IMG/VR virus record: IMGVR_UViG_3300020215_000038 | Coordinates: 1 to 41,272 of that record | Reading direction: 5' to 3' (one strand) | Source of the DNA: a virus | DNA length: 41,272 nt | Shown: positions 1 to 41,272 of the stretch, piece by piece | Numbering within the stretch: the stretch's first letter is position 1 | How the letters are laid out: every line of letters begins with the position of its first letter | Position numbers and translations under genes: made by a program | The notes under the pieces: generated by a model | What the model saw: the letters and a program-made list of their open reading frames with translations, nothing else | Told to the model about the DNA's origin: nothing | The model's database searches: none

Positions 1-127
1 AAATCGTAATCGTTAGGGCCGATGGAAATAAAACTGAAACCCTATCAGGACGGCTTCATCTTCACCGAAGCTCCGTTCCCGGCAATGGTATCAGCCTGGG
101 GAACGGGGAAGAGCCTGTGTCTGATTC
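1..127. repeat. Terminal direct repeat copy 1 (identical to 41146-41272); contig closes into a circle, unique length 41145 bp
   Basis: Direct comparison: nt 1-127 (aaatcgtaatcgttagggcc...gagcctgtgtctgattc) recur exactly as the last 127 nt of the window. Confidence 0.95.
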
Positions 128-140
128 TCAGGGTTCTTAG
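1..140 (+). CDS. terS: 3' end of the small-terminase ORF that starts at 40746 and continues across the circular junction (stop TAG 138-140)
   Basis: Frame of ATG 40746 stays open to window end; continuing through the repeat, the first in-frame stop is TAG at 138-140. Confidence 0.6.
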   Translation, partial: IVIVRADGNKTETLSGRLHLHRSSVPGNGISLGNGEEPVSDSQGS

Positions 141-1383
141 ACTCTGCGAACTATATCCGAAAAACCTTGCTTTGATCTGCCGCAAGGAATTTACGGACTT
201 AAAAGACTCGACGATCAAGGACTTCGAGCTTTACACGGGCCTGAAGGTCGGATCGAACAAAGACGTGGTCCTACCGAACGGCTCGACGATCATGTTCCGG
301 CACGGCGAGGAGCTAAACACGCTCCAGAATATCAACCTCGGGGTCTGCGGAATTGAACAGGCTGAAGAGTTCGACGACGACTCGCAATGGTTCATGCTCT
401 TCGGACGCATGCGCCGCAAAAACTGCGGCAACCCCTCGCTTTTCCTCATCGCCAACGCCAACGGGGACAACTGGATTAACCGCCTTTGGCCGCAAGCCGG
501 TGACCCCTCTCACAAGCCCTCGCCGGGTTATGAGCTCTACGAAGCGACGACTTACGACAACGCCGACGTCCTCCCGGAGGCGTTCTTGAATAGCCTCGAG
601 ACGCTCCGCGTTCAAAAGCCCTCGGTTTATGAGCAGTATGTCTTAAATAGCCGAAAGGTCACCTCGGGGAAGATTTTCCCGATGTGGGACGAGCGCTTCC
701 ACGTCATCCCCGATCAAGAATTCCCCGAGTGGTGGGAGACCTTCGGCGCGATGGACACGGCCGTCGCGTCAGGCGTCTTCTGCGCCAAGCTCTACAAGGT
801 GACCCCCGACGGCGACGTCATCGCCTTCCGCGAATACTACGCCAAGGAGCGCCTGATCTCCGAGCATTGCCGCTCGATCCTCGAGATGGCCGAGGGCCAC
901 CAAGTTTCTGTGTGGTACGCCGACCCGTCCGCGTTCAATAAGACCCGCGAAAAGATGGGCCGCCTCTACTCGGTCGCAGACGAGCTTTTAGACGCCGGCA
1001 TCACGGTGGTCCCGGGCGAAAACGACGTCAACGCCGGCATCAACCGCATGGGCGAATACCTGAAGGTCGATCTAAACCGCTTCCACCAATTCCACAACAT
1101 CCCCGGCATGCCGCGCTTTATGGTCACCGAGTCTTGCGTGAATACCCGCCGGGAGATCCCGAATTACCGCGAAGTCCCGAATAAGATTTCAGACCGCGGG
1201 GACCGCAAGTGGATGCCGTACAAAAAAGATGACCACTCGGTCGACACAGACCGCTACGCCCTTATGAGCCGCCAGTCGGCCTCGATTGAGCCCGCAAAGG
1301 CCGCCCCGCGCCACACGCCGGGATGGTATCTCGAGCAGAAAGAGCAGAAGTTCGTCCATTCTTCGAGGGGTTTTCGCTCATGA
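22..1383 (+). CDS. terL: Terminase large subunit
   Basis: 453 aa; Walker A-like SAWGTGKS near N-terminus, Walker B-like LGVCGIEQAEE, C-terminal nuclease-type acidic motifs (FGAMDTAV, DDHSVDTDRYAL); follows terS and precedes the portal. Confidence 0.9.
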   Translation: MEIKLKPYQDGFIFTEAPFPAMVSAWGTGKSLCLILRVLRLCELYPKNLALICRKEFTDLKDSTIKDFELYTGLKVGSNKDVVLPNGSTIMFRHGEELNTLQNINLGVCGIEQAEEFDDDSQWFMLFGRMRRKNCGNPSLFLIANANGDNWINRLWPQAGDPSHKPSPGYELYEATTYDNADVLPEAFLNSLETLRVQKPSVYEQYVLNSRKVTSGKIFPMWDERFHVIPDQEFPEWWETFGAMDTAVASGVFCAKLYKVTPDGDVIAFREYYAKERLISEHCRSILEMAEGHQVSVWYADPSAFNKTREKMGRLYSVADELLDAGITVVPGENDVNAGINRMGEYLKVDLNRFHQFHNIPGMPRFMVTESCVNTRREIPNYREVPNKISDRGDRKWMPYKKDDHSVDTDRYALMSRQSASIEPAKAAPRHTPGWYLEQKEQKFVHSSRGFRS

Positions 1384-1484
1384 AAGCGGCCCTCTTTATT
1401 TCGCTTTGCCTGGTTCTCGCCGGCTGTGCCGCGTGTGAGAAATACCGCGAGTATATCCGTCTGACCGAGGGCATAAACGCATGA
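1380..1484 (+). CDS. 34-aa putative lipoprotein microgene (MKAALFISLCLVLAGCAACEKYREYIRLTEGINA)
   Basis: Not in ORF track (below size cut-off); ATGA overlap with terL stop and ATGA overlap with portal start; lipobox L-A-G-C. Confidence 0.5.
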   Translation: MKAALFISLCLVLAGCAACEKYREYIRLTEGINA

Positions 1485-3400
1485 AGCCCGTCGAGACCCA
1501 AAACCTCACGATCAGCCCCCAGGAAGTCGCCTACTGGATGGGCGAAATCCAAGCCTCCGAGGACTTCCAGCGGAAAGAATTCCTAGACCGCATGGGCTAC
1601 GAGAACCTCATCAAGCTCTACGAAGGCGACCAGAACCCGGTCGAAAACTCGCCTTACTCCATCACGCAGATGGACGAAATCTACCCGGGCGTGTCGTCGA
1701 TTATCTCGAATACTTACTATCAAGACCCGTCCATGAACGTGATAGCCAAGCACCCGGACGCCGAGAAGCCGATCGAGCTTCCGCTGGCCTTCCAGCTCTC
1801 GCGCCAAAGCACCGGCGCACCCCTCCCGAATACCGGCGCCACGTATTCCGACCTCATGCGCGACGCCATGAAATACGCGGTGAAAAAGCACGGCCTCAAG
1901 CCCGAGGCCCAGATGGCGCTTTTTGACTTAATCGCCGCGGGCTTCTGCGTCATCGAGTGTAACCACATGACTATCCGCGAGGCGGGCGAGCAGCAGGCCG
2001 AAGCCGAGCAGCCAAGCCTCCCGGGAATGCTCGATAAAGCCATCGAGTCCATCGAGCGGTTCGTAACGGGTAAGACCGACGAGGCCGCCCAGACCGCCGA
2101 CCAGGTCGCCGAGAAGGTGGCCAAAGAAACCGACTCCCAGGGCCGCGACTACATCCTCGACTCGACCTACATCGAGCGCTGGAACCCGGTGGACATCCTT
2201 TTTGACTATCGCGCCAAGGTCTTTAAGAAGTCGCGCTTCATCGCCAAGCGCGTCGAGATGACGATCGCCGAATTCAACACGACCTTCCCGACGTTTAAGG
2301 GCAAGATCCCGGCCAACGAAAAGCGCTCGCTTCTCTATTCCAAACACAGCGACAAATCGCACTCGGAATGCGCGGTGGTCTACGAGGTCCAGATCAAGAA
2401 AAAGTCTGGCGTCTGCGTCCTAAAGCTCGCTCGTGGCATTAAAGAAGCGCTCGAATACTACCCGCTGCCCTTCACAACCAACGGCTTCACGCTGAAATAC
2501 GGCTCACTCGACAAATACGGCAAGCTTTACCCGGTCTCGCGCCTTTACCGCGCCTCGAAGCCGCAGAAGGAGCTTAACCATCACCTGACGATCCAGACCG
2601 AACACGCCGACCGCTCGATGAAGAAGGTCGCGGTGTTCATGAATGGGCTTAACAATGCAGGCAAAGCCCAGATCAAAGACCCAGATATTTACGGCATCGT
2701 CGAAAAGCAGGTGGCGACTCCGGTGTTCGAGCCCTTCCCGTCAGGCGGCGTAGCGCCCGAGAATGAAAGCCTGCAAATGAAAATGGTCGAGTCGGTGAAT
2801 AAACAGCTTGGCACGAATGAACTGGCCAAGTCCGGCCAGTCTGACTCCGAGTTTGCGACCCAGGACCAGCTCAAGGCCGAATCCTTCGCCGAGAATACCA
2901 ATTCCGTCAAAGACGCCTTGGCCGATGTTCTGCGCGAGGTCCTCGGGACGCTCAAAGACATCATCATGCAGATGTGGGACGGCGAGGACATCTTCAAGGT
3001 CACAGGTAAGCACGGCGGCGAGTTTTGGTATACGCCCGAAATGGGCAAACTCTCGGACATCTTGATCGGCGACTACGACATCGACGTGGATATCGTATCA
3101 GCTGAGCGCCCGAACCCGATGCGCGACCGAAACGAAGCGCTCGAGATATGGCGCCTTTTAAGCCTCCCCGAAACGCAGATGTTTTTGCAGTCGAAGGGTA
3201 AGCAAGTATCGCTTGCCGCCTTCGACAACGTCTTAAAGCGCTACAACACGAGCCTTGATTCGGTGACAGAAGACGCCGCACCGATGGGCCCGATGCCGAT
3301 GGACCCCCAGGCCGCGCCTCCGGTCGATGGCCTGCCGCCCGACCCGGCCGCCCCGCCCATGCCGCCCCAAGAGGAGGAGCTTTCCGGTGCCGCTCTATGA
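1481..3400 (+). CDS. Portal protein (Pro-rich C-terminal tail)
   Basis: 639 aa ORF immediately after terL; size and position typical of portal; no specific motif verified. Confidence 0.75.
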   Translation: MKPVETQNLTISPQEVAYWMGEIQASEDFQRKEFLDRMGYENLIKLYEGDQNPVENSPYSITQMDEIYPGVSSIISNTYYQDPSMNVIAKHPDAEKPIELPLAFQLSRQSTGAPLPNTGATYSDLMRDAMKYAVKKHGLKPEAQMALFDLIAAGFCVIECNHMTIREAGEQQAEAEQPSLPGMLDKAIESIERFVTGKTDEAAQTADQVAEKVAKETDSQGRDYILDSTYIERWNPVDILFDYRAKVFKKSRFIAKRVEMTIAEFNTTFPTFKGKIPANEKRSLLYSKHSDKSHSECAVVYEVQIKKKSGVCVLKLARGIKEALEYYPLPFTTNGFTLKYGSLDKYGKLYPVSRLYRASKPQKELNHHLTIQTEHADRSMKKVAVFMNGLNNAGKAQIKDPDIYGIVEKQVATPVFEPFPSGGVAPENESLQMKMVESVNKQLGTNELAKSGQSDSEFATQDQLKAESFAENTNSVKDALADVLREVLGTLKDIIMQMWDGEDIFKVTGKHGGEFWYTPEMGKLSDILIGDYDIDVDIVSAERPNPMRDRNEALEIWRLLSLPETQMFLQSKGKQVSLAAFDNVLKRYNTSLDSVTEDAAPMGPMPMDPQAAPPVDGLPPDPAAPPMPPQEEELSGAAL

Positions 3401-3746
3401 GTACGCCTGCGACGACTGCAAAGACCCGGCGGGCGAACCCCGAAGGGTTGAAATATTTAAGCCCTTTAGCGACGCATCGCGACGAGAATCCTGCGCTCTA
3501 TGTGGCAGGCCACTTCGGCGGATTTACTCCTTACAGGCGCCACCGAACTTCAATGCGTACTACGAGCCTTTGTACAAGACCACGATTACCTCAGCCTCCC
3601 AGGAGCGAAAGCTGATGCGTCGCCACGGCCACGTCGACGGCGAGCCGTTCCGGAAGAAGTATTCGGCCCATATCAAAAACGCCGCGCGGAAGGCCAGAAA
3701 CCCGCATTCGGTCGTATTCGGAAACCCAAGGAGGAAGGTCGCGTGA
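3387..3746 (+). CDS. FmdB-family-like zinc-ribbon protein (start refined to GTG 3387)
   Basis: N-terminus (V/M)PLYEYACDDC...CALCG matches the MPxYEYxCxxC...CxxCG pattern; strong SD gaggaggag at 3371-3379; the longer track ORF (3327) would overlap the portal. Confidence 0.6.
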   Translation: MPLYEYACDDCKDPAGEPRRVEIFKPFSDASRRESCALCGRPLRRIYSLQAPPNFNAYYEPLYKTTITSASQERKLMRRHGHVDGEPFRKKYSAHIKNAARKARNPHSVVFGNPRRKVA

Positions 3747-3976
3747 ACGAACAGCTCGAGCCGGTCGAACCCGAGTTTAAGACGGTTATGGAAATTAAGA
3801 TTTCAAAGGACGGGCGCTGCCAGGTCACCGGCCCCGTTCACGACAAGGTCGCCTCATACGGGATCCTTGAGATCGCCCGCGATGCGATCAGCGATTTTCA
3901 CAAGCAGCAGAAGGGTCCGCAGATTCACAAGCCAGAACACCGGATCATGGATTTCTTGAGGTCAGGGAAAAAATGA
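3743..3976 (+). CDS. Hypothetical head-module protein, 77 aa (start GTG 3743)
   Basis: GTGA overlap with upstream stop; SD aaggaggaagg at 3728-3738. Confidence 0.5.
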   Translation: MNEQLEPVEPEFKTVMEIKISKDGRCQVTGPVHDKVASYGILEIARDAISDFHKQQKGPQIHKPEHRIMDFLRSGKK

Positions 3977-4095
3977 AAAAGGAATCACTCATCGCCTCGA
4001 AGCTAAAGAAGCGCCCGAAGGGTTACGAGCAGCTTAAAAAGTCGCTCGCCAAGCCCCCGCAGACTCCGTCTGCCGTGGCGACGTCTCGAGGCTAG
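3973..4095 (+). CDS. 40-aa basic microprotein (MKKESLIASKLKKRPKGYEQLKK...)
   Basis: ATGA overlap with upstream stop; below track size cut-off. Confidence 0.4.
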   Translation: MKKESLIASKLKKRPKGYEQLKKSLAKPPQTPSAVATSRG

Positions 4096-4364
4096 ACAAT
4101 TTGATTTAATCCCCCGACACGATCCGGCCGGGTCGTCCGAGGGATCCCGATAGCGGTAAAAGCCCATGCATGGGCGGGTGAGACGCGAAGACCTCGCGCC
4201 TTATTCGCCCATTTTTTATTGCTATCGGGGCCAAGTTTTCGCGTCCGGACCTTCGATCACCGTAGTCGGATACCGGGCCGACCCGGGCGCGATCCAAGAG
4301 TGCGGAAAGACTCCGCATACGTTTGCGGTAGATCGTAAACCGCCAAAACGAAAGCAGGTCAGCG
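4096..4364 (+). promoter_or_regulatory. 269-nt structured non-coding gap in the head module (candidate ncRNA / terminator plus restart leader)
   Basis: Only large gap in an otherwise overlapping late operon. Long-range helix 4146-4154/4221-4229; hairpins 4162-4175, 4184-4198, 4273-4286, 4301-4317, 4325-4343; T-run 4212-4217. Confidence 0.35.
4172..4220 (+). terminator. Possible intrinsic terminator (gggcg...cgccc stem enclosing cgcga/tcgcg hairpin, then attttttatt)
   Basis: GC stem 4172-4176/4206-4210 followed by a T-rich run. Confidence 0.3.
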
Positions 4365-5306
4365 ATGGAAAACGAGCCTAAAGAGACGTTCGATAAGGCG
4401 GTCGACTCGGTGGTCGACGGTCATTTCGACCGTGGGGCGGCGGCCCCGGAGGCGAGCTCCCCTCAAACAAGCGCACCCGAGCCCAAGGATGAAGGAGGGA
4501 GCGACCCTCTAAAAACGCCCAGCAATCCGGCGGCCGGCGGGGAAAAGGTCACACCTGGAAAGGAATTCGGCCCCGTTCCTTACGACAAGTTCCAGGAGGC
4601 CATTCGTAAGAGGCAAGAAGCGGAGAGGCAGCTCCAGAATTTCTCCTCGCTTCTTGACGACCCTGAAGTGTTCAAGCGGTATCTCGAGCGGCAAGGGTAC
4701 TCGAAAGACGAGATCCGCGAGGAAATGCGCTCGCGCGGCATGGCGGTCCATGAACCGGGCCAGGCCAAGTCGATTTATGACCGCGTGATGGAGCGCGTGT
4801 ACGGAGATCGGGCGCACGCTTTGAAGCCAGAAGAAGCGGCCGAAATCCGGAACATCGTGGCCTTGATCGAGGCCGCCTCGCGTGAGATCGCCGACGAGAC
4901 CACGCGCCCGCTCAAGGGCTTTGTGGAATCAAAGCAGCGTGAAGAGGCCGTCGACGCCGAGCTTTCTGAGGCCGAAGAGGCAGCCAAGGAAGACGGCATC
5001 GACTTTGAGAAAGAGGCAATCCCCGGGATGCAGCTTCTTCTCAAGGAAATGCAGGATCGGGACCCCCGGTATCGCCGGAACCCGCCCTCTGCCATGTTCC
5101 TCTACAACGCGGCCGCCAGGCGAATTCTGAAAGAAAAGACGGTTTTAAGGGGTCGTCAGGAAGCGCGGGACGAGAAGAAGGGCAACGCCCGACCGCTCTC
5201 GCCTCAAGTCACCGGGAAACCCGCCGAGCCGAAAAAGCACGTCAAAACCGCCGATATCGACGCGGAAATTGACGCGCAGCTCGACGCGATGGGCTACCGG
5301 GGATAA
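4365..5306 (+). CDS. Scaffolding-like protein (acidic, helical/coiled-coil)
   Basis: 313 aa, E/K/A/R-rich, directly upstream of the major capsid gene. Confidence 0.6.
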   Translation: MENEPKETFDKAVDSVVDGHFDRGAAAPEASSPQTSAPEPKDEGGSDPLKTPSNPAAGGEKVTPGKEFGPVPYDKFQEAIRKRQEAERQLQNFSSLLDDPEVFKRYLERQGYSKDEIREEMRSRGMAVHEPGQAKSIYDRVMERVYGDRAHALKPEEAAEIRNIVALIEAASREIADETTRPLKGFVESKQREEAVDAELSEAEEAAKEDGIDFEKEAIPGMQLLLKEMQDRDPRYRRNPPSAMFLYNAAARRILKEKTVLRGRQEARDEKKGNARPLSPQVTGKPAEPKKHVKTADIDAEIDAQLDAMGYRG

Positions 5307-5326
5307 AAGCAAGGACTCGAAAATAG

Positions 5327-6313
5327 ATGGCAACCATTACGGTTCCCTCGCAAGAAAACGCGAGCATTTTTGAGACCCTCGCCACCCATATCTTCGAGAA
5401 CCACGGCGAAGAGATTGGCAACGCGGCGATCGCCAAGAACTACACGATGATGATGCTGGACCGCAAAGGGTCCAAGAAAATCGTCGACGGCGGTCTGGAT
5501 TTCGCGGAGCCGGTCCTTATCCGTGAGAACTCGAACTTCGGCTTCGGGAATGCCTATAGCCAGATCGACGCTGACTATCAGGACATGACCCGTGAGTTCA
5601 AGTTCGACCCGAAGGTGTATCGGGGGACGTTGGTCATCAATGCTCTGCACGAAGCACAGAACGACGGCCGGTCGGCTATCAAGAAGCTTCTGAAGACGAT
5701 CCGGCTCCAGGCGGACACGACGATCGAAAACGACATCAACGCGGCTCTGTGGACGGCGTCGCCGGCCGCGAACGCGCCCGAGTCGATTCGCTCGATCGTT
5801 TCCGACACCCCCACGACGGGAACCCTGGGCGGCATCACGCGCCTGGGGAACTCCTACGCGCAGAATGGAGCGTATACGACCGCGATCACGGATATCGGTT
5901 CCGAGGCCGGCCTGTCGACGCTCCACGCTGAACGCGCCACGATGGGCGGCGATGCGAAGACGGCTCCGGATATCGCGGTGACCACCCCTATTCTTTGGGG
6001 CGGTCTCTTCGGTTACATGGACAACCTTCGGCGCATCAAGGCCGATGAAGAGGTCGTGAAGCTCGGTTTCGACAATTTCTACGTCGGAACCGCTCTTCTG
6101 GGTCATGACGCTGCATGCCCTGCGAGTCATTTTTACTATCTGAACTCGCGGCATCTGTTCTTCAAGATCCTGAAGAAGGGCAATTTCGTGTTCGAGCCGT
6201 TCTCCCGCAAGGATAACAGCCTGAACTCGACGTCCATCTTCTATCTCTTCTACAACCTCACCACGAACCTGCCGGCGGCCCACAAGGTCCTGACGGCGGT
6301 TTCGACGACCTAA
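5327..6313 (+). CDS. Major capsid protein
   Basis: 328 aa ORF after the scaffold-like gene; position and size; the antisense 329-aa ORF is a GC shadow. Confidence 0.75.
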   Translation: MATITVPSQENASIFETLATHIFENHGEEIGNAAIAKNYTMMMLDRKGSKKIVDGGLDFAEPVLIRENSNFGFGNAYSQIDADYQDMTREFKFDPKVYRGTLVINALHEAQNDGRSAIKKLLKTIRLQADTTIENDINAALWTASPAANAPESIRSIVSDTPTTGTLGGITRLGNSYAQNGAYTTAITDIGSEAGLSTLHAERATMGGDAKTAPDIAVTTPILWGGLFGYMDNLRRIKADEEVVKLGFDNFYVGTALLGHDAACPASHFYYLNSRHLFFKILKKGNFVFEPFSRKDNSLNSTSIFYLFYNLTTNLPAAHKVLTAVSTT

Positions 6314-6327
6314 AGGGAGAAGCGACC

Positions 6328-6873
6328 ATGAGAAAAGCTCTTTTTGGCTTCCTCGCGCTCCTTCTTTCCGCGGGCGTGGCGATGGCCTACGACCAGCCGG
6401 TCGATCCCGGGCTCGTTGAGCATGGGGGTTCGTCGGCTGCCGAGGGCGTGAAAGTCTACCGTCTGGTCCGGAACCCGGTGGTTCTGGCCAACACGGGCTC
6501 TTTCAGCTCCGGCGAAGTCGTGGTTTGGGACACGGTGTCCGATGACAACGTGACGGTCAACTATCCGAGCCGGGTCGGCATCACGGGTTCGAGTGATGCT
6601 GTGGCGGGTGTGGTTGTTGGGACGATCCCGACGGCCGACTCGACCGGCACGGCGGTGACCGATCTTGGCAAGCGGAACTGGGGCTATATCCAGATTTACG
6701 GTAAGGCCCTGGCTTCGGTTGACGGGACCGGCATCACCGTCGGTCGCGGTCTTCGCGCCTCGCAGTTTGACGGCGCGTTCGTCGCGGCTGAGACGACCGA
6801 TTCCGGTGGCGTCGCGTTCGCGTACGACACCACGACCACGGGGCAGATCGAAGTCTTCGTGAGGAATCGTTAA
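6328..6873 (+). CDS. Beta-rich Gly/Val/Thr protein with N-terminal Sec-type signal peptide; pattern resembles DUF2190-type capsid decoration/cement proteins
   Basis: MRKALFGFLALLLSAGVAMA/YD signal; SD gggaga 7 nt upstream; sits right after the capsid gene. Confidence 0.7.
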   Translation: MRKALFGFLALLLSAGVAMAYDQPVDPGLVEHGGSSAAEGVKVYRLVRNPVVLANTGSFSSGEVVVWDTVSDDNVTVNYPSRVGITGSSDAVAGVVVGTIPTADSTGTAVTDLGKRNWGYIQIYGKALASVDGTGITVGRGLRASQFDGAFVAAETTDSGGVAFAYDTTTTGQIEVFVRNR

Positions 6874-6876
6874 GCA

Positions 6877-7155
6877 ATGAAAACAGGCGTGTGGGGGTTC
6901 GTTCTAGCCGTTCTGGCGGCAGTCGGCTCCCACACGCCATGTTTTGCCGACGAGGTGGAAGTGCCGTTCTCGGTCTACGCCGAGCGCTTCCAGGCCGAGG
7001 CCAAGGAAAAGGGCCTTAACCTTTCGTGCGCCGACGAGGCCGACGGCTGCATCAAGACAAACGGCACATTTTTTGTGGTCATGACGTACAAGCCCCTGAC
7101 CGAAAAGGGGCGTGAGCTGATTAAAGAGCTTTCGTTTAAACACATGAGGCGGTAA
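6877..7155 (+). CDS. Small secreted protein (92 aa)
   Basis: MKTGVWGFVLAVLAAVGSHTPCFA/DE signal-like N-terminus. Confidence 0.6.
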   Translation: MKTGVWGFVLAVLAAVGSHTPCFADEVEVPFSVYAERFQAEAKEKGLNLSCADEADGCIKTNGTFFVVMTYKPLTEKGRELIKELSFKHMRR

Positions 7156-7895
7156 TGGCAAACACGACCTTTGCGAACTTAAAAAAAAGCTGCCTCCGGA
7201 AGGCCGGGAACTGGTACACGGCCTCCGATTCGACGCTGCTCGAGGTCGCGGGCGGCCTTATTAACGACTGCATTTCGACGATCCAGGCGCTTTCGCCCGA
7301 TTCGCTCTACTGGCGAGACTTAGACAACACCGTCTCGACGACCGCCTCCCAAGCCTACGTCGACCTTTCGGAAACCGACATCCTTCAGATCCTAAACGTC
7401 TACCAGCGCGAATCCGACACGAAGCTGACGCGCGTGGACCGGAGAACCTTCGTGGGTTTGAGCCCGGACACGACGGCGCATTCGGGGACGCCCGACCTCG
7501 CCTACGACGAGGAGCAAATCCTAAACGTGAGCGGCCAGAACATCTTCCGTCTCTATCTTCTGCCGACGCCGGGGAGCGCCATCACGATCCGCTACGACTA
7601 CATCAAAAACGGCCGCTTTACAGCAGACGGAACGGCCGCCGACTCCGAGTTTTGCGCCCTGCCGTCGACGTTTGACCCGCTTATAGCCGCGATGTTTAAG
7701 CCTCGCTTTTTAGAGGTTTTAAGCCCCCAGGATACCGGCGCGATCACGAAGGCCGAGAATGCCGAGAGCGAGGCGATTTCGCGTTTCTTGCCGCTTCTCA
7801 CCTCAAAGATTGACGAGTCTTGGCAGGTGGGGTCCTTCCGGTACGCCCGGAACCGAAAGCCCTTCACCGTATCCGCAACCCCGACCCCGTCATGA
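7155..7895 (+). CDS. Virion protein, possible head-tail adaptor
   Basis: 246 aa; TAATG junction with upstream gene; position between head and tail genes; no motif verified. Confidence 0.55.
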   Translation: MANTTFANLKKSCLRKAGNWYTASDSTLLEVAGGLINDCISTIQALSPDSLYWRDLDNTVSTTASQAYVDLSETDILQILNVYQRESDTKLTRVDRRTFVGLSPDTTAHSGTPDLAYDEEQILNVSGQNIFRLYLLPTPGSAITIRYDYIKNGRFTADGTAADSEFCALPSTFDPLIAAMFKPRFLEVLSPQDTGAITKAENAESEAISRFLPLLTSKIDESWQVGSFRYARNRKPFTVSATPTPS

Positions 7896-9070
7896 GAATA
7901 GACGAGCTAAAGCTTAACTTCTCCGACATCCGCGAGCGGCTTGTAATTTTCTTTGTCCTCCTCATGCCGTTCTATCTAAACCACTCGAAGAACTTCGGAA
8001 ACCTCACGATGCGCGTGACGCATGAGCATTTCTTCGAGCTTTTCGCGATCTTTATATTCGCGTTCATGATCCGGAATATTTGGGTCGCCATCGGGCTTAT
8101 CTGGACGCTGTTTCTCCACATCTTCCACGACTTTACCGGCGGCGTGTACCTCCGAAACATCTTTTCGTTCGCGATTATTTATTTCGTCGCCCGGGAAATC
8201 ATGACGCACGAGCTTAGCCGCCGGGTTATAAGGGCGATCCCGATCCTCCTTGCGGTCCAGGTCTGGATGATGGTTCTTCAGATCATCCGCTTTGACGTTC
8301 TTTTCAACTCCGACCAGGGAAACCGCGTCGAAATCGTGGGCTTTATGGGCCTTAAAGCCATCTCCGGGATGTTTATCGCGATGCTTATCCCGTTTGTCCA
8401 TCCGGTCGTCGGTTTACTAAGCCTGGTCCTTATCGCCGTCACGTCCGAATCAACTGGCGCTCTCCTTGGGGGCGTGGCGGCGTTTGTTTTTTCGCTCTAT
8501 CACCGATCAAAGCGCCTCTTTATCGCGGCGCTTGTTGTGTTGACCATCGCCGCCGGCGCCTTCGCTTACAAAGACTCTTTCGCCGGGATGTTCACCGACC
8601 GCGCGCGGCTCTGGAAGGTTGTCTTAAAGGACGCGGTGACGCACCCCATCGTCGGCTTTGGCCTTGATTCCTTCCGGAAGGTGACCGACAAAAAGCCATT
8701 CATGTATTTCAAGGACGTGCCGACCCAGGAAACGGGGAAGGCGATACCCACAAAGGACGGCTTCTTCGGTGACGCAAAGGTTTTCACGCCGGACGCCACG
8801 GCCGACCCCTGGGATAACGCCCACAACGAGTACGTCATGAATTTCATGGAGTTCGGGATCTTGGGACTCCTCATCCCGTTTTTTCTTTTCCGGGATTTGG
8901 CCCGGCGATTCCGGCCGACCGAGGCGTCGGTGGCCATCGGCGGGTATTTCATCGCGCTTCTTGTCATGTCGATCGGGCAATTTCCGTTTCATCTTGTCCG
9001 GATCATGTTTTTATTCCCGGTCCTATTAGCCATCTACGAATACGAAACCGTCTTTTTTACAAAGGAGTAA
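7892..9070 (+). CDS. O-antigen ligase / Wzy_C-family polytopic membrane protein (start refined to ATG 7892)
   Basis: 392 aa, many hydrophobic segments; signature blocks DRARLWKVVLKDAVTHPIVGFGLDSF and DNAHNEYVMNFMEFGILGL; ATGA overlap with upstream stop. Confidence 0.8.
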   Translation: MRIDELKLNFSDIRERLVIFFVLLMPFYLNHSKNFGNLTMRVTHEHFFELFAIFIFAFMIRNIWVAIGLIWTLFLHIFHDFTGGVYLRNIFSFAIIYFVAREIMTHELSRRVIRAIPILLAVQVWMMVLQIIRFDVLFNSDQGNRVEIVGFMGLKAISGMFIAMLIPFVHPVVGLLSLVLIAVTSESTGALLGGVAAFVFSLYHRSKRLFIAALVVLTIAAGAFAYKDSFAGMFTDRARLWKVVLKDAVTHPIVGFGLDSFRKVTDKKPFMYFKDVPTQETGKAIPTKDGFFGDAKVFTPDATADPWDNAHNEYVMNFMEFGILGLLIPFFLFRDLARRFRPTEASVAIGGYFIALLVMSIGQFPFHLVRIMFLFPVLLAIYEYETVFFTKE

Positions 9071-9073
9071 GTC

Positions 9074-9925
9074 ATGGCAGAGAAAGCGGGCTTGACCCAG
9101 AAGAACATCGAAACCGTGAACGAGTTTCAGAAGGAAATGGAGACTAAAGCGCTTCTGGCCAAGTCCATCCAGGAACTCGACGCCCAGCAGAAGTCGATTA
9201 AGGGCGTCATCCGGCAGCTCCAGGCCGAGTACAACGAAAAAGACAAGCAATTCCGGCAGATTTTGGCCGAAATCGGCTACCAGTCGAACACCCTGGCCAA
9301 TATCGAGCGCCAGATCGCCCAAAAATCGAAGGAAGCGCTCGACCGGATCGCCGAGAAAGAAAAAACCCTCGACACGCACGTCGCCGAGTACCAAAAAGCC
9401 CGGAACGAATACGAGGCTCTCTTAAAAGAGCAGCGCCGCCTGACCGAGGAGCTAAAAACCAAGTCCCAGAAGCTCACCGAGGACTCGGACCGCTTAAAAG
9501 CCTGGGTTGAGACCGCCACGCAGTCGATCAACGACCGCGAGAAGGCCTATGCGGAGTCGCAGAAAGCCGTCACCGACGACGTGAAGAAGCTAAAAGCGGC
9601 CAAAGAGGCGGCTGAGGCCGCCGAGAAGGCCCTGGCGGCCAAAAAGGCCGAATACGCCAAGACCGACAAGGAATACGCGCTTCAAAAAGAGGCCCTCGAC
9701 AAGCAGCGCGAGGCGCTCGAGGCCAAGCGCCAGAAGGACGAGGACGACTACAAGGCCGCGATGGAAAAGGTCGTGACGCTCAAGGCCTCCGTCGAAGCCG
9801 AAAAGCGCGACTTAAAAGACCAGGCCGATGCGGTCCGCGAGGAGCGGCTTCGCGTGACGGCGCTTGAAAAGCGCGTGAACGACCTCATCAAGCGCTACAA
9901 CCTCGAAAAGGAAGCGAAGGGTTAA
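9074..9925 (+). CDS. Long coiled-coil protein (K/E/A/Q-rich)
   Basis: 283 aa; SD aggag 6 nt upstream; heptad-like composition. Confidence 0.65.
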   Translation: MAEKAGLTQKNIETVNEFQKEMETKALLAKSIQELDAQQKSIKGVIRQLQAEYNEKDKQFRQILAEIGYQSNTLANIERQIAQKSKEALDRIAEKEKTLDTHVAEYQKARNEYEALLKEQRRLTEELKTKSQKLTEDSDRLKAWVETATQSINDREKAYAESQKAVTDDVKKLKAAKEAAEAAEKALAAKKAEYAKTDKEYALQKEALDKQREALEAKRQKDEDDYKAAMEKVVTLKASVEAEKRDLKDQADAVREERLRVTALEKRVNDLIKRYNLEKEAKG

Positions 9926-9928
9926 AGC

Positions 9929-10249
9929 GTGTCGGACATCTCACTTGAACCGCTTTTAAATTCGCGGCTCGTTAAAGGGCCTTCCGGCCCCACGACCAAC
10001 CGCCAGGTAACGCTCGTCTCGGGTACGCCCAAGAAGGTGACACCCACGTCGGGTTGCAGCGCCATGCACATCTTTAACAATACCGCCGTCAATATCCGAT
10101 ACGGCGGCTCGGGCGTGGACGGCTCGTCTGGGGTCGTTTTGTTTAACCAGTCGACGCTTGTTATCAGCTCGCCGAAATCGGATTTCGAGATTCACTTTTT
10201 CCAAGGATCCGGAAGTGACAAAACGCTGGATATTGTCGAGTTTTTTTAG
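9929..10249 (+). CDS. Hypothetical virion-module protein, 106 aa (GTG start)
   Basis: ORF track; ends TTT TTT TAG within a T7 run. Confidence 0.5.
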   Translation: MSDISLEPLLNSRLVKGPSGPTTNRQVTLVSGTPKKVTPTSGCSAMHIFNNTAVNIRYGGSGVDGSSGVVLFNQSTLVISSPKSDFEIHFFQGSGSDKTLDIVEFF

Positions 10250-11642
10250 CCTCGTCCTCGCCTCAGGCGTCGCCCTGGCCGACGGCCCGAGCCTTCCTCC
10301 GCTTACGGTGGAGGAGCAAGACGGGAGTCCCGCTGTTATTCCGGTCCTAAAGATCAAAGTCTCGAACGGAACGCTGACCGATGACACCGGCGGGACGGTT
10401 TCTCTTACAACGGGCGGTGGTGGTAGCTCCGGTAGCCCCGGAGGTTCCAACACGCAAGTCCAATTTAATGACGCCGGGTCTTTTGGAGGGGATGCGGGGC
10501 TTGTCTACAACAAAACCACAGACAGCCTTTCGATAAACGGCGATGTCACGATTTCTGGCGACAACGTAACACTTGCCACGAACACCGACCGCTTCGTTCT
10601 TATGGCGAACGGTTCGACATACGCCCCGGAGGCCATCGACCTCGGCACCGACACGACCGGAAATTATGCGGGATCCTCGTCAGAGGGCGGGGCCGCGACG
10701 ACGGCGACGGCCCTAGCCGCAAACGGCGCAAACTGCACGGCTGGCAACTATCCTCTTGGCGTGGATGCCTCCGGAGCCGTTGAAACCTGCACCGCCGATG
10801 ACGACGTTCCGGATGCCGGTGAGGTGAGCGATACCGCTCTTGCCGCTGGTGCTGTGGATGGCGGGAACGCCGGAGAAATTGAGGATGCGAGTGTTACTGC
10901 CGATGACCTTGGAGCGGATTCGGTCAGTTCTTCCGAATTAAACGCCACGGGTGTTGAAGCCGAGCTCGAGGCCGTCCTAGACCTAAACGAACTCCAAGCT
11001 CAGATCGGAGACGCCCAGATTGCGGACGGAGCCGTGGACGGTGGTACGGGTGGCGAGATCGCGGACGGATCACTCACGACGGCCGACTTGGGCTCAGGCT
11101 CCGTAGCAGACGATGAACTCGCCACGACCGAGTCGATCCAGCTTCAAGTCCAGAGCGCCAAGGTGACTGGGGCCTTTGTGACGGCGACGGTCAGCGGAGC
11201 GGACACTTCGACCCAGGGCGCTCAAATTGACGCCGGTGACGGGAACTGGCGGCTTCTATTCGACGCCACGACCGACGAAGCGGCTGTGTGGGACGTAAGG
11301 CTCCCAGACTATTGGGCCGCACATTCGGAACTCAAAATTATGTACTCCATGACATCTGGCACAGCAAACGAAGTCGAGTTTGAAGCCGCCATCATGTGCA
11401 TCTCGCCCGGGGATGCTGCGGACATTGGAACCGCGAGTTTTGCGGCTGCTGCGGTTGCAGCGGACACGGTTCCGGGTACAGCCGGACACCCGGATGCGGT
11501 GAATATTACTCTTACCGACGACTCTTGTGCTGCTGGGGATCAGATGTTTATTTACGTCTCAACAGATGCGGATGACGCAACAAACGACGACGCAACCGGG
11601 GACCGCGAGGTGGTGGACGTTCTTTATGAATTTACTCGTTAG
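10215..11642 (+). CDS. Tail-fibre-like protein with signal-peptide-like N-terminus (start proposed GTG 10215; track start TTG 10158)
   Basis: SD-like aagga 7 nt before GTG; (V/M)TKRWILSSFFSLVLASGVALA/DG; Gly/Ser linker then NTQVQFNDAGSFGGDAGLVYNKTTDSLSING fibre-type motif; internal repeats. Confidence 0.6.
   Translation: MTKRWILSSFFSLVLASGVALADGPSLPPLTVEEQDGSPAVIPVLKIKVSNGTLTDDTGGTVSLTTGGGGSSGSPGGSNTQVQFNDAGSFGGDAGLVYNKTTDSLSINGDVTISGDNVTLATNTDRFVLMANGSTYAPEAIDLGTDTTGNYAGSSSEGGAATTATALAANGANCTAGNYPLGVDASGAVETCTADDDVPDAGEVSDTALAAGAVDGGNAGEIEDASVTADDLGADSVSSSELNATGVEAELEAVLDLNELQAQIGDAQIADGAVDGGTGGEIADGSLTTADLGSGSVADDELATTESIQLQVQSAKVTGAFVTATVSGADTSTQGAQIDAGDGNWRLLFDATTDEAAVWDVRLPDYWAAHSELKIMYSMTSGTANEVEFEAAIMCISPGDAADIGTASFAAAAVAADTVPGTAGHPDAVNITLTDDSCAAGDQMFIYVSTDADDATNDDATGDREVVDVLYEFTR
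10851..11139 (+). repeat. Two diverged copies of a 33-aa fibre repeat (AVDGGNAGEIEDASVTADDLGADSVSSSELNAT / AVDGGTGGEIADGSLTTADLGSGSVADDELATT)
   Basis: 18/33 identical residues by eye; copies start at about 10851 and 11041. Confidence 0.6.
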
Positions 11643-12366
11643 CCTCCTTCTTCTCGTCTCAACGACCGCGTTCGCAAACGTCGAGTACGACGGGACCGAT
11701 GACATGCAGTCCTGCGGGACAAGCGACGTCATTACCGAAAACGGGGCCATTACGATTTGCTGGTGGGCCAACCGAAACGGGGCGGGTGGTGGTGGTAATG
11801 CTCGTATCCTACAGCGTGGCTCGGTCGTTTTATTCTTAACCGGGACAGGATCCCTTTCTTACGAGTTTCAGGTGGCTGGAACAACGACGCTCCGACGCGC
11901 AACGGCCAATAGCACGATAACGGCCGATACTTGGGAACATTGGTGCGTGAAATGGGACGGCTCAACAACCGCCGCAAACGCCGATATATTTAAAAACGGA
12001 ACCGAGACGACCTACCAGGCGACTGTGAACGGCGCCACGCTCACCAATAACTCGACCGACACCCTCTACATCGGGAACCGCGCTGACGGCCTCCGTGCCT
12101 GGGACGGGTTTATTGATGAGTTTGCGGTTTGGAGTTCCCAGCTTTCCAACGCCGAGATCGCACACCTGGCGGCCAGCCGGACTCGAGGACTCCCACTTCA
12201 AATTAGCCCTTCGAGCCTTAAATATTACCTCCCGTTTGACGAGTGCGCCGAAGGGGCTGCTTGTGCCACCGCCTCGATGTTCCGAGACCGCTCCGGCCAA
12301 GGCAACCATTGCTCACCGTCCAACAACCCGACCGGCAGAGGGGGAGCGATCCTGTCGTATCCATGA
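11626..12366 (+). CDS. Secreted LamG / concanavalin-A-like lectin-fold protein (start refined to ATG 11626)
   Basis: MNLLVSLLLLVSTTAFA/NV signal; W.HW..KWDG...IFKNG...LYIGNR...WDGFIDEFAVWSSQLSNAEI matches the Laminin_G_3 pattern. Confidence 0.7.
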   Translation: MNLLVSLLLLVSTTAFANVEYDGTDDMQSCGTSDVITENGAITICWWANRNGAGGGGNARILQRGSVVLFLTGTGSLSYEFQVAGTTTLRRATANSTITADTWEHWCVKWDGSTTAANADIFKNGTETTYQATVNGATLTNNSTDTLYIGNRADGLRAWDGFIDEFAVWSSQLSNAEIAHLAASRTRGLPLQISPSSLKYYLPFDECAEGAACATASMFRDRSGQGNHCSPSNNPTGRGGAILSYP

Positions 12367-12806
12367 AAAAACTATTTGTTGTCGCTTTGCTTTTAACACA
12401 GAACGCCTACGCCGAGGAAGTGGTGACGCATTCCGGCTCTACATACCACGGCTGCTCGTCCATCGGTAATACGAGCGTGTTTCTGACCAACCCAAACGAC
12501 TACAGCACAATCAAGCCCGGATACATCTACCTTCCGAATGGGTGTAAGAGCCTTCCGGCGGTTCCGGCCAAATACCTAAAGGTCGAAAACGGCTCTGTCG
12601 CTGAAATGACGCAGAGCGAGAAAGACGCAGTAGACGCTCCAGACCTTGCCGCCGCAACGCTTATATCCGAGCGTGAAACGCTTCTTTCTCAGATTGAGGC
12701 AGACGACACGAACTGGGCCAGCATGACAACCGCCCAGAGGCTGGCGGTGGCTAAAAAACTCCTGAGGCTTGAGGTGCTTAAAAAAAGGCTCGGAGGCAAT
12801 TCATGA
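12363..12806 (+). CDS. Secreted protein, 147 aa (start refined to ATG 12363)
   Basis: ATGA overlap with LamG stop; MKKLFVVALLLTQNAYA/EE signal peptide. Confidence 0.65.
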   Translation: MKKLFVVALLLTQNAYAEEVVTHSGSTYHGCSSIGNTSVFLTNPNDYSTIKPGYIYLPNGCKSLPAVPAKYLKVENGSVAEMTQSEKDAVDAPDLAAATLISERETLLSQIEADDTNWASMTTAQRLAVAKKLLRLEVLKKRLGGNS

Positions 12807-12904
12807 CGCGCAGACAGATCCTCAGACGAAACAACGTCCGTTACTGGCTCGTTGTTTTGGGCTATTTTGCGCTTGTTTTCAGCGCGAGGCTCTCCCATGC
12901 CTAA
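12803..12904 (+). CDS. 33-aa signal-peptide-like microprotein (MTRRQILRRNNVRYWLVVLGYFALVFSARLSHA)
   Basis: ATGA overlap with upstream stop; ends 8 nt inside the next gene; basic n-region plus hydrophobic core; not in track. Confidence 0.35.
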   Translation: MTRRQILRRNNVRYWLVVLGYFALVFSARLSHA

Positions 12905-14477
12905 ATTCACCGTCGCGCCGCACGGCGGCTTAAACCTCCGATTCCCGCAGCATCGCCTGACCGATAGAAAGACGCAGAAGGTCCGGCGGCTTGTGAACTT
13001 TATCTCGCTTGATGGTGTCATTAAGAAAATGAAGGGCGCGGAGCGCTATGATTCGACCTCCCGCGGCGCCTCATGCACCTGGCTTAAACGCATCTATTAC
13101 GAGGACAGCGGGGACAAGAAGCGCTATTTATTCGCCATCATCGACGGAAAGATGTTCCGGGGGACGGATCACAACCAGCTTTTAAACCAGGTAAAGATCA
13201 GCAAATCTTTCGACTCCCTGATCGACCCGAACGTGTTTCCGCTGGACTGCACCATCAAGGTCGCGGACGTCGTTTCAACCTTCGTCGTCGACGGGAAAAA
13301 CTTCTTTAAATTCAACGGCAACGACGGCGGGGAATGGGAGAAGCTCCCGACCAAGAACGACATCGACGGCAATGCGATCGAGCCGATCGACATGGTCGAA
13401 TACCTGGACCGCGCGTTTGTCCTCGTCAAAAACCGGAACGTCATCATCCACTCGAAGAACCTAAACCCCGAGGTTTACGACGACTCGACAGACTGCGGAA
13501 TCATCGACTGCCCGGCCGGGAAGGGCGGCTTCCCGCAGAAGCTCATCGTCCACCGGGGCTTTTTATTCGTGGTTCACGAGGACTATATCGCGCCGATTTC
13601 CGGTTCCTCCACGGCGACCTTCGGGATCCGGCCCGGCGACATAATCCACGGTTACGGCACGAGGGCACCGCGGTCGGTCCTGAATTTAAAAACTAAATTC
13701 GGGTTTTTGAACTCCTACGACAACGAATACTACACGACCACCGGCACCCAGGACGGCACCAATGAGACGCCCGTTTCCTACGAAGCGCCGCTGTCGCGCC
13801 TCATGAACCTCGTGAAGGCCAAGGACACCGTGGCGCACCTGGATACTGAGCTTAACTGCATCCGGATTAGCTACGTCCCGGCCGGCGGCTCGAGGCTTAA
13901 CGAGGAGATTCTTTTATCCCTCACCGAAGGCGAGGGCCGGGACGGCGGCGGCAAGTGGTGCGGCCAGACGCGCGGATTCGGCATCAACTGTTACGCCCAA
14001 TGGAACGGCCGAAACGACCAAAACGAACTCACCATCGGCCGGTCCGATTCGGGCCTCGTCATGTTCATGAACCGGACGCAGAACATCGACGGAAGCCCGA
14101 TGTTTGTCGATTTCGTCTCGGCCGACTACAGCGACGACGAGACAAGCGAGCTTCAGTTTGAAGAGTTCTGGATCGACGGAAAGCCCACGGGCGACTTCGG
14201 CATCCCGTTTTCCTACTACCTCGACAGCCGCTTGACGACCGTGGGGCAGCAAGACCTTGAAATGACAGGCGAGCAGATCAACCTCGGTTTAATCGAAATC
14301 GCAGACCAAGAGACTTTCGTAAACGGCTTTCGCCCCAGAATCGACCGCTCGAAAGGGCGGATGATCCGATTTCAGATCACGGGGAACCTTTTAAACCGCG
14401 ACATCGAATTTAATACGATCCACGTTTTCTATAACAAGCAGTTTACGAAGTTCTCGAAAACTCTAGTCGGGAGATAG
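12897..14477 (+). CDS. Large tail structural protein (nozzle/tubular-like by size and position); start proposed ATG 12897
   Basis: 526 aa; gagg 6-7 nt upstream of ATG; the track N-terminal extension (TTG 12852) lacks support. Confidence 0.6.
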   Translation: MPKFTVAPHGGLNLRFPQHRLTDRKTQKVRRLVNFISLDGVIKKMKGAERYDSTSRGASCTWLKRIYYEDSGDKKRYLFAIIDGKMFRGTDHNQLLNQVKISKSFDSLIDPNVFPLDCTIKVADVVSTFVVDGKNFFKFNGNDGGEWEKLPTKNDIDGNAIEPIDMVEYLDRAFVLVKNRNVIIHSKNLNPEVYDDSTDCGIIDCPAGKGGFPQKLIVHRGFLFVVHEDYIAPISGSSTATFGIRPGDIIHGYGTRAPRSVLNLKTKFGFLNSYDNEYYTTTGTQDGTNETPVSYEAPLSRLMNLVKAKDTVAHLDTELNCIRISYVPAGGSRLNEEILLSLTEGEGRDGGGKWCGQTRGFGINCYAQWNGRNDQNELTIGRSDSGLVMFMNRTQNIDGSPMFVDFVSADYSDDETSELQFEEFWIDGKPTGDFGIPFSYYLDSRLTTVGQQDLEMTGEQINLGLIEIADQETFVNGFRPRIDRSKGRMIRFQITGNLLNRDIEFNTIHVFYNKQFTKFSKTLVGR

Positions 14478-14478
14478 C

Positions 14479-15891
14479 ATGAAACGCCGCCTTGCGCTTG
14501 TCTTTTCATTCATCCTTGCCACCCAGCCGGCCCAGGCCGGTCTGATCTCATTACCCGAATATTTAAGTGGTAACGACGTCACGATCTCGAACCTAAACAC
14601 GACGAACACGACGCTCGAGGACACGATCAACGGCGGCATCGCCGGCGGCGGCGTGAATATCCAGCCCGGGTCCATCACCTCGATCGACATGGCGAACTCC
14701 ATTTCTCCCGTGAAGCGCTGGGACGAGGCGTTTTCGGACTTTACGCCCTCGGGGATGCTCCCGGCGACCTCGGCGAACCTCACCTCGAATATTTCGGCGG
14801 GTGTGTCCTACGTGAACGGCCTCCGAATCGAGAAAAACGCGACCGCCAACACCTACACGGCCTCGAAAGACACGTATGTCTACATTTCAGAGACCGGAAG
14901 CTATCAATTCCAGGAAGTCGCCAACGGCGCCGCGGCCCCGGCGACTCCGGCAAATACGCTCCTCCTCGCGAAGGTCGTAACCGACACCGACAACATCACG
15001 TCGGTCTCGGACCTACGGTCGACGAGCATCACCATCACGGCGACGGCCTCGAACTTCCCGTTGAATTACCGCGACCAGGCCTTTATTTCCTGGGACTCGA
15101 CCACAACCACCCACGTCGAGCCCGGAAACCTCGCCATCGGGACGACGATCTATACCCGGACCTCCGACACCTCGTCGCGGAACATCACGACCGCCGCGAA
15201 CTGGATCGAAGGGGGTGTGCCGACTCTCACGACCCCGATCAAGGTCTATATTTACGCCTACAACGACTCAGGCTCCTCGTTTGATTTCAAATACTCATCC
15301 GCAGACCCGGTCTATTCGGATACCTCATCGAACACGGCCGGAATCCTTCGCTATTACACCTCGGGCGGCACGAACTACCGGGCGATTGGATGGCTTTTGG
15401 CCTCGGCCGACGCGGTGCAGTCCCACCACATCGGCAATTTTTACGACATGGGGGTCCGAAACGTCGTCCGAAACACCTACACCGCCGTCCGGGCGATCAC
15501 GACCGCGATGCCCGCCGACAACACGACCCCGCTTATCAGCGAAGGCCAGGAGGTCTTCCGCGTGGCCATCGTGCCGTCTAACGCGAGCTCTAAGATCCGC
15601 GTAACGGCCAAGGTCTCGATGGCCCCAAGCACGAGCGAACGCGCGTCCGCTGCGCTCTTTGACGGCTCAAACCAGCTTCTGACGGCCCAGGCCTCGCCGA
15701 CCGGCGCGACAAACCATCAGCTCACACTTACGACCATTCACACGCCCGGGACGACCAATTTTGTTGAATACAAGGTCCGCGCTGGCGGCCATTCGTCCTC
15801 GACCGCGTACTTAAACGCCAACGAATCGGGGACCGGGTTCTATAGCGGGCTCCTCAACACCTTTATCGAAGCCGAGGAGATCGGAGCGTAA
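14479..15891 (+). CDS. Tail fibre / receptor-binding-like protein with classical signal peptide
   Basis: MKRRLALVFSFILATQPAQA/GL; then fibre-type N-terminus (SNLNTTNTTLEDTINGGI...) and the motif YVNGLRIEK...TYVYISETG...LLLAKVVTD..ITSVSDLR. Confidence 0.65.
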   Translation: MKRRLALVFSFILATQPAQAGLISLPEYLSGNDVTISNLNTTNTTLEDTINGGIAGGGVNIQPGSITSIDMANSISPVKRWDEAFSDFTPSGMLPATSANLTSNISAGVSYVNGLRIEKNATANTYTASKDTYVYISETGSYQFQEVANGAAAPATPANTLLLAKVVTDTDNITSVSDLRSTSITITATASNFPLNYRDQAFISWDSTTTTHVEPGNLAIGTTIYTRTSDTSSRNITTAANWIEGGVPTLTTPIKVYIYAYNDSGSSFDFKYSSADPVYSDTSSNTAGILRYYTSGGTNYRAIGWLLASADAVQSHHIGNFYDMGVRNVVRNTYTAVRAITTAMPADNTTPLISEGQEVFRVAIVPSNASSKIRVTAKVSMAPSTSERASAALFDGSNQLLTAQASPTGATNHQLTLTTIHTPGTTNFVEYKVRAGGHSSSTAYLNANESGTGFYSGLLNTFIEAEEIGA

Positions 15892-16103
15892 TGGAACGAA
15901 TCATCGTCCCGAAAACGACACCCGAGCAAGAGGCGTTTTTGAACCGCCTGATGGACGGCGCGTTCGGCGCCCCTATCATCTTCGACTCGGCCCCGACGGC
16001 GTCCCAGCTAAACCCGAACACATGGGGGAAGCACTCGACCGATGTTTACGTGAAATTTTCAGACGGGGTCACATTAAAACTCACCGGAACCGTCGTTAGC
16101 TAA
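15891..16103 (+). CDS. Hypothetical 70-aa protein after the fibre gene
   Basis: TAATG junction; ORF track. Confidence 0.5.
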   Translation: MERIIVPKTTPEQEAFLNRLMDGAFGAPIIFDSAPTASQLNPNTWGKHSTDVYVKFSDGVTLKLTGTVVS

Positions 16104-16115
16104 GGAGCCTATACG

Positions 16116-16850
16116 ATGTCGATCTTCTCGAAGCTTTTCGGGTCTTCCAAGAAGGATGCCACCTACCGAGGCCCCGAGCCTTACGCCTCGCTCGAACAGG
16201 CCAAAGGCGGCCGCGAGTCGCTCGAGGAATTAAAGCGCCGCCTCCGAGGCGAGGGGGTCGGCTTCGGGGCAAACTACGCCGATCGCGCGGCAAGCCCCGT
16301 CATCGCCAGGATGCGAAACACCTACAACACGACGGTCCGGCCCGAGCTTGAGTCGGAACTGACCCTCACCGGCCGCCGGCGCGGGTCGGCTGGCTTCGAC
16401 CAGTTACGGCGTTCCCTTATGGATCAGAGCTTCGCCGAGGGCGACGTATGGAGCGGCCTCTATCAGCAAGACGAGGCCCAGAAGCGAAACGAGATAAACG
16501 ACGCTTTGGATGACATACAGGAATTCGCCCGGGCCGATGCGGGGCAGCAAGGGGCTTACGTTGGGCATGTGAGAGGACTCCATGATGCGGAGGTCGCAAG
16601 GGCCGACGCAAGGCGTGCCGCTGAGTCAGAAGGAATGAAAAGGCTCGGACAGGCTGGACTCTCTATCGCCGCGGCGCCTTTCACCGGCGGGGCATCGCTT
16701 GCGGCGCTTCCGGCGGTGACTAGCGCCTCGTCTCACGATTACTCGGGTATGGCTTCCAATCCACGGGCCAATATTGGTTATGGCCGCTCCGGAAATTCAC
16801 TCAATCAGCGCTTGGCTATGAAAAGGGCCCTTATGGGAGGTTATCGCTAA
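16116..16850 (+). CDS. Internal-virion/ejection-like protein (244 aa)
   Basis: SD aaggag upstream; low-complexity R/A/G-rich; position at end of late operon. Confidence 0.55.
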   Translation: MSIFSKLFGSSKKDATYRGPEPYASLEQAKGGRESLEELKRRLRGEGVGFGANYADRAASPVIARMRNTYNTTVRPELESELTLTGRRRGSAGFDQLRRSLMDQSFAEGDVWSGLYQQDEAQKRNEINDALDDIQEFARADAGQQGAYVGHVRGLHDAEVARADARRAAESEGMKRLGQAGLSIAAAPFTGGASLAALPAVTSASSHDYSGMASNPRANIGYGRSGNSLNQRLAMKRALMGGYR

Positions 16851-17854
16851 TGACTCCATACGAAGACATCCGGGTCGCTCTAGGCGGGCGCAGGAAGCCT
16901 CTAATCGGCAACGAGCAAACCGCGCATTTTGCCCGAGAACTGAAAAAGGCCGGAAACATCCTTTTTACGGGAAAGGATGAGTCGGCTGAGAAGTCGGACA
17001 CTTCAGACCTCGACCTCGCCATTAAATACAACCAAGCCATGACCGGAACGCCCGATTTTGAACTTAAAAAAGCGCGCGTCATGGCCGACGTCCGAGGCCA
17101 GGAGGCCCTAGAGCTCGAACGGGCAAAGCGCGGCATGGCTCAACAGGACTATCGGGCGGCGCTTGAAAGGGAAGGCGGCGCTCCTCAGCGTGGACGCAAG
17201 TATGACGCGAGCCTGGGGGCCTTTGTAGACGAACCCGAGCCTGCGAGCGTCAAGACGCTGCGCCTTAAAGAACTGGATTCGCTGGCTGGCACGGCTGAAA
17301 ACGTGCGCCAGCAATCCGGCGCAGTTGAACGCGCAACCCGGTCGCTTCCGAATGTCAAAACCGGCCTATGGCATAACGCTAGGCGCGGCTTTTTAAGACT
17401 GACCGGCCAGGACGTTCCAGAGCTTGCTGATTGGCAAGGCTTAAAATCCATTCTCACCAACACGCAGCTTGATTATTCGGACCGGACGAAAGGCGCGATT
17501 TCTGACAGAGAAATGGCGACTTTTGCGAAAGCCGTCGCCAATGACGACTTCGCGACCGTTATGCAGATGAAGCATGTGCTCAGGGCCTACTACGACAAAC
17601 TACACGGTGGCCTCGAGTCCGGTATGAGCGCCTACGAGGATATGTTCAACGACGATCCGAGAAAGTATAAGTCGTTGCAGAATCTTCCGGCTAAAGACCC
17701 GAATCTGTTCGGCGACCCCCGAGCCGCCGGAGCGGCCGGACAGGGCAACACGCCAAACATGCCAAGCTTCGCAAGCCCCGAGGAAGCAGACGCCTCCGGC
17801 CTTCCGGCTGGAACGATCGTTATGGTGAGCGGGAGGAGGTACGAAATTGGGTAG
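16850..17854 (+). CDS. Internal-virion/ejection-like protein (334 aa)
   Basis: TAATG junction; position. Confidence 0.55.
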   Translation: MTPYEDIRVALGGRRKPLIGNEQTAHFARELKKAGNILFTGKDESAEKSDTSDLDLAIKYNQAMTGTPDFELKKARVMADVRGQEALELERAKRGMAQQDYRAALEREGGAPQRGRKYDASLGAFVDEPEPASVKTLRLKELDSLAGTAENVRQQSGAVERATRSLPNVKTGLWHNARRGFLRLTGQDVPELADWQGLKSILTNTQLDYSDRTKGAISDREMATFAKAVANDDFATVMQMKHVLRAYYDKLHGGLESGMSAYEDMFNDDPRKYKSLQNLPAKDPNLFGDPRAAGAAGQGNTPNMPSFASPEEADASGLPAGTIVMVSGRRYEIG

Positions 17855-19094
17855 ATTCCTGGACGAACCGGCGGCGCCGAGGCGTGGACGGTTTTTGGAT
17901 GAATCACCGTCACTTGTCGATGTATTGCCAGGAGCGCGAGCGGCGAAAATCGTCGCCGACAAATATGAAGGCTTAAAAAGTGGTTTTGCGGATAGGGTCT
18001 CTAAATTAGCCCCAGATAACATATCGGTTCCCGCGCCCCGGCTTGGTTTACACACGGCACTTTTACCGAACGTTATGCCTCTCAGGCCCGTCAAAATGCC
18101 CGCCAGACAAGCAATAAAGGAGGGGGCTGAGGCGGCTTTTGACATGGCGTCGGGTGAAGTGGCGGGTCCAGCCGTCAGGACTACGGGAGCTGTAATTAAG
18201 GGAGTCTCCAAAATCCCGTCCTGGATTGGAGGCCGTGCGATTAATTTCAGAATCAAGCCGAGCAATTATCAATTTTCTTACGGTCGCAATCCGGGACAGG
18301 CCGTCGCTGAAGAAATTGGCCCGAAGCTCACTATGGGGCAACTCGAGAGAGCTGTTGGAAAGCGGTCTGCTGAGTTGGGGTCTGACGTTCAATCAAGATT
18401 AGACAAAGAAGGTTACATTGACGTTAGCGACGCCTTTGAAAATTACCTGCAAAGAATCGGAAAGCTAAACCGATCAAAGCGGGCAAATAAAGGTATCGTT
18501 GGAGACCTAAAAGATCAACTGACCGATTTTGCTGAAACCGGAATGTCTGAGATGGGGCTTCGGATGGGAGGAAATCGAGCTTATATTCCCGCCAACAAAG
18601 CTTTGGAGTTTAAGCGATTTGTTGCGGACCAGGGTTCCTTTAAGTCCCTTGATCCAGCTACTCGTTCAGTCGCAAAAGCGGTTAATAAATTCCATGCAGA
18701 CACCAATAAAGGGATCCGCAAATTTGATCCAATTGCTGGCCAGAAAAGCCATCGCCAATCGGAACTCATAGCGGCCGAGGGTGCTATTAAGGCCAGAAAA
18801 AACACAGAGCAAAGGTTTTGGCCGATAGCTTTGCAAGAGGCGGCGCTTTTGGGCGGCGCTGGAGCTGGCGGGTTTCTCGGCGCTGGCCCGGAGGGGGCAA
18901 TGGCTATTTATGCGGCATTAAAAGCGGCTCGTAGCACCCCTGGAGCCACAACGCTCGCATCGGCCATGGGACGTACAGGCAAAGGGATGCGACTGGCAGG
19001 GGAGGCTATGCAGTCGTTTCCCGACGTCAGCCCAAGAAAAGCCTTGCTAAGAATTTTAAGTAATTCAGGAAAGTCTCTAACGGCGCGGACTTAA
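17847..19094 (+). CDS. Internal-virion/ejection-like protein (415 aa, TTG start, N-terminal GRFLDE duplication)
   Basis: Strong SD gggaggagg 7 nt before TTG 17847. Confidence 0.55.
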   Translation: MGRFLDEPAAPRRGRFLDESPSLVDVLPGARAAKIVADKYEGLKSGFADRVSKLAPDNISVPAPRLGLHTALLPNVMPLRPVKMPARQAIKEGAEAAFDMASGEVAGPAVRTTGAVIKGVSKIPSWIGGRAINFRIKPSNYQFSYGRNPGQAVAEEIGPKLTMGQLERAVGKRSAELGSDVQSRLDKEGYIDVSDAFENYLQRIGKLNRSKRANKGIVGDLKDQLTDFAETGMSEMGLRMGGNRAYIPANKALEFKRFVADQGSFKSLDPATRSVAKAVNKFHADTNKGIRKFDPIAGQKSHRQSELIAAEGAIKARKNTEQRFWPIALQEAALLGGAGAGGFLGAGPEGAMAIYAALKAARSTPGATTLASAMGRTGKGMRLAGEAMQSFPDVSPRKALLRILSNSGKSLTART

Positions 19095-19239
19095 TATCCG
19101 CGAGACGTGGAACTGAATTCGCGATATGCAAAATCCAATTCGCGCACGCGCAGACAAGGCTGATGCCAAAAGCGACCAAAATAATTTTTAAGTGCTTGTT
19201 GAGCGGTGGTTCTTTTTTTGGGCTAGCTAAATAGACCAT
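19027..19239 (-). CDS. Small membrane protein (70 aa)
   Basis: ORF track; one hydrophobic segment IILVAFGISLVCACANWIL; converges on and overlaps the end of the 17847 gene by 68 nt. Confidence 0.35.
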   Translation of the reverse strand: MVYLASPKKEPPLNKHLKIILVAFGISLVCACANWILHIANSVPRLADIKSAPLETFLNYLKFLARLFLG

Positions 19240-19260
19240 AATCCGTCAATGAAAGTGGGG

Positions 19261-19578
19261 TTAGTGCTGTCTTTCAACGGAGCCGATCTTGTGACCATAC
19301 TCGTCCTTAAAAACGTACGTCTCGGGCTGGGCGAATAGGTGAGACCCAGCCTCCTTCAGGCTTTGCGCGAAAGCAGCACGCCTTGGTGTGGCGCATCCGG
19401 TAAGCACCGCCAAGCAACAAAAAAACAACGCAAGTGTGTTTAATTTATGAGCCTTAGCGCCAGATGACAGGCCGTCAACCGACTTTTTTAACGTGTCCGT
19501 TGCAAAAGAGGCGAACCTAATCGCAGCTATGGCGAATACAAACAACAACCACTTATGCTTCATTAAAAAAGACTCCAT
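19261..19578 (-). CDS. Membrane/lipoprotein-like protein, 105 aa (start refined to MESFL...), C-terminal motif TYVFKDEYGHKIGSVER
   Basis: SD aagga 5 nt upstream; TAATG junction with upstream minus-strand gene; hydrophobic segment plus LAVLTGC lipobox-like site. Confidence 0.55.
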   Translation of the reverse strand: MESFLMKHKWLLFVFAIAAIRFASFATDTLKKSVDGLSSGAKAHKLNTLALFFCCLAVLTGCATPRRAAFAQSLKEAGSHLFAQPETYVFKDEYGHKIGSVERQH

Positions 19579-19802
19579 TAATGTCCTTTCGTTTTTATAC
19601 GAGTGCCGCGATCCCATAACTCGGGATACCCGGTTTTGACGCACCAAATAAACACGCGGATCATCGAAATTGCAAAGTATAAAAGGACAAATGATTCTGC
19701 GAGTGGGTAGATATCTAAAGAGATGAATATGGCGACTGCTCCGACAAATATGAATATAATCGCGCCTTCCCTGGCCACAAACCGCTTAAAGCGACCCATC
19801 AA
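19578..19802 (-). CDS. Two-TM membrane protein (74 aa)
   Basis: ORF track; 4-nt overlap with upstream minus-strand gene. Confidence 0.55.
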   Translation of the reverse strand: MMGRFKRFVAREGAIIFIFVGAVAIFISLDIYPLAESFVLLYFAISMIRVFIWCVKTGYPELWDRGTRIKTKGH

Positions 19803-20059
19803 TCGACCCTCTCGACAGTTCCGACTTTACGACCAAGAGAATCCTTATACACATACTTTTCGCGCGGCGCCGGCGCGACGTACGGCCTCTCCTTCATTGA
19901 TTTCCCAAGAGCCTGAACACCAATCGCAGACGCCTTCACAGTATTCCCAAGAAACCCTCGAACAGCGTCCCCAAAATTTCCTTTTCGCTTCCCGTCTCCG
20001 GCGTGGGCCGTCGATACAAATAACAAAACAGCAACGATTACTCCGTAGGCTGCCTTCAT
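19799..20059 (-). CDS. Secreted protein, 86 aa (start refined to MKAAYG...), C-terminal motif KYVYKDSLGRKVGTVER
   Basis: SD aggag 6 nt upstream of ATG at 20059; MKAAYGVIVAVLLFVSTAHA/GD signal peptide. Confidence 0.6.
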   Translation of the reverse strand: MKAAYGVIVAVLLFVSTAHAGDGKRKGNFGDAVRGFLGNTVKASAIGVQALGKSMKERPYVAPAPREKYVYKDSLGRKVGTVERVD

Positions 20060-20156
20060 GGGGATCTCCTTGTTTTCATTCCTCATTACGGTAGCACAAG
20101 GAAAAGCCTTTTTGGCTAAATGGGAATGTTAATAAAAACGAAGGTCGAGGGAGGTT

Positions 20157-20474
20157 ATGGGCCACTCAAACATTGATAACTGGCTGGATTACCTCATCAA
20201 GCGTTGGCCCGTTGCCCTGGCGCTCGTGGCGCTTATCGTCGGCGTCTCGAAGACGCAATGGGTCCAGAACGCCCAGGCTGACGAAATCCGCGAAATAAAG
20301 GAATCCATCAAGTCGTTCCGGTCCGTTCAAGCCGAATGGCCCTACCTCAAGCAGCGCGTCGAGGACGTGAATAAGAAACAGGACGAAATGGCCAAAAAAC
20401 AGGAGCAAATGGCCGCCCAGCAGAACAGGATCGACTCGAAGCTCGATCTCTTACTCGAAAGGAGAGGCCGATGA
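20157..20474 (+). CDS. N-terminal TM plus coiled-coil protein (i-spanin-like or holin-associated)
   Basis: 105 aa; WPVALALVALIVGV TM then charged coiled coil; SD gggagg. Confidence 0.55.
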   Translation: MGHSNIDNWLDYLIKRWPVALALVALIVGVSKTQWVQNAQADEIREIKESIKSFRSVQAEWPYLKQRVEDVNKKQDEMAKKQEQMAAQQNRIDSKLDLLLERRGR

Positions 20475-20674
20475 GCGAAGAATCTAAGATCCTCGGCGTT
20501 TCGATCCGGGGGTGGCTGGCAATCCTGCTGACGACTACGGTTTGCGGGATGTCGATTCTTCGGGTGGAGGTTAAGGAGCCTTTATACACGGTTATCGTTA
20601 TGGCGCTTTCTTTCTATTTCGGCCAGAAAACGGCGGGCTCCAATGGCAATCAGACCGGGACCGGACCAAAGTAA
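20471..20674 (+). CDS. Two-TM small membrane protein, (pin)holin-like
   Basis: 67 aa; ATGA junction; two hydrophobic helices and a polar C-tail. Confidence 0.55.
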   Translation: MSEESKILGVSIRGWLAILLTTTVCGMSILRVEVKEPLYTVIVMALSFYFGQKTAGSNGNQTGTGPK

Positions 20675-20696
20675 GCTCGCCAGGATCGACCGCAAG

Positions 20697-20792
20697 ATGA
20701 AGTGGCACGTCGAAAACGTGTCGATGCGGTCGAAGGCGGCGGCCGTGAAGTTCAAAATAACGCTCTTTGGGATATTCAAGTTTCGGAAATGA
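20697..20792 (+). CDS. 31-aa microprotein (MKWHVENVSMRSKAAAVKFKITLFGIFKFRK)
   Basis: ATGA overlap with the next ORF start at 20789; not in track. Confidence 0.25.
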   Translation: MKWHVENVSMRSKAAAVKFKITLFGIFKFRK

Positions 20793-20902
20793 AGCGCGAA
20801 ATCCTCATGATCGCGACGGCGCCGGCGTGGCCCCTTTTCGCCATCATGTTCGCGTTCTTTGTCTTGGCCTTTTTTATCGTAAAAGGAGGAAGGCTCAAAT
20901 GA
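20789..20902 (+). CDS. 37-aa single-TM protein (MKREILMIATAPAWPLFAIMFAFFVLAFFIVKGGRLK)
   Basis: Internal ATG of track ORF 20702; ATGA junctions on both sides. Confidence 0.45.
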   Translation: MKREILMIATAPAWPLFAIMFAFFVLAFFIVKGGRLK

Positions 20903-21108
20903 GGAAGTCCATCATCACGTTCGGATTTTTAGTCTCGCTTTCGCGGGCGCTCTTTTCGCCCGTGCCTTGCGTGGCGAATCTGACGACCGGCGCGGCCGAC
21001 GTGGCCGGGCAGGCGGTCTCCGGACTCGCAGGGGAGCTGGCTAAGTTCGGCCAATGCTTCGCGGCGAATCTTGACCATCAGATCAATTCAAATCCGGATA
21101 TCGTCTGA
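20899..21108 (+). CDS. 69-aa protein with hydrophobic signal-like N-terminus
   Basis: Strong SD aaaggaggaagg upstream; ATGA junction. Confidence 0.55.
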   Translation: MRKSIITFGFLVSLSRALFSPVPCVANLTTGAADVAGQAVSGLAGELAKFGQCFAANLDHQINSNPDIV

Positions 21109-21116
21109 CGAAAAAG

Positions 21117-21162
21117 AACCTCCCCCGGTCGATCCTACCTGGACCGACTCGGGGGGTTGGTT
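21117..21162 (+). terminator. Long GC stem-loop after the small-membrane-protein cluster (weak T-tract)
   Basis: aacc-t-ccccc-ggtcg (21117-21131) pairs with cgac-tc-gggggg-tt-ggtt (21045-21062 region, i.e. 21145-21162); 13-nt loop. Confidence 0.3.
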
Positions 21163-21177
21163 CATTTGGAGCTCTGA

Positions 21178-22074
21178 GTGAGCGATCAGTTATTCACGAC
21201 CCATAAGCATGAAATCGTCCTCGACCGATTCGGGGACGATTTTTTTATACCCGTCTTCTCGGACGTCCACCGCTACGCCTACAACTGCGACGTCGACAAG
21301 TGGCATAAAACGCTAGAGTTCTTTAAAAAGCTCGAAGCCCTCCATCCGGGTCGTGTCCGCTATTTGGGCAATGGGGACTACGACGACCTTGGATCCACGT
21401 CCGAAAGGATGAAGCTTGCTCACTCGGAATTCCACGACACGACATATGACTCACTCGACGATTATATGGACAAGAGAACGAGAGACCTCTGCAAAGAACT
21501 CGAATTCATGAAAGGCCGCGTTATTGGCCTTGTAGAGGGAAATCATCACTATAGATTTGCGTCCGGCGACACCTCCACGATGCGGATGTGTCACTACCTA
21601 GGAACAAAGTATCTAGGGGGTATTTCCATCATTCGTCTCGACTTTTTATATAAAGGAGCAAAGGTCGGAAAGCGATGCTCGTTGGACATCTACGCCCACC
21701 ATACGGCAGGCTCGCGCGGAGGCGGCGGTCGGAAGGCCGGCTCATCGCTCAATAAGCTCGAGGACATGGCCGACGTTTGGGACGTCGATATCTGCATCGC
21801 CAGTCATGATCATAAAATTAATTCAGGCATCCCGGTCCGAATGTATCTGGATCGGCATATGAACGTGAAGCAGAGAGACATTCTACTTGTCCGAACAGGG
21901 AGCTTCCAAAAAGGATGGGTCCCTGGAAAGCAAGGCTACGTTCCGACTTTCAACGGAAAGCCAAACTTCCTGGGTTGCCCAATTATCAAACTCACCCCAA
22001 TCCGTGAAGGCGTTCACACGCCACACGAAACGATCAGCATCAAGAAAGCGGTCCTGATGGGGGACTACTGTTGA
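21178..22074 (+). CDS. Calcineurin-like metallophosphoesterase
   Basis: 298 aa, GTG start with ggag 6 nt upstream; motifs FSDVH, GNGDYDD, VEGNHH, YAHH, ASHDH in canonical order. Confidence 0.8.
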   Translation: MSDQLFTTHKHEIVLDRFGDDFFIPVFSDVHRYAYNCDVDKWHKTLEFFKKLEALHPGRVRYLGNGDYDDLGSTSERMKLAHSEFHDTTYDSLDDYMDKRTRDLCKELEFMKGRVIGLVEGNHHYRFASGDTSTMRMCHYLGTKYLGGISIIRLDFLYKGAKVGKRCSLDIYAHHTAGSRGGGGRKAGSSLNKLEDMADVWDVDICIASHDHKINSGIPVRMYLDRHMNVKQRDILLVRTGSFQKGWVPGKQGYVPTFNGKPNFLGCPIIKLTPIREGVHTPHETISIKKAVLMGDYC

Positions 22075-22382
22075 CAGTTCCTTTGGGCTCTAAATTCGAC
22101 TCGGAGAAGCCGCGCTGGTCGCTCGTCCCGTGGCGGGAGCTCGAGGACGTCGTCCACGTCCTGACCGCGGGCGCCCGGAAATACTCGGATGGAAACTGGA
22201 TGCACGTCGAGAATGCCCGCGACCGCTACTTTTCAGCGGCCATGCGGCACCTTGTCGCCTGGCAGGGAGGGGAGAAAAAGGACCCCGAGACCGGGCGGTC
22301 GCACCTAAGCCATGCGATATGTTGCCTTTTATTCATCTCATGGTTCGATAAGGAGGCCGAATGTCGCAATCCAAGCGAATGA
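22071..22382 (+). CDS. dATP/dGTP pyrophosphohydrolase-N-terminal-like (DUF5664-type) protein
   Basis: 103 aa; KFDSEKPRWSLVPWRELEDVVHVLTAGARKYSDGNW...AMRHLVAW..GE..DPETGRSHLSHAICCLLF matches the family pattern recalled from phages; TTGA junction. Confidence 0.6.
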   Translation: MTVPLGSKFDSEKPRWSLVPWRELEDVVHVLTAGARKYSDGNWMHVENARDRYFSAAMRHLVAWQGGEKKDPETGRSHLSHAICCLLFISWFDKEAECRNPSE

Positions 22383-22567
22383 GCTTCGTCGAGTCCCTGG
22401 CCAACGTGGCCGTCGGCTACGGAATAAACTGCGCGGCCCAGGCGATTGTCTTTCCGTGGTTCGGGATCCGCATACCGATAAGCCACAACCTGACAATAGG
22501 GCTTATTTTCACCGTTATTTCAATCGTCCGAAGCTACACCCTAAGGCGCATCTTTAACCGCAAATAA
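22361..22567 (+). CDS. Small two-TM membrane protein (68 aa)
   Basis: ORF track; hydrophobic; C-terminal RSYTLRRIFN. Confidence 0.6.
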   Translation: MSQSKRMSFVESLANVAVGYGINCAAQAIVFPWFGIRIPISHNLTIGLIFTVISIVRSYTLRRIFNRK

Positions 22568-22596
22568 TTGACAAATTGTGGCGGCCGCGCTAAACT
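22568..22596 (+). promoter_or_regulatory. Sigma70-like promoter TTGACA-17-TAAACT
   Basis: TTGACA 22568-22573, 17-nt spacer, TAAACT 22591-22596, immediately after the stop of the upstream gene. Confidence 0.35.
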
Positions 22597-22602
22597 TGCC
22601 TC

Positions 22603-22695
22603 TAGTAAAAACGCCATGAGCGTTGCCTTTCCTCTCTGCCAAGGGGGGTTGGGATTTCAAAGCCGGAGAGCCGCAAACTCTCCGGCTTTTCTTTT
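22603..22695 (+). ncRNA. Candidate ~90-nt sRNA (promoter to terminator) with C/U-rich anti-SD-like single-stranded stretch
   Basis: Hairpin 22610-22624, CCUUUCCUCUCU at 22626-22637, terminator hairpin 22661-22687 plus U-run. Confidence 0.3.
22661..22695 (+). terminator. Rho-independent terminator
   Basis: agccggagag / ccgcaaa / ctctccggct perfect 10-bp stem followed by tttctttt. Confidence 0.85.
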
Positions 22696-22755
22696 AACGT
22701 CTCGTCAGCTCATAAGTTCCAAGTTTAACCTTCAGAGCGGCGAGAACGAACCGTC

Positions 22756-22950
22756 TCAGTCGTTGTAGCCGAGGTAGTTCGCGTTGTTGTACGGGTTCCC
22801 ATCGTTCGACGTGTCGCGGTAGTGACCGCTGACGTAGGTGCCGTCCTTACGGGAATACCCCTCGATCCAATCGATTTCGGCCTTCGCTTCCGACCCCGCC
22901 ACCGAGAACACCAGCGCCAGAATGAAGAGCGAGAACACCGACTTCTTCAT
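22756..22950 (-). CDS. Secreted 64-aa protein (mature part EIDWIEGYSRKDGTYVSGHYRDTSNDGNPYNNANYLGYND)
   Basis: SD aaggagg 4-6 nt upstream; MKKSVFSLFILALVFSVAGSEAKA/E signal peptide; opposite strand to neighbours. Confidence 0.7.
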   Translation of the reverse strand: MKKSVFSLFILALVFSVAGSEAKAEIDWIEGYSRKDGTYVSGHYRDTSNDGNPYNNANYLGYND

Positions 22951-23178
22951 GGGACCCTCCTTTATTAAGGCCTAGAGTTTACCACGGAATTGACAGCTAT
23001 AGACGACAGGTGGAAAACGGACAGTAAAAAGTTCCTTTCGGCAATCTTATAAAAGTCCGTGCAAAGGCTTATTAGAATTAAATAAGCTTAAATAAATGAA
23101 TTGAACCACGCATAGGGGAGGAGTACACTTGGCCCTGACTTTTCCACAACGGAACAATCGTGTGGTAGAAGGGGTGGC
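22951..23178. other. A/T-rich divergent intergenic region; likely location of attP and promoters
   Basis: 228 bp between divergently transcribed moron and integrase; A/T-rich tract ttattagaattaaataagcttaaataaatgaattgaa; inverted repeat ccaca-N12-tgtgg before int. Confidence 0.3.
23101..23129 (+). promoter_or_regulatory. Candidate int promoter TTGAAC-17-TACACT
   Basis: Hexamers read at 23101-23106 and 23124-23129. Confidence 0.25.
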
Positions 23179-24096
23179 ATGCAGAACGACCCGATTTCGC
23201 TCTATCTTTCATTCCTTTCGTCCATTCGCCGCCTAAGCCCCGACGGCGTCCGCAAGAACCGCCTAGCGCTCGGCCGGATGCAGGCCCGGCTCGGCAAGCC
23301 CCTCCTCGAAATCCGCGTCGGCGCCGAGATCACGCAAGCCATCATCGAAGAATCAAAGGTCCGGCGCACCGACTGGAACGGCGGCTATAAAGACGACGGC
23401 CTCCACTTCTGCCACCACCTCGGGGGCCGCATGGTCCGCTTCTACGCCTGGGCCTTCCACGACGGCCTGATCGACAGGAACCCGTATCCGAAGAATCCCT
23501 TCCCGCAGCCGCCGAGGAGGGAAGCCAAATACCTCACCGACGAGCAAATCAAAATCCTTTATTCTTGCGACGCGCTCGAGCTGCGCGACTTCGTCCTGCT
23601 GCGCTTCTTTCTTGATACCGGCCTCCGCGTGGGCCAAGTCGTCGACGTGAAGGTCGAGGACATCGACTTCACCGAGCGCACCGTAAAGGTCTATATCCCC
23701 AAGGTCGACAAGTTCCACCGAGCGCCGTTCACCGAGATCACGCGGCGCTACCTTCTGGATTACCTCGAAATCCGCGGCATCACGACGGGCTATGTTTTCT
23801 CGAATCGTTGGAAAGAGAAGATCACGACGAACGCGATCCGCGACCGCTTTCATGCGATCTCGAAAAAAGTCGGCTTCCGCGTGACGCCGCACATGAAGCG
23901 CCACACCGCCGTCACGATGTGGGTCGAAACGCTCGGCCAAATCCCCGCGATGCAGTTCGCCGGCCACTCGGACCCGGGGATGACGAATCACTACACGCAC
24001 CTGACAGGCAAAAAGAAGGTGAAGATGCAAGAGGCCGTATATAAAGAGAAGGCCCTGGCGCTACAGGGGGCGGGATTTGAGGATAGGAAAAATTAA
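23179..24096 (+). CDS. int: Tyrosine site-specific integrase
   Basis: 305 aa; box I TGLRVGQVVDV, HMKRHTAVT (HxxR), AGHSDPGMTNHYTH with catalytic Tyr context. Confidence 0.9.
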   Translation: MQNDPISLYLSFLSSIRRLSPDGVRKNRLALGRMQARLGKPLLEIRVGAEITQAIIEESKVRRTDWNGGYKDDGLHFCHHLGGRMVRFYAWAFHDGLIDRNPYPKNPFPQPPRREAKYLTDEQIKILYSCDALELRDFVLLRFFLDTGLRVGQVVDVKVEDIDFTERTVKVYIPKVDKFHRAPFTEITRRYLLDYLEIRGITTGYVFSNRWKEKITTNAIRDRFHAISKKVGFRVTPHMKRHTAVTMWVETLGQIPAMQFAGHSDPGMTNHYTHLTGKKKVKMQEAVYKEKALALQGAGFEDRKN

Positions 24097-24106
24097 AAAA
24101 TAGGGG

Positions 24107-24135
24107 TTGACAACAAATGATACATAGTATATATT
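24107..24135 (+). promoter_or_regulatory. Near-consensus sigma70 promoter TTGACA-17-TATATT; would give a leaderless RHH mRNA
   Basis: TTGACA 24107-24112, TATATT 24130-24135; ATG at 24142 is 7 nt after the -10, with no SD in between; overlaps palindrome ATAC-ATA-GTAT. Confidence 0.55.
24120..24135 (+). promoter_or_regulatory. 16-mer atacatagtatatatt (operator/promoter element, copy at early promoter)
   Basis: 15/16 identical to 40003-40018; contains the ATAC-N3-GTAT inverted repeat and the -10. Confidence 0.45.
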
Positions 24136-24141
24136 TGGTAC

Positions 24142-24291
24142 ATGGCATCGACGATCAATCTAAGAGAAGTCCCGGAGGACGTGAAGGCCGAGTTTAAGGC
24201 GGCCTGCGCTCGCCGTGGGGTCACGATGCAAGCGCGTCTTATCGAGCTTATGCGAAAAGACGCTATTGACAACACGAAGCGGCAGAAGTAA
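24142..24291 (+). CDS. 49-aa ribbon-helix-helix (Arc/CopG/MetJ-like) DNA-binding protein
   Basis: Not in ORF track; MASTINLREVPEDVKAEFKAACARRGVTMQARLIELMRKDAIDNTKRQK = beta strand plus two helices typical of RHH. Confidence 0.65.
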   Translation: MASTINLREVPEDVKAEFKAACARRGVTMQARLIELMRKDAIDNTKRQK

Positions 24292-24294
24292 AGT
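24266..24294 (+). promoter_or_regulatory. Second promoter candidate TTGACA-17-TAAAGT inside the 3' end of the RHH gene
   Basis: 9-mer ttgacaaca repeated at 24107-24115 and 24266-24274; -10-like taaagt 24289-24294. Confidence 0.3.
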
Positions 24295-24300
24295 GATCGG

Positions 24301-24559
24301 CGTGAAGAATCGCAAACAGGGCAAACTGAACAAACCTTTCGCCTTTGCCGGGCGGGGGATGCAATTCTGCAAAAGGCCTGCCCTGGCCTGCGGTTCTCTT
24401 CCGTCCGGTCTGTTTCAATCCCGTCAGGGCTCTTTCGGCCTCCTTACTTCCTAGCCTTCCCGGTGGTGGCCTCTGGCCTGCCCACCAGTTTGAAGTAGGA
24501 AGCTAACGGAAGACCAAAGAGCCCTGATGGGACCGAAAGGTCCTGTCAGGGCTTTTTTT
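24301..24559 (+). ncRNA. Candidate ~260-nt structured RNA / attenuator leader (long imperfect hairpin 24420-24531 competing with terminator T1)
   Basis: 16-bp helix 24420-24435/24516-24531; nt 24522-24531 alternatively pair in T1; no credible ORF. Confidence 0.45.
24522..24559 (+). terminator. Intrinsic terminator T1 (13-bp stem, GAAA loop, T7)
   Basis: ccctgatgggacc / gaaa / ggtcctgtcaggg then c + ttttttt (24553-24559). Confidence 0.8.
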
Positions 24560-24561
24560 AC

Positions 24562-24595
24562 GCCCCGGCGCCCTTTCGGCGAACCGGGGCTTTTT
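24562..24595 (+). terminator. Intrinsic terminator T2 (gccccgg...ccggggc with inner cgcc/ggcg, T5)
   Basis: Stem 24562-24568/24584-24590, inner 24569-24572/24578-24581, ttttt 24591-24595, directly abutting ATG 24597. Confidence 0.7.
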
Positions 24596-24596
24596 A

Positions 24597-24935
24597 ATGC
24601 TCCAGAAAGGCAGAAGCGAAGTGGAAACAAAGCAAGAGGTTGCGAAGCACACGCCGGGGCCGTGGGAAGCAAGGCAACACGCGCACCGAGCGGATGGTAG
24701 CCATACATCGACGATTGTTTATCAGAAAGATCAATACTCACCGGTGGCCATCGTCGCCTGTCATGTAGAGCTAAACAACGCCGCCCTGATCGCCGCGGCG
24801 CCGGAGCTGTTGGGGGCGTTGAAGGACGCGAAGCGGTGGATTCAACAGGTGCGCGAACAGAACGACGACTACGCCGGAACCGAAATGCCGGAAAAGCTCG
24901 CCGATGTGATCGCCAAAGCCGAGGGCCGGTCATGA
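24597..24935 (+). CDS. Ead/Ea22-like early protein (HTPGPW ... NAALIAAAPELL motif)
   Basis: 112 aa; motif recalled from prophage Ead/Ea22-like proteins; start uncertain (no SD; GTG 24621 is an alternative). Confidence 0.55.
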   Translation: MLQKGRSEVETKQEVAKHTPGPWEARQHAHRADGSHTSTIVYQKDQYSPVAIVACHVELNNAALIAAAPELLGALKDAKRWIQQVREQNDDYAGTEMPEKLADVIAKAEGRS

Positions 24936-25204
24936 AAACCCTCGTCAAGCGCGGCCGCCCCATGAAGCGCGAGTCCATCGTCGAAGAGGCGCTCATGGAA
25001 ATCCAGTCCCTCGCCGACACCGGCATCCTCTACGCCAACACGCAGGTTCCGAACCCGGAACTCCGGAAGGCCGTCCGATCGATGTTTCACCGCATCGTCC
25101 GGAACGCCTTCGTGGCGCAGTCGGCCAACCGCGGGGAGAAGACCGCCACGCACGAATTCAACCGCCATATCGAGGAGCTCCTGGGCCATGAAGCTCTCAA
25201 TTAA
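24932..25204 (+). CDS. Hypothetical 90-aa early protein (KRGRP basic N-terminus)
   Basis: ATGA junction; internal ATG of track ORF 24836. Confidence 0.55.
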   Translation: MKTLVKRGRPMKRESIVEEALMEIQSLADTGILYANTQVPNPELRKAVRSMFHRIVRNAFVAQSANRGEKTATHEFNRHIEELLGHEALN

Positions 25205-25646
25205 CGCGGCCCTTCTGGCTCTCGCGGCCATCCTCGTCCTCGGCATGTTGGCCCTCGTCCTCATCTGGACCGAGGAGGCCGAAGCCGTCGAAATCAGCCT
25301 TCCGGCCATCGCGCAAATCGAAAGCTCGGGCCGGGATTTCGTCGTAGGCGACAACGGCCACGCCTTCGGGCGGTATCAGATCACCGCCCCCGTGATCCGC
25401 GAACACGGACGCTACACCGTCGCCGAAGCGAAAGCCTCTCCGGCCAAACAGGAGGAAATCGCGCGTTGGTATCTCGGAAAGCGCATCCCGGCCATGATAC
25501 GCGCCTACGGGAGGCCCGTGACGGTCCGGAATATCCTTGTGGCCTACAACGCCGGGATCGCCTACGTAAAAACGGGCAAGCCGCTTCCTAAGACAACGCG
25601 GGATTATCTCAAAAAGTATGAACGGCTGACGGGGGTGGCGTCATGA
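25188..25646 (+). CDS. Lytic transglycosylase (SLT domain) with N-terminal signal-anchor (SAR-endolysin-like)
   Basis: 152 aa; AALLALAAILVLGMLALVLIW then IAQIESSG (catalytic Glu-Ser), GRYQI, AYNAG. Confidence 0.8.
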   Translation: MKLSINAALLALAAILVLGMLALVLIWTEEAEAVEISLPAIAQIESSGRDFVVGDNGHAFGRYQITAPVIREHGRYTVAEAKASPAKQEEIARWYLGKRIPAMIRAYGRPVTVRNILVAYNAGIAYVKTGKPLPKTTRDYLKKYERLTGVAS

Positions 25647-25996
25647 GAAGAAGTCTGACCATCGAGCAAGTGATTGACGCTCTAAACAAAGGGGAAGTGC
25701 TGTCTATAGGCGAAGTATACGGCCCTGCCATGTATGTCGAGGACCAGGCCACCGCCGACCGCTACTTTGAAGCGCTCGTCCGGTCCTTGATGCGCTTGAA
25801 CCATTGGAAAAAGGAAAGGGCGATGGCCGTAGCCAAACAGAACCTGGGCTACTTCTCTGGCTACTACAACAATGACGTCATGGGCCGCGTTTACAAAACG
25901 TTCTGCTGCCATCACCCGATATTTGGGGATGCCCGGACCGTGACGCCCGCCGAGGCTTTCGCCAAAGGCTGTGAAAGAGGGGAGGCCTCCAAATGA
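25643..25996 (+). CDS. Hypothetical 117-aa protein
   Basis: ATGA junction; ORF track. Confidence 0.6.
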   Translation: MRRSLTIEQVIDALNKGEVLSIGEVYGPAMYVEDQATADRYFEALVRSLMRLNHWKKERAMAVAKQNLGYFSGYYNNDVMGRVYKTFCCHHPIFGDARTVTPAEAFAKGCERGEASK

Positions 25997-26121
25997 CCGG
26001 CGACAACTGGCCCGTCTTCCCGCCGTACCTCCACGGCCTGAACGACGCCGGTCTCATCTACCTTGCGGAAGTGAAGCCCGTCACAGTCGAGGAAGTCCAT
26101 TCAGCGAGGATCATAAAATGA
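25993..26121 (+). CDS. 42-aa microprotein
   Basis: ATGA junctions on both ends; not in track. Confidence 0.4.
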   Translation: MTGDNWPVFPPYLHGLNDAGLIYLAEVKPVTVEEVHSARIIK

Positions 26122-26336
26122 CCTTCTCTTGCGCCTGCGGCCAGGAATTCGACTGCTTCTCGGACCTGAAATATCACGTTTACGGCGCCACCGGCGGGGA
26201 AATCCGCTGCCTGGAAGCCCGGATCGCCGAAAACCCGGACGCTTGCCCCTGCTGCGGCTACGGCGACGGCCCCTGCGCCGAGCAACTGGCCGACGCGAAA
26301 GGCGACGCCGCCTATGACCGGGAGCATGGCCGATGA
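26118..26336 (+). CDS. Cys-rich 72-aa zinc-finger-like protein
   Basis: MTFSCACGQEFDC...CPCCGYGDGPC; ATGA junctions. Confidence 0.5.
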   Translation: MTFSCACGQEFDCFSDLKYHVYGATGGEIRCLEARIAENPDACPCCGYGDGPCAEQLADAKGDAAYDREHGR

Positions 26337-26446
26337 ATGCTTGCTGCGGACGCTCCGAGTGCGTCGAATGCTCCATCTGCGGTCGGTGCCTTGAGACGTG
26401 CATGATAAGCCCCTGCCCGCCGCTCCGCGAGGAAATGTTTGCATGA
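26333..26446 (+). CDS. Cys-rich 37-aa microprotein (9 Cys)
   Basis: MNACCGRSECVECSICGRCLETCMISPCPP...; ATGA junctions on both ends; not in track. Confidence 0.4.
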   Translation: MNACCGRSECVECSICGRCLETCMISPCPPLREEMFA

Positions 26447-27345
26447 CCAAGGCCCTCTGCCTCATCTGCGACGGCGAGGCGACGGTATCTGAATACGCGG
26501 GCAGGCCCGACGTAGCCGCCTGGGCGCTCAGGAATTTCAAGATTTGCAAGGCGCACGAAAAGGAGCTCGGCTCCATGACCAACGGAAGCAAGCCGTCTGA
26601 GATACGGCTAGAAGGAGAAACGGCGATGGAAGACCAGTCACGCGCGGTAGCGGTACAGGAAGAAAAAAGTCCCCAAGAAATGATCCGCTTCGCCGTCGAA
26701 CGCGGCGCGGACCTGGAAAAGCTTGAGAAGCTCCTCGCGCTTCAAGAGCGCTGGGAGGCCAACGAGGCCCGGAAGGCCTATAACCAAGCCATGACCGCGT
26801 TCAAGGCAAACCCGCCGAAAATCGAGAAGGACAAGAAGGTCGGATACGACTCGAAGCAGGGCGGCAAGGTTGGCTACTCTCACGCAACCCTTGGGAACGT
26901 GACGGAGAAAATCAGCGGCGAGCTTTCAAAGCACGGCCTTTCTGCCTCTTGGAAGACGAAACAGGAAGGCTCGAATATCTACGTGACATGCACCATCAAG
27001 CACGTCATGGGGCATTCCGAGGAGACGACGCTCTGCGCGGCCGCCGACGCAACGGGCTCCAAAAACCCGATCCAAGCCATCGGCTCTACCGTGACATATC
27101 TCGAGCGGTACACCCTTCTGGCTTTGACTGGCCTGGCCACGTACGACCAGGACGACGACGGCGCCGCCGCGGCGACGGAGTTCATCGACGACAAGCAGCT
27201 CAATCAGCTTCTTGACCTCATCGCCGACAAAGAAGTCGACATCCCGCGATTCCTCAAGTTCATGGAAGTCGAGTCGCTCGAAAAGATGCCGAAGGCCAAG
27301 TATCAGAAGGCCGTCAGCGCCTTGGAGGCGAAGAAGAAAAAATGA
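26443..27345 (+). CDS. erf: Erf-family single-strand annealing protein with N-terminal CxxC...CxxH extension
   Basis: GYSHATLGNVTEKISGELSKHGLS...HVMGHSEE...NPIQAIGSTVTYLERYTLLALTG pattern of ERF SSAPs; start ATG 26443 in ATGA junction. Confidence 0.75.
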   Translation: MTKALCLICDGEATVSEYAGRPDVAAWALRNFKICKAHEKELGSMTNGSKPSEIRLEGETAMEDQSRAVAVQEEKSPQEMIRFAVERGADLEKLEKLLALQERWEANEARKAYNQAMTAFKANPPKIEKDKKVGYDSKQGGKVGYSHATLGNVTEKISGELSKHGLSASWKTKQEGSNIYVTCTIKHVMGHSEETTLCAAADATGSKNPIQAIGSTVTYLERYTLLALTGLATYDQDDDGAAAATEFIDDKQLNQLLDLIADKEVDIPRFLKFMEVESLEKMPKAKYQKAVSALEAKKKK

Positions 27346-27947
27346 CGGTCCTCGACTGCGTCCAAGGGTCCGAGGAGTGGGTGGCCGCGCGTTGCGGCCT
27401 GCTCACCGCCTCGAACTTCGACAAGATCGTCACCGCCTCCGGGGAGCCGTCGAAGCAGCGCCAGAAGCTTCTGTATCAGCTTGCCGGCGAACGCCTCGTC
27501 GGAGCGCGTGAAAGCGCCTTCCAGAACGAGGCCATGCAGCGCGGCTCCGAACTTGAGGCCGAGGCCCGGGCGCTCTACGAAATGCTCACCGACAACACCG
27601 TCGTCGAAGTCGGGCTCTGCTATAAGGACGACCTTCGCCTTTGCGGATGCTCACCCGACGGCCTTGTCGGAGAGGATGGGGGCCTCGAGATCAAATGCCC
27701 GAGCCTTCCCGTCCACATCGAATACGTCCTCGGCGGGAAGCTTCCGACCGAGTACGTCCAACAGGTCCAAGGGAATCTCTACGTCACCGGGCGCAAGTGG
27801 TGGGATTTCATGAGCTACACGCCCGGCATCCGGCCTCTCGTTGTCCGCGTCGAACGCGACGAGAAGTTCATCGAAAAGCTCGACGCAGCGGTCAAGGCCT
27901 TCGCCGCGGAACTCGAGGCCACGGTGGAGAAGCTCAAAGCATGCTGA
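27342..27947 (+). CDS. YqaJ-like (lambda Exo-type) recombination exonuclease
   Basis: GSEEW..RCGLLTAS, SPDGLV, LEIKCP (D..ExK) motifs; adjacent to erf. Confidence 0.8.
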   Translation: MTVLDCVQGSEEWVAARCGLLTASNFDKIVTASGEPSKQRQKLLYQLAGERLVGARESAFQNEAMQRGSELEAEARALYEMLTDNTVVEVGLCYKDDLRLCGCSPDGLVGEDGGLEIKCPSLPVHIEYVLGGKLPTEYVQQVQGNLYVTGRKWWDFMSYTPGIRPLVVRVERDEKFIEKLDAAVKAFAAELEATVEKLKAC

Positions 27948-28135
27948 TTGAGAACATCTGCACGAAAAAGACCTACACGTCAAACGGCAAGGAAAAGACG
28001 CTCTGGCTGAACGTCGGAATCCTAAAGACCACCGGCGACGGCAAGCGCTACATCGAGCTCAATATGTTCCCCGGGACGCCGTTCTACGTCTTCGAGAAGA
28101 AGGAAAAGGAAAGCAACGGGGTCGACAACTTCTGA
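27941..28135 (+). CDS. Hypothetical 64-aa protein
   Basis: Internal ATG of track ORF; short overlap with upstream gene. Confidence 0.5.
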   Translation: MLIENICTKKTYTSNGKEKTLWLNVGILKTTGDGKRYIELNMFPGTPFYVFEKKEKESNGVDNF

Positions 28136-28560
28136 TGCCCAAAGTCGCCGCGAAGGTTCTCGCCACAAAGATGGAGGAGGGGAAGCTCCTTGCCAAGTGC
28201 CAGTTTAATGGCAAATGCCCCCGTCCAGGCGAGACCTTCACGGCGAAATGGGGCTCGACCCGGTCCCTCTCTCAGAACGCGCTCTATTGGCGCTACCTGA
28301 CCTATTTAATCGAGGACTGCGGCCTGAAAGACCAGGGCCACTTCAGCCCCGAGGCTCTGCACCTAGACCTCAAAACTCACATCCTCGCCGAGAAGCTTTT
28401 CGATAAGGGCCGATTCAAAGCCATCGAAGAAGCCACGACGACGGACCTGACAAAATCCGAATTTACCGAATACCTCCAGCGCGTCGATGAAGTCGTCCGC
28501 GAAATCTTCGACGTCGACACGTCCGATTTTTGGGAAAGCCTTGAGGAGCGAAAACTTTGA
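28135..28560 (+). CDS. ninB: NinB/Orf-family recombination mediator
   Basis: RSLSQNALYWRYL... and TTDLTKSEFTEYLQRVDEVV parallel lambda NinB RSLDQNRKLWA / TSRMRVGEFAELLELIQAF. Confidence 0.7.
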   Translation: MPKVAAKVLATKMEEGKLLAKCQFNGKCPRPGETFTAKWGSTRSLSQNALYWRYLTYLIEDCGLKDQGHFSPEALHLDLKTHILAEKLFDKGRFKAIEEATTTDLTKSEFTEYLQRVDEVVREIFDVDTSDFWESLEERKL

Positions 28561-29028
28561 AGCCGAGCGCGTATAGCCGTACATTCCGCAGCCCCGCCAG
28601 GCCGGATAACCAAAAGCCCGTGAAAGTCGGGGCCTCGGCTTCATCCACTATTCACCGGCGTCGTTTAAGCGCAAGACACGCGGATCTCGAGACGCGTATG
28701 CGGGACCAAGGGGCCCCGTCCTTGTCCGGAAGAGCGGACGGAACAGCCTCGCAACCCGCCGCCGGTGAATGCTCGATGCACAACGCGGCGCCCGGCGGCG
28801 TTCCATGCGCGCAATGCATGGCCGAGTACGTTCGGCAGGTGGCTGCTTAAAGCAAGTTTTGACGTGCGCGGCGTGGCGAGATGACACGCGTTGGAGGACG
28901 GGGCGTAATCGCCCAGAGCTGTACCAATACCTGAAGTGGCTAGTTTTGGGAGACCAACTGCACTAGGCCACAGGGTATCCGGGGCAGGACCGGACGCACG
29001 TCGCCTTTTATACACGAGGACAAGACGG
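28561..29028. other. ~470-bp region without convincing CDS, dense in GC hairpins (candidate large ncRNA or origin/regulatory region)
   Basis: Only mutually overlapping low-complexity ORFs on both strands. Helices 28561-28567/28634-28640, 28724-28739, 28757-28765/28792-28800, 28803-28821, 28822-28835 (UACG loop), 28901-28914, 28936-28971. Confidence 0.35.
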
Positions 29029-29229
29029 ATGAAAAACCCCGGAATCGCTGACAACGCCCTGCCCGGTTATAGCCTCCCCGCAGCCGTCACATCGCTTCGG
29101 ATGGTCGAAGGCCCTCTCGCAGGCGCACATGCCTGTATAAGTCACGCGGTTCTGAAGGAGGACGTAGGTTCGGTGCATAAAAAAATTTTATCACGAGGGC
29201 TTAATTTCGCTTGGATGGCTGCGGCATGA
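29029..29229 (+). CDS. Possible 66-aa protein (MKNPGIADNALPGY...)
   Basis: gagga 8 nt upstream; stop forms an ATGA junction with the next gene; weak. Confidence 0.3.
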   Translation: MKNPGIADNALPGYSLPAAVTSLRMVEGPLAGAHACISHAVLKEDVGSVHKKILSRGLNFAWMAAA

Positions 29230-29531
29230 AACTCGCCTATATCGCCGGCCCGTACCGTGCCAAGAATGGCCTCACCGTTCTCATGAACATCCGGTCCGCG
29301 GAGCTCGTCGCGATTCGCTATTGGCAAAAAGGGTATGCCGTGATCTGTCCGCATCTAAACACGGCTTTCTTTGATGGACTCGCGCCCGACTCGGTCTGGC
29401 TTGAAGGTGACCTCGAGATCGTGCGGCGTGTCGATGTCGTTGTGGCGATGAAGAACTACCTCGACTCCGCCGGCGCACGTGCCGAGATCGAACTGGCAAA
29501 GTCTCTGGGTAAGGAAATTATTTATGACTGA
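29226..29531 (+). CDS. Nucleoside 2-deoxyribosyltransferase-fold protein (DUF4406/DUF1937-like)
   Basis: MKLAYIAGPYRA...ICPH...GDLEIVRRVDVVVAM..YLDSAGARAEIELAKSLGKEIIY pattern. Confidence 0.55.
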   Translation: MKLAYIAGPYRAKNGLTVLMNIRSAELVAIRYWQKGYAVICPHLNTAFFDGLAPDSVWLEGDLEIVRRVDVVVAMKNYLDSAGARAEIELAKSLGKEIIYD

Positions 29532-30618
29532 CCAGCAAATCCGCCTCATGTACGGCGTTGACGTCTTGGAAGGCCTCCGGACGCTACCCGACGAATCCGT
29601 CCAATGCGTCGTCACGAGCCCGCCCTACTGGGGCCTCCGCGACTACGGCGTCGCCGGCCAACTCGGCCTTGAAAAGACGCCCGAGGAATTCGTCGCGAAG
29701 ATGGTTGATGTTTTCATGGAGGTCCGGCGGGTGCTGCGGAAAGACGGGACACTCTGGATGAATTTCGGTGATTCGTACTGCGCTGCGGCGACTGGCACGG
29801 CTTCTCAAAAAGCATCCCGGCTTGAAGGAGGCAAATTGACGCAAATCGAGGCGTCGCGCAGGCCCGATAAATTTTCCGAAGGCTTAAAACCAAAAGACCT
29901 CGTCGGGATCCCATGGATGGTCGCCTTCGCCCTCCGCGCTGACGGGTGGTATCTCCGCTCCGACATCATTTGGGCGAAGCCTAACCCAATGCCGGAAAGC
30001 GTTACGGACCGGCCGACGAAGGCGCATGAGTACGTGTTCCTTCTCACGAAAGCCGATCGTTATTTTTACAACGCGACGGCGATCCGGACGATGTGGAAGG
30101 AATCGTCTGTCTCGCGACTCGAACAAAAAACTTTCTACCAACAAGAGGGTGGTCCGAAGGATCCCAAAGATGGTAATCGCTCCCACCGAAAAGTTCTTGA
30201 GAATTTAAAGCGACGACGCACACCTGCTGGCTGGAACGTCAACCACGATGGCTCTAACTTAATTGGCCGCTACGCTCAAAAAACGGTAACTGCTGAAGAA
30301 AAATTGATAGCGGACAAACAACAAGAAGAAAATGGAGCCAACGCCCGCACCGTCTGGACGATACCTACAGAAGCCTTTCCAGAAGCTCACTTCGCCACGT
30401 TCCCGCGCGAGCTCGCAAAGCGCTGTATTCTCGCCGGCACTCCCACAGGCGCGACGGTTTTAGATCCATTCTCCGGCTCAGGCACTACCGGCGCCGTCGC
30501 CGTCGGCCTAGGCCGTAAGTATATCGGCATCGATCTTAATCCTCAGTACGAAAAAATGGCCCGAGCGAGAATTGGCGGCCTTTTTTTTGTGCCTGAAGAT
30601 CAGGGAAATAGAGCATGA
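29524..30618 (+). CDS. DNA methyltransferase, beta-class N4/N6 family, motif IV = SPPY (N4-cytosine-type signature)
   Basis: VVTSPPYW then ...LDPFSGSGTTGAVA (motif IV before motif I); 364 aa. Confidence 0.85.
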   Translation: MTDQQIRLMYGVDVLEGLRTLPDESVQCVVTSPPYWGLRDYGVAGQLGLEKTPEEFVAKMVDVFMEVRRVLRKDGTLWMNFGDSYCAAATGTASQKASRLEGGKLTQIEASRRPDKFSEGLKPKDLVGIPWMVAFALRADGWYLRSDIIWAKPNPMPESVTDRPTKAHEYVFLLTKADRYFYNATAIRTMWKESSVSRLEQKTFYQQEGGPKDPKDGNRSHRKVLENLKRRRTPAGWNVNHDGSNLIGRYAQKTVTAEEKLIADKQQEENGANARTVWTIPTEAFPEAHFATFPRELAKRCILAGTPTGATVLDPFSGSGTTGAVAVGLGRKYIGIDLNPQYEKMARARIGGLFFVPEDQGNRA

Positions 30619-30637
30619 AAGTATCAGCAAAACCCCT

Positions 30638-31330
30638 ATGAGCAAGACGCTTTCGGACTATCTGTATTACGAGGAGCGGGATCCCGACATCAAGATTTAC
30701 CAAGGCGACTGCCTCGAAATCATGCCGCTGATACAGGGGGGGGTGGACCTAGTTCTGACAGACCCGCCATACGGCATAAATTACGGGGCCCTACTAAAGG
30801 GCAAAGGTGACGGCGTTGGCGGTTCCGACGACAACGGTTGGAAGGATTACGGATGTCCCGATTGGGACCGGGAGCGCCCAAAGCCAGAGGTTTTTTCCAT
30901 GATTCGGGCCGTATCAAAAAATCAAATTATTTGGGGTGGAAACTACTTCGCCGATCTTCTACCACCATCAATGGGGTGGCTTGCTTGGGACAAGATGCAA
31001 CGCGAGTTTAGTCTTGCTGACTTCGAGATGGCGTGGACGTCCTGGCGGTCAGCGGCTCGTTGCATTCAATATCCACGAGCCAAAGCGATGCAAGATCATA
31101 AACAACACCCAACCCAGAAGGCCCTCCAGGTCATTATTGAGTGCATCCTCCTTTCTGATAAACGCATCAAGCGTGTAACTGGGACGGTCCTCGATCCTTT
31201 CCTCGGATCCGGCACGACGCTTGTCGCCTGTAAAGAACTCGGACGCGCCGGCATCGGTATTGAAATTGACCCGAAATACTGCGAGATAGCAAAAACCCGC
31301 CTTAAAAACACTCAACGGATGATGCTTTAA
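30638..31330 (+). CDS. DNA methyltransferase, beta-class, motif IV = DPPY (N6-adenine-type signature)
   Basis: LVLTDPPYG then LDPFLGSGTTLVA; 230 aa; start ATG 30638. Confidence 0.85.
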   Translation: MSKTLSDYLYYEERDPDIKIYQGDCLEIMPLIQGGVDLVLTDPPYGINYGALLKGKGDGVGGSDDNGWKDYGCPDWDRERPKPEVFSMIRAVSKNQIIWGGNYFADLLPPSMGWLAWDKMQREFSLADFEMAWTSWRSAARCIQYPRAKAMQDHKQHPTQKALQVIIECILLSDKRIKRVTGTVLDPFLGSGTTLVACKELGRAGIGIEIDPKYCEIAKTRLKNTQRMML

Positions 31331-32166
31331 TGGCCAAGCGCTTTACGGACACAGACAAATGGAAGAAGGGGTTTTTAAAAGCGCTCCCATCCACGTACAA
31401 GATTTTCTGGCTCTACCTCTGCGACGACTGCACGAATGCTGGGATTTGGGAAACAAGCGAAATAGACGTCGCCTGCCTCAGGATGGGCGAGAAGGTTGAT
31501 TTGCAAGAGGCGCTTTCGCTCTTTAACCGCGATGAACAGCGGATCGTTGAATTTGACGGCGGTAAGAAGTGGTTTATCCCAAGTTTCGTCACTTTTCAGT
31601 ATGGCGAGGATTTCGCCGAAAAGGGCTCTAATAACCGCCTTATTGGGACGGTTAGGGGGTTGCTAGAGAAGCTCGGGCTCTTAGGGCTAATACCCGTTAG
31701 GTACCCGTTAGAACGGGTAGCAGAACGGGTCATGGAAAAAGACAAGGACACGGACAAGGAAAAGGAAAAGAAAGAAGGGGGTCCGGGGGAAACAACGGCT
31801 GGCACCGGCAAAACGGGCAAGGACACAAAAATTCCCTTCGGAGAAAGCGGGCTCGTCCGCCTCACAGAGCAAGAGGCCTCCAAGCTGGCAGAAAAGCTTG
31901 GCATGGAGCGGACGGCCGAATACATCACCCGGCTCGAGAATCACATCGGGTCGAAGGGCGCACGGTACAAGTCGCATTACTTCACGATTTTGTCCTGGGC
32001 GTCGAAAGACGGCGACGGGCCGGCAAAAAGGCCCTTTTTGACCAAAGCACAACAACACGCCGTGGACGGCCTGCGGCGATTGGAGGCGAAGTATGAAACT
32101 CGAGACGTTCAAAAAGGCGGCGTTATTGATCTCGACCGCCTTCCCGGACCGGAAGTTCGAGCCTGA
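31330..32166 (+). CDS. Putative replication initiator / replisome organiser
   Basis: 278 aa; N-terminal FTDTDKWKKGFLKALPSTYKIFWLYLCDDCTNAGIWE pattern seen in phage replication organisers; DnaD-like C-terminal HYFTILSWASKD; moderate product confidence. Confidence 0.6.
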   Translation: MAKRFTDTDKWKKGFLKALPSTYKIFWLYLCDDCTNAGIWETSEIDVACLRMGEKVDLQEALSLFNRDEQRIVEFDGGKKWFIPSFVTFQYGEDFAEKGSNNRLIGTVRGLLEKLGLLGLIPVRYPLERVAERVMEKDKDTDKEKEKKEGGPGETTAGTGKTGKDTKIPFGESGLVRLTEQEASKLAEKLGMERTAEYITRLENHIGSKGARYKSHYFTILSWASKDGDGPAKRPFLTKAQQHAVDGLRRLEAKYETRDVQKGGVIDLDRLPGPEVRA

Positions 32167-32401
32167 AATCTACTTCGAGCTTCTGAAAGACCTCCCCGAC
32201 GAGGCCTTTCTGAAAGCCGTGGTCGGATTTTGCAAAGAGCGGACCGAGCTCTATCCGGGCTCGAACCTGATCGCGATCCTACGAGAGCGAACGCGCGATA
32301 TCGCAAGACAGCCAGCGATGCTGAAGCTTCCGCAAGGCGGCCGCTTTGAACACGGCCCGACGGCTGAATTCAAGGCATTGATTAAAAAACTCGCGGAGTA
32401 A
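32093..32401 (+). CDS. Hypothetical replication-module protein (possible helicase-loader-like)
   Basis: SD ggagg 6 nt upstream; overlaps upstream gene by 74 nt; product uncertain. Confidence 0.5.
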   Translation: MKLETFKKAALLISTAFPDRKFEPEIYFELLKDLPDEAFLKAVVGFCKERTELYPGSNLIAILRERTRDIARQPAMLKLPQGGRFEHGPTAEFKALIKKLAE

Positions 32402-32403
32402 AC

Positions 32404-32862
32404 ATGCCTAACCCTGACCTCGCCTACGAGTACGAAGACAAGCCGCGCCGGCGCTTCTCGCACCTGGACCAAAAGCCTCTTCGATTCCACGGCTCAACCT
32501 ACGTCGAGAAGCGCGATTATACCCGCCTTTCCGGGGCGCTCAGGGCCGTTTACGACCTGATGCAGGACGGAGCTTGGCGCACCGCCTCCGAAGTCGCCGG
32601 GGCCTTAAAACACGCGAATATCCCGTCAATCGAATCGCAAATTCGCAATTTAAGAAAGCCAGAAAACGGCGGAAACGATCCGATCCAAAACCCGGACGGA
32701 CATTTCGTCGAGCGCCGAAACCGAAACGACACGCTCGGCCTTTCTGAATATCGGCTCCTAAAGCACCGGCCGAAGCTCGAGAAGCCCGAGCCGCCGATGG
32801 CGCCCGGCGCCGGCGGTCGCATGTTCGAGGAGGCGCTTCGGAAAGAGCGCGAAGGCAAATGA
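32404..32862 (+). CDS. Winged-helix-like DNA-binding protein
   Basis: LSGALRAVYDLMQDGAWRTASEVAGAL...IESQIRNLRK...YRLL pattern. Confidence 0.55.
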   Translation: MPNPDLAYEYEDKPRRRFSHLDQKPLRFHGSTYVEKRDYTRLSGALRAVYDLMQDGAWRTASEVAGALKHANIPSIESQIRNLRKPENGGNDPIQNPDGHFVERRNRNDTLGLSEYRLLKHRPKLEKPEPPMAPGAGGRMFEEALRKEREGK

Positions 32863-32966
32863 CCGAATTCGAGGCCTGGGACTCGCTCTACGCATTCCAC
32901 GGCTTCACCGCATCGGACGTTCCGCACTACAACGGGACGCACATCCAAATCCTGAGGAAAAGGTGA
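32859..32966 (+). CDS. 35-aa microprotein
   Basis: ATGA junction at 5' end, TGATG at 3' end; not in track. Confidence 0.35.
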   Translation: MTEFEAWDSLYAFHGFTASDVPHYNGTHIQILRKR

Positions 32967-33376
32967 TGGGGTACGACTTCCCAGGTCTCAAGCGAAAGAC
33001 CCCGCTTCGCCGAAAGACGAAATTTAACGTCGACCCGGAGCTAAACCGCCTCGCCGGGAACCCGCGCGGATCCAAGCTCGAGCGGGCCGTCTATCAAATT
33101 CTTCTACTGCGTGAGAAAGCTGGAGAGATTTCGCAGATCCTGCAGCAGCGCCGCGTCGATCTCGGAGACGGCATTTATTGGGCGGTAGATTTTAGCTTCT
33201 TCGACCTGACGAAGCCCGGACACCCGCTGACATGGGCCGAGGCGAAGGGCGTAAAGAGCGGCCGCTATAACGTCTGCAAGAAACTCTGGAATAGCCGAGG
33301 CCCCGGTCCTCTCGAAATTTGGGAAGGCGACTACCGGCAACCAAAACTTGTAAAAATCATTATCCCGCGCCAATGA
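32966..33376 (+). CDS. DUF1064-like PD-(D/E)xK nuclease (putative Holliday-junction resolvase)
   Basis: SKLERAVYQIL...YWAVDFSF...WAEAKGVKSGRYNVCKKLW (D...ExK). Confidence 0.6.
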   Translation: MGYDFPGLKRKTPLRRKTKFNVDPELNRLAGNPRGSKLERAVYQILLLREKAGEISQILQQRRVDLGDGIYWAVDFSFFDLTKPGHPLTWAEAKGVKSGRYNVCKKLWNSRGPGPLEIWEGDYRQPKLVKIIIPRQ

Positions 33377-33546
33377 CCCGCCTCATCCTTCTGATCGTCG
33401 TTCTCGGCCTCGCCGCGCTTCTCGTCATCGACAAAATCACATACGACCACGACCTCGAGAGCCAATTCAAAAGCGAGACCGGCATGACGTGGCACGAAGC
33501 CGAGTCGATATATTTCGTGAACTACCTCGAGAGCGGCGATGAATAG
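33373..33546 (+). CDS. 57-aa single-TM protein
   Basis: MTRLILLIVVLGLAALLVI; ATGA junction. Confidence 0.5.
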   Translation: MTRLILLIVVLGLAALLVIDKITYDHDLESQFKSETGMTWHEAESIYFVNYLESGDE

Positions 33547-33697
33547 GATCCCCGACCGAGAGCCCGCCGGCACTCACAAGATCGAAAACGAAGAAGACCT
33601 AAAGATTCAACTTTCGATGTTCTGTACCTTCGACCAGGCGAGGATCAAGAGAGTGGTGGACTACTACGAGGAGAAGATAAGAGGGGCGCGAGAATGA
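33539..33697 (+). CDS. 52-aa microprotein
   Basis: Overlaps neighbours at both ends (ATGA at 3' end); not in track. Confidence 0.4.
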   Translation: MNRIPDREPAGTHKIENEEDLKIQLSMFCTFDQARIKRVVDYYEEKIRGARE

Positions 33698-33921
33698 GTC
33701 AAGGAGTCCAAATCTACATGGAAAGAGGCAAGCCGATTAAAGACATTTGGGCTTACTGCAAAAAGCATAAGTTTCGGATGATCCGCGCCACGTTTAAACA
33801 ATACCAACCCCTAACCGGAACCTGGCACAAATGGACAGCCGATATTCCAGAACCGTGGTTCAACAATCTCAGAATGACTGAAATTCTCGTCAATCACAGA
33901 ATTCTCAAGTCGCGCACATGA
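33694..33921 (+). CDS. Hypothetical 75-aa protein
   Basis: ORF track; ATGA junction. Confidence 0.55.
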   Translation: MSQGVQIYMERGKPIKDIWAYCKKHKFRMIRATFKQYQPLTGTWHKWTADIPEPWFNNLRMTEILVNHRILKSRT

Positions 33922-34097
33922 ACTGCCTACAAGCAAAGAAATGGTGGAACAAACCATTCGCTGAACACTGCTGGCACGAAGATGAGCGAGTCTATTCAAA
34001 AGAGCACGGCGACGGAACAGTAACTATGCACAAGCGTCCGTGGGGTTGGAACATCTGCTGTTGGTGCAAAAAAGAAAAATACTTTTGTCCAATTTAG
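33918..34097 (+). CDS. 59-aa Cys/Trp-rich protein
   Basis: ATGA junction; ...HCWHEDE...WNICCWCKKEKYFCP; just under track cut-off. Confidence 0.45.
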   Translation: MNCLQAKKWWNKPFAEHCWHEDERVYSKEHGDGTVTMHKRPWGWNICCWCKKEKYFCPI

Positions 34098-34109
34098 GGG
34101 CGCGCACAC

Positions 34110-34379
34110 ATGAATAACTCAAAGCTAATGGAGATTCTAAACGAGGTTTTCTTCTTCGCTAGGAACATCGGAGGTCAAAAAATCGGCCTTCACCCCGAAG
34201 AAGCCGCCGCCCAAATCAAGCAACTACTTAAAGAAACTGTGGTGCTTGAGGAGCGACAAGATTGCGAAAAATACCATTTTCAACCGTGCGGTTGTGGAAA
34301 CGACGGATGGAACGTATACCGCGCCGAAGTTCTAAAAAGAATCGACGCTCTTGATCTACCCGCCGGGAGGCACACATGA
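34110..34379 (+). CDS. Hypothetical 89-aa protein
   Basis: ORF track. Confidence 0.55.
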   Translation: MNNSKLMEILNEVFFFARNIGGQKIGLHPEEAAAQIKQLLKETVVLEERQDCEKYHFQPCGCGNDGWNVYRAEVLKRIDALDLPAGRHT

Positions 34380-34942
34380 AGCCCACGAACGAGGAGATTG
34401 CGCACAGTCTAGCTTTTGGCGTCATCGAAATAAACCCTTCAACAAAAGCGATGTTGAGTCAAAGAATAGCCGAGGCACAAAAAGCGAAAATTAAAGATGC
34501 CCTCGAAGTCAAAGACTCCGAAATCCGCGCCCTCCAAGAAAAGCTGGAGAAGGTTGAGGCTGAGCTACAGGACTACAAGGACAGCTACAGCGCGGCCAAG
34601 AGCGGCCTTCGCCCGGACGAGGTGCATTGCGCCTGTGCGTATCAACTGAAATTGGCGCTCGAGGCGGCTGAGAAGGAACGAGACGGTTATAAGTTAGCCT
34701 TTGATTTAAAAGGCGTCGAACACGATCAATGCCACAAAAGCGCGGATAGTGCATGGAAGAAAGTAGACCACCTCCGCTCCCTGCTCATGGGGGCGCGTGA
34801 GGCGCTTCAATGGGCCAATGAAATGTTTACGGCTCGCGATGAGATGAACGCGAAGGTTCATTGTTCGCCGGTGAGACTGTCCCCAATCACGGAGCGCGTG
34901 AAGCAAGCCCTCGCGCACATCGACAAGGAGCTTGGAGCGTGA
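34376..34942 (+). CDS. Hypothetical 188-aa coiled-coil protein
   Basis: ORF track; ATGA junction. Confidence 0.6.
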   Translation: MKPTNEEIAHSLAFGVIEINPSTKAMLSQRIAEAQKAKIKDALEVKDSEIRALQEKLEKVEAELQDYKDSYSAAKSGLRPDEVHCACAYQLKLALEAAEKERDGYKLAFDLKGVEHDQCHKSADSAWKKVDHLRSLLMGAREALQWANEMFTARDEMNAKVHCSPVRLSPITERVKQALAHIDKELGA

Positions 34943-35112
34943 GCGAAGACGAACGGCGTTACCAAACAGACATCCTAAAAAATGCGATCTTCGCGTGTAT
35001 CGACAAGCACGTTGAGCAGTATCAGATCACGTTTGCGGAGGCTGTCGGGGTTCTGGAGTGCTGCAAGTTCCAGATTATCTGCGAAATGCGCGGCATCGAG
35101 CCGGAACAATGA
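34939..35112 (+). CDS. Hypothetical 57-aa protein (GTG start)
   Basis: GTGA junction; in frame with track ORF 34861. Confidence 0.45.
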   Translation: MSEDERRYQTDILKNAIFACIDKHVEQYQITFAEAVGVLECCKFQIICEMRGIEPEQ

Positions 35113-35408
35113 AACCAACGAACAAACCAAAGTTACCAGAGCACCTCGGGATTAGTTGGTACGAGCTGAGCGAATGGCTAGATTCTTTCGGGTCTATGCC
35201 AGTCAAACGGCATCGCTACAAGAATTTGTCGAAGTGGGAACTAGACCAGGCCCATATTTTCGAGCTTGAGAGCGGTAAGTTCGCCTTTGTGTTGGAGGAG
35301 GGTTGTTCGTGCTACGAGCCAAGATACGCCAGCATTGACGTTCTTCCAACTCTTGCGGACGCGGAAAGAAAATTCAGGGAATGGGAACAAATTAAGAGGA
35401 TGCCGTGA
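35109..35408 (+). CDS. Hypothetical 99-aa protein
   Basis: ATGA junction; internal ATG of track ORF 35058. Confidence 0.55.
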   Translation: MKPTNKPKLPEHLGISWYELSEWLDSFGSMPVKRHRYKNLSKWELDQAHIFELESGKFAFVLEEGCSCYEPRYASIDVLPTLADAERKFREWEQIKRMP

Positions 35409-35433
35409 TGACCCATCAACAGGAGTGCGCGGG

Positions 35434-35874
35434 ATGATCCCCCTAGAACGTCAGGTCTGTAGTCTTGCGTGGGCGCGGAAGCTTAAGAAACTCGGGGTGG
35501 GGCAGCAGAGCGCGTTTTATTGGTGTCAGCGCGTAGACCCTAAAACCCAATACGAATTGGAATTGGGGCGTAACATTCACTCGCGATTGTTTCTAGAGCA
35601 AGAGTTTATCGCCGCGTTCACTTGCGCCGAGCTGGGCGAGATGTTGCCGCAAGGTTGGGAATTTATCTTCTACCACACGATTAGAGGTCCGCACCGGATA
35701 GATTGCAATTTCATCCCGAGCGTGAACGAGGGCAGGTTCCTCTCGAATTGGTTCGAGGCCGACACCGAAGCCGACGCCCGCGCAAAAATGCTCTGCTACT
35801 TAATCGAGAACAAAATCATCACCGTCGAATCGGTAAATGAGAGGTTGGGCGCACCAAATCTAAATAGGGGGTAG
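35434..35874 (+). CDS. Hypothetical 146-aa protein (pattern AFTCAELGEMLP resembles the phage ABA-sandwich domain family)
   Basis: SD aggag 8 nt upstream of ATG 35434; family call is low confidence. Confidence 0.55.
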   Translation: MIPLERQVCSLAWARKLKKLGVGQQSAFYWCQRVDPKTQYELELGRNIHSRLFLEQEFIAAFTCAELGEMLPQGWEFIFYHTIRGPHRIDCNFIPSVNEGRFLSNWFEADTEADARAKMLCYLIENKIITVESVNERLGAPNLNRG

Positions 35875-35876
35875 GG

Positions 35877-36107
35877 ATGCCAGAAAAGGAGTCTAAGACG
35901 TTCATTGTGAGCTTCTATCCAGACAAAGACGCTCAAGGTGGAGCACTTCGGCAAACGCTTATAGCAAAAGTCCCTCATCATCTTCACGGAAGGCTGTTGA
36001 ACATGGCGCAGAAGAAGGGTAAGGAACTCAAAGCGAAGAGTTTCGCAATCTTCGTTCAGGCTTGCCCGAGAATATTTGTTATTGATTATCCAGAGACAGA
36101 GGAATGA
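35877..36107 (+). CDS. Hypothetical 76-aa protein
   Basis: ORF track. Confidence 0.5.
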   Translation: MPEKESKTFIVSFYPDKDAQGGALRQTLIAKVPHHLHGRLLNMAQKKGKELKAKSFAIFVQACPRIFVIDYPETEE

Positions 36108-36144
36108 ACGCCGTAGGCACACCGCCTAAATCAGAGAGGTTGGG

Positions 36145-36408
36145 ATGAGCGATCCGAATCTTTGCGACAACTGCAAGCGTGAACCCGAACCGTTTAAAAC
36201 GGATGAGGGCGAGATGGCCTACTGGATCAGGGTGCCGAAGGAAAGCCAAGACCCCGCACACCTGACATCTTCCCTGGAGTTTGCGTTCATCGCCATTGTG
36301 CCGGAGAACCCAGGCGAAAAGCGCCACCCCGATAAAGACAAAGAGAATTATTACTGGTGCGGGAACTGCGCTGGCTCCGCTTACCCGGACAATGAGGTTC
36401 TTCCATGA
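36145..36408 (+). CDS. Zinc-ribbon protein (CDNC...CGNC), 87 aa
   Basis: ORF track; two CxxC pairs. Confidence 0.55.
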   Translation: MSDPNLCDNCKREPEPFKTDEGEMAYWIRVPKESQDPAHLTSSLEFAFIAIVPENPGEKRHPDKDKENYYWCGNCAGSAYPDNEVLP

Positions 36409-36605
36409 CGCCCCGCAAACGCCGCAAGCAGTATCCGAGCGCAAAGGGGTTCGCGTTGGAAGCCGAGAGCGCTAGTAGTCCAAGGCAGATATTTGTAAGC
36501 ACGGTTTGTTATGCGCGACCAGATTGGCATTTAATCGATCACCTTCGCCGCATGGGTTGGAAAAAGATACGAGTCGTTGAGGTTGAAGTGCGGAGGATTT
36601 CATGA
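36405..36605 (+). CDS. Hypothetical 66-aa basic-N-terminus protein (MTPRKRRKQYP)
   Basis: ATGA junction; contains the aaacgccgcaagc 13-mer. Confidence 0.5.
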   Translation: MTPRKRRKQYPSAKGFALEAESASSPRQIFVSTVCYARPDWHLIDHLRRMGWKKIRVVEVEVRRIS

Positions 36606-36621
36606 AGAAACGCCGCAAGCC
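36601..36621 (+). repeat. 21-nt perfect direct repeat catgaagaaacgccgcaagcc, copy 1 (copy 2 at 36729-36749)
   Basis: Read directly; both copies span the start codon and MKKRRKP of consecutive ORFs. Confidence 0.9.
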
Positions 36622-36733
36622 GAAGGCGCATCGGCATCGTTACTCCCGCGTTCGTTTAATACCTTGTGAGTGCCCGGACTGTCTGGGGTGTGCAGAGGAG
36701 CGGGTCTGTAAATGCGGAAAGGTGAAGCCATGA
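36602..36733 (+). CDS. 43-aa Cys-rich basic microprotein (MKKRRKPKAH...CECPDCLGC...CKC)
   Basis: ATGA junctions on both ends; not in track. Confidence 0.4.
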   Translation: MKKRRKPKAHRHRYSRVRLIPCECPDCLGCAEERVCKCGKVKP

Positions 36734-36749
36734 AGAAACGCCGCAAGCC
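36729..36749 (+). repeat. 21-nt perfect direct repeat, copy 2
   Basis: Identical to 36601-36621. Confidence 0.9.
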
Positions 36750-36996
36750 CGTTGCTGACATCTTTCTGGGAGGTTTCGGTATGGAGCTAATGGATATACA
36801 GCGTCGATGGATACCGAAGGTGGGGGAGGCATACTTTGTCGTCTCGCTTGAAGCGCAAGAGGTAAGAGTTTACGGCCCTTGGTACAGAACAGAGAATGAG
36901 CCTGATTCATGGTTCCTGCTCAACACCTTCCGCACAAAGAAAGAAGCCCAGGAAGCCGCGAAGAAGATCACGAAAATTTTGAGGGGGTGCGCGTGA
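36730..36996 (+). CDS. Hypothetical 88-aa protein (MKKRRKPVAD...)
   Basis: ATGA junction; internal ATG of track ORF 36712. Confidence 0.55.
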   Translation: MKKRRKPVADIFLGGFGMELMDIQRRWIPKVGEAYFVVSLEAQEVRVYGPWYRTENEPDSWFLLNTFRTKKEAQEAAKKITKILRGCA

Positions 36997-37547
36997 GCGA
37001 AAACAAACTAATAGCGGTAAAGATTGTGATGGATGCGGTGAATGTTCATAACGGAAATCCTCTCAATCTTGAGGAAGATATCAAAGTTGCCCTCGACGCC
37101 AAAGACGCCCGGATCGCCAAGCTGGAAGCGGAGGTGGTGCGCGTGAGCGGTCAACTGATGGGAGCGGATTGCCAAGAACATCCAGAGGGCGGCAAGCGGC
37201 ACTTATACGCCTTCTGTAGTTGCGACATCGCCGCCAAAGACGCCCGTCTCGCCGAAATGGATGACCGGATCGTACAGCAAAGCCTTGTGCTCGAAGGCTA
37301 CAAGGTTCTTGCTGGCCTGAGCGACCCTGACCCGATCAAGATTTTCGGCCTCATCGAGGAAAAAATTAAGCGCCTCCAACGCGTCGTCGATGCGGCGCGG
37401 GTTGAGCTTCAACACGCGGCCAACAGAGACCACCACGGCCACGAAGCGCCCGATTACAAGAAATGCCCCATGCGAATTTGTATCGGGTACAAAAACATCC
37501 TCGCCGCCCTCGACGCGGCACAGCGGGGGAAGGAGGGAACTAAGTGA
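36993..37547 (+). CDS. Hypothetical 184-aa coiled-coil protein (GTG start; internal AKDARIAKLE / AKDARLAEMD duplication)
   Basis: GTGA junction; in frame with track ORF 36909. Confidence 0.5.
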   Translation: MSENKLIAVKIVMDAVNVHNGNPLNLEEDIKVALDAKDARIAKLEAEVVRVSGQLMGADCQEHPEGGKRHLYAFCSCDIAAKDARLAEMDDRIVQQSLVLEGYKVLAGLSDPDPIKIFGLIEEKIKRLQRVVDAARVELQHAANRDHHGHEAPDYKKCPMRICIGYKNILAALDAAQRGKEGTK

Positions 37548-37687
37548 TTATCGTCTGCCCGTATTGTGGGCCCGAAAGCCTTGCTTATGCGGGGCGCGTT
37601 GTCTCTGAGCCGTGCGGAAGTTGCCTTGCGAGGGTCGAAGCGCACCGGAATAATCCAAAGCCCAAGAAGGAGGAAGCCGATGAGTAG
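37544..37687 (+). CDS. 47-aa zinc-ribbon microprotein (CPYC...CGSC)
   Basis: GTGA junction; SD aaggaggg upstream; not in track. Confidence 0.45.
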   Translation: MIIVCPYCGPESLAYAGRVVSEPCGSCLARVEAHRNNPKPKKEEADE

Positions 37688-37853
37688 TTTTGCTTGTGAA
37701 TACTGCGGCACATTCCTGGTTGATACGCCAAATGGTTACATCACCAAGTGCGAACATTATCCGAATAGACGCATGACTATTGGCGAATATGAAGACCATA
37801 AACGGTGGCTTAGTGGACTCAAGACTATCTCTGAGAGGAAGGCCGATGAATAA
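37680..37853 (+). CDS. 57-aa zinc-finger-like protein (CEYC...CEH)
   Basis: Internal ATG of track ORF 37566. Confidence 0.45.
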   Translation: MSSFACEYCGTFLVDTPNGYITKCEHYPNRRMTIGEYEDHKRWLSGLKTISERKADE

Positions 37854-38007
37854 GAAGGCCCGAATATTAACTGTGGAATTGTGGGACTTAATTGGCACGT
37901 TCGCGGTTGTGGTCTTAACCACCGCATCACTCGCGTACATCTTCGGGCACAGCCACGGAGCAAATAAGGTGATCCGATATTACAAAGAAATGAGAACGCT
38001 GTTGTGA
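37846..38007 (+). CDS. 53-aa single-TM protein, paralog A (…AYIFGHSHGANKVIRYY…)
   Basis: Starts ATGAATAAG; internal ATG of track ORF 37780. Confidence 0.5.
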   Translation: MNKKARILTVELWDLIGTFAVVVLTTASLAYIFGHSHGANKVIRYYKEMRTLL

Positions 38008-38041
38008 ATAAGAACGTGCGGGAGGAGCTTGAGCCGTGGAT

Positions 38042-38242
38042 ATGAATAAGCGTGGAGTTTTTTATGTGTTGACGGCGGCGATTCTAGCAACAATCACGCT
38101 ATTTTTCGCATATATCGAAGGATATAGGCACGGCACTTCAAACGTAATTGGATATTTCTTAGATAAGGTTTTTGAGATTGATCCAACATTAACTGAAAAT
38201 AACATTCGCGCTCTTGTTGAAGATGTTGAAAGGCGAGGATGA
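38042..38242 (+). CDS. 66-aa single-TM protein, paralog B (…AYIEGYRHGTSNVIGYF…)
   Basis: Starts ATGAATAAG; shares the AYIxGxxHGxxxVIxY motif with 37846 ORF. Confidence 0.55.
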   Translation: MNKRGVFYVLTAAILATITLFFAYIEGYRHGTSNVIGYFLDKVFEIDPTLTENNIRALVEDVERRG

Positions 38243-38287
38243 ATAAGAACGCCAGAAGCGGACCCGCACACAGGCAGAAAGGCAGAG

Positions 38288-38413
38288 ATGAATAGGGACA
38301 AACAGAGGGTCTTGGAGCAAATTTTAGACCTTATGGGGAAAAACGCCATCAGTATTGATGACGTTCTGCACGGACTTCGTGATCGACTGTTGATAACGAA
38401 AGACTCTAAATGA
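38288..38413 (+). CDS. 41-aa microprotein (MNRDKQRVLEQILDLMGKNAISIDDVLHGLRDRLLITKDSK)
   Basis: Starts ATGAATAGG; ATGA junction at 3' end; not in track. Confidence 0.4.
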   Translation: MNRDKQRVLEQILDLMGKNAISIDDVLHGLRDRLLITKDSK

Positions 38414-38577
38414 ATAAGCTCCTAATCTTCTTAGCCTTAATCTTCTCTGGGTGCGCGACGGATAACTGCGACCTTCAAAAAGTAGACGAATTTGCGTTCA
38501 GTAAGAACTGCTGGAAAGAGGTCTACTTCACGGACTCGTTCAATGTCCAAAGGCTCGATAAGGAGGGATGTAAGTAA
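38410..38577 (+). CDS. 55-aa lipoprotein (MNKLLIFLALIFSGC...)
   Basis: Lipobox F-S-G-C; ATGA at 5' end, TAATG at 3' end; not in track. Confidence 0.5.
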   Translation: MNKLLIFLALIFSGCATDNCDLQKVDEFAFSKNCWKEVYFTDSFNVQRLDKEGCK

Positions 38578-38843
38578 TGGGTTGTTGCAGGTGGTGTGGG
38601 CGCGTCGAGCCGAATAATAAAATGCACGACGGTTGCGGGTTTAGTGTTGAAGGCTTCAAACCCTCCAAGGAAATTCAAGAGGCCATCGAGCATTGGAAAG
38701 AGCATTGGAAATGGGAGAGGATGAACCATATTGAGATGGTCAGGAGGGAGAGCGGGACAAAGAGTTGGGAATCAAGGAAGCGGAATCTCTCGGCTATAAG
38801 CAAAGCAATGAAAAAGGCACCAAGCGGGGTGGTTGTCCGATGA
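38577..38843 (+). CDS. Hypothetical 88-aa protein with Cys-rich N-terminus (GCCRWCG...HDGCG)
   Basis: ORF track. Confidence 0.55.
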   Translation: MGCCRWCGRVEPNNKMHDGCGFSVEGFKPSKEIQEAIEHWKEHWKWERMNHIEMVRRESGTKSWESRKRNLSAISKAMKKAPSGVVVR

Positions 38844-38977
38844 TCCTCTTTCCTCTAAAGGCTCTCTGGGTCGCGTTTCTTTTTGTCTCATGGGCGGTAC
38901 TCGAGATCATCTGCGGCCGGGAGAAGTTTTTTATACTCCTCGCGGCCCTATTCATCCTATGGAGGTTCATCAAATGA
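38840..38977 (+). CDS. 45-aa two-TM microprotein
   Basis: ATGA junctions on both ends. Confidence 0.45.
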   Translation: MILFPLKALWVAFLFVSWAVLEIICGREKFFILLAALFILWRFIK

Positions 38978-39141
38978 GGAGAGGGATAGTCAGCAAAAGC
39001 AAGCTTTGGGGCGCTCTTTGGAAGTTACGGGAAATGAACACCGTCTCCATCAAGCGCAACGGCGAGGTCCGGATCATCCGTTGCGACTCAATCCACAAGG
39101 AAGTCCCAAAGCAGCAGCGCCGCGGACATATCTGTGACTGA
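38974..39141 (+). CDS. 55-aa basic protein
   Basis: ATGA junction; internal ATG of track ORF 38833. Confidence 0.45.
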   Translation: MRRGIVSKSKLWGALWKLREMNTVSIKRNGEVRIIRCDSIHKEVPKQQRRGHICD

Positions 39142-39331
39142 CTTCATCTGCGTTCGGTGTAGGAAAAACAGATCGACCCATAGCGGCTTCGTTCCAACCG
39201 CCGGCGGCTACTTCTGCCACGGCTGCTTTCAGGAGCTAGAAAACCCGCGTCTCGGGATCTTGAGGCCCGTATTAATCATCCTTTCGATCGGCGTGATTCT
39301 CGGCGTATGGCTTCGGAGTATGTTTTTTTAA
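39134..39331 (+). CDS. Zinc-ribbon plus C-terminal TM (tail-anchored) 65-aa protein
   Basis: CVRC...CHGC then ILRPVLIILSIGVILGVWL. Confidence 0.55.
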   Translation: MTDFICVRCRKNRSTHSGFVPTAGGYFCHGCFQELENPRLGILRPVLIILSIGVILGVWLRSMFF

Positions 39332-39344
39332 TCAGGAGAAAATT

Positions 39345-39587
39345 ATGACTGACGAAGAATATCGGGCGTCTCAGGAGTTTAAGCGCGACCTTCGGGTTTG
39401 CATTATTTGGTCGGTCGTCATTGCGGCCCTCTTCTTTTTTGTGGGGCGGGTGAGTGCGTGTGAGAGTTACGAAGATTGTATGGAAAAAGCCAGGGCCAAT
39501 AGTGCTTTAGATGAATATGGAACGCGGTACGCATCTATCGCGGTCGCCTACAAGCTAGACGAGATCAGCCGGAAGCTCGACGCATGA
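39345..39587 (+). CDS. 80-aa single-TM protein
   Basis: SD aggag 7 nt upstream; ORF track. Confidence 0.6.
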   Translation: MTDEEYRASQEFKRDLRVCIIWSVVIAALFFFVGRVSACESYEDCMEKARANSALDEYGTRYASIAVAYKLDEISRKLDA

Positions 39588-39775
39588 TCGAAAAAGCCGT
39601 TCGCATCTCATTCCGGGTCATGGCCGCGTTCTGGATCCTATCGCCCGTCACGTTCTTAGTCGCAAGGCTCACCGGCGTTTATAACTTCCGCTACGACGTC
39701 GCGGTATTCGCCGCGCTTTCGCTTATCTCCTTCGTGACGATGTTTTTTGCCTACTCGCCCGATCAGCGTGATTAG
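39584..39775 (+). CDS. 63-aa two-TM protein
   Basis: ATGA junction; ORF track. Confidence 0.55.
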   Translation: MIEKAVRISFRVMAAFWILSPVTFLVARLTGVYNFRYDVAVFAALSLISFVTMFFAYSPDQRD

Positions 39776-39992
39776 GCGCCAGTACCGGAGAATCCGAAAG
39801 AAGGTTATCGAACAGGCGGGCCTCGTCGCCAAAAAGCCCTGGGGCCATTGGAAGCGCGTCGCCTCAACCCTCGAGGTCGGGCGCCCGATGGAAGTGCAAA
39901 GCCGGGTCGAATACCTGGCGATCTACTACGCCGCCAAGGGCCTTGGCTTTAAGATCGCGCTTCGCCGAGGGAAGGTTTACCGGATCGAATGA
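39768..39992 (+). CDS. Basic 74-aa protein, last gene before the late leader (possible late regulator; speculative)
   Basis: GTG 39768 in frame with track ORF 39747; R/K-rich N-terminus. Confidence 0.45.
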   Translation: MIRRQYRRIRKKVIEQAGLVAKKPWGHWKRVASTLEVGRPMEVQSRVEYLAIYYAAKGLGFKIALRRGKVYRIE

Positions 39993-40002
39993 ACGGACTT
40001 TT

Positions 40003-40018
40003 ATACAAAGTATATATT
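40003..40018 (+). promoter_or_regulatory. 16-mer atacaaagtatatatt (copy in the late leader)
   Basis: 15/16 identical to 24120-24135. Confidence 0.45.
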
Positions 40019-40024
40019 CTCACG

Positions 40025-40053
40025 TTGAAAATAGTAGGGGTTTCTCCTATGCT
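40025..40053 (+). promoter_or_regulatory. Candidate late promoter TTGAAA-17-TATGCT
   Basis: Hexamers at 40025-40030 and 40048-40053 in the only A/T-rich stretch upstream of the packaging genes. Confidence 0.3.
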
Positions 40054-40083
40054 CTAATTAGGGAATTTCCTAACCGCTTTCGC

Positions 40084-40137
40084 GCTTGCCGGCCGAGATA
40101 AGCGGAGACGAAATGCCTTTCACTCGTGCCGGCAAGC
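40084..40137. repeat. Perfect 10-bp inverted repeat gcttgccggc / gccggcaagc separated by 34 nt
   Basis: 40084-40093 and 40128-40137 read directly. Confidence 0.8.
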
Positions 40138-40146
40138 CGAGTTCAC

Positions 40147-40191
40147 GCCGCGGGGGCTCACTAACCCTGAGACTCCGCGGCGCCTTCTTTT
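40147..40191 (+). terminator. Terminator-like hairpin (gccgcgg...ccgcggc) followed by ttctttt, in the late leader
   Basis: Stem 40147-40153/40175-40181, inner ctca/tgag; T-rich 40185-40191. Confidence 0.35.
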
Positions 40192-40209
40192 CGGCCTGCC
40201 CCTCCCGCG

Positions 40210-40389
40210 ATGGCGCCTTTTAGCGATGCCGTCCCTCCACGCCACGAACGCTCTTATGACTCGTATTGGCGCCTCACCGGCGAATTCGGCCCCTTGTCCG
40301 AGTTCCAGTTCCAAATGAAACTCCAAAGCCTCGCCCGCCTCCGCGAAAGGACATTTGAGAAGCATGTCGCTCCCGACCGACTTCATTGA
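40210..40389 (+). CDS. 59-aa hypothetical protein (MAPFSDAVPPRHERSYDSYW...)
   Basis: Not in track (one residue under cut-off); high third-position G/C like neighbouring genes. Confidence 0.45.
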   Translation: MAPFSDAVPPRHERSYDSYWRLTGEFGPLSEFQFQMKLQSLARLRERTFEKHVAPDRLH

Positions 40390-40528
40390 GTCCATGAACG
40401 AACCCGAGACGCCCTCCGAGCGCCGCTTCCACCGCGCTGCCGACGTCTTCTGGATCGTATTCCTCGCCTTTGGTGGGGTATGGGTCTGGGGAAAGATCCT
40501 CACCGCCTTTATCGGGCTTTTCTCATGA
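40364..40528 (+). CDS. 54-aa protein with C-terminal TM (…VFWIVFLAFGGVWVWGKILTAFIGLFS)
   Basis: ATGA junction with the next gene; not in track. Confidence 0.45.
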   Translation: MSLPTDFIESMNEPETPSERRFHRAADVFWIVFLAFGGVWVWGKILTAFIGLFS

Positions 40529-40746
40529 ACCCCGACACCTCGATCGTCATCATGGACGCCGACACGATCGTCCGCTCCCAAAACATGCGCGAGCAGTTCA
40601 TCTTCGTCATCCGCGGCAACGACGTGTGGTACATGGACACCGCCAAAGACGACTTTTTCCTGACTGAGTACCCCGAACTTAAAGGCCTCCGCGAGGCCCA
40701 CAAGAAGGCCATCCGCGCCTACGTGAAGGGGAGGGTGGCGATCTGA
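40525..40746 (+). CDS. 73-aa hypothetical protein upstream of terS
   Basis: Internal ATG of track ORF 40480; ATGA at 5' end, TGATG at 3' end. Confidence 0.55.
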   Translation: MNPDTSIVIMDADTIVRSQNMREQFIFVIRGNDVWYMDTAKDDFFLTEYPELKGLREAHKKAIRAYVKGRVAI

Positions 40747-41272
40747 TGGCAAAGCCCGGCCCGAAGGGACCGTCGAAGTATAGGCCCGAGCTCTGCGATG
40801 AATTGCTCGAGTTTTTCGATATCCCGCACTCCCGCGTCATCAAGACCGTCACGACCGGCAAGGGAGATTTTGGGAAGGTCGAGGAAAAGGAAGTCGCCAA
40901 CGACCTTCCACACTTCGTAACCTTCGCCCAGAAGATCGGCGTAAGTGTCGAGACACTAAACGCTTGGACGAAAACTTACCCTGAATTTTCTGAGGCCTAC
41001 TCAAAGGCGAAGCTGATAAACGAGCGGATGCTTGCCTCGAATGCTCTAAAGGGCCTTTATAACGCGACCTTCGCGATCTTCATGGCCAAAAACAAGTTTG
41101 GATGGAGAGACGAGCAGCACATCAAGGGCGAAGGGGTCGCGCCTCAAATCGTAATCGTTAGGGCCGATGGAAATAAAACTGAAACCCTATCAGGACGGCT
41201 TCATCTTCACCGAAGCTCCGTTCCCGGCAATGGTATCAGCCTGGGGAACGGGGAAGAGCCTGTGTCTGATTC
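40746..41272 (+). CDS. terS: Terminase small subunit (runs off the window end; continues to nt 140 through the circular junction, 179 aa in total)
   Basis: MAKPGPKGPSKYRPELCDELLEFF...FAQKIGVSVETLNAWTKTYPEFSEAYSKAKLINERMLASNALKGLYNATFAIFMAKNKFGWRD is the HTH-type small-terminase pattern; directly upstream of terL. Confidence 0.8.
   Translation, partial: MAKPGPKGPSKYRPELCDELLEFFDIPHSRVIKTVTTGKGDFGKVEEKEVANDLPHFVTFAQKIGVSVETLNAWTKTYPEFSEAYSKAKLINERMLASNALKGLYNATFAIFMAKNKFGWRDEQHIKGEGVAPQIVIVRADGNKTETLSGRLHLHRSSVPGNGISLGNGEEPVSD
41146..41272. repeat. Terminal direct repeat copy 2 (identical to 1-127)
   Basis: Same 127-nt string as window start. Confidence 0.95.

Follow-up and report, generated by a model that had tools for sequence, protein, structure and literature searches.

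A large uncultured clade of short-tailed phages carries conserved secretion signals, as read from sequence, on its decoration and tail-fibre proteins. The window analysed here, a stretch of 41,272 nt, is the complete genome of a temperate short-tailed phage: it encodes an integrase, hence the temperate lifestyle, as well as a terminase, a portal and an Mx8-like major capsid protein, which indicate a DNA-packaging tailed phage. No cultured relative was found in the phage collection searched; judged by the capsid protein, the nearest one is Mx8. No published precedent for signal-bearing decoration or fibre proteins in tailed phages was found in the literature.

The original prediction described six ORFs with textbook signal peptides inside the structural operon. 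These N-termini were confirmed at positions 6328, 6877, 10215, 11626, 12363 and 14479, and all six ORFs begin with predicted canonical Sec/signal-peptidase-I signal peptides:

6328..6873, plus strand: gene A, 181 aa; signal peptide at residues 1-20, MRKALFGFLALLLSAGVAMA/YD; mature part with a predicted capsid decoration (cement) fold.
6877..7155, plus strand: gene B, small (92 aa), conserved directly after A; signal peptide.
10215..11642, plus strand: gene C, 475 aa, GTG start; signal peptide (V)TKRWILSSFFSLVLASGVALA/DGPSLPPLTVEE; low-complexity, fibre-like.
11626..12366, plus strand: gene D, 246 aa; signal peptide MNLLVSLLLLVSTTAFA/NV, then a Laminin_G_3 lectin-like domain; variable cassette.
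12363..12806, plus strand: gene E, 147 aa; signal peptide MKKLFVVALLLTQNAYA/EE; variable cassette.
14479..15891, plus strand: gene F, 470 aa; signal peptide MKRRLALVFSFILATQPAQA/GLISLPEYLSGNDVTI; tail-fibre-like, with a predicted TNF-like jelly-roll tip.

Signal peptides were predicted with our own heuristic scorer, based on n, h and c regions plus the -3/-1 rule, in combination with family-wide conservation. Among the 21 genes of the structural module, A to F alone are scorer-positive. The core proteins scored (terminase, portal, scaffold, capsid, adaptor, large tail and ejection-like proteins) present no signal peptide, in agreement with the earlier statement that portal, capsid, scaffold, adaptor-like, large tail and internal proteins lack such N-termini. 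When every ORF of 50 aa or more in the window was scored from its longest start, 9 of 270 were positive, A, B and F being among the nine. Around the F gene in relatives, 29 of 143 ORFs (20%) are positive, versus 10 of 260 (3.8%) in control phage loci. The structural module of Mx8, used as a control, yielded 0 of 14, and no signal peptides were found in the cultured-phage fibres that share motifs with the fibre-like proteins of two other lineages, L035 and L038.

In principle, these N-termini might be artefacts, either of mis-assigned starts or of chance hydrophobicity, in which case the true proteins would start downstream and be cytoplasmic. The GTG start of C within a longer ORF, the uncharged n-region of D and an in-frame ATG at codon 19 of A would fit such a reading. 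However, Met19 is not conserved among A homologues, the next 40 codons of F contain no in-frame ATG, GTG or TTG, Shine-Dalgarno-like sequences precede the signal-peptide Met codons, and an independent pipeline calls the same starts for E (an identical 147-aa product) and F, which together indicate that the starts are real and the signals translated. Moreover, the n/h/c pattern and the -1 Ala are conserved family-wide, the signals being kept across hundreds of homologues at just 30-55% identity. Given this family conservation, the start-site evidence and the control loci, the artefact reading is effectively refuted, and we regard it as hardly credible. Of the downstream starts that the original prediction considered fatal to its claim, F shows none within those 40 codons, while the start of D at 11626 is open to upstream alternatives: from 11626 its n-region has no positive charge, and in-frame ATGs at 11566 and 11572 would add Arg. 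The results support signals that are genuine, under selection, clade-wide and confined to peripheral proteins.

Gene A lies directly 3' of the major capsid gene and belongs to a family of 388 clusters at 50% identity (among 1.84 billion representatives). Its AlphaFold2 model (pLDDT 85) matched Pam3 cement, HFTV1, phi29 gp8.5 base, BB1, TW1 and lambda gpD in Foldseek, with modest E-values (5e-5 to 1e-3), a probability of 1.0 and target-normalised TM-scores of up to 0.5-0.7; no sequence similarity was detectable to solved structures or to Mx8 p49. The model identifies A as a putative capsid decoration protein of the gpD/phi29-gp8.5 type, so that the earlier label "accessory" undersold it. A resembles gpD-type/beta-tulip decoration proteins (lambda gpD, phage 21 SHP, TW1 gp56, P74-26 Dec, Pam3 cement, phi29 gp8.5 base) in predicted fold, in size (~160 aa when mature) and in location after the major capsid gene. 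To our knowledge, the known gpD-type proteins are cytoplasmic and none has a signal peptide, whereas 46 of 47 A homologues, and 131 of 134 further representatives, are signal-positive, the exceptions being miscalled starts or fragments. Position -1 is Ala in 39 of 42 members. The signal peptide is also kept in all B homologues (L001, L014, L053, L055). The cleavage site of B is uncertain: the scorer places it best after residue 14, and the original prediction after residue 24 (CFA/DE), which agrees with relatives, whose signals stop immediately ahead of a conserved DE/DG.

For F, 152 homologues were found. Under the strict score, 101 of 120 family members pass, and the remaining 19 are fragments, miscalled starts or near-threshold CYA/G-type sites; when two start-truncated calls were re-examined, one (P0071) was found to hide an upstream in-frame signal peptide and the other (P0027) was ambiguous. 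The signals have a median length of 19 aa and an n-region charge of +2. Within the first 30 positions, the sole nearly invariant residue is the -1 Ala (87 of 92), with A, C, S or V at -3 in 87 of 92 and mostly Y, F or H at -2, and a conserved docking-like segment starts exactly at the predicted cleavage site. The N-terminal extension is thus conserved in the homologues of both A and F, as the original prediction had proposed to check. In Foldseek, the F model (pLDDT 90) matched the Pgp3 C-terminal domain (E = 5e-9) and phage fibre/receptor-binding models, and it suggests a protein like a trimeric fibre with a TNF-like tip. F resembles podophage fibres and receptor-binding proteins (T7 gp17-type docking, TNF-like/jelly-roll tips) in its N-terminal segment, central domain and C-terminal tip, and differs from them by its conserved, predicted cleavable signal peptide. 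Some 30 further phage contigs share the central domain of F, in fibres that have ordinary cytoplasmic N-termini and no signal. F itself has no match in cultured phages.

The signals extend to the genes between C and the large tail protein, where D and E belong to the variable cassette. The C homologues of L001/L013 (1471 aa), L055 and L054 keep a signal that ends just before a conserved DGP..PP motif. The Laminin_G_3 domain of D has a Pfam E-value of 1.4e-20, and LamG proteins with signal peptides occupy the D position in L014 and L015. A further signal-peptide-like ORF reported at 12803 is present:

12803..12904, plus strand: 33-aa ORF MTRRQILRRNNVRYWLVVLGYFALVFSARLSHA (MTRRQILRR...SHA, then stop), which the source pipeline annotates as a gene.

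Its signal-like features are an RR motif, a hydrophobic core and a terminal SHA, and it overlaps the start codon (ATG) of the following gene, which lies in the +1 frame; at this position, relatives encode 90-120-aa proteins with signal peptides. Non-homologous cassette genes in relatives, at the same position, carry signals too, many of them with carbohydrate-binding domains (LamG, CBM_4_9). The same cassette holds glycan-related genes, namely a second Wzy_C gene in L014, and an APS kinase and a faint sulfotransferase match in L053.

The following genes of the module, which surround the signal-bearing ones, have no signal peptide:

7155..7895, plus strand: head-to-tail adaptor, of SU10-adaptor type in relatives (PF24175 SU10_adaptor matches), the window's own protein falling below the Pfam model threshold.
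9074..9925, plus strand: coiled-coil protein, 283 aa, with SMC-like coiled-coil matches only.
9929..10249, plus strand: conserved 106-aa protein upstream of C.
12897..14477, plus strand: large conserved tail protein, 526 aa, resembling a nozzle protein in size and position only, with no family or PDB match.
15891..16103, plus strand: conserved 70-aa gene directly after F.

It is unlikely that the six proteins are exported but non-virion, i.e., structural relatives repurposed to remodel, coat or mask the host envelope, together with Wzy_C, late in infection or in the lysogen, with roles such as superinfection exclusion, receptor decoys, shielding of progeny from re-adsorption to debris, or adhesion. 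The lectin-like or carbohydrate-binding cassette proteins and interspersed glycan-active genes speak for such roles, as do the temperate nature of the phage and the fact that the best solved-structure match of F is Chlamydia Pgp3, a secreted bacterial protein; phage-encoded Wzy-type enzymes are also known in serotype conversion. Yet A has a predicted decoration fold and directly follows the capsid gene, and F shares its central domain with ordinary fibres and sits between two strictly conserved tail genes, in a stretch that runs from the large tail protein to the ejection-like genes. With their overlapping start and stop codons, the signal-bearing genes are part of the late structural operon and do not form a moron-like island. 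Furthermore, the module offers no recognisable receptor-binding candidate that lacks a signal peptide, and would be left with no recognisable one if all six were non-virion; hence, one or more of the signal-bearing proteins should belong to the virion.

Another reading accounts for the same sequence features by taking the N-termini as temporary inner-membrane tethers, on which capsid or tail would be completed and premature action prevented until release by signal peptidase or lysis; T4 head assembly indeed has membrane-associated steps. We consider this quite improbable. In these N-termini the hydrophobic core is short, with a median of 16-18 residues for the whole uncharged stretch when the c-region is counted in, and the highly conserved -3/-1/-2 pattern suggests full translocation followed by cleavage at the periplasmic face, not a stable anchor. 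Besides, Sec topology places the mature domain in the periplasm, so that tethering merges with export unless translocation is blocked.

The gene after the adaptor encodes a membrane enzyme:

7892..9070, plus strand: Wzy_C (O-antigen ligase family) polytopic membrane protein; Pfam PF04932, 38.9 bits versus a cut-off of 31.7.

Its hydropathy profile presents 8 or more hydrophobic segments, together with a large loop spanning approximately residues 228-314, in which R237, W241, GxGxDSF (255-261), D308, H311, N312 and E313 are invariant in alignment A4 and the catalytic-loop motif His-Asn-x-Tyr...Glu-x-Gly (H311-N312-x-Y...E-x-G) is intact. The protein is alike in topology, large loop, conserved Arg and H-N-x-Y...E-x-G to the Wzy_C family (WaaL ligases, PglL/PilO O-oligosaccharyltransferases, serotype-conversion Wzy), and differs from its other members in being encoded in a structural operon beside the adaptor gene, a position kept clade-wide. 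The adjacency pointed out earlier holds in every relative covering the position (L001, L002, L003, L005, L014, L015, L016, L053, L055), between adaptor and fibre genes, across about 25-45% identity. The earlier "PglL-family" label is unfounded, since no PglL_A domain match was found. NCBIfam and PDB gave no match for the protein. The accompanying idea that virion parts carry signals is supported by the predicted decoration fold of A and fibre fold of F.

The absence of PglL_A also fits a reading in which the signals are real and Wzy_C is unrelated to them: the enzyme would modify host O-antigen/LPS (receptor modification, serotype conversion), and export would serve folding, timing or the avoidance of cytoplasmic ligands. 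No sequon is known. In L035 and L038, fibre-like genes bear signals and the region covered lacks Wzy_C, which indicates that the link is not obligatory; as the synteny comes from one clade, it is also confounded by phylogeny. A and F have no cysteines, so that disulfide formation is not the reason for export. Still, such a fixed position in every covering relative would be unusual for a conversion gene, and further glycan-related genes lie in the same cassette. Overall, we hold this reading to be possible, if somewhat doubtful.

Two other loci bear on the host and on lysis, the first, a lipobox gene, having been reported earlier and being present:

1380..1484, plus strand: lipobox micro-ORF, 34 aa, MKAALFISLCLVLAG/C... 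(LAGC), overlapping the terminase stop codon.
25188..25646, plus strand: SLT-domain lytic transglycosylase with a hydrophobic SAR-like N-terminus (Pfam SLT E = 4e-5).

The latter is probably a Sec-dependent endolysin, and L001 has a 51-aa membrane-type ORF where the window has the lipobox ORF. The SAR-like SLT endolysin and the lipobox ORFs point to a diderm host and Sec-dependent lysis. Known Sec-dependent phage proteins (signal-peptide/SAR endolysins, spanins, the superinfection-exclusion lipoproteins T5 Llp and Cor, filamentous coat proteins) use the same host Sec system and signal peptidase. Those proteins, however, serve lysis or exclusion or are parts of membrane-assembling phages, whereas the signals of the window are on decoration and fibre homologues.

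We see about an even chance that the surface proteins undergo export and cleavage, perhaps also modification in the periplasm, and attach at lysis to particles built in the cytoplasm. Each accessory virion protein exposed on the surface (decoration protein A, small B, fibre-like C and F, lectin-like cassette D and E) would be made as a precursor with a cleavable Sec signal and enter the periplasm of a diderm host, where cleavage, folding and trimerisation would take place. Modification there by the co-encoded Wzy_C-family enzyme is possible; such enzymes use undecaprenyl-linked glycans and act on the periplasmic side. Capsids filled with DNA and bearing portal, adaptor and tail core would meanwhile assemble in the cytoplasm, and the two pools would meet only once the inner membrane is breached at lysis, when decoration protein and fibres would dock. 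Docking in vitro is possible for P22 tailspikes, T7 fibres and gpD-type decoration proteins. We know of no precedent for a decoration protein that does not reach the capsid until lysis. Dilution at lysis could make the late joining inefficient, and the route would fail if the capsid needs A for finishing packaging, as lambda needs gpD.

The nearest functional idea, a phage putting glycans on its own surface proteins, is the virion glycosylation of mycobacteriophages, in which phage glycosyltransferases act on capsid and tail-tube proteins in the cytoplasm. That route requires no export, whereas the one proposed here would be periplasmic. If true, the outer virion parts of these phages would take a periplasmic route, one not described for tailed phages.

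Essentially all of a phage genome is contained in the 41,272-base window. Its genes are also found on public contigs of 41,286-41,288 bases, and at least 100 bases at its start and end (1-120 and 41150-41272) are identical, which fits the assembly of a complete genome, circular or terminally redundant; an end repeat of this sort is typical for circular assembly. The genes that concern the present analysis are listed below.

Genes of the structural module, by position in the window
22-1383: large terminase (Terminase_3)
1481-3400: P22-like portal (match below the Pfam cut-off)
4365-5306: scaffold-like protein
5327-6313: major capsid protein (25% identity to the capsid protein of Myxococcus phage Mx8; PHROG 9953 match)
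6328-6873: A, signal-bearing ORF after the capsid gene
6877-7155: B, signal-bearing ORF
7155-7895: adaptor
7892-9070: Wzy_C gene
10215-11642: C, signal-bearing ORF, fibre-like
11626-12366: D, signal-bearing ORF, LamG
12363-12806: E, signal-bearing ORF
12803-12904: 33-aa ORF
12897-14477: 526-aa tail protein
14479-15891: F, signal-bearing ORF, fibre-like

Relatives have an SU10-type adaptor at the position matching 7155-7895, and other window genes include a tyrosine integrase, ERF/YqaJ recombination genes, two DNA methylases and an SLT-domain lytic transglycosylase. By this gene content, the phage is temperate and short-tailed (podovirus-like). A membrane-containing or filamentous phage was ruled out by the terminase, the P22-like portal, the Mx8-like capsid protein and the SU10-type adaptor. 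No tRNA gene was found in the window. A 103-aa protein (22071-22382) strongly matches the dATP/dGTP diphosphohydrolase N-terminal domain (PF18909, E = 4e-32), a domain known from nucleotide-pool and DNA-modification pathways of phages, and no partner enzyme was recognised adjoining it. A lower-GC island (~50% against 57%), at 19027-20086 and 22756-22950, holds small minus-strand ORFs encoding exported or membrane proteins, two of which end in a common motif, Y-x-[YF]-K-D-x-x-G-[RH]-K-[VI]-G-[TS]-V-E-R; these look like moron-type cargo genes.

Signal peptides were called with a simple heuristic scorer of our own: the n-region must not be negatively charged, the hydrophobic core must be free of charges, -3 and -1 must hold small residues, and +1 must not be proline. 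The six signal-like N-termini of the original prediction were all found where it had placed them: among the 21 structural-module genes, the positives are exactly A-F and no others. Its statement that the portal, capsid, scaffold, adaptor-like, large tail and internal proteins lack such N-termini holds as well; the scorer flags none of the core proteins, the terminase and the ejection-like proteins included. Over the whole window, both strands included, 9 of 270 ORFs of at least 50 aa are positive when read from their longest starts, with A, B and F among the nine.

Shine-Dalgarno-like sequences lie upstream of the signal-peptide Met codons, and the starts of E, the 33-aa ORF, the 526-aa tail protein and F are identical in the source pipeline's independent calls. 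Since no in-frame ATG, GTG or TTG occurs within 40 codons after its start, F cannot start downstream of its signal. As caveats, C relies on a GTG start, and A has a Met at codon 19, which is not conserved. The n-region of D is uncharged with the start at 11626, which an upstream in-frame ATG at 11566 or 11572 would change.

Both micro-ORFs of the original prediction are also present. The stand-alone signal-peptide-like ORF at 12803-12904 encodes 33 aa (MTRRQILRRNNVRYWLVVLGYFALVFSARLSHA, then a stop) with a twin-arginine-like n-region. The 526-aa tail protein is read in the +1 frame, and its ATG falls within the ORF's closing codons, CAT GCC TAA. Relatives have signal-bearing genes of 90-120 aa at that position, of which the ORF may be a remnant; alternatively, it may encode a small membrane protein. 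A programmed +1 frameshift fusing it to the large tail protein is pure speculation and found no support, and the ORF is not conserved in relatives. The lipobox microgene at 1380-1484 encodes 34 aa (LAG/C), overlapping the terminase stop codon and extending up to the portal start. A 51-aa hydrophobic ORF in the related locus L001 (5577-5732) has the same overlap with the terminase stop, and the two resemble a membrane micro-protein that is kept in synteny with the terminase gene and coupled to it.

The decisive evidence for the signals is their conservation. Aligning the homologues of F and A, a check that the original prediction had proposed, revealed N-terminal signals throughout both families. 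F has 152 database homologues at 36-70% identity, and almost all full-length ones begin with MKK or MKR, followed by a hydrophobic run, A-[Y/F/H]-A and, directly after the cleavage site, a conserved mature N-terminus (G-T-I-S-x-x-P-F-I-S-G-N-D-V-T-I). In an alignment of 92 of these sequences, the Ala at -1 is the sole nearly invariant residue in the first 30 positions. The 19 of 120 listed sequences that fall below the strict score are fragments, miscalled starts and near-threshold CYA/G sites. Two start-truncated calls were re-examined: P0071 has an in-frame upstream signal, and P0027, which lies behind an inserted HNH endonuclease, is ambiguous. For A, 46 of 47 homologues are signal-positive. 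Its profile retrieved 388 clusters from 1.84 billion representative proteins, and of the 134 new representatives 131 carry a signal, leaving two over-extended starts and one fragment. B and C keep their signals in all relatives examined, and in the C family the signal invariably ends immediately before a conserved DGP-x-x-PP motif. Within the signals it is the physico-chemical pattern and the cleavage site that are conserved, and not the sequence itself, which is the expected product of selection by Sec and signal peptidase I.

The two aligned families also indicate the class of signal. Net charge in the first eight residues is +2 in 80 of 92 F homologues and 38 of 42 A homologues, median lengths are 19 aa (F) and 21.5 aa (A), and the best 8-residue hydropathy is ~3.1. 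In the F family, Ala occupies -1 in 87/92 and A, C, S or V occupies -3 in 87/92, with mainly Tyr, Phe or His at -2; in the A family, Ala is found at -1 in 39/42 and at -3 in 35/42. Compared with type I signal peptides, whose h-region spans ~7-15 residues within a total length of ~15-30, both families agree in charge, h-region and -3/-1 residues, and are thus predicted substrates of Sec and signal peptidase I. A lipoprotein (signal peptidase II) signal on A-F was rejected, there being no L-[AS]-[GA]-C lipobox at the cleavage site; lipoboxes are present in the ORFs at 1380-1484 and 38410-38577. A Tat signal was likewise rejected, as the n-regions are of the MKK/MRK type, with no S/T-R-R-x-F-L-K motif, and a twin-arginine-like motif (TRRQILRR) appears only in the 33-aa ORF. 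The need for disulfide bonds was discarded as a reason for exporting A and F, whose mature parts are without cysteines.

The distribution of the signals among genes is equally regular. Between the Wzy_C gene and the 526-aa tail protein gene, relatives (L001/L013, L014, L015, L016, L003 and L053-L055) carry a variable cassette; its genes frequently show no relationship to D and E, but many bear signals all the same, including those for LamG, CBM_4_9 and fn3 proteins. Signals are never found on the terminase, portal, scaffold, capsid, adaptor or coiled-coil protein, nor on the 106-aa protein, the 526-aa tail protein, the 70-aa protein or the three ejection-like proteins. Among ORFs near F, 29 of 143 are signal-positive in the clade's loci, against 10 of 260 in control phage loci with F-like fibres lacking signals. 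In Mx8, the closest cultured relative by capsid protein, 0/14 genes of the structural module are positive. One of the 14 is p49, which occupies the position of A and has been assigned to the virion by experiment. Scorer, start-codon context, family conservation and control loci together rule out chance or mis-assigned starts, and the signals being such an artefact is exceedingly improbable.

Gene calls for these proteins are often truncated to an internal Met, so database protein sets under-report the trait. In the related loci L054 (2773-2958) and L058 (1426-1500), public calls of signal-bearing homologues are cut in this way and the signal is removed. In L003 (9346-9888), L004 (8548-9090) and L057 (880-1395), an oppositely oriented, inserted HNH homing-endonuclease gene separates the large tail protein gene from that of the F homologue; the L057 insertion directly adjoins the F start, and the signal n-region is seemingly lost there. 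In two other lineages, L035 (8467-11779) and L038 (8263-11098), a pair of neighbouring fibre-like genes that closes the structural module also bears signals, with a further locus, L044, matching L035 in the fibre ORF. No Wzy_C gene lies within the sequence examined around these genes, and cultured-phage fibres sharing short motifs with the L035 and L038 proteins have no signal. Signal-bearing fibres may be more widespread than this clade.

Profile searches of Pfam, PHROGs, NCBIfam and the PDB returned nothing for A, B, C, E, F and the 526-aa tail protein, the sole traces being a faint Pgp3 C-terminal match for F and a weak, uninformative phrog_38844 match for A. The collection of phages holds no cultured relative of A or F. 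Structural models were more informative. The model of A (pLDDT 85) matches in Foldseek the Pam3 cement protein (cyanophage), the HFTV1 decoration protein, the N-terminal base of phi29 head fibre gp8.5 and Borrelia BB1, as well as Sf11, E217, T1 and TW1, with lambda gpD, SHP and P74-26 lower in the list. Matches to decoration and cement proteins have probability 1.0, E = 5e-5 to 1e-3 and target-normalised TM-scores of 0.5-0.72. A starts 15 nt past the capsid stop codon, a gene order also seen in L001, L014, L015 and L053. Given these fold matches and its location right behind the capsid gene, A is best read as a capsid decoration protein. No homology of A to Mx8 p49 was detectable.

In the model of F (pLDDT 90), a helical segment at the N-terminus is followed by beta-rich middle domains, and the C-terminus forms a TNF-like jelly roll resembling the C-terminal domain of Pgp3, a secreted trimeric Chlamydia protein (E = 5e-9). 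In the viral library BFVD, F matches tail fibre, tail-collar fibre, Mtd-N and receptor-binding entries. Its central domain (residues ~60-200) recurs in fibre-sized proteins of ~30 other viral contigs, all with ordinary cytoplasmic N-termini, which makes F a tail-fibre homologue that gained a signal peptide.

These identities bear on what the signal-bearing proteins do. They could be exported, non-virion proteins that remodel or mask the host envelope, which we consider unlikely given the decoration fold and position of A and the place of F among conserved tail genes. Alternatively, the hydrophobic N-termini could serve as temporary membrane tethers, a decidedly improbable reading, as the conserved cleavage site favours full translocation. 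Since all candidate receptor-binding proteins of the module carry signals, at least one signal-bearing protein should be in the virion. The best explanation is that the outer virion proteins are exported, processed and joined to particles at lysis, a proposal that we regard as evenly poised between right and wrong. Peripheral virion proteins would enter the periplasm of a diderm host via Sec, with cleavage by signal peptidase I; they would fold there, where the Wzy_C enzyme may modify them; and once the inner membrane is breached at lysis, they would bind the DNA-filled particle assembled in the cytoplasm. Tailspikes, fibres and gpD-type proteins can join particles in vitro, which makes late joining physically plausible. 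Against this explanation, late decoration would be unprecedented, and the putative link to Wzy_C rests on synteny within one clade.

Short signals of the Gram-negative type, together with the lipobox ORFs and the SAR-like endolysin, suggest a diderm host. The putative endolysin is encoded at 25188-25646, where an Ala/Gly/Leu-rich, SAR-like hydrophobic N-terminal segment (INAALLALAAILVLGMLALVLIW) precedes the SLT domain (lytic transglycosylase), and lysis is probably also Sec-dependent. A 55-aa ORF at 38410-38577 has a textbook lipobox (LIFSG/C) and could encode an o-spanin-like or exclusion lipoprotein. MAG labels of F-related loci (Syntrophaceae, Omnitrophota, Roizmanbacteria, Saccharibacteria and Ignavibacteriaceae) are scattered and unreliable as a guide to the host, and most such loci share the fibre domain only. 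The sole chromosomal match (Nitrospirota, L009) represents a distant phage, and its fibre lacks a signal peptide.

The Wzy_C protein scores 38.9 bits against PF04932 (gathering score 31.7), a domain present in all 16 homologues retrieved, and it has at least eight hydrophobic segments. In its large loop, assumed to face the periplasm, W241 and a GxGxDSF motif (255-261) are invariant, as are R237, D308, H311 and E313 over 20 sequences, with N312 nearly so; H-N-x-Y...E-x-G is the signature of O-antigen-ligase-family enzymes. The PglL-type label of the original prediction could not be upheld: only Wzy_C was found at E <= 0.01, a PglL_A domain being absent, and neither NCBIfam nor the PDB gave a match. 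As its profile matches no PDB sequence, the protein cannot be assigned among WaaL, PglL and Wzy. A second Wzy_C/O-antigen-ligase-like gene lies in the cassette of L014 (7300-8436), just ahead of the large tail protein, and the variable fibre cassette of L053 (5436-6568) holds an APS kinase with a faint sulfotransferase-like match. In every relative covering the position, the Wzy_C gene lies directly behind the adaptor gene. That it has no connection with the exported proteins, which would be compatible with export and late joining, is a sizeable possibility, if short of an even one. Virions of two compartments, with a cytoplasmic capsid and tail core and a Sec-exported, Wzy_C-glycosylated layer of cement, fibres and lectin-like proteins joined only at lysis, are a rather doubtful proposition when taken as a whole.

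Among phage proteins, use of Sec is known for endolysins, spanins, exclusion lipoproteins and filamentous-phage coat proteins, and tailed-phage assembly is taught to be wholly cytoplasmic. The open-access full-text literature yielded no description of tailed-phage decoration or fibre proteins with cleavable signals, which is not proof of novelty. What appears to be new is a podophage structural module whose outer proteins are predicted Sec substrates; two-compartment assembly, if real, would be a new process in itself. For annotation, a predicted signal peptide does not exclude a structural role in phage genomes, and several database entries are mis-started because such N-termini were discarded or truncated. 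An export signal kept over hundreds of lineages on the decoration protein and all fibre-like proteins implies that part of the virion matures extracytoplasmically. If true, this raises the questions of how both sets of parts come together at lysis, whether virions bear glycans attached in the periplasm, with effects on host range, immune recognition and adhesion, and why annotation pipelines drop or shorten such N-termini. Two-compartment assembly with such glycosylation, if real, would give tailed phages the first extracytoplasmic leg in their morphogenesis and would be the first system for glycosylating virions in the periplasm.

Follow-up and report, generated by a model that had tools for sequence, protein, structure and literature searches.

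The Wzy_C superfamily consists of GT-C-type enzymes that move a glycan linked to undecaprenyl pyrophosphate (Und-PP) to an acceptor at the periplasmic face of the inner membrane. In phages, the described members form a serotype-converting group of Wzy and O-antigen-ligase-family proteins, encoded by the Pseudomonas phages D3 and phi297, the Variovorax phage VarioGold and the Salmonella phage epsilon15. The glycosylation of mycobacteriophage virions relies on soluble cytoplasmic glycosyltransferases, whose targets are capsid and tail proteins within the cell. Genes of the D3 type are sporadic and moron-like; they neighbour modules for lysis or integration, frequently lie in the opposite orientation and are accompanied by inhibitor partners (PMC9658991). 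In the bacterial O-oligosaccharyltransferases (O-OTases) PglL, PglS, TfpO and TfpM, the reaction is periplasmic, the targets are Sec-exported proteins and the donors are Und-PP glycans used with relaxed specificity, while TfpO and TfpM are encoded beside the gene of their acceptor, a pilin (PMC9829042; PMC12800693). A conserved His is needed in every Wzy_C enzyme that has been tested, and for WaaL and the O-OTases the proposed roles are pyrophosphate coordination for an Arg and that of the base for the His (PMC12800693; PMC9829042). Ligases, polymerases and O-OTases are not separable by sequence (PMC9829042).

The locus examined here shares features with each of these systems, in a phage that stands far from those in culture. 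The window, by which we mean the whole stretch of 41,272 nucleotides that was analysed, is a complete temperate podovirus genome of about 41 kb without a cultured relative, and its lineage is one of uncultured, temperate, short-tailed podoviruses of the P22/SU10-like kind. A megablast search with 25 kb of the window against 50,697 deposited phage records returned no match, and tblastn searches of the same records gave none for the fibre-type protein SP470, for the tail protein g526 or for the enzyme, which thus has no counterpart there among any of the phage Wzy_C genes. The capsid protein finds deposited-phage matches only at about 24% identity (Mx8, BUCT555 and a Bradyrhizobium phage). Two pattern scans of GTDB genomes for prophages of the clade were also negative, the first finding nothing and the second only a generic fibre domain in unrelated MAGs; no relatives of the integrase were found in IMG/VR, and no tRNA genes in the window. 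The phage encodes a membrane-anchored SLT-type lytic transglycosylase. Its integrase gene lies at 23179-24096, far from the enzyme gene, as a sequence-only reading of this DNA had held in placing the enzyme away from int/att.

That reading assigned the enzyme to the O-antigen ligase (Wzy_C) family, and the profile search agrees: the 392-residue translation, identical to the protein it had quoted and containing both of its signature blocks (DRARLWKVVLKDAVTHPIVGFGLDSF and DNAHNEYVMNFMEFGILGL), matches Pfam PF04932 at 38.9 bits (curated cut-off 31.7, E = 9.3e-10) over residues 175-328, which covers model positions 3-147 of 149. The match is not a chance one, because 22 of 23 diverged relatives match the same model. 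The family to which the enzyme belongs comprises 189 clusters (50% identity, E < 1e-30). Across relatives 21-47% identical to it (alignments A1 and A2), R237, H311, W307, G255 and G257 are invariant and N312 and R370 are conserved to at least 90%; D259, S260 and R262 show little or no variation, the invariance of R262 and of E313 being limited to the 16 closer relatives of alignment A1. The codons of R237 and H311 occupy 8600-8602 and 8822-8824. H311 is a candidate for the catalytic base, and these comparisons show a true member of the superfamily with its active-site Arg and His intact. A degenerate, non-catalytic relic was excluded by the invariance of the catalytic residues, and a packaged ejection protein by the bilayer that a 12-helix enzyme requires.

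Among solved structures, the family profile matches only WaaL of Cupriavidus metallidurans (7TPG/7TPJ), and that marginally (7TPG, E = 0.6). The two proteins share the Wzy_C domain, a length of about 400 residues, about 12 helices, two ends predicted to be cytoplasmic and a large periplasmic loop before TM10, and in the same marginal alignment the Arg of the R-x3-W helix (R265) and the His of the H-N-x-Y/F motif (H313) of WaaL fall on R237 and H311. Unlike a WaaL in the strict sense, which is recognized by a curated ligase model and a place in an LPS core cluster, the enzyme matches no NCBIfam model at E <= 1, ligase models included, and its gene lies in a phage tail operon. Neither PglL_A nor Wzy_C_2 was matched in Pfam, and phmmer found nothing among PDB sequences. 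The AF2 model is mediocre (pLDDT 63, pTM 0.67), and a Foldseek search of the PDB with it gave no match at E < 1, with RodA second at a TM of about 0.36-0.40. The helices of the model do agree with the topology read from hydrophobicity, in which twelve uncharged hydrophobic cores are followed by a C-terminus that ends three residues past TM12. On this partition the loops on the N-in side carry 17 Lys and Arg residues and the short opposite loops 7, and the loop 227-320, with both signature blocks, is therefore placed in the periplasm; the earlier proposal that the Arg/His blocks should face that side agrees with this prediction.

Features of the enzyme gene and its neighbourhood in the window (a slash marks the predicted signal-peptide cleavage site)
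Feature	Position	Strand	Basis
g181, directly after the major capsid gene; predicted Sec signal peptide MRKALFGFLALLLSAGVAMA/YDQP; core	6328..6873	+	relatives
g92, small Cys-containing protein; predicted N-terminal signal peptide	6877..7155	+	relatives
Adaptor, 246 aa; no signal peptide; TGA overlaps enzyme ATG	7155..7895	+	homologues match PF24175
Wzy_C-superfamily polytopic inner-membrane enzyme, 392 aa, about 12 TM	7892..9070	+	Pfam Wzy_C match, relatives, synteny
Predicted periplasmic block DRARLWKVVLKDAVTHPIVGFGLDSF (DRARLWK...GFGLDSF), aa 236-261	8597..8674	+	alignments A1 and A2
Block DNAHNEYVMNFMEFGILGL (W-DNAHNEY...EFGILGL), aa 308-326, periplasmic start of TM10	8813..8869	+	enzyme alignments
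Lys/Glu-rich coiled-coil protein, 283 aa; no signal peptide	9074..9925	+	sequence; position in relatives
g475, fibre-like; predicted signal peptide MTKRWILSSFFSLVLASGVALA/DGPS; accessory	10215..11642	+	sequence, L001 homologue
LamG / concanavalin-like lectin-fold protein; predicted N-terminal signal peptide; 7 Cys; accessory	11626..12366	+	Pfam
g147, small; predicted signal peptide MKKLFVVALLLTQNAYA/EE; accessory	12363..12806	+	N-terminus
g526, conserved tail-core protein, putative nozzle; no signal peptide	12897..14477	+	position
SP470, tail-fibre-type; predicted signal peptide MKRRLALVFSFILATQPAQA/G	14479..15891	+	homologues, AF2 model

The genomic setting departs most clearly from that of the D3-type genes. 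The enzyme is, like theirs, phage-encoded, polytopic, of the Wzy_C family and carried by a temperate phage; unlike them, it is a core gene coupled to the adaptor and tail genes and has no detectable similarity to deposited phage genomes. At least 16 distinct, diverged metagenomic relatives hold the gene at the same place, between the adaptor and the nozzle-like gene, which answers the test of synteny proposed at the first inspection, and it is present there in every evaluable member of the clade. The order capsid, g181, g92, adaptor, enzyme, variable fibres, g526 and SP470 is kept down to capsid identities of 24-27%, the most diverged relatives that keep the enzyme in position having a capsid protein about 24% identical. 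Overlap of stop and start codons at the enzyme gene is usual among the relatives, with 1-4 nt shared with the upstream gene in loci L001, L002, L003, L004, L007 and L021 and an overlap with the downstream gene in L001, L004, L020 and L021. In the window, the ATG of the enzyme and the TGA of the gene before it have bases in common, as had been noticed (ATGA, in the context GTC ATG A), and the stop codon TAA (9068-9070) is followed by GTC and then by the ATG of the next gene, preceded by an AAGGAG Shine-Dalgarno sequence; the "4 nt after its stop" of the sequence-only reading holds as an ordinal, the spacer being 3 nt. The start at 7892 is favoured over an in-frame TTG at 7820 because the N-termini of homologues align from that Met.

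A scan for promoters and terminators around the gene found nothing above shuffled expectation, although a consensus is weak evidence here and may not be that of the host, and the GC3 of 0.73 is similar to that of the neighbours. The description of the gene as wired into the late operon is well borne out, both by this lack of promoter- or terminator-like flanking signals and by the recurrence of its position and overlaps in many diverged relatives whose genes were called independently. The junctions show a gene that is translationally coupled to the tail genes, which would have the enzyme made together with the tail proteins late in infection. The gene is neither sporadic near int/att or lysis genes nor, by these signals, an autonomous unit, and tblastn links it to no phage Wzy in the 50,697 records. 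The comparison across relatives shows a gene inherited vertically as part of the core of the tail module, and the new element is that, judged by its synteny, this Wzy_C gene is a core gene and not a moron. Some relatives add further genes to the module, namely a second Wzy_C paralogue in L009, an APS kinase and a sulfotransferase in L021 and a sulfotransferase in L027.

The neighbours of the enzyme are a mixture of conserved tail genes and accessory ones. The adaptor is 40-60% identical to its homologues, those of L001, L020 and L021 matching PF24175 (SU10_adaptor). The enzyme had been described as lying between adaptor-like and fibre-like genes; the upstream half of this stands, but the immediate downstream gene encodes the 283-aa coiled-coil protein, for which NCBIfam returns only SMC-like coiled-coil noise and whose gene always adjoins that of the enzyme in relatives, before or after it. 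The first fibre-like gene begins about 1.1 kb further downstream. The fibre-like g475 is missing from some relatives, and its homologue in L001 begins MKKFLLLLTLLLSTSLSYA/DGPQ; the LamG protein matches Pfam Laminin_G_3 (E = 1.4e-20) and has relatives in L001 and L016. The protein g526, whose gene immediately precedes that of SP470 in all cases, is 45-70% identical in relatives and is putatively the nozzle, a label drawn from its position, there being no family match. Searches of PHROGs and Pfam left g181, g92, g526 and the internal proteins without a match even when the E-value was relaxed, and no NCBIfam model was found for the neighbours of the enzyme. SP470 combines a conserved N-terminal two-thirds with a swappable, TNF-like C-terminal head; its AF2 model (pLDDT 86) has fold matches among phage tail fibres and a C-terminal domain that resembles Pgp3.

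What distinguishes this neighbourhood further is the number of proteins that appear to be exported. Within 8 kb of the enzyme and on the same strand, six proteins carry predicted Sec signals, and the three of them that are core genes accompany the enzyme in every evaluable relative, which shows that acceptors are available, not that they are used. The claim that the fibre and LamG proteins beside the enzyme bear signal peptides proved correct, and the trait is lineage-wide. SP470 has 152 homologues; in more than 40 of them the presence of a signal peptide is conserved, with K2 and the Ala at -1 nearly invariant, and a predicted exported SP470 orthologue is found in 23/23 enzyme-bearing locus records (16 distinct loci). 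The signal peptide of g181 is likewise kept as a feature and not as a sequence (L001, L002, L004, L008, L009, L010, L014, L015 and L016), and that of g92 is kept in L001, L004, L008, L009 and L010. In the variable regions of relatives, nearly all large proteins of fibre-like type begin with K/R, a hydrophobic core and AxA, so that the set of predicted exported type takes in SP470, further fibres of up to 1471 aa, LamG proteins and the products of the two small post-capsid genes; the adaptor, nozzle-like and internal proteins of the lineage have no signal peptides. Compared with phage loci that have the same fibre domain and no enzyme, ORFs with a signal-peptide-like start are frequent in enzyme-bearing loci (77/298 against 48/696). 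Most same-domain fibres of enzyme-less phages have ordinary cytoplasmic N-termini, with fibres bearing signal peptides also in a few of these phages (L049/L050/L080 and L061). Artefacts of mis-called starts were excluded, since the mature N-termini have no internal Met and the K/R-hydrophobic-AxA pattern is kept while the sequence drifts. These N-termini show a lineage that is predicted to send its outward-facing proteins through Sec while its adaptor, nozzle-like and internal proteins stay in the cytoplasm. As far as our literature search found, Sec routing of fibre-type proteins has not been reported for a tailed phage, nor did the search find a precedent for a tailed phage that exports its tail fibres and attaches them after lysis.

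Taken together, a core enzyme of the tail block and near-universal export signals on the fibres suggest, short of proof, that the outer proteins of these phages receive sugars from the phage's own enzyme once they have left the cytoplasm. We tentatively favour, at somewhat less than even confidence, a late-expressed Und-PP-glycan transferase of the PglL/TfpO kind that O-glycosylates the exported proteins of the phage itself. Acting as an O-OTase of the PglL/TfpO type, the enzyme would transfer whatever Und-PP-linked glycan the host offers to phage proteins as they emerge in the periplasm, in some relatives perhaps after the glycan has been tailored by phage sulfotransferases. The modified proteins would also be free to form disulfide bonds there, and could join fibreless particles once lysis mixes the compartments, or else act at the cell surface. 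Candidate acceptors that are, by their gene order and signal peptides, made at the same time as the enzyme and exported speak for O-glycosylation, as do the extra glycan-tailoring genes that share the module in relatives (L021, L027, L009). The layout, with the enzyme encoded among predicted exported proteins, recalls that of TfpO and TfpM, and the Wzy_C domain and the conserved His, essential in the O-OTases, are shared with PglL, PglS, TfpO and TfpM. A donor-promiscuous transferase with a phage-encoded acceptor can pass vertically across hosts; polymerases specific for a serotype occur, as a rule, as sporadic morons (PMC9658991).

Several observations weigh against O-glycosylation of phage proteins. 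At 392 aa the enzyme has the size of a WaaL or a Wzy, closer to TfpO and TfpM (420-460 aa) than to PglL and PglS, which have 525-600 aa and an extra periplasmic domain; a PglL-type C-terminal domain of that kind is absent here. Unlike the pilins of the bacterial O-OTases, the candidate acceptors are phage fibre-type proteins, and the acceptor-motif test was negative. The sequence-only reading had pointed to Ala/Pro/Ser/Thr-rich stretches in the fibres as the acceptor context that PglL enzymes use. This did not survive the control, as such windows number 0.13 per 100 aa in the predicted exported proteins of enzyme-bearing phages against 0.25 in ordinary non-exported fibres of enzyme-less phages, and the fibre domain that contains the NGAAAPATPAN loop is also found in phages without the enzyme. 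In addition, the association between enzyme and export comes from essentially one clade and may reflect a single evolutionary event, and the exported proteins may have no place in the virion.

The main alternative, only a little less probable, is that the enzyme remodels the host surface. It would then be a WaaL- or Wzy-like ligase or polymerase that transfers a host Und-PP-linked glycan (an O-antigen, capsule or common-antigen unit) to lipid A-core or to a growing chain, altering the receptor of the phage itself in the service of superinfection exclusion or of keeping progeny from sticking to debris, and the exported proteins would then be a matter of their own. This is the role of every characterised phage Wzy_C protein, with D3, phi297 and the candidate VG_p25 of VarioGold as examples (PMC9658991); the length, the 12 helices and a sole structural-sequence match to WaaL 7TPG fit a ligase or polymerase, the phage has an integrase and is temperate, and the sulfotransferase and APS-kinase genes of relatives could equally tailor a host surface glycan. 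The known conversion genes are, however, sporadic morons near lysis or int/att and often oppositely oriented (PMC9658991), whereas this enzyme is a fixed core gene without similarity to the Wzy_C genes of the 50,697 deposited phage genomes. The specificity of polymerases for one repeat unit would also fit badly with vertical inheritance in so old a clade, and surface remodelling leaves the lineage-wide export of fibres unexplained. The particular version that had been put forward earlier, remodelling of the dying host surface, is weak, because LPS already present in the outer membrane would not be replaced within one latent period.

It is improbable that the enzyme serves envelope sabotage or docking, that is, that it drains Und-PP intermediates late in infection, or forms a membrane platform that holds exported fibres until lysis. 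Und-PP is a shared and limiting carrier, and futile transfer could stop the display of O antigen or capsule, or weaken wall synthesis and so aid lysis; late co-expression, the membrane location, a gene always beside tail genes and the coiled-coil protein, and the second place of RodA in the fold search, at similarity that was not significant, can all be read in this way. The invariant catalytic Arg/His set nevertheless argues for real transfer chemistry over a scaffold, the phage has its own transglycosylase for lysis, and we know of no precedent for either role within the Wzy_C family. Very improbable is a moron of the usual lysogenic-conversion kind, placed in the tail block by chance and transcribed in the prophage from a promoter that lies concealed within the coding sequence upstream: the phage is temperate, consensus promoter scans for a host of possibly different consensus are weak evidence, and late operons are known to harbour morons (lambda bor, and lom between tail genes), but morons are patchy and compositionally odd, and this gene keeps its position in every evaluable member of a deep clade, has the composition of its neighbours and leaves no intergenic space, promoter or terminator.

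Returning to O-glycosylation of the phage's own exported proteins, one may extend it to a fuller picture, which as a whole we consider unlikely. The lineage would assemble its outer layer outside the cytoplasm: Sec-exported fibres, lectin-fold proteins and possibly a capsid-associated protein would be O-glycosylated en bloc in the periplasm by the PglL/TfpO-like phage enzyme with host Und-PP glycans, sulfated by the phage in some members, and would dock only at lysis, giving virions cloaked in host-type glycan. A phage parallel would be the mycobacteriophage system, in which glycan-related genes also lie in the structural module and virion surface proteins are likewise the would-be target. In contrast to it, the enzyme described here is a periplasm-facing en bloc transferase and its candidate targets are exported.

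Until now, the Wzy_C genes of phages have been familiar as extras for lysogenic conversion, whereas here one is a fixed, co-translated part of the tail-gene block. If the target of the enzyme is host LPS, this would be the first case of a conversion enzyme encoded by a core gene of a structural module. If it modifies exported proteins, virion proteins would for the first time be seen to be glycosylated en bloc in the periplasm, and part of virion assembly would fall after or outside the cytoplasmic phase. The enzyme would then also offer glycoengineering a compact O-OTase of about 400 aa, possibly donor-promiscuous and with a defined partner protein.

Our analysis shows that the gene at 7892-9070, whose translation is the 392-aa membrane protein quoted in the sequence-only reading, is a core tail-module gene and not a moron. 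We compared contigs encoding homologues of the enzyme with IMG/VR loci retrieved by family patterns, a pattern-based type of scan that can miss relatives. The gene order is constant throughout, running from the capsid gene through g181, g92, the adaptor and the enzyme to a variable stretch of 0-8 kb, followed by g526 (a putative tail nozzle, the label resting on position), the tail-fibre-type protein SP470, g70 and g244, and it is retained even where the capsid protein is 24-27% identical to that of the window. The upstream gene, an adaptor by its PF24175 (SU10_adaptor) match in L001, L020 and L021, was correctly placed by the sequence-only reading; directly downstream of the enzyme in the window lies a coiled-coil protein, with the first fibre-like gene ~1.1 kb later and not adjacent as had been supposed. 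The coiled-coil gene flanks the enzyme gene on either side, depending on the locus. The enzyme ATG does overlap the TGA stop codon of its upstream neighbor, and the downstream gene begins three bases past the TAA, preceded by AAGGAG. Genes called independently by the database show overlaps of 1-4 nt between the enzyme gene and its upstream neighbor in L001, L002, L003, L004, L007 and L021, and an overlap with the downstream neighbor in L001, L004, L020 and L021. Our scan found no promoter- or terminator-like sites flanking the gene, and its GC3 (0.73) is similar to that of its neighbors. The fixed order, the overlaps in diverged relatives and the lack of flanking sites thus bear out the earlier view that the gene is wired into the late operon. 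In contrast, the phage Wzy_C genes reported to date (those of D3 and phi297, and VG_p25 of VarioGold) are adjacent to lysis or integration genes, are oriented oppositely, and have been interpreted as morons expressed from the prophage (PMC9658991). A tblastn search with the enzyme against 50,697 deposited phage genomes found no resemblance, these three genes included.

Assignment to the Wzy_C family also holds: the Pfam match spans nearly the whole model and scores 38.9 bits, above the curated cut-off of 31.7. The protein has twelve uncharged hydrophobic cores, and on this partition 17 Lys and Arg residues fall on the N-in side versus 7 in the short loops opposite, an asymmetry that assigns the 227-320 loop and the two signature blocks within it to the periplasm. 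A long periplasmic catalytic loop is the standard topology of the family. Sixteen close homologues (32-47% identical, all metagenomic) were found among 5.8 billion proteins, and a profile built from them matches 189 clusters, defined at 50% identity, at E < 1e-30 and 855 at E < 1e-10; the best 150 listed clusters are mostly ~400 aa long and align to the greater part of the profile. Residues R41, Q130, R237, G255, G257, W307, H311, G322, F340 and F364 are invariant down to 21% identity, and conservation among family members is 90% or higher at D259, S260, N312, P365 and R370. Among solved structures, the family profile matches the WaaL ligase 7TPG alone, in a weak alignment (E = 0.6) that pairs R237 with WaaL R265 and H311 with WaaL H313. 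In WaaL and O-linking oligosaccharyltransferases, Arg residues are proposed as pyrophosphate ligands and His as the catalytic base, and tested Wzy_C enzymes lose activity on mutation of the His (PMC12800693; PMC9829042). The AF2 model of the enzyme is mediocre (pLDDT 63), showing the expected run of helices and giving no significant Foldseek match, and no NCBIfam model recognizes the protein. We conclude, on sequence grounds, that it is probably an active Und-PP-glycan transferase from a subfamily not described before. The profile match, conserved residues and topology are those of the Wzy_C superfamily, the features tested for WaaL proper and for D3-type conversion genes are absent, and the enzyme has the features it would share with O-oligosaccharyltransferases but lacks their size/extra-domain feature and their acceptor context. 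We therefore assign it to a new subfamily of Wzy_C whose genomic role is also new.

Most striking in this lineage are the signal peptides on structural-module proteins, which we judged by sequence rules (Lys/Arg, hydrophobic core, Ala-x-Ala) and conservation. The signal peptides remarked on earlier prove to be more widespread, as predicted Sec signal peptides open six window genes (g181, g92, g475, the LamG protein, g147 and SP470) and the feature recurs across the lineage. That of SP470 persists in more than 40 homologues despite sequence drift, with Lys2 and the Ala at -1 nearly invariant, and those of g181 and g92 are conserved in all relatives examined (nine and five, respectively). These two core genes match no known family and directly follow the major capsid gene, the usual position of head-decoration or connector proteins. 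In relatives, a signal peptide opens nearly every large fibre-like protein of the variable regions (up to 1471 aa), whereas the adaptor, coiled-coil, g526 and downstream internal-type proteins never carry one. The predicted structure of SP470 (pLDDT 86) ends in a TNF-like jelly roll resembling Chlamydia Pgp3 (E = 6e-9), and the full model matches phage proteins named, where named, as tail fibre, minor tail or tropism determinant. The last ~130 residues occur in unrelated versions, and may be swapped as receptor-binding tips are.

Sixty-five IMG/VR loci carry the central fibre domain of SP470, and as a control we searched all loci with one HMM for the enzyme family and another for SP470. All 16 distinct enzyme-bearing loci encode a signal-peptide-bearing SP470 orthologue; in about 50 distinct loci the fibre domain occurs without the enzyme or any polytopic protein within 10 kb, and nearly all of these fibres begin with an ordinary N-terminus, L049/L050/L080, L061 and perhaps L039 being the exceptions. 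The signal peptides of L049/L050/L080 and L061 (about 9600-11800) are convincing, e.g. MLRKSLLLAAILSFLTAPQAAKA|DD, with no Wzy_C or polytopic gene nearby, so fibre export may extend beyond this clade, without a strict link to the enzyme. By one heuristic applied to both sets, exported-looking ORFs number 77 of 298 in enzyme-bearing loci versus 48 of 696 in the others, counts that are phylogenetically non-independent since the enzyme-bearing loci form one clade, so that the association may reflect a single origin. The informative point is that enzyme and export are retained together over very long divergence.

In relatives, the region between the enzyme gene and g526 also holds an APS kinase, sulfotransferases and a second Wzy_C paralogue (see table), making it a recurrent home of glycan-tailoring functions. 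The sulfotransferase and APS kinase genes suggest sulfated glycans or proteins. The phage with the paralogue has two Wzy_C enzymes within one tail module.

Features of the window and of related loci
Locus	Position	Strand	Feature	Evidence or context
Window	17847-19094		g415, last large gene of the structural block	Hydrophobic C-terminus rich in Ala/Gly
Window	19261-20086; 22756-22950	-	Small ORFs	Signal-peptide- or transmembrane-like N-termini
Window	21178-22074		298-aa gene adjoining the 103-aa gene	No family match
Window	22071-22382		103-aa protein	PF18909, N-terminal domain of dATP/dGTP diphosphohydrolase, E = 3.6e-32
Window	25188-25646		SLT lytic-transglycosylase domain protein	Long hydrophobic N-terminus MKLSINAALLALAAILVLGMLALVLIW
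Window	29479-31330		Adjacent N6/N4 DNA methyltransferase genes	Overlap ~47 nt; Pfam E = 1.5e-50 and 2.4e-22
L002	4297-4863; 7915-8451		GIY-YIG and HNH homing endonucleases	Inserted in head module, after portal gene and after capsid gene
L009	14160-15296 (same as L024:7264-8433)		Second, diverged Wzy_C paralogue	Pfam 39.4 bits; just upstream of nozzle-like gene
L021	5436-6568		APS kinase and sulfotransferase	APS kinase Pfam E = 9e-19; between enzyme gene and g526
L027	5627-6259		Sulfotransferase	E = 8e-17; same fibre region, between Wzy_C gene and nozzle-like gene

The terminal 127 bases of the window are identical (1-127 = 41146-41272), an assembly overlap that marks a complete genome of ~41.1 kb, circular or terminally redundant. 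The window codes for a large terminase, a P22-type portal and an HK97-type major capsid protein, and further on for an integrase, an ERF/YqaJ recombination pair, two DNA methylases and a membrane-anchored SLT transglycosylase, and we therefore regard it as a temperate short-tailed phage. A 36.7-kb ENA contig (L007) is near-identical to it. No DNA relative was detectable among the 50,697 deposited phage genomes, where the capsid protein finds matches of only ~24% identity. The SLT protein looks like an endolysin of the signal-anchor-release type. The PF18909 domain is one we take to be part of MazZ in aminoadenine (Z-base) genome pathways; the adjoining gene matches no family, hence no PurZ partner was identified. 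The minus-strand ORFs lie where the genome is poorest in GC (0.48 versus ~0.57) and, running against the late operon, may form a lysis or moron cassette. The GC3 of g415 (0.48 versus 0.72-0.80 in most head and tail genes) makes it a compositional outlier, which suggests recent exchange.

What does the enzyme act on? Wzy_C enzymes transfer Und-PP-linked glycans at the periplasmic face; this chemistry is established, and every further functional step we infer. Our tentative preference is that it modifies the phage's own exported proteins in the manner of a PglL/TfpO-type O-oligosaccharyltransferase, a class whose substrates are pilins and other proteins of the periplasm. Enzyme and acceptors would be made together late and the glycan put on the exported proteins in the periplasm, which would explain the late co-expression; core status across hosts would follow from the phage carrying its own acceptor and from the broad donor tolerance of such enzymes; and the need for export at all would be accounted for. 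The Ala/Pro/Ser/Thr-rich stretches proposed earlier as acceptor sites did not hold up, as the exported proteins contain fewer of them per residue than the ordinary fibres of phages lacking the enzyme do, and the quoted acceptor loop belongs to a widely shared fibre domain. This hypothesis requires fibres to join particles after lysis, or to act off the virion. P22 tailspikes attach in vitro, so such joining is physically plausible, but we found no paper describing exported tailed-phage fibres that do so, and it would be unprecedented.

Remodeling of host LPS or capsule, as by known phage Wzy proteins, is the main alternative and only somewhat less probable. The protein size, the WaaL-like alignment and the temperate lifestyle fit it; core, coupled, late-operon status and the repeat-unit specificity of polymerases fit poorly, surface LPS is not exchanged during one latent period, and export is left unexplained. 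A role as an Und-PP sink or in docking is improbable, and a moron with a hidden promoter, given the fixed and overlapping gene arrangement, more improbable still. As for glycosylation of exported phage proteins, it is rather unlikely that every step holds, up to and including their incorporation into virions; if true in full, this would be a categorically new way to build and decorate a tailed-phage particle.

Follow-up and report, generated by a model that had tools for sequence, protein, structure and literature searches.

A presumed phage attachment site that may be built into a transcription terminator split by integration

In a phage genome of 41,272 nt (the whole stretch of DNA that was analysed, hereafter the window), the non-coding gap of 305 nt between the gene of a ribbon-helix-helix (RHH) protein and the first early gene was found to contain three segments that can form two mutually exclusive helices. 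Judging from its sequence, the structured part of the gap most likely serves as the phage attachment site (attP), with the end of a tRNA-Tyr gene at the tip of a long hairpin. It is proposed, with a probability of about one half, that the gap is an attP built into a conditional transcription terminator that is split by integration. Integration may thereby decide whether the early genes can be read. The input of such a switch would likely be the integration state and not a ligand or a trans-acting RNA.

The features described below lie on the + strand, and their coordinates refer to the window, which is the genome of a tailed dsDNA phage with a terminase gene and a 127-nt assembly overlap. Segment 1 (24420-24435, CCCGTCAGGGCTCTTT), the presumptive antiterminator strand, lies on the P side of the presumed crossover. 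It pairs over 16 bp, with one G-U pair, with segment 2 (24516-24531, AAAGAGCCCTGATGGG), a shared strand whose partner is either segment 1 or segment 3. Between them lies an inner hairpin (24436-24515) composed of a left arm, an apical inverted repeat GGTGG...CCACC and a right arm, and the helix of segments 1 and 2 extends inward to an apical GGCC-TCT-GGCC hairpin. The tRNA-Tyr 3' end (24477-24487, CCTGCCCACCA) comprises the acceptor 3' strand, A73 and CCA and is the presumed core, or identity block, of attP. Segment 2, a GAAA loop and segment 3 (24542-24557) form terminator 1 (24516-24559), which ends in a T7 run (24553-24559). Terminator 2 (24562-24595), a hairpin at 24562-24590 followed by T5, adjoins the first early gene (24597-24935), a member of the Phage_P22_Y8K6 family. 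Upstream of segment 1, a 5' hairpin domain (24295-24410) contains partial copies of the core, GGCCTGCCC at 24375 and CTGGCCTGC at 24383; the 9-mer GGCCTGCCC occurs twice in the window, at 24375 and 24475. All of the sequence features listed in a first-pass annotation of this DNA, namely the pairings of segment 2 with segments 1 and 3, both terminators, a promoter-like site at 24266 and the 9-mer repeat, were confirmed, positions included.

Folding of positions 24416-24535 yielded -65.2 kcal/mol (z -6.8, equalled by 0/200 shuffles) for a long hairpin of ~46 bp and ~115 nt, and folding of terminator 1 (24516-24560) yielded -33.1 kcal/mol (z -8.6). The corresponding values for terminator 2 (24562-24590 plus T5) and for the 5' domain (24295-24410) were -22.1 kcal/mol and -51.2 kcal/mol (z -2.6), respectively. 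In both terminators, a G+C-rich hairpin is directly followed by a U-run on the transcribed strand, which is the arrangement of an intrinsic terminator. The duplex of segments 1 and 2 was calculated at -30.0 kcal/mol, versus -16.5 +/- 2.1 kcal/mol with shuffled upstream sequence (0/300). A complementary upstream partner was detected for only one of the eight terminator-like hairpins on the + strand of the window, that of terminator 1, and for 0/66 terminators in 84 unrelated integrase loci used as a control. Because no masking partner was found upstream of terminator 2, this terminator is apparently unconditional, and therefore read-through must rely on leakage or another factor.

The same layout 3' of the integrase gene was found in nine other phage contigs, with integrases 37-54% identical, so that ten lineages are available together with the window. 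The shared order is integrase (promoter, small regulator), segment 1, long hairpin, segment 2, loop, segment 3, T-run and early recombination genes. In all nine relatives, segment 2 pairs with segment 1 or segment 3 despite differing sequences, and segment 1 always overlaps the 5' strand of the terminator stem. Alignment of the relatives' gaps was confined to the tRNA fragment and the RNA segments. A covariance model built only from the window and the relatives L006 and L009 recovered the element, at full length and in the expected place, in six further members (E-values of 3e-8 for L221, 9e-7 for L003, 5e-6 for L012, 0.009 for L010, 0.02 for L011 and 0.09 for L222); the element of L013 was missed by the model. 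Across the family, 93% of the pairs between segments 1 and 2 were standard, with double-sided changes in 10 of 12 pairs, and 83% of those between segments 2 and 3 were standard, with double-sided changes in 9 of 18, where pair counts based on the covariance model are biased towards the structure of the model. A pair-counting tool gave 86.4% paired versus 69.0 +/- 1.5 in shuffles (0/500). The mean energy of the duplex of segments 1 and 2 was -20.6 kcal/mol for cognate and -9.4 kcal/mol for non-cognate strands (0/20000 permutations). The signal for this duplex was weak in L009, L012 and L013 taken singly, and with a blind definition of the terminator 5' strand, z <= -3 was reached only in the window, L003 and L006 (borderline).

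As in attenuators, therefore, the 5' strand of the terminator has a mutually exclusive upstream pairing that is conserved and covaries. The antiterminator/terminator logic that the first-pass annotation had read from the window alone was borne out by the covariation analysis it called for: the logic recurs in nine other lineages with compensating changes, and segments 1-3 covary across homologous phages. The 5' domain (24295-24410) was weakly alignable with L006, L010, L011 and L012. Additional upstream copies of the core were restricted to the window and L221 and were rejected as a general feature of the family for this reason. In L001 and L002 the region is 100% identical to the window; hence, near-identical copies were uninformative on population variation.

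In every member, the hairpin tip carries a tRNA 3' end, that of tRNA-Tyr in the window and mostly that of tRNA-Ser in the relatives. In more than 120 genomes, CCTGCCCACCA forms the end of real tRNA genes, mostly tRNA-Tyr(GTA). The window matches tRNA-Tyr over no more than 11 nt, and this identity stops short of the T-arm; the relatives have tRNA-Ser or tRNA-Tyr 3' ends of 15-25 nt at the aligned position of the tip. An identical 20-mer, TTCGAATCCCAGTCTCTCCG, which matches real tRNA-Ser at 18/20 positions, is located between unrelated flanks in L003 and L009. L012 and L013 contain a T-arm-like segment (imperfect in L013), an acceptor strand and GCCA, and the tRNA-like segment of L012 matched the antisense of a plastid trnS region in Rfam. 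The tRNA fragment is flanked by short inverted repeats and is the sole strongly conserved sequence inside the hairpin, the bases of the stem being variable. Since a tRNA 3' end was present at every hairpin tip, the region is most likely attP. As expected of such a site, a tyrosine recombinase is encoded nearby (23179-24096), and the tRNA 3'-end block, which is short (11 nt) in the window, occurs without a complete tRNA, none having been detected by ARAGORN in the window or seven relatives.

No integrated copy (attL/attR) was found in any collection searched. The integrase profile had no match in 185,579 species genomes, a metagenome scan for integrated copies yielded only integrases that were 24-30% identical, and tblastn with the window integrase and early proteins against fetched tRNA loci (mostly tRNA-Tyr) gave no match. 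All copies found were in the free-phage configuration, and the crossover position is therefore inferred. Among cultured phages, there were no close DNA or protein relatives. In IMG/VR, the window integrase and the exact segment 1 21-mer gave no match; two family-motif patterns retrieved the L007 contig only, and an integrase alignment retrieved the L003 and L007 contigs and four distant integrases.

Other identities of the gap were considered and rejected. It is not a tRNA, tmRNA or permuted tmRNA gene, given that ARAGORN was negative in the window and seven relatives, that Rfam tRNA and tmRNA models did not match and that the GCCA and ACCA ends follow non-alanine acceptor strands. A minihelix substrate of RNase P was dismissed because the left arm does not supply the acceptor 5' strand. 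A folded single-strand recombination site of the integron attC or CTX-phi attP type was rejected: in such sites the recombinase boxes and the crossover are in the stem and the tip varies, whereas in this tailed dsDNA phage it is the tip that holds the conserved segment of host origin and the stem that varies. As for a protein-coding gene, the gap holds only short unconserved ORFs.

The integrase (23179-24096, 305 aa; Pfam Phage_integrase, 6e-24) is a Xer-like tyrosine recombinase with two domains. Its best solved relatives are XerA, XerC and XerD, with which it is colinear from residue ~68; this leaves no room for an arm-binding domain, and arm-type sites are therefore an unlikely cause of the repeats that constitute segments 1, 2 and 3. 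Downstream of it, a strong sigma-70-type promoter candidate (24107-24135, TTGACA-17-TATATT, 11/12) precedes the RHH gene (24142-24291, 49 aa; weak FitA-like RHH match below the Pfam cut-off), which is the first gene after this promoter. Equivalents scoring 11/12 are located at the same place in L003, L009, L011 and L012, and TTGACA-17-TACACT is readable at the equivalent position in L221. The conserved promoter thus sits upstream of both the small regulator gene and the element. It is stronger than the second candidate (24266-24294, TTGACA-17-TAAAGT, 10/12), which was found in the window only and has no counterpart in the relatives. The first-pass annotation did not list the 24107 promoter and envisaged a discrete ~260-nt RNA transcribed from 24266; this was not supported, as the latter site is not conserved and the conserved promoter lies upstream of the regulator gene. 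In the whole 41-kb circular genome, sites scoring at least 10/12 number only three (22568, 24107 and 24266), and none was found after the terminators or on the - strand. Strong promoters able to drive the early operon are located only upstream of segment 1. The position of the RHH gene is occupied in the relatives by an HTH_3, RHH or zinc-ribbon miniprotein gene or by none. A role as a small Cro/CI-like regulator is plausible for the RHH protein and for its HTH or zinc-ribbon counterparts in the relatives, and the absence of a CI/Cro-type repressor, none having been recognised in the first-pass annotation, is therefore not established.

On this basis, the following mechanism may be proposed. 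The Xer-like integrase would recombine a host tRNA gene with the tRNA-Tyr end at the hairpin tip. In the circular state, i.e., after infection or excision, transcripts from 24107 and perhaps also from 24266 would cross the RHH gene and then segment 1. The hairpin would zip from its tip, and segment 1 would take segment 2 before segment 3 is synthesised; terminator 1 would therefore not form, and a part of transcription would reach the early operon. Integration would cut the hairpin at its tip. In the prophage, segment 1 and the promoter would be located at the far (attR) end, ~41 kb away, and the right arm, segment 2, segment 3 and terminator 2 would follow the rebuilt tRNA-Tyr gene at attL. 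Segments 2 and 3 would then always pair, ending the tRNA transcript and shielding the early genes, which have no promoter of their own. With segment 1 ~41 kb away, the rebuilt tRNA gene would thus be terminated and the early genes cut from their promoter.

The calculated energies are consistent with such a switch. The state in which segments 1 and 2 pair and the state in which segments 2 and 3 pair were nearly isoenergetic in 8/8 loci computed. When segment 1 was present, segment 2 was paired mainly with it in the window (0.96), L006 (0.84), L010 (0.82), L012 (0.79) and L011 (0.58); at equilibrium, the terminator was favoured in L003 and L009 even with segment 1 present. When the left half was removed, the terminator formed with P >= 0.83 in 8/8 loci. 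Terminator 1 is clearly a + strand structure: its energy in the window was -33.1 kcal/mol on the + strand versus -24.2 kcal/mol on the - strand, and 16 G-U pairs were counted across the family on the + strand versus 1 on the - strand. Against the proposal, the long hairpin had no + strand bias, with 17 G-U pairs in the + fold versus 25 in the - fold and summed energies of -397 (+) versus -412 (-) kcal/mol, and in the window the - strand folded better than the + strand.

The absence of G-U bias and the equal or better folding of the - strand speak for a plain attP with fixed terminators that end the rebuilt tRNA and insulate the prophage. The palindrome, including segment 1, would then be a DNA-level feature, e.g., sites at which the recombinase or an accessory protein binds or brings about synapsis, and there would be no RNA switch. 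A 17-nt motif in three direct copies and one inverted copy resembles protein-binding sites, the inverted repeats around the tRNA fragment resemble core-type sites, and the equilibrium preference of L003 and L009 for the terminator points the same way. However, the Xer-like integrase leaves no room for an arm-binding domain, and the small DNA-binding protein varies (RHH, HTH, zinc ribbon or none), whereas the three-segment design is constant. Moreover, the overlap of segment 1 with the 5' strand of the terminator stem is invariable, and the near-isoenergetic states of the eight loci are not predicted by a DNA site. This explanation was therefore considered doubtful.

A long, near-continuous duplex that lies downstream of int and spans attP is also reminiscent of lambda sib, and the missing strand bias fits the need of RNase III for Watson-Crick dsRNA. 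Accordingly, RNase III could attack the ~46-bp hairpin of the circular form and so destabilise the RHH/int message upstream of it; in the prophage, where the hairpin is split, this message would be stable. Such retroregulation could coexist with the split terminator. It appears quite improbable, however, since a strong promoter lies between int and the hairpin, so that int is probably off the main transcript, and since the element of L010 is 4 kb from int. The overlap of segment 1 with the terminator strand would be left unexplained as well.

Bistable energies would also suit a cis attenuator that does not depend on integration and in which a factor selects the pairing of segment 2 with segment 1 or with segment 3, an idea close to that of the first-pass annotation. 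The factor could be a metabolite, a translating ribosome or a protein, for example the RHH, HTH or zinc-ribbon product, and a small regulator gene is usually located upstream of the element. In L009, an uncalled HTH ORF of 61 aa has segment 1 within its final codons, so that translation could occlude this segment. In the window, on the other hand, the RHH stop codon is 128 nt upstream of segment 1, and the upstream proteins are unrelated among members. The strongly conserved hairpin sequence is the tRNA fragment only and not a ligand pocket, and no riboswitch or leader family was matched. A search for a sensor (leader peptide, tRNA, ligand or protein) revealed no Rfam family and no conserved leader ORF. 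A factor-responsive attenuator is therefore unlikely.

The Rfam searches also bear on immunity RNAs. The whole window had no match at the gathering threshold, and at E <= 10 positions 24050-24700 and seven relatives yielded only chance-level look-alikes of sRNAs and terminators. Specifically, no similarity to the c4 or P4 CI family models was found by cmscan at the gathering threshold or, for 24050-24700, at E <= 10. The suggested kinship with P4 CI or P1 c4 RNA is therefore not supported, nor is a riboswitch. In P4, seqB pairs with seqA and seqC. Here, too, a single segment (segment 2) is complementary to both direct repeats of its leader (segments 1 and 3), and transcription would end prematurely, ahead of the lytic genes. 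A trans-acting immunity RNA could therefore be imagined, in which processed segment 2 RNA pairs with segment 1 of a superinfecting phage and forces termination; one source could be the 3' trailer that follows the rebuilt tRNA of a lysogen, where segment 2 would be transcribed from the tRNA promoter. This is very improbable, as neither sequence nor structure matched c4 or any other Rfam family, segment 2 of a trailer would be locked in the terminator hairpin, and processing sites and a processed trans-acting RNA are without evidence. In addition, pairing causes termination in P4, whereas pairing of segments 1 and 2 would prevent it here. Of the interpretation in the first-pass annotation, the pairing logic was thus retained, and the c4/P4 kinship and the discrete RNA driven from 24266 were not; the tRNA 3' end at the tip had been missed.

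Classical attenuators, i.e., the trp leader, T-box and riboswitch platforms, likewise comprise three segments with exclusive 1:2 and 2:3 helices, the latter followed by a U-run. Unlike them, the phage element has no leader peptide, tRNA-binding specifier or ligand pocket, and it is proposed to respond to a DNA rearrangement by which segment 1 is lost. In lambda, sib/tI mediates retroregulation of int: the int mRNA transcribed by N-modified polymerase is degraded by way of RNase III. Lambda retroregulation, which is mentioned in PMC5300877, is similar in that an RNA structure downstream of int functions only with DNA continuous across attP, integration parts the structure from the controlled gene, and one sequence serves as a terminator or as an extended hairpin. 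However, sib is confined to one side of attP. The phage hairpin, by contrast, extends across the core, and its likely effect is that transcription reads through into the early genes.

For Tn916, transcription of transfer genes is reportedly dependent on circularisation, as described by Celli and Trieu-Cuot in 1998 and by Wirachman and Grossman in 2024 (cited in PMC13023037). Its end genes are reached only by transcripts across the joint of the excised circle, tuned by termination and antitermination, and in this dependence on transcripts that cross the joint it is like the phage. Tn916 is, however, a conjugative transposon without a tRNA target, and no antiterminator hairpin split by its joint is known. 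In mycobacteriophages BPs and Brujita, attP is inside the repressor gene, and integration removes the degradation tag of the protein (PMC3694055, PMC4557955). There, too, owing to the location of attP, genes are expressed differently from integrated and from free phage DNA, but it is a protein that is altered, whereas here a non-coding RNA switch and the link between promoter and operon would be cut.

ICEKp1 provides the nearest precedent: in ICEKp1, ICEclc and ICEEc1, transcription through the attachment site was shown to be state-dependent (Liu et al., NAR 2026, PMC13023037). In ICEKp1, a terminator-like stem-loop located after the tRNA gene is relieved by a sequence of 15 bp that lies across attP from it, and the authors proposed that this sequence pairs with the stem-loop SL3 (PMC13023037). 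As is proposed for the phage, these ICEs integrate at tRNA gene 3' ends; once they are integrated, read-through that starts at the tRNA promoter is curbed by terminator-like stem-loops just inside the element, and after excision attP is crossed by transcripts from a promoter at the opposite end. In contrast to the ICEs, the element studied here belongs to a tailed phage and would control the entire early (lytic) operon instead of int. Masking would fall to the base of a ~46-bp hairpin, at the tip of which the crossover is presumed to occur, and this design, predicted from sequence, is conserved with covariation in ten lineages.

A tentative reading, less likely than not, is that lysogeny in this phage family depends largely on topology and not on a classical repressor. 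One flank of attP would hold the antiterminator strand and the only early promoter, and the other flank the terminator together with every lytic gene; integration into tRNA-Tyr or tRNA-Ser would turn the lytic programme off, and excision would turn it on. The rebuilt-tRNA trailer containing segment 2 might also act in trans, binding segment 1 of a superinfecting phage as an RNA immunity factor. In practical terms, the element could be used for locating attP cores in metagenomic phage genomes and as a design for integration-state reporters. Experimental demonstrations of the principle concern only the int gene of ICEs (2026) and Tn916, and the phage family, if the proposal is correct, would extend it to tailed phages and a whole lytic programme and may give the idea of a masking sequence across attP a conserved, covarying structural model. 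It would also represent a very simple temperate-phage switch, in which a DNA recombination event halves an RNA hairpin, converts a read-through element into a terminator and disconnects the lytic operon from its only promoter.

The first 127 bases of the window (1-127) are identical to the last 127 (41146-41272), which indicates a circular assembly of a complete, non-integrated phage genome of approximately 41.1 kb. The + strand carries essentially all real genes. A 305-nt gap separates the gene for a 49-aa RHH protein (24142-24291, +) from the first early gene (starting at 24597, +), and all of the features that the first-pass annotation had listed in this gap were found. Segment 1 (24420-24435) pairs with segment 2 (24516-24531) over 16 bp, including one G-U; segment 2 alternatively pairs with segment 3 in terminator 1 (24516-24559; GAAA loop, T7; -33.1 kcal/mol, z -8.6); terminator 2 follows (24562-24595; T5; -22.1 kcal/mol); and a promoter-like site scoring 10/12 is located at 24266-24294. 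The long hairpin (24416-24535) comprises about 46 pairs (-65.2 kcal/mol, z -6.8). The energy of the segment 1:segment 2 duplex was -30.0 kcal/mol, compared with -16.5 +/- 2.1 kcal/mol for shuffled upstream sequence, and is thus far stronger than chance would give. The complementarity is, moreover, specific to terminator 1: a comparable upstream partner was found for none of the seven other + strand terminator-like hairpins in the window and for none of 66 terminators at 84 unrelated integrase loci. Nucleotides 24562-24570 (GCCCCGGCG), the 5' strand of terminator 2, are perfectly complementary to a 9-nt stretch 81 nt further downstream (24652-24660), within the first early gene; this match may be due to chance.

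Sigma-70-like sites scoring at least 10/12 were found at only three positions in the whole genome (22568, 24107 and 24266). The - strand has no such site, nor does the stretch that separates the terminators from the early genes. The site at 24107-24135 (+), which had escaped the first-pass annotation, is stronger (11/12). Four related phage contigs (L003, L009, L011 and L012) have an 11/12 promoter at the corresponding position, immediately downstream of int and ahead of the small gene and segment 1, and L221 likewise has a promoter there. About 65 nt beyond the remaining site (TTGACA-17-TAAACT, 22568-22596) lies a clean terminator, formed by CCGGAGAG...CTCTCCGG and a T-run (approximately 22659-22695); the product of about 100 nt folds with -39.4 kcal/mol (z -2.9) and may represent a small RNA encoded shortly before the int region.

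No similar DNA was found in 50,697 phage records and no close relative of the integrase in cultured phages; its relatives form a small family, 37-54% identical, in metagenomic phage contigs. Nine distinct lineages were compared (L003, L006/L007, L009, L010, L011, L012, L013, L221 and L222). Their common gene order is integrase, a non-coding gap of approximately 270-540 nt and early genes (ERF/RecT, YqaJ, Y8K6). A strong promoter and the gene of a DNA-binding miniprotein of 44-62 aa (RHH, HTH or zinc ribbon) usually lie between integrase and gap. Every gap contains, in order, segment 1, the long hairpin, segment 2, a small loop, segment 3 and a T-run, often with a second terminator. The segment sequences vary by lineage, as segment 1 illustrates (CCCGTCAGGGC in the window, AACACCGGG in L003, CCCTAGAGGCTGTCT in L010, GCCTTATCGGGG in L011, CCTCAGCGCTTTA in L012, CCTCACCGGAGC in L221 and CCTCAGAGTCTATTT in L222), and the complementarity of segment 2 to both partners is kept. 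In L010, 4 kb separates the element from int, and a promoter-like site and an RHH gene still precede the element; therefore, the element is tied to the promoter/regulator unit and not to int.

Several lineages have peculiarities of their own. In L010 (5001-10465), moron-like genes (polysaccharide deacetylase, formyltransferase) lie between int and the element, and the first gap after int (6252-6451) keeps a right-arm motif, GCAAGCTAAC, perhaps as a remnant. A zinc-ribbon miniprotein (CxxC...CxxC, approximately 38-56 aa) replaces RHH between promoter and element in L012 (~5935-6051), L221 (~5938-6107) and L222 (3797-3931), the first two ORFs having been read manually. In L006, the 5' strand of terminator 2 (6199-6234), GCCCTGATTTTAGGCC, begins with GCCCTGAT, as segment 2 does, and its best upstream partner is segment 1 (z -2.2). 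Segment 1 might thus mask both terminators in L006; terminator 2 of the window has no such partner.

A covariance model built from the window, L006 and L009 only recovered the element at full length and at the expected coordinates in six further loci (E-values: L221, 3e-8; L003, 9e-7; L012, 5e-6; L010, 0.009; L011, 0.02; L222, 0.09) and missed that of L013. The covariation sought in homologous phages was present in both helices: in nine + strand alignment rows, segment 1:segment 2 had 93% standard pairs with double-sided changes in 10 of 12 pairs, and segment 2:segment 3 had 83% with such changes in 9 of 18, the alignment being fitted to the model structure and the segments picked by eye. In the full 13-row alignment, which also includes two reverse-strand and two spurious rows, 86.4% of cells were paired, compared with 69.0 +/- 1.5% after shuffling (0/500) and 35-53% in slid controls. 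Cognate segment 1:segment 2 duplexes averaged -20.6 kcal/mol versus -9.4 kcal/mol for non-cognate ones, and none of 20,000 permutations was as good. When the terminator 5' strand was defined blindly, the result was individually significant only in the window, L003 and L006 (borderline); the best partner was segment 1 in every member in which the blind finder caught terminator 1.

The tip of the long hairpin carries the 3' end of a tRNA. In L012 and L013 it reads GGTTCGAATCCTCT.CTCTCCGCCA, which corresponds to a segment resembling a T-arm (imperfectly in L013), the acceptor 3' strand, G73 and CCA. L003 and L009 have an identical 20-mer, TTCGAATCCCAGTCTCTCCG, in unrelated flanks, variants of which occur at the tips of L006, L010 and L221; the tip of L011 contains GGTTCGAATCCTTCCCTCACCA. 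Among 386 real tRNAs from the loci analysed, the best matches were tRNA-Ser (18/20; L003, L009) and tRNA-Tyr (20/22; L011). The window sequence GGCCTGCCCACCA was aligned with these fragments by both MAFFT and the covariance model; its tRNA identity covers 11 nt (24477-24487) and stops short of the T-arm. When a T-loop plus CCTGCCCACCA was searched in 185,579 species genomes, the matches listed included more than 120 genuine tRNA genes; these came from many phyla and were mostly tRNA-Tyr(GTA). ARAGORN found no tRNA or tmRNA gene in the window and no complete tRNA in the window or seven relatives checked. The fragment is flanked by short inverted repeats (GAATCC...GGATTC in L003, GGTGG...CCACC in the window), as core-type binding sites would be expected to be arranged. 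A tRNA 3' fragment by a tyrosine integrase, kept amid diverging flanks, is classically the mark of an attP core (Reiter 1989; Campbell 1992; Williams 2002). Partial core copies, GGCCTGCCC and CTGGCCTGC (24375-24391), occur 90-100 nt upstream of the core (24473-24483) in the 5' hairpin domain, and in L221 an 11-mer of the core, TCGGAACCCTG, is repeated 73 nt upstream (6217 versus 6290); such copies are absent from the other members and may be accessory recombinase sites or chance.

No lysogen junction was found with an integrase profile in the 185,579 species genomes or at the tRNA loci, mostly tRNA-Tyr, among the matches listed. In a metagenome scan, many distant integrases (24-30% identical; L014, L020, L036, L047, L051, L076 and others) adjoined complete tRNA genes, often tRNA-Val(CAC). 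Integrated elements should show this adjacency, and it confirms tRNA genes as the targets of the broader integrase group.

The Rfam search suggested in the first-pass annotation returned no match at gathering thresholds and only terminator-like look-alikes at E <= 10; across the loci, the only notable match was to the antisense of a plastid trnS region, at the L012 tip. The P4-like immunity RNA acting in trans that had been considered there is now judged highly improbable.

The energies of state A (long hairpin with segment 1:segment 2) and state B (inner hairpin plus terminator 1) were nearly equal in all eight loci computed, for example -62.7 and -63.4 kcal/mol in the window, -52.3 and -50.2 in L006, -44.5 and -44.4 in L011, and -49.1 and -48.8 in L012. 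With segment 1 present, the equilibrium probability that segment 2 pairs with it was 0.96 in the window, 0.84 in L006, 0.82 in L010, 0.79 in L012, 0.58 in L011, 0.44 in L013, 0.08 in L009 and 0.02 in L003. Once the sequence left of the hairpin tip was deleted, the terminator probability was at least 0.83 in all eight. Because segments 1 and 2 are transcribed before segment 3, kinetics should favour state A further. That the terminator is favoured at equilibrium in L003 and L009, and that terminator 2 of the window is unmasked, are weaknesses of the switch reading. In L009, an uncalled ORF after the promoter (5988-6173) encodes a 61-aa HTH (Cro/XRE-like) protein, and segment 1 (6150-6161) falls within its final codons, so that a translating ribosome could cover the antiterminator strand there; this position speaks for an attenuator responsive to a factor, which is nevertheless quite doubtful.

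The strongest caveat to the switch reading is the strand symmetry of the long hairpin. G-U pairs in the terminator number 16 on the + strand versus 1 on the - strand (summed energies -185 versus -129 kcal/mol); in the long hairpin they number 17 versus 25 (-397 versus -412 kcal/mol), and the long hairpin of the window folds better on the - strand (-73.0 versus -65.2 kcal/mol). Therefore, the long arms are without visible selection as + strand RNA and could instead be a DNA-level palindrome or Watson-Crick dsRNA. Sib-like retroregulation by RNase III is improbable. A plain attP with fixed terminators would agree with a DNA-level palindrome, but the colinearity of the integrase with the two-domain XerA, XerC and XerD makes arm-type integrase sites unlikely; the plain attP is considered rather unlikely, and the long arms may hold sites for some other protein.

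The preferred reading is an attP built into a conditional terminator that integration splits. The sequences show how the element is built and conserved, its identity to tRNA and the arrangement of its promoters; we infer a crossover at the hairpin tip and the following transcriptional behaviour. Because the tRNA fragment is on the + strand, the two junctions produced by integration would be attL (host tRNA 5' part, core, right arm, segments 2 and 3, terminator 2, early genes) and attR (int, promoter, RHH, segment 1, left arm, core, host DNA). In the prophage, segment 1 and the only early promoter would thus be parted from segments 2 and 3 by approximately 41 kb. Terminator 1 would then always form, stop the rebuilt tRNA transcript and shield the promoter-less lytic operon from the strong tRNA promoter, with terminator 2 in reserve. 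In the circular phage, the promoter would be joined to the early genes, segment 1 would mask terminator 1, and some transcription would pass.

Related arrangements are known: Tn916 has promoters that are active only in the circle, and integration of lambda parts sib from int. ICEclc also has promoters of this type (PMC13023037), and in mycobacteriophage BPs attP lies inside the repressor gene (PMC3694055, PMC4557955). The nearest precedent is ICEKp1, in which terminator-like stem-loops damp read-through from the tRNA promoter after integration at tRNA-Asn, transcription from a promoter at the opposite end crosses attP after excision, and a 15-bp piece from that end relieves the terminator, as its authors propose by pairing with stem-loop SL3 (PMC13023037). 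New here are a tailed phage as the host element, a whole early operon as the target, a crossover that would be placed at the tip of an antiterminator hairpin, and conservation of the design, with covariation, in ten lineages.
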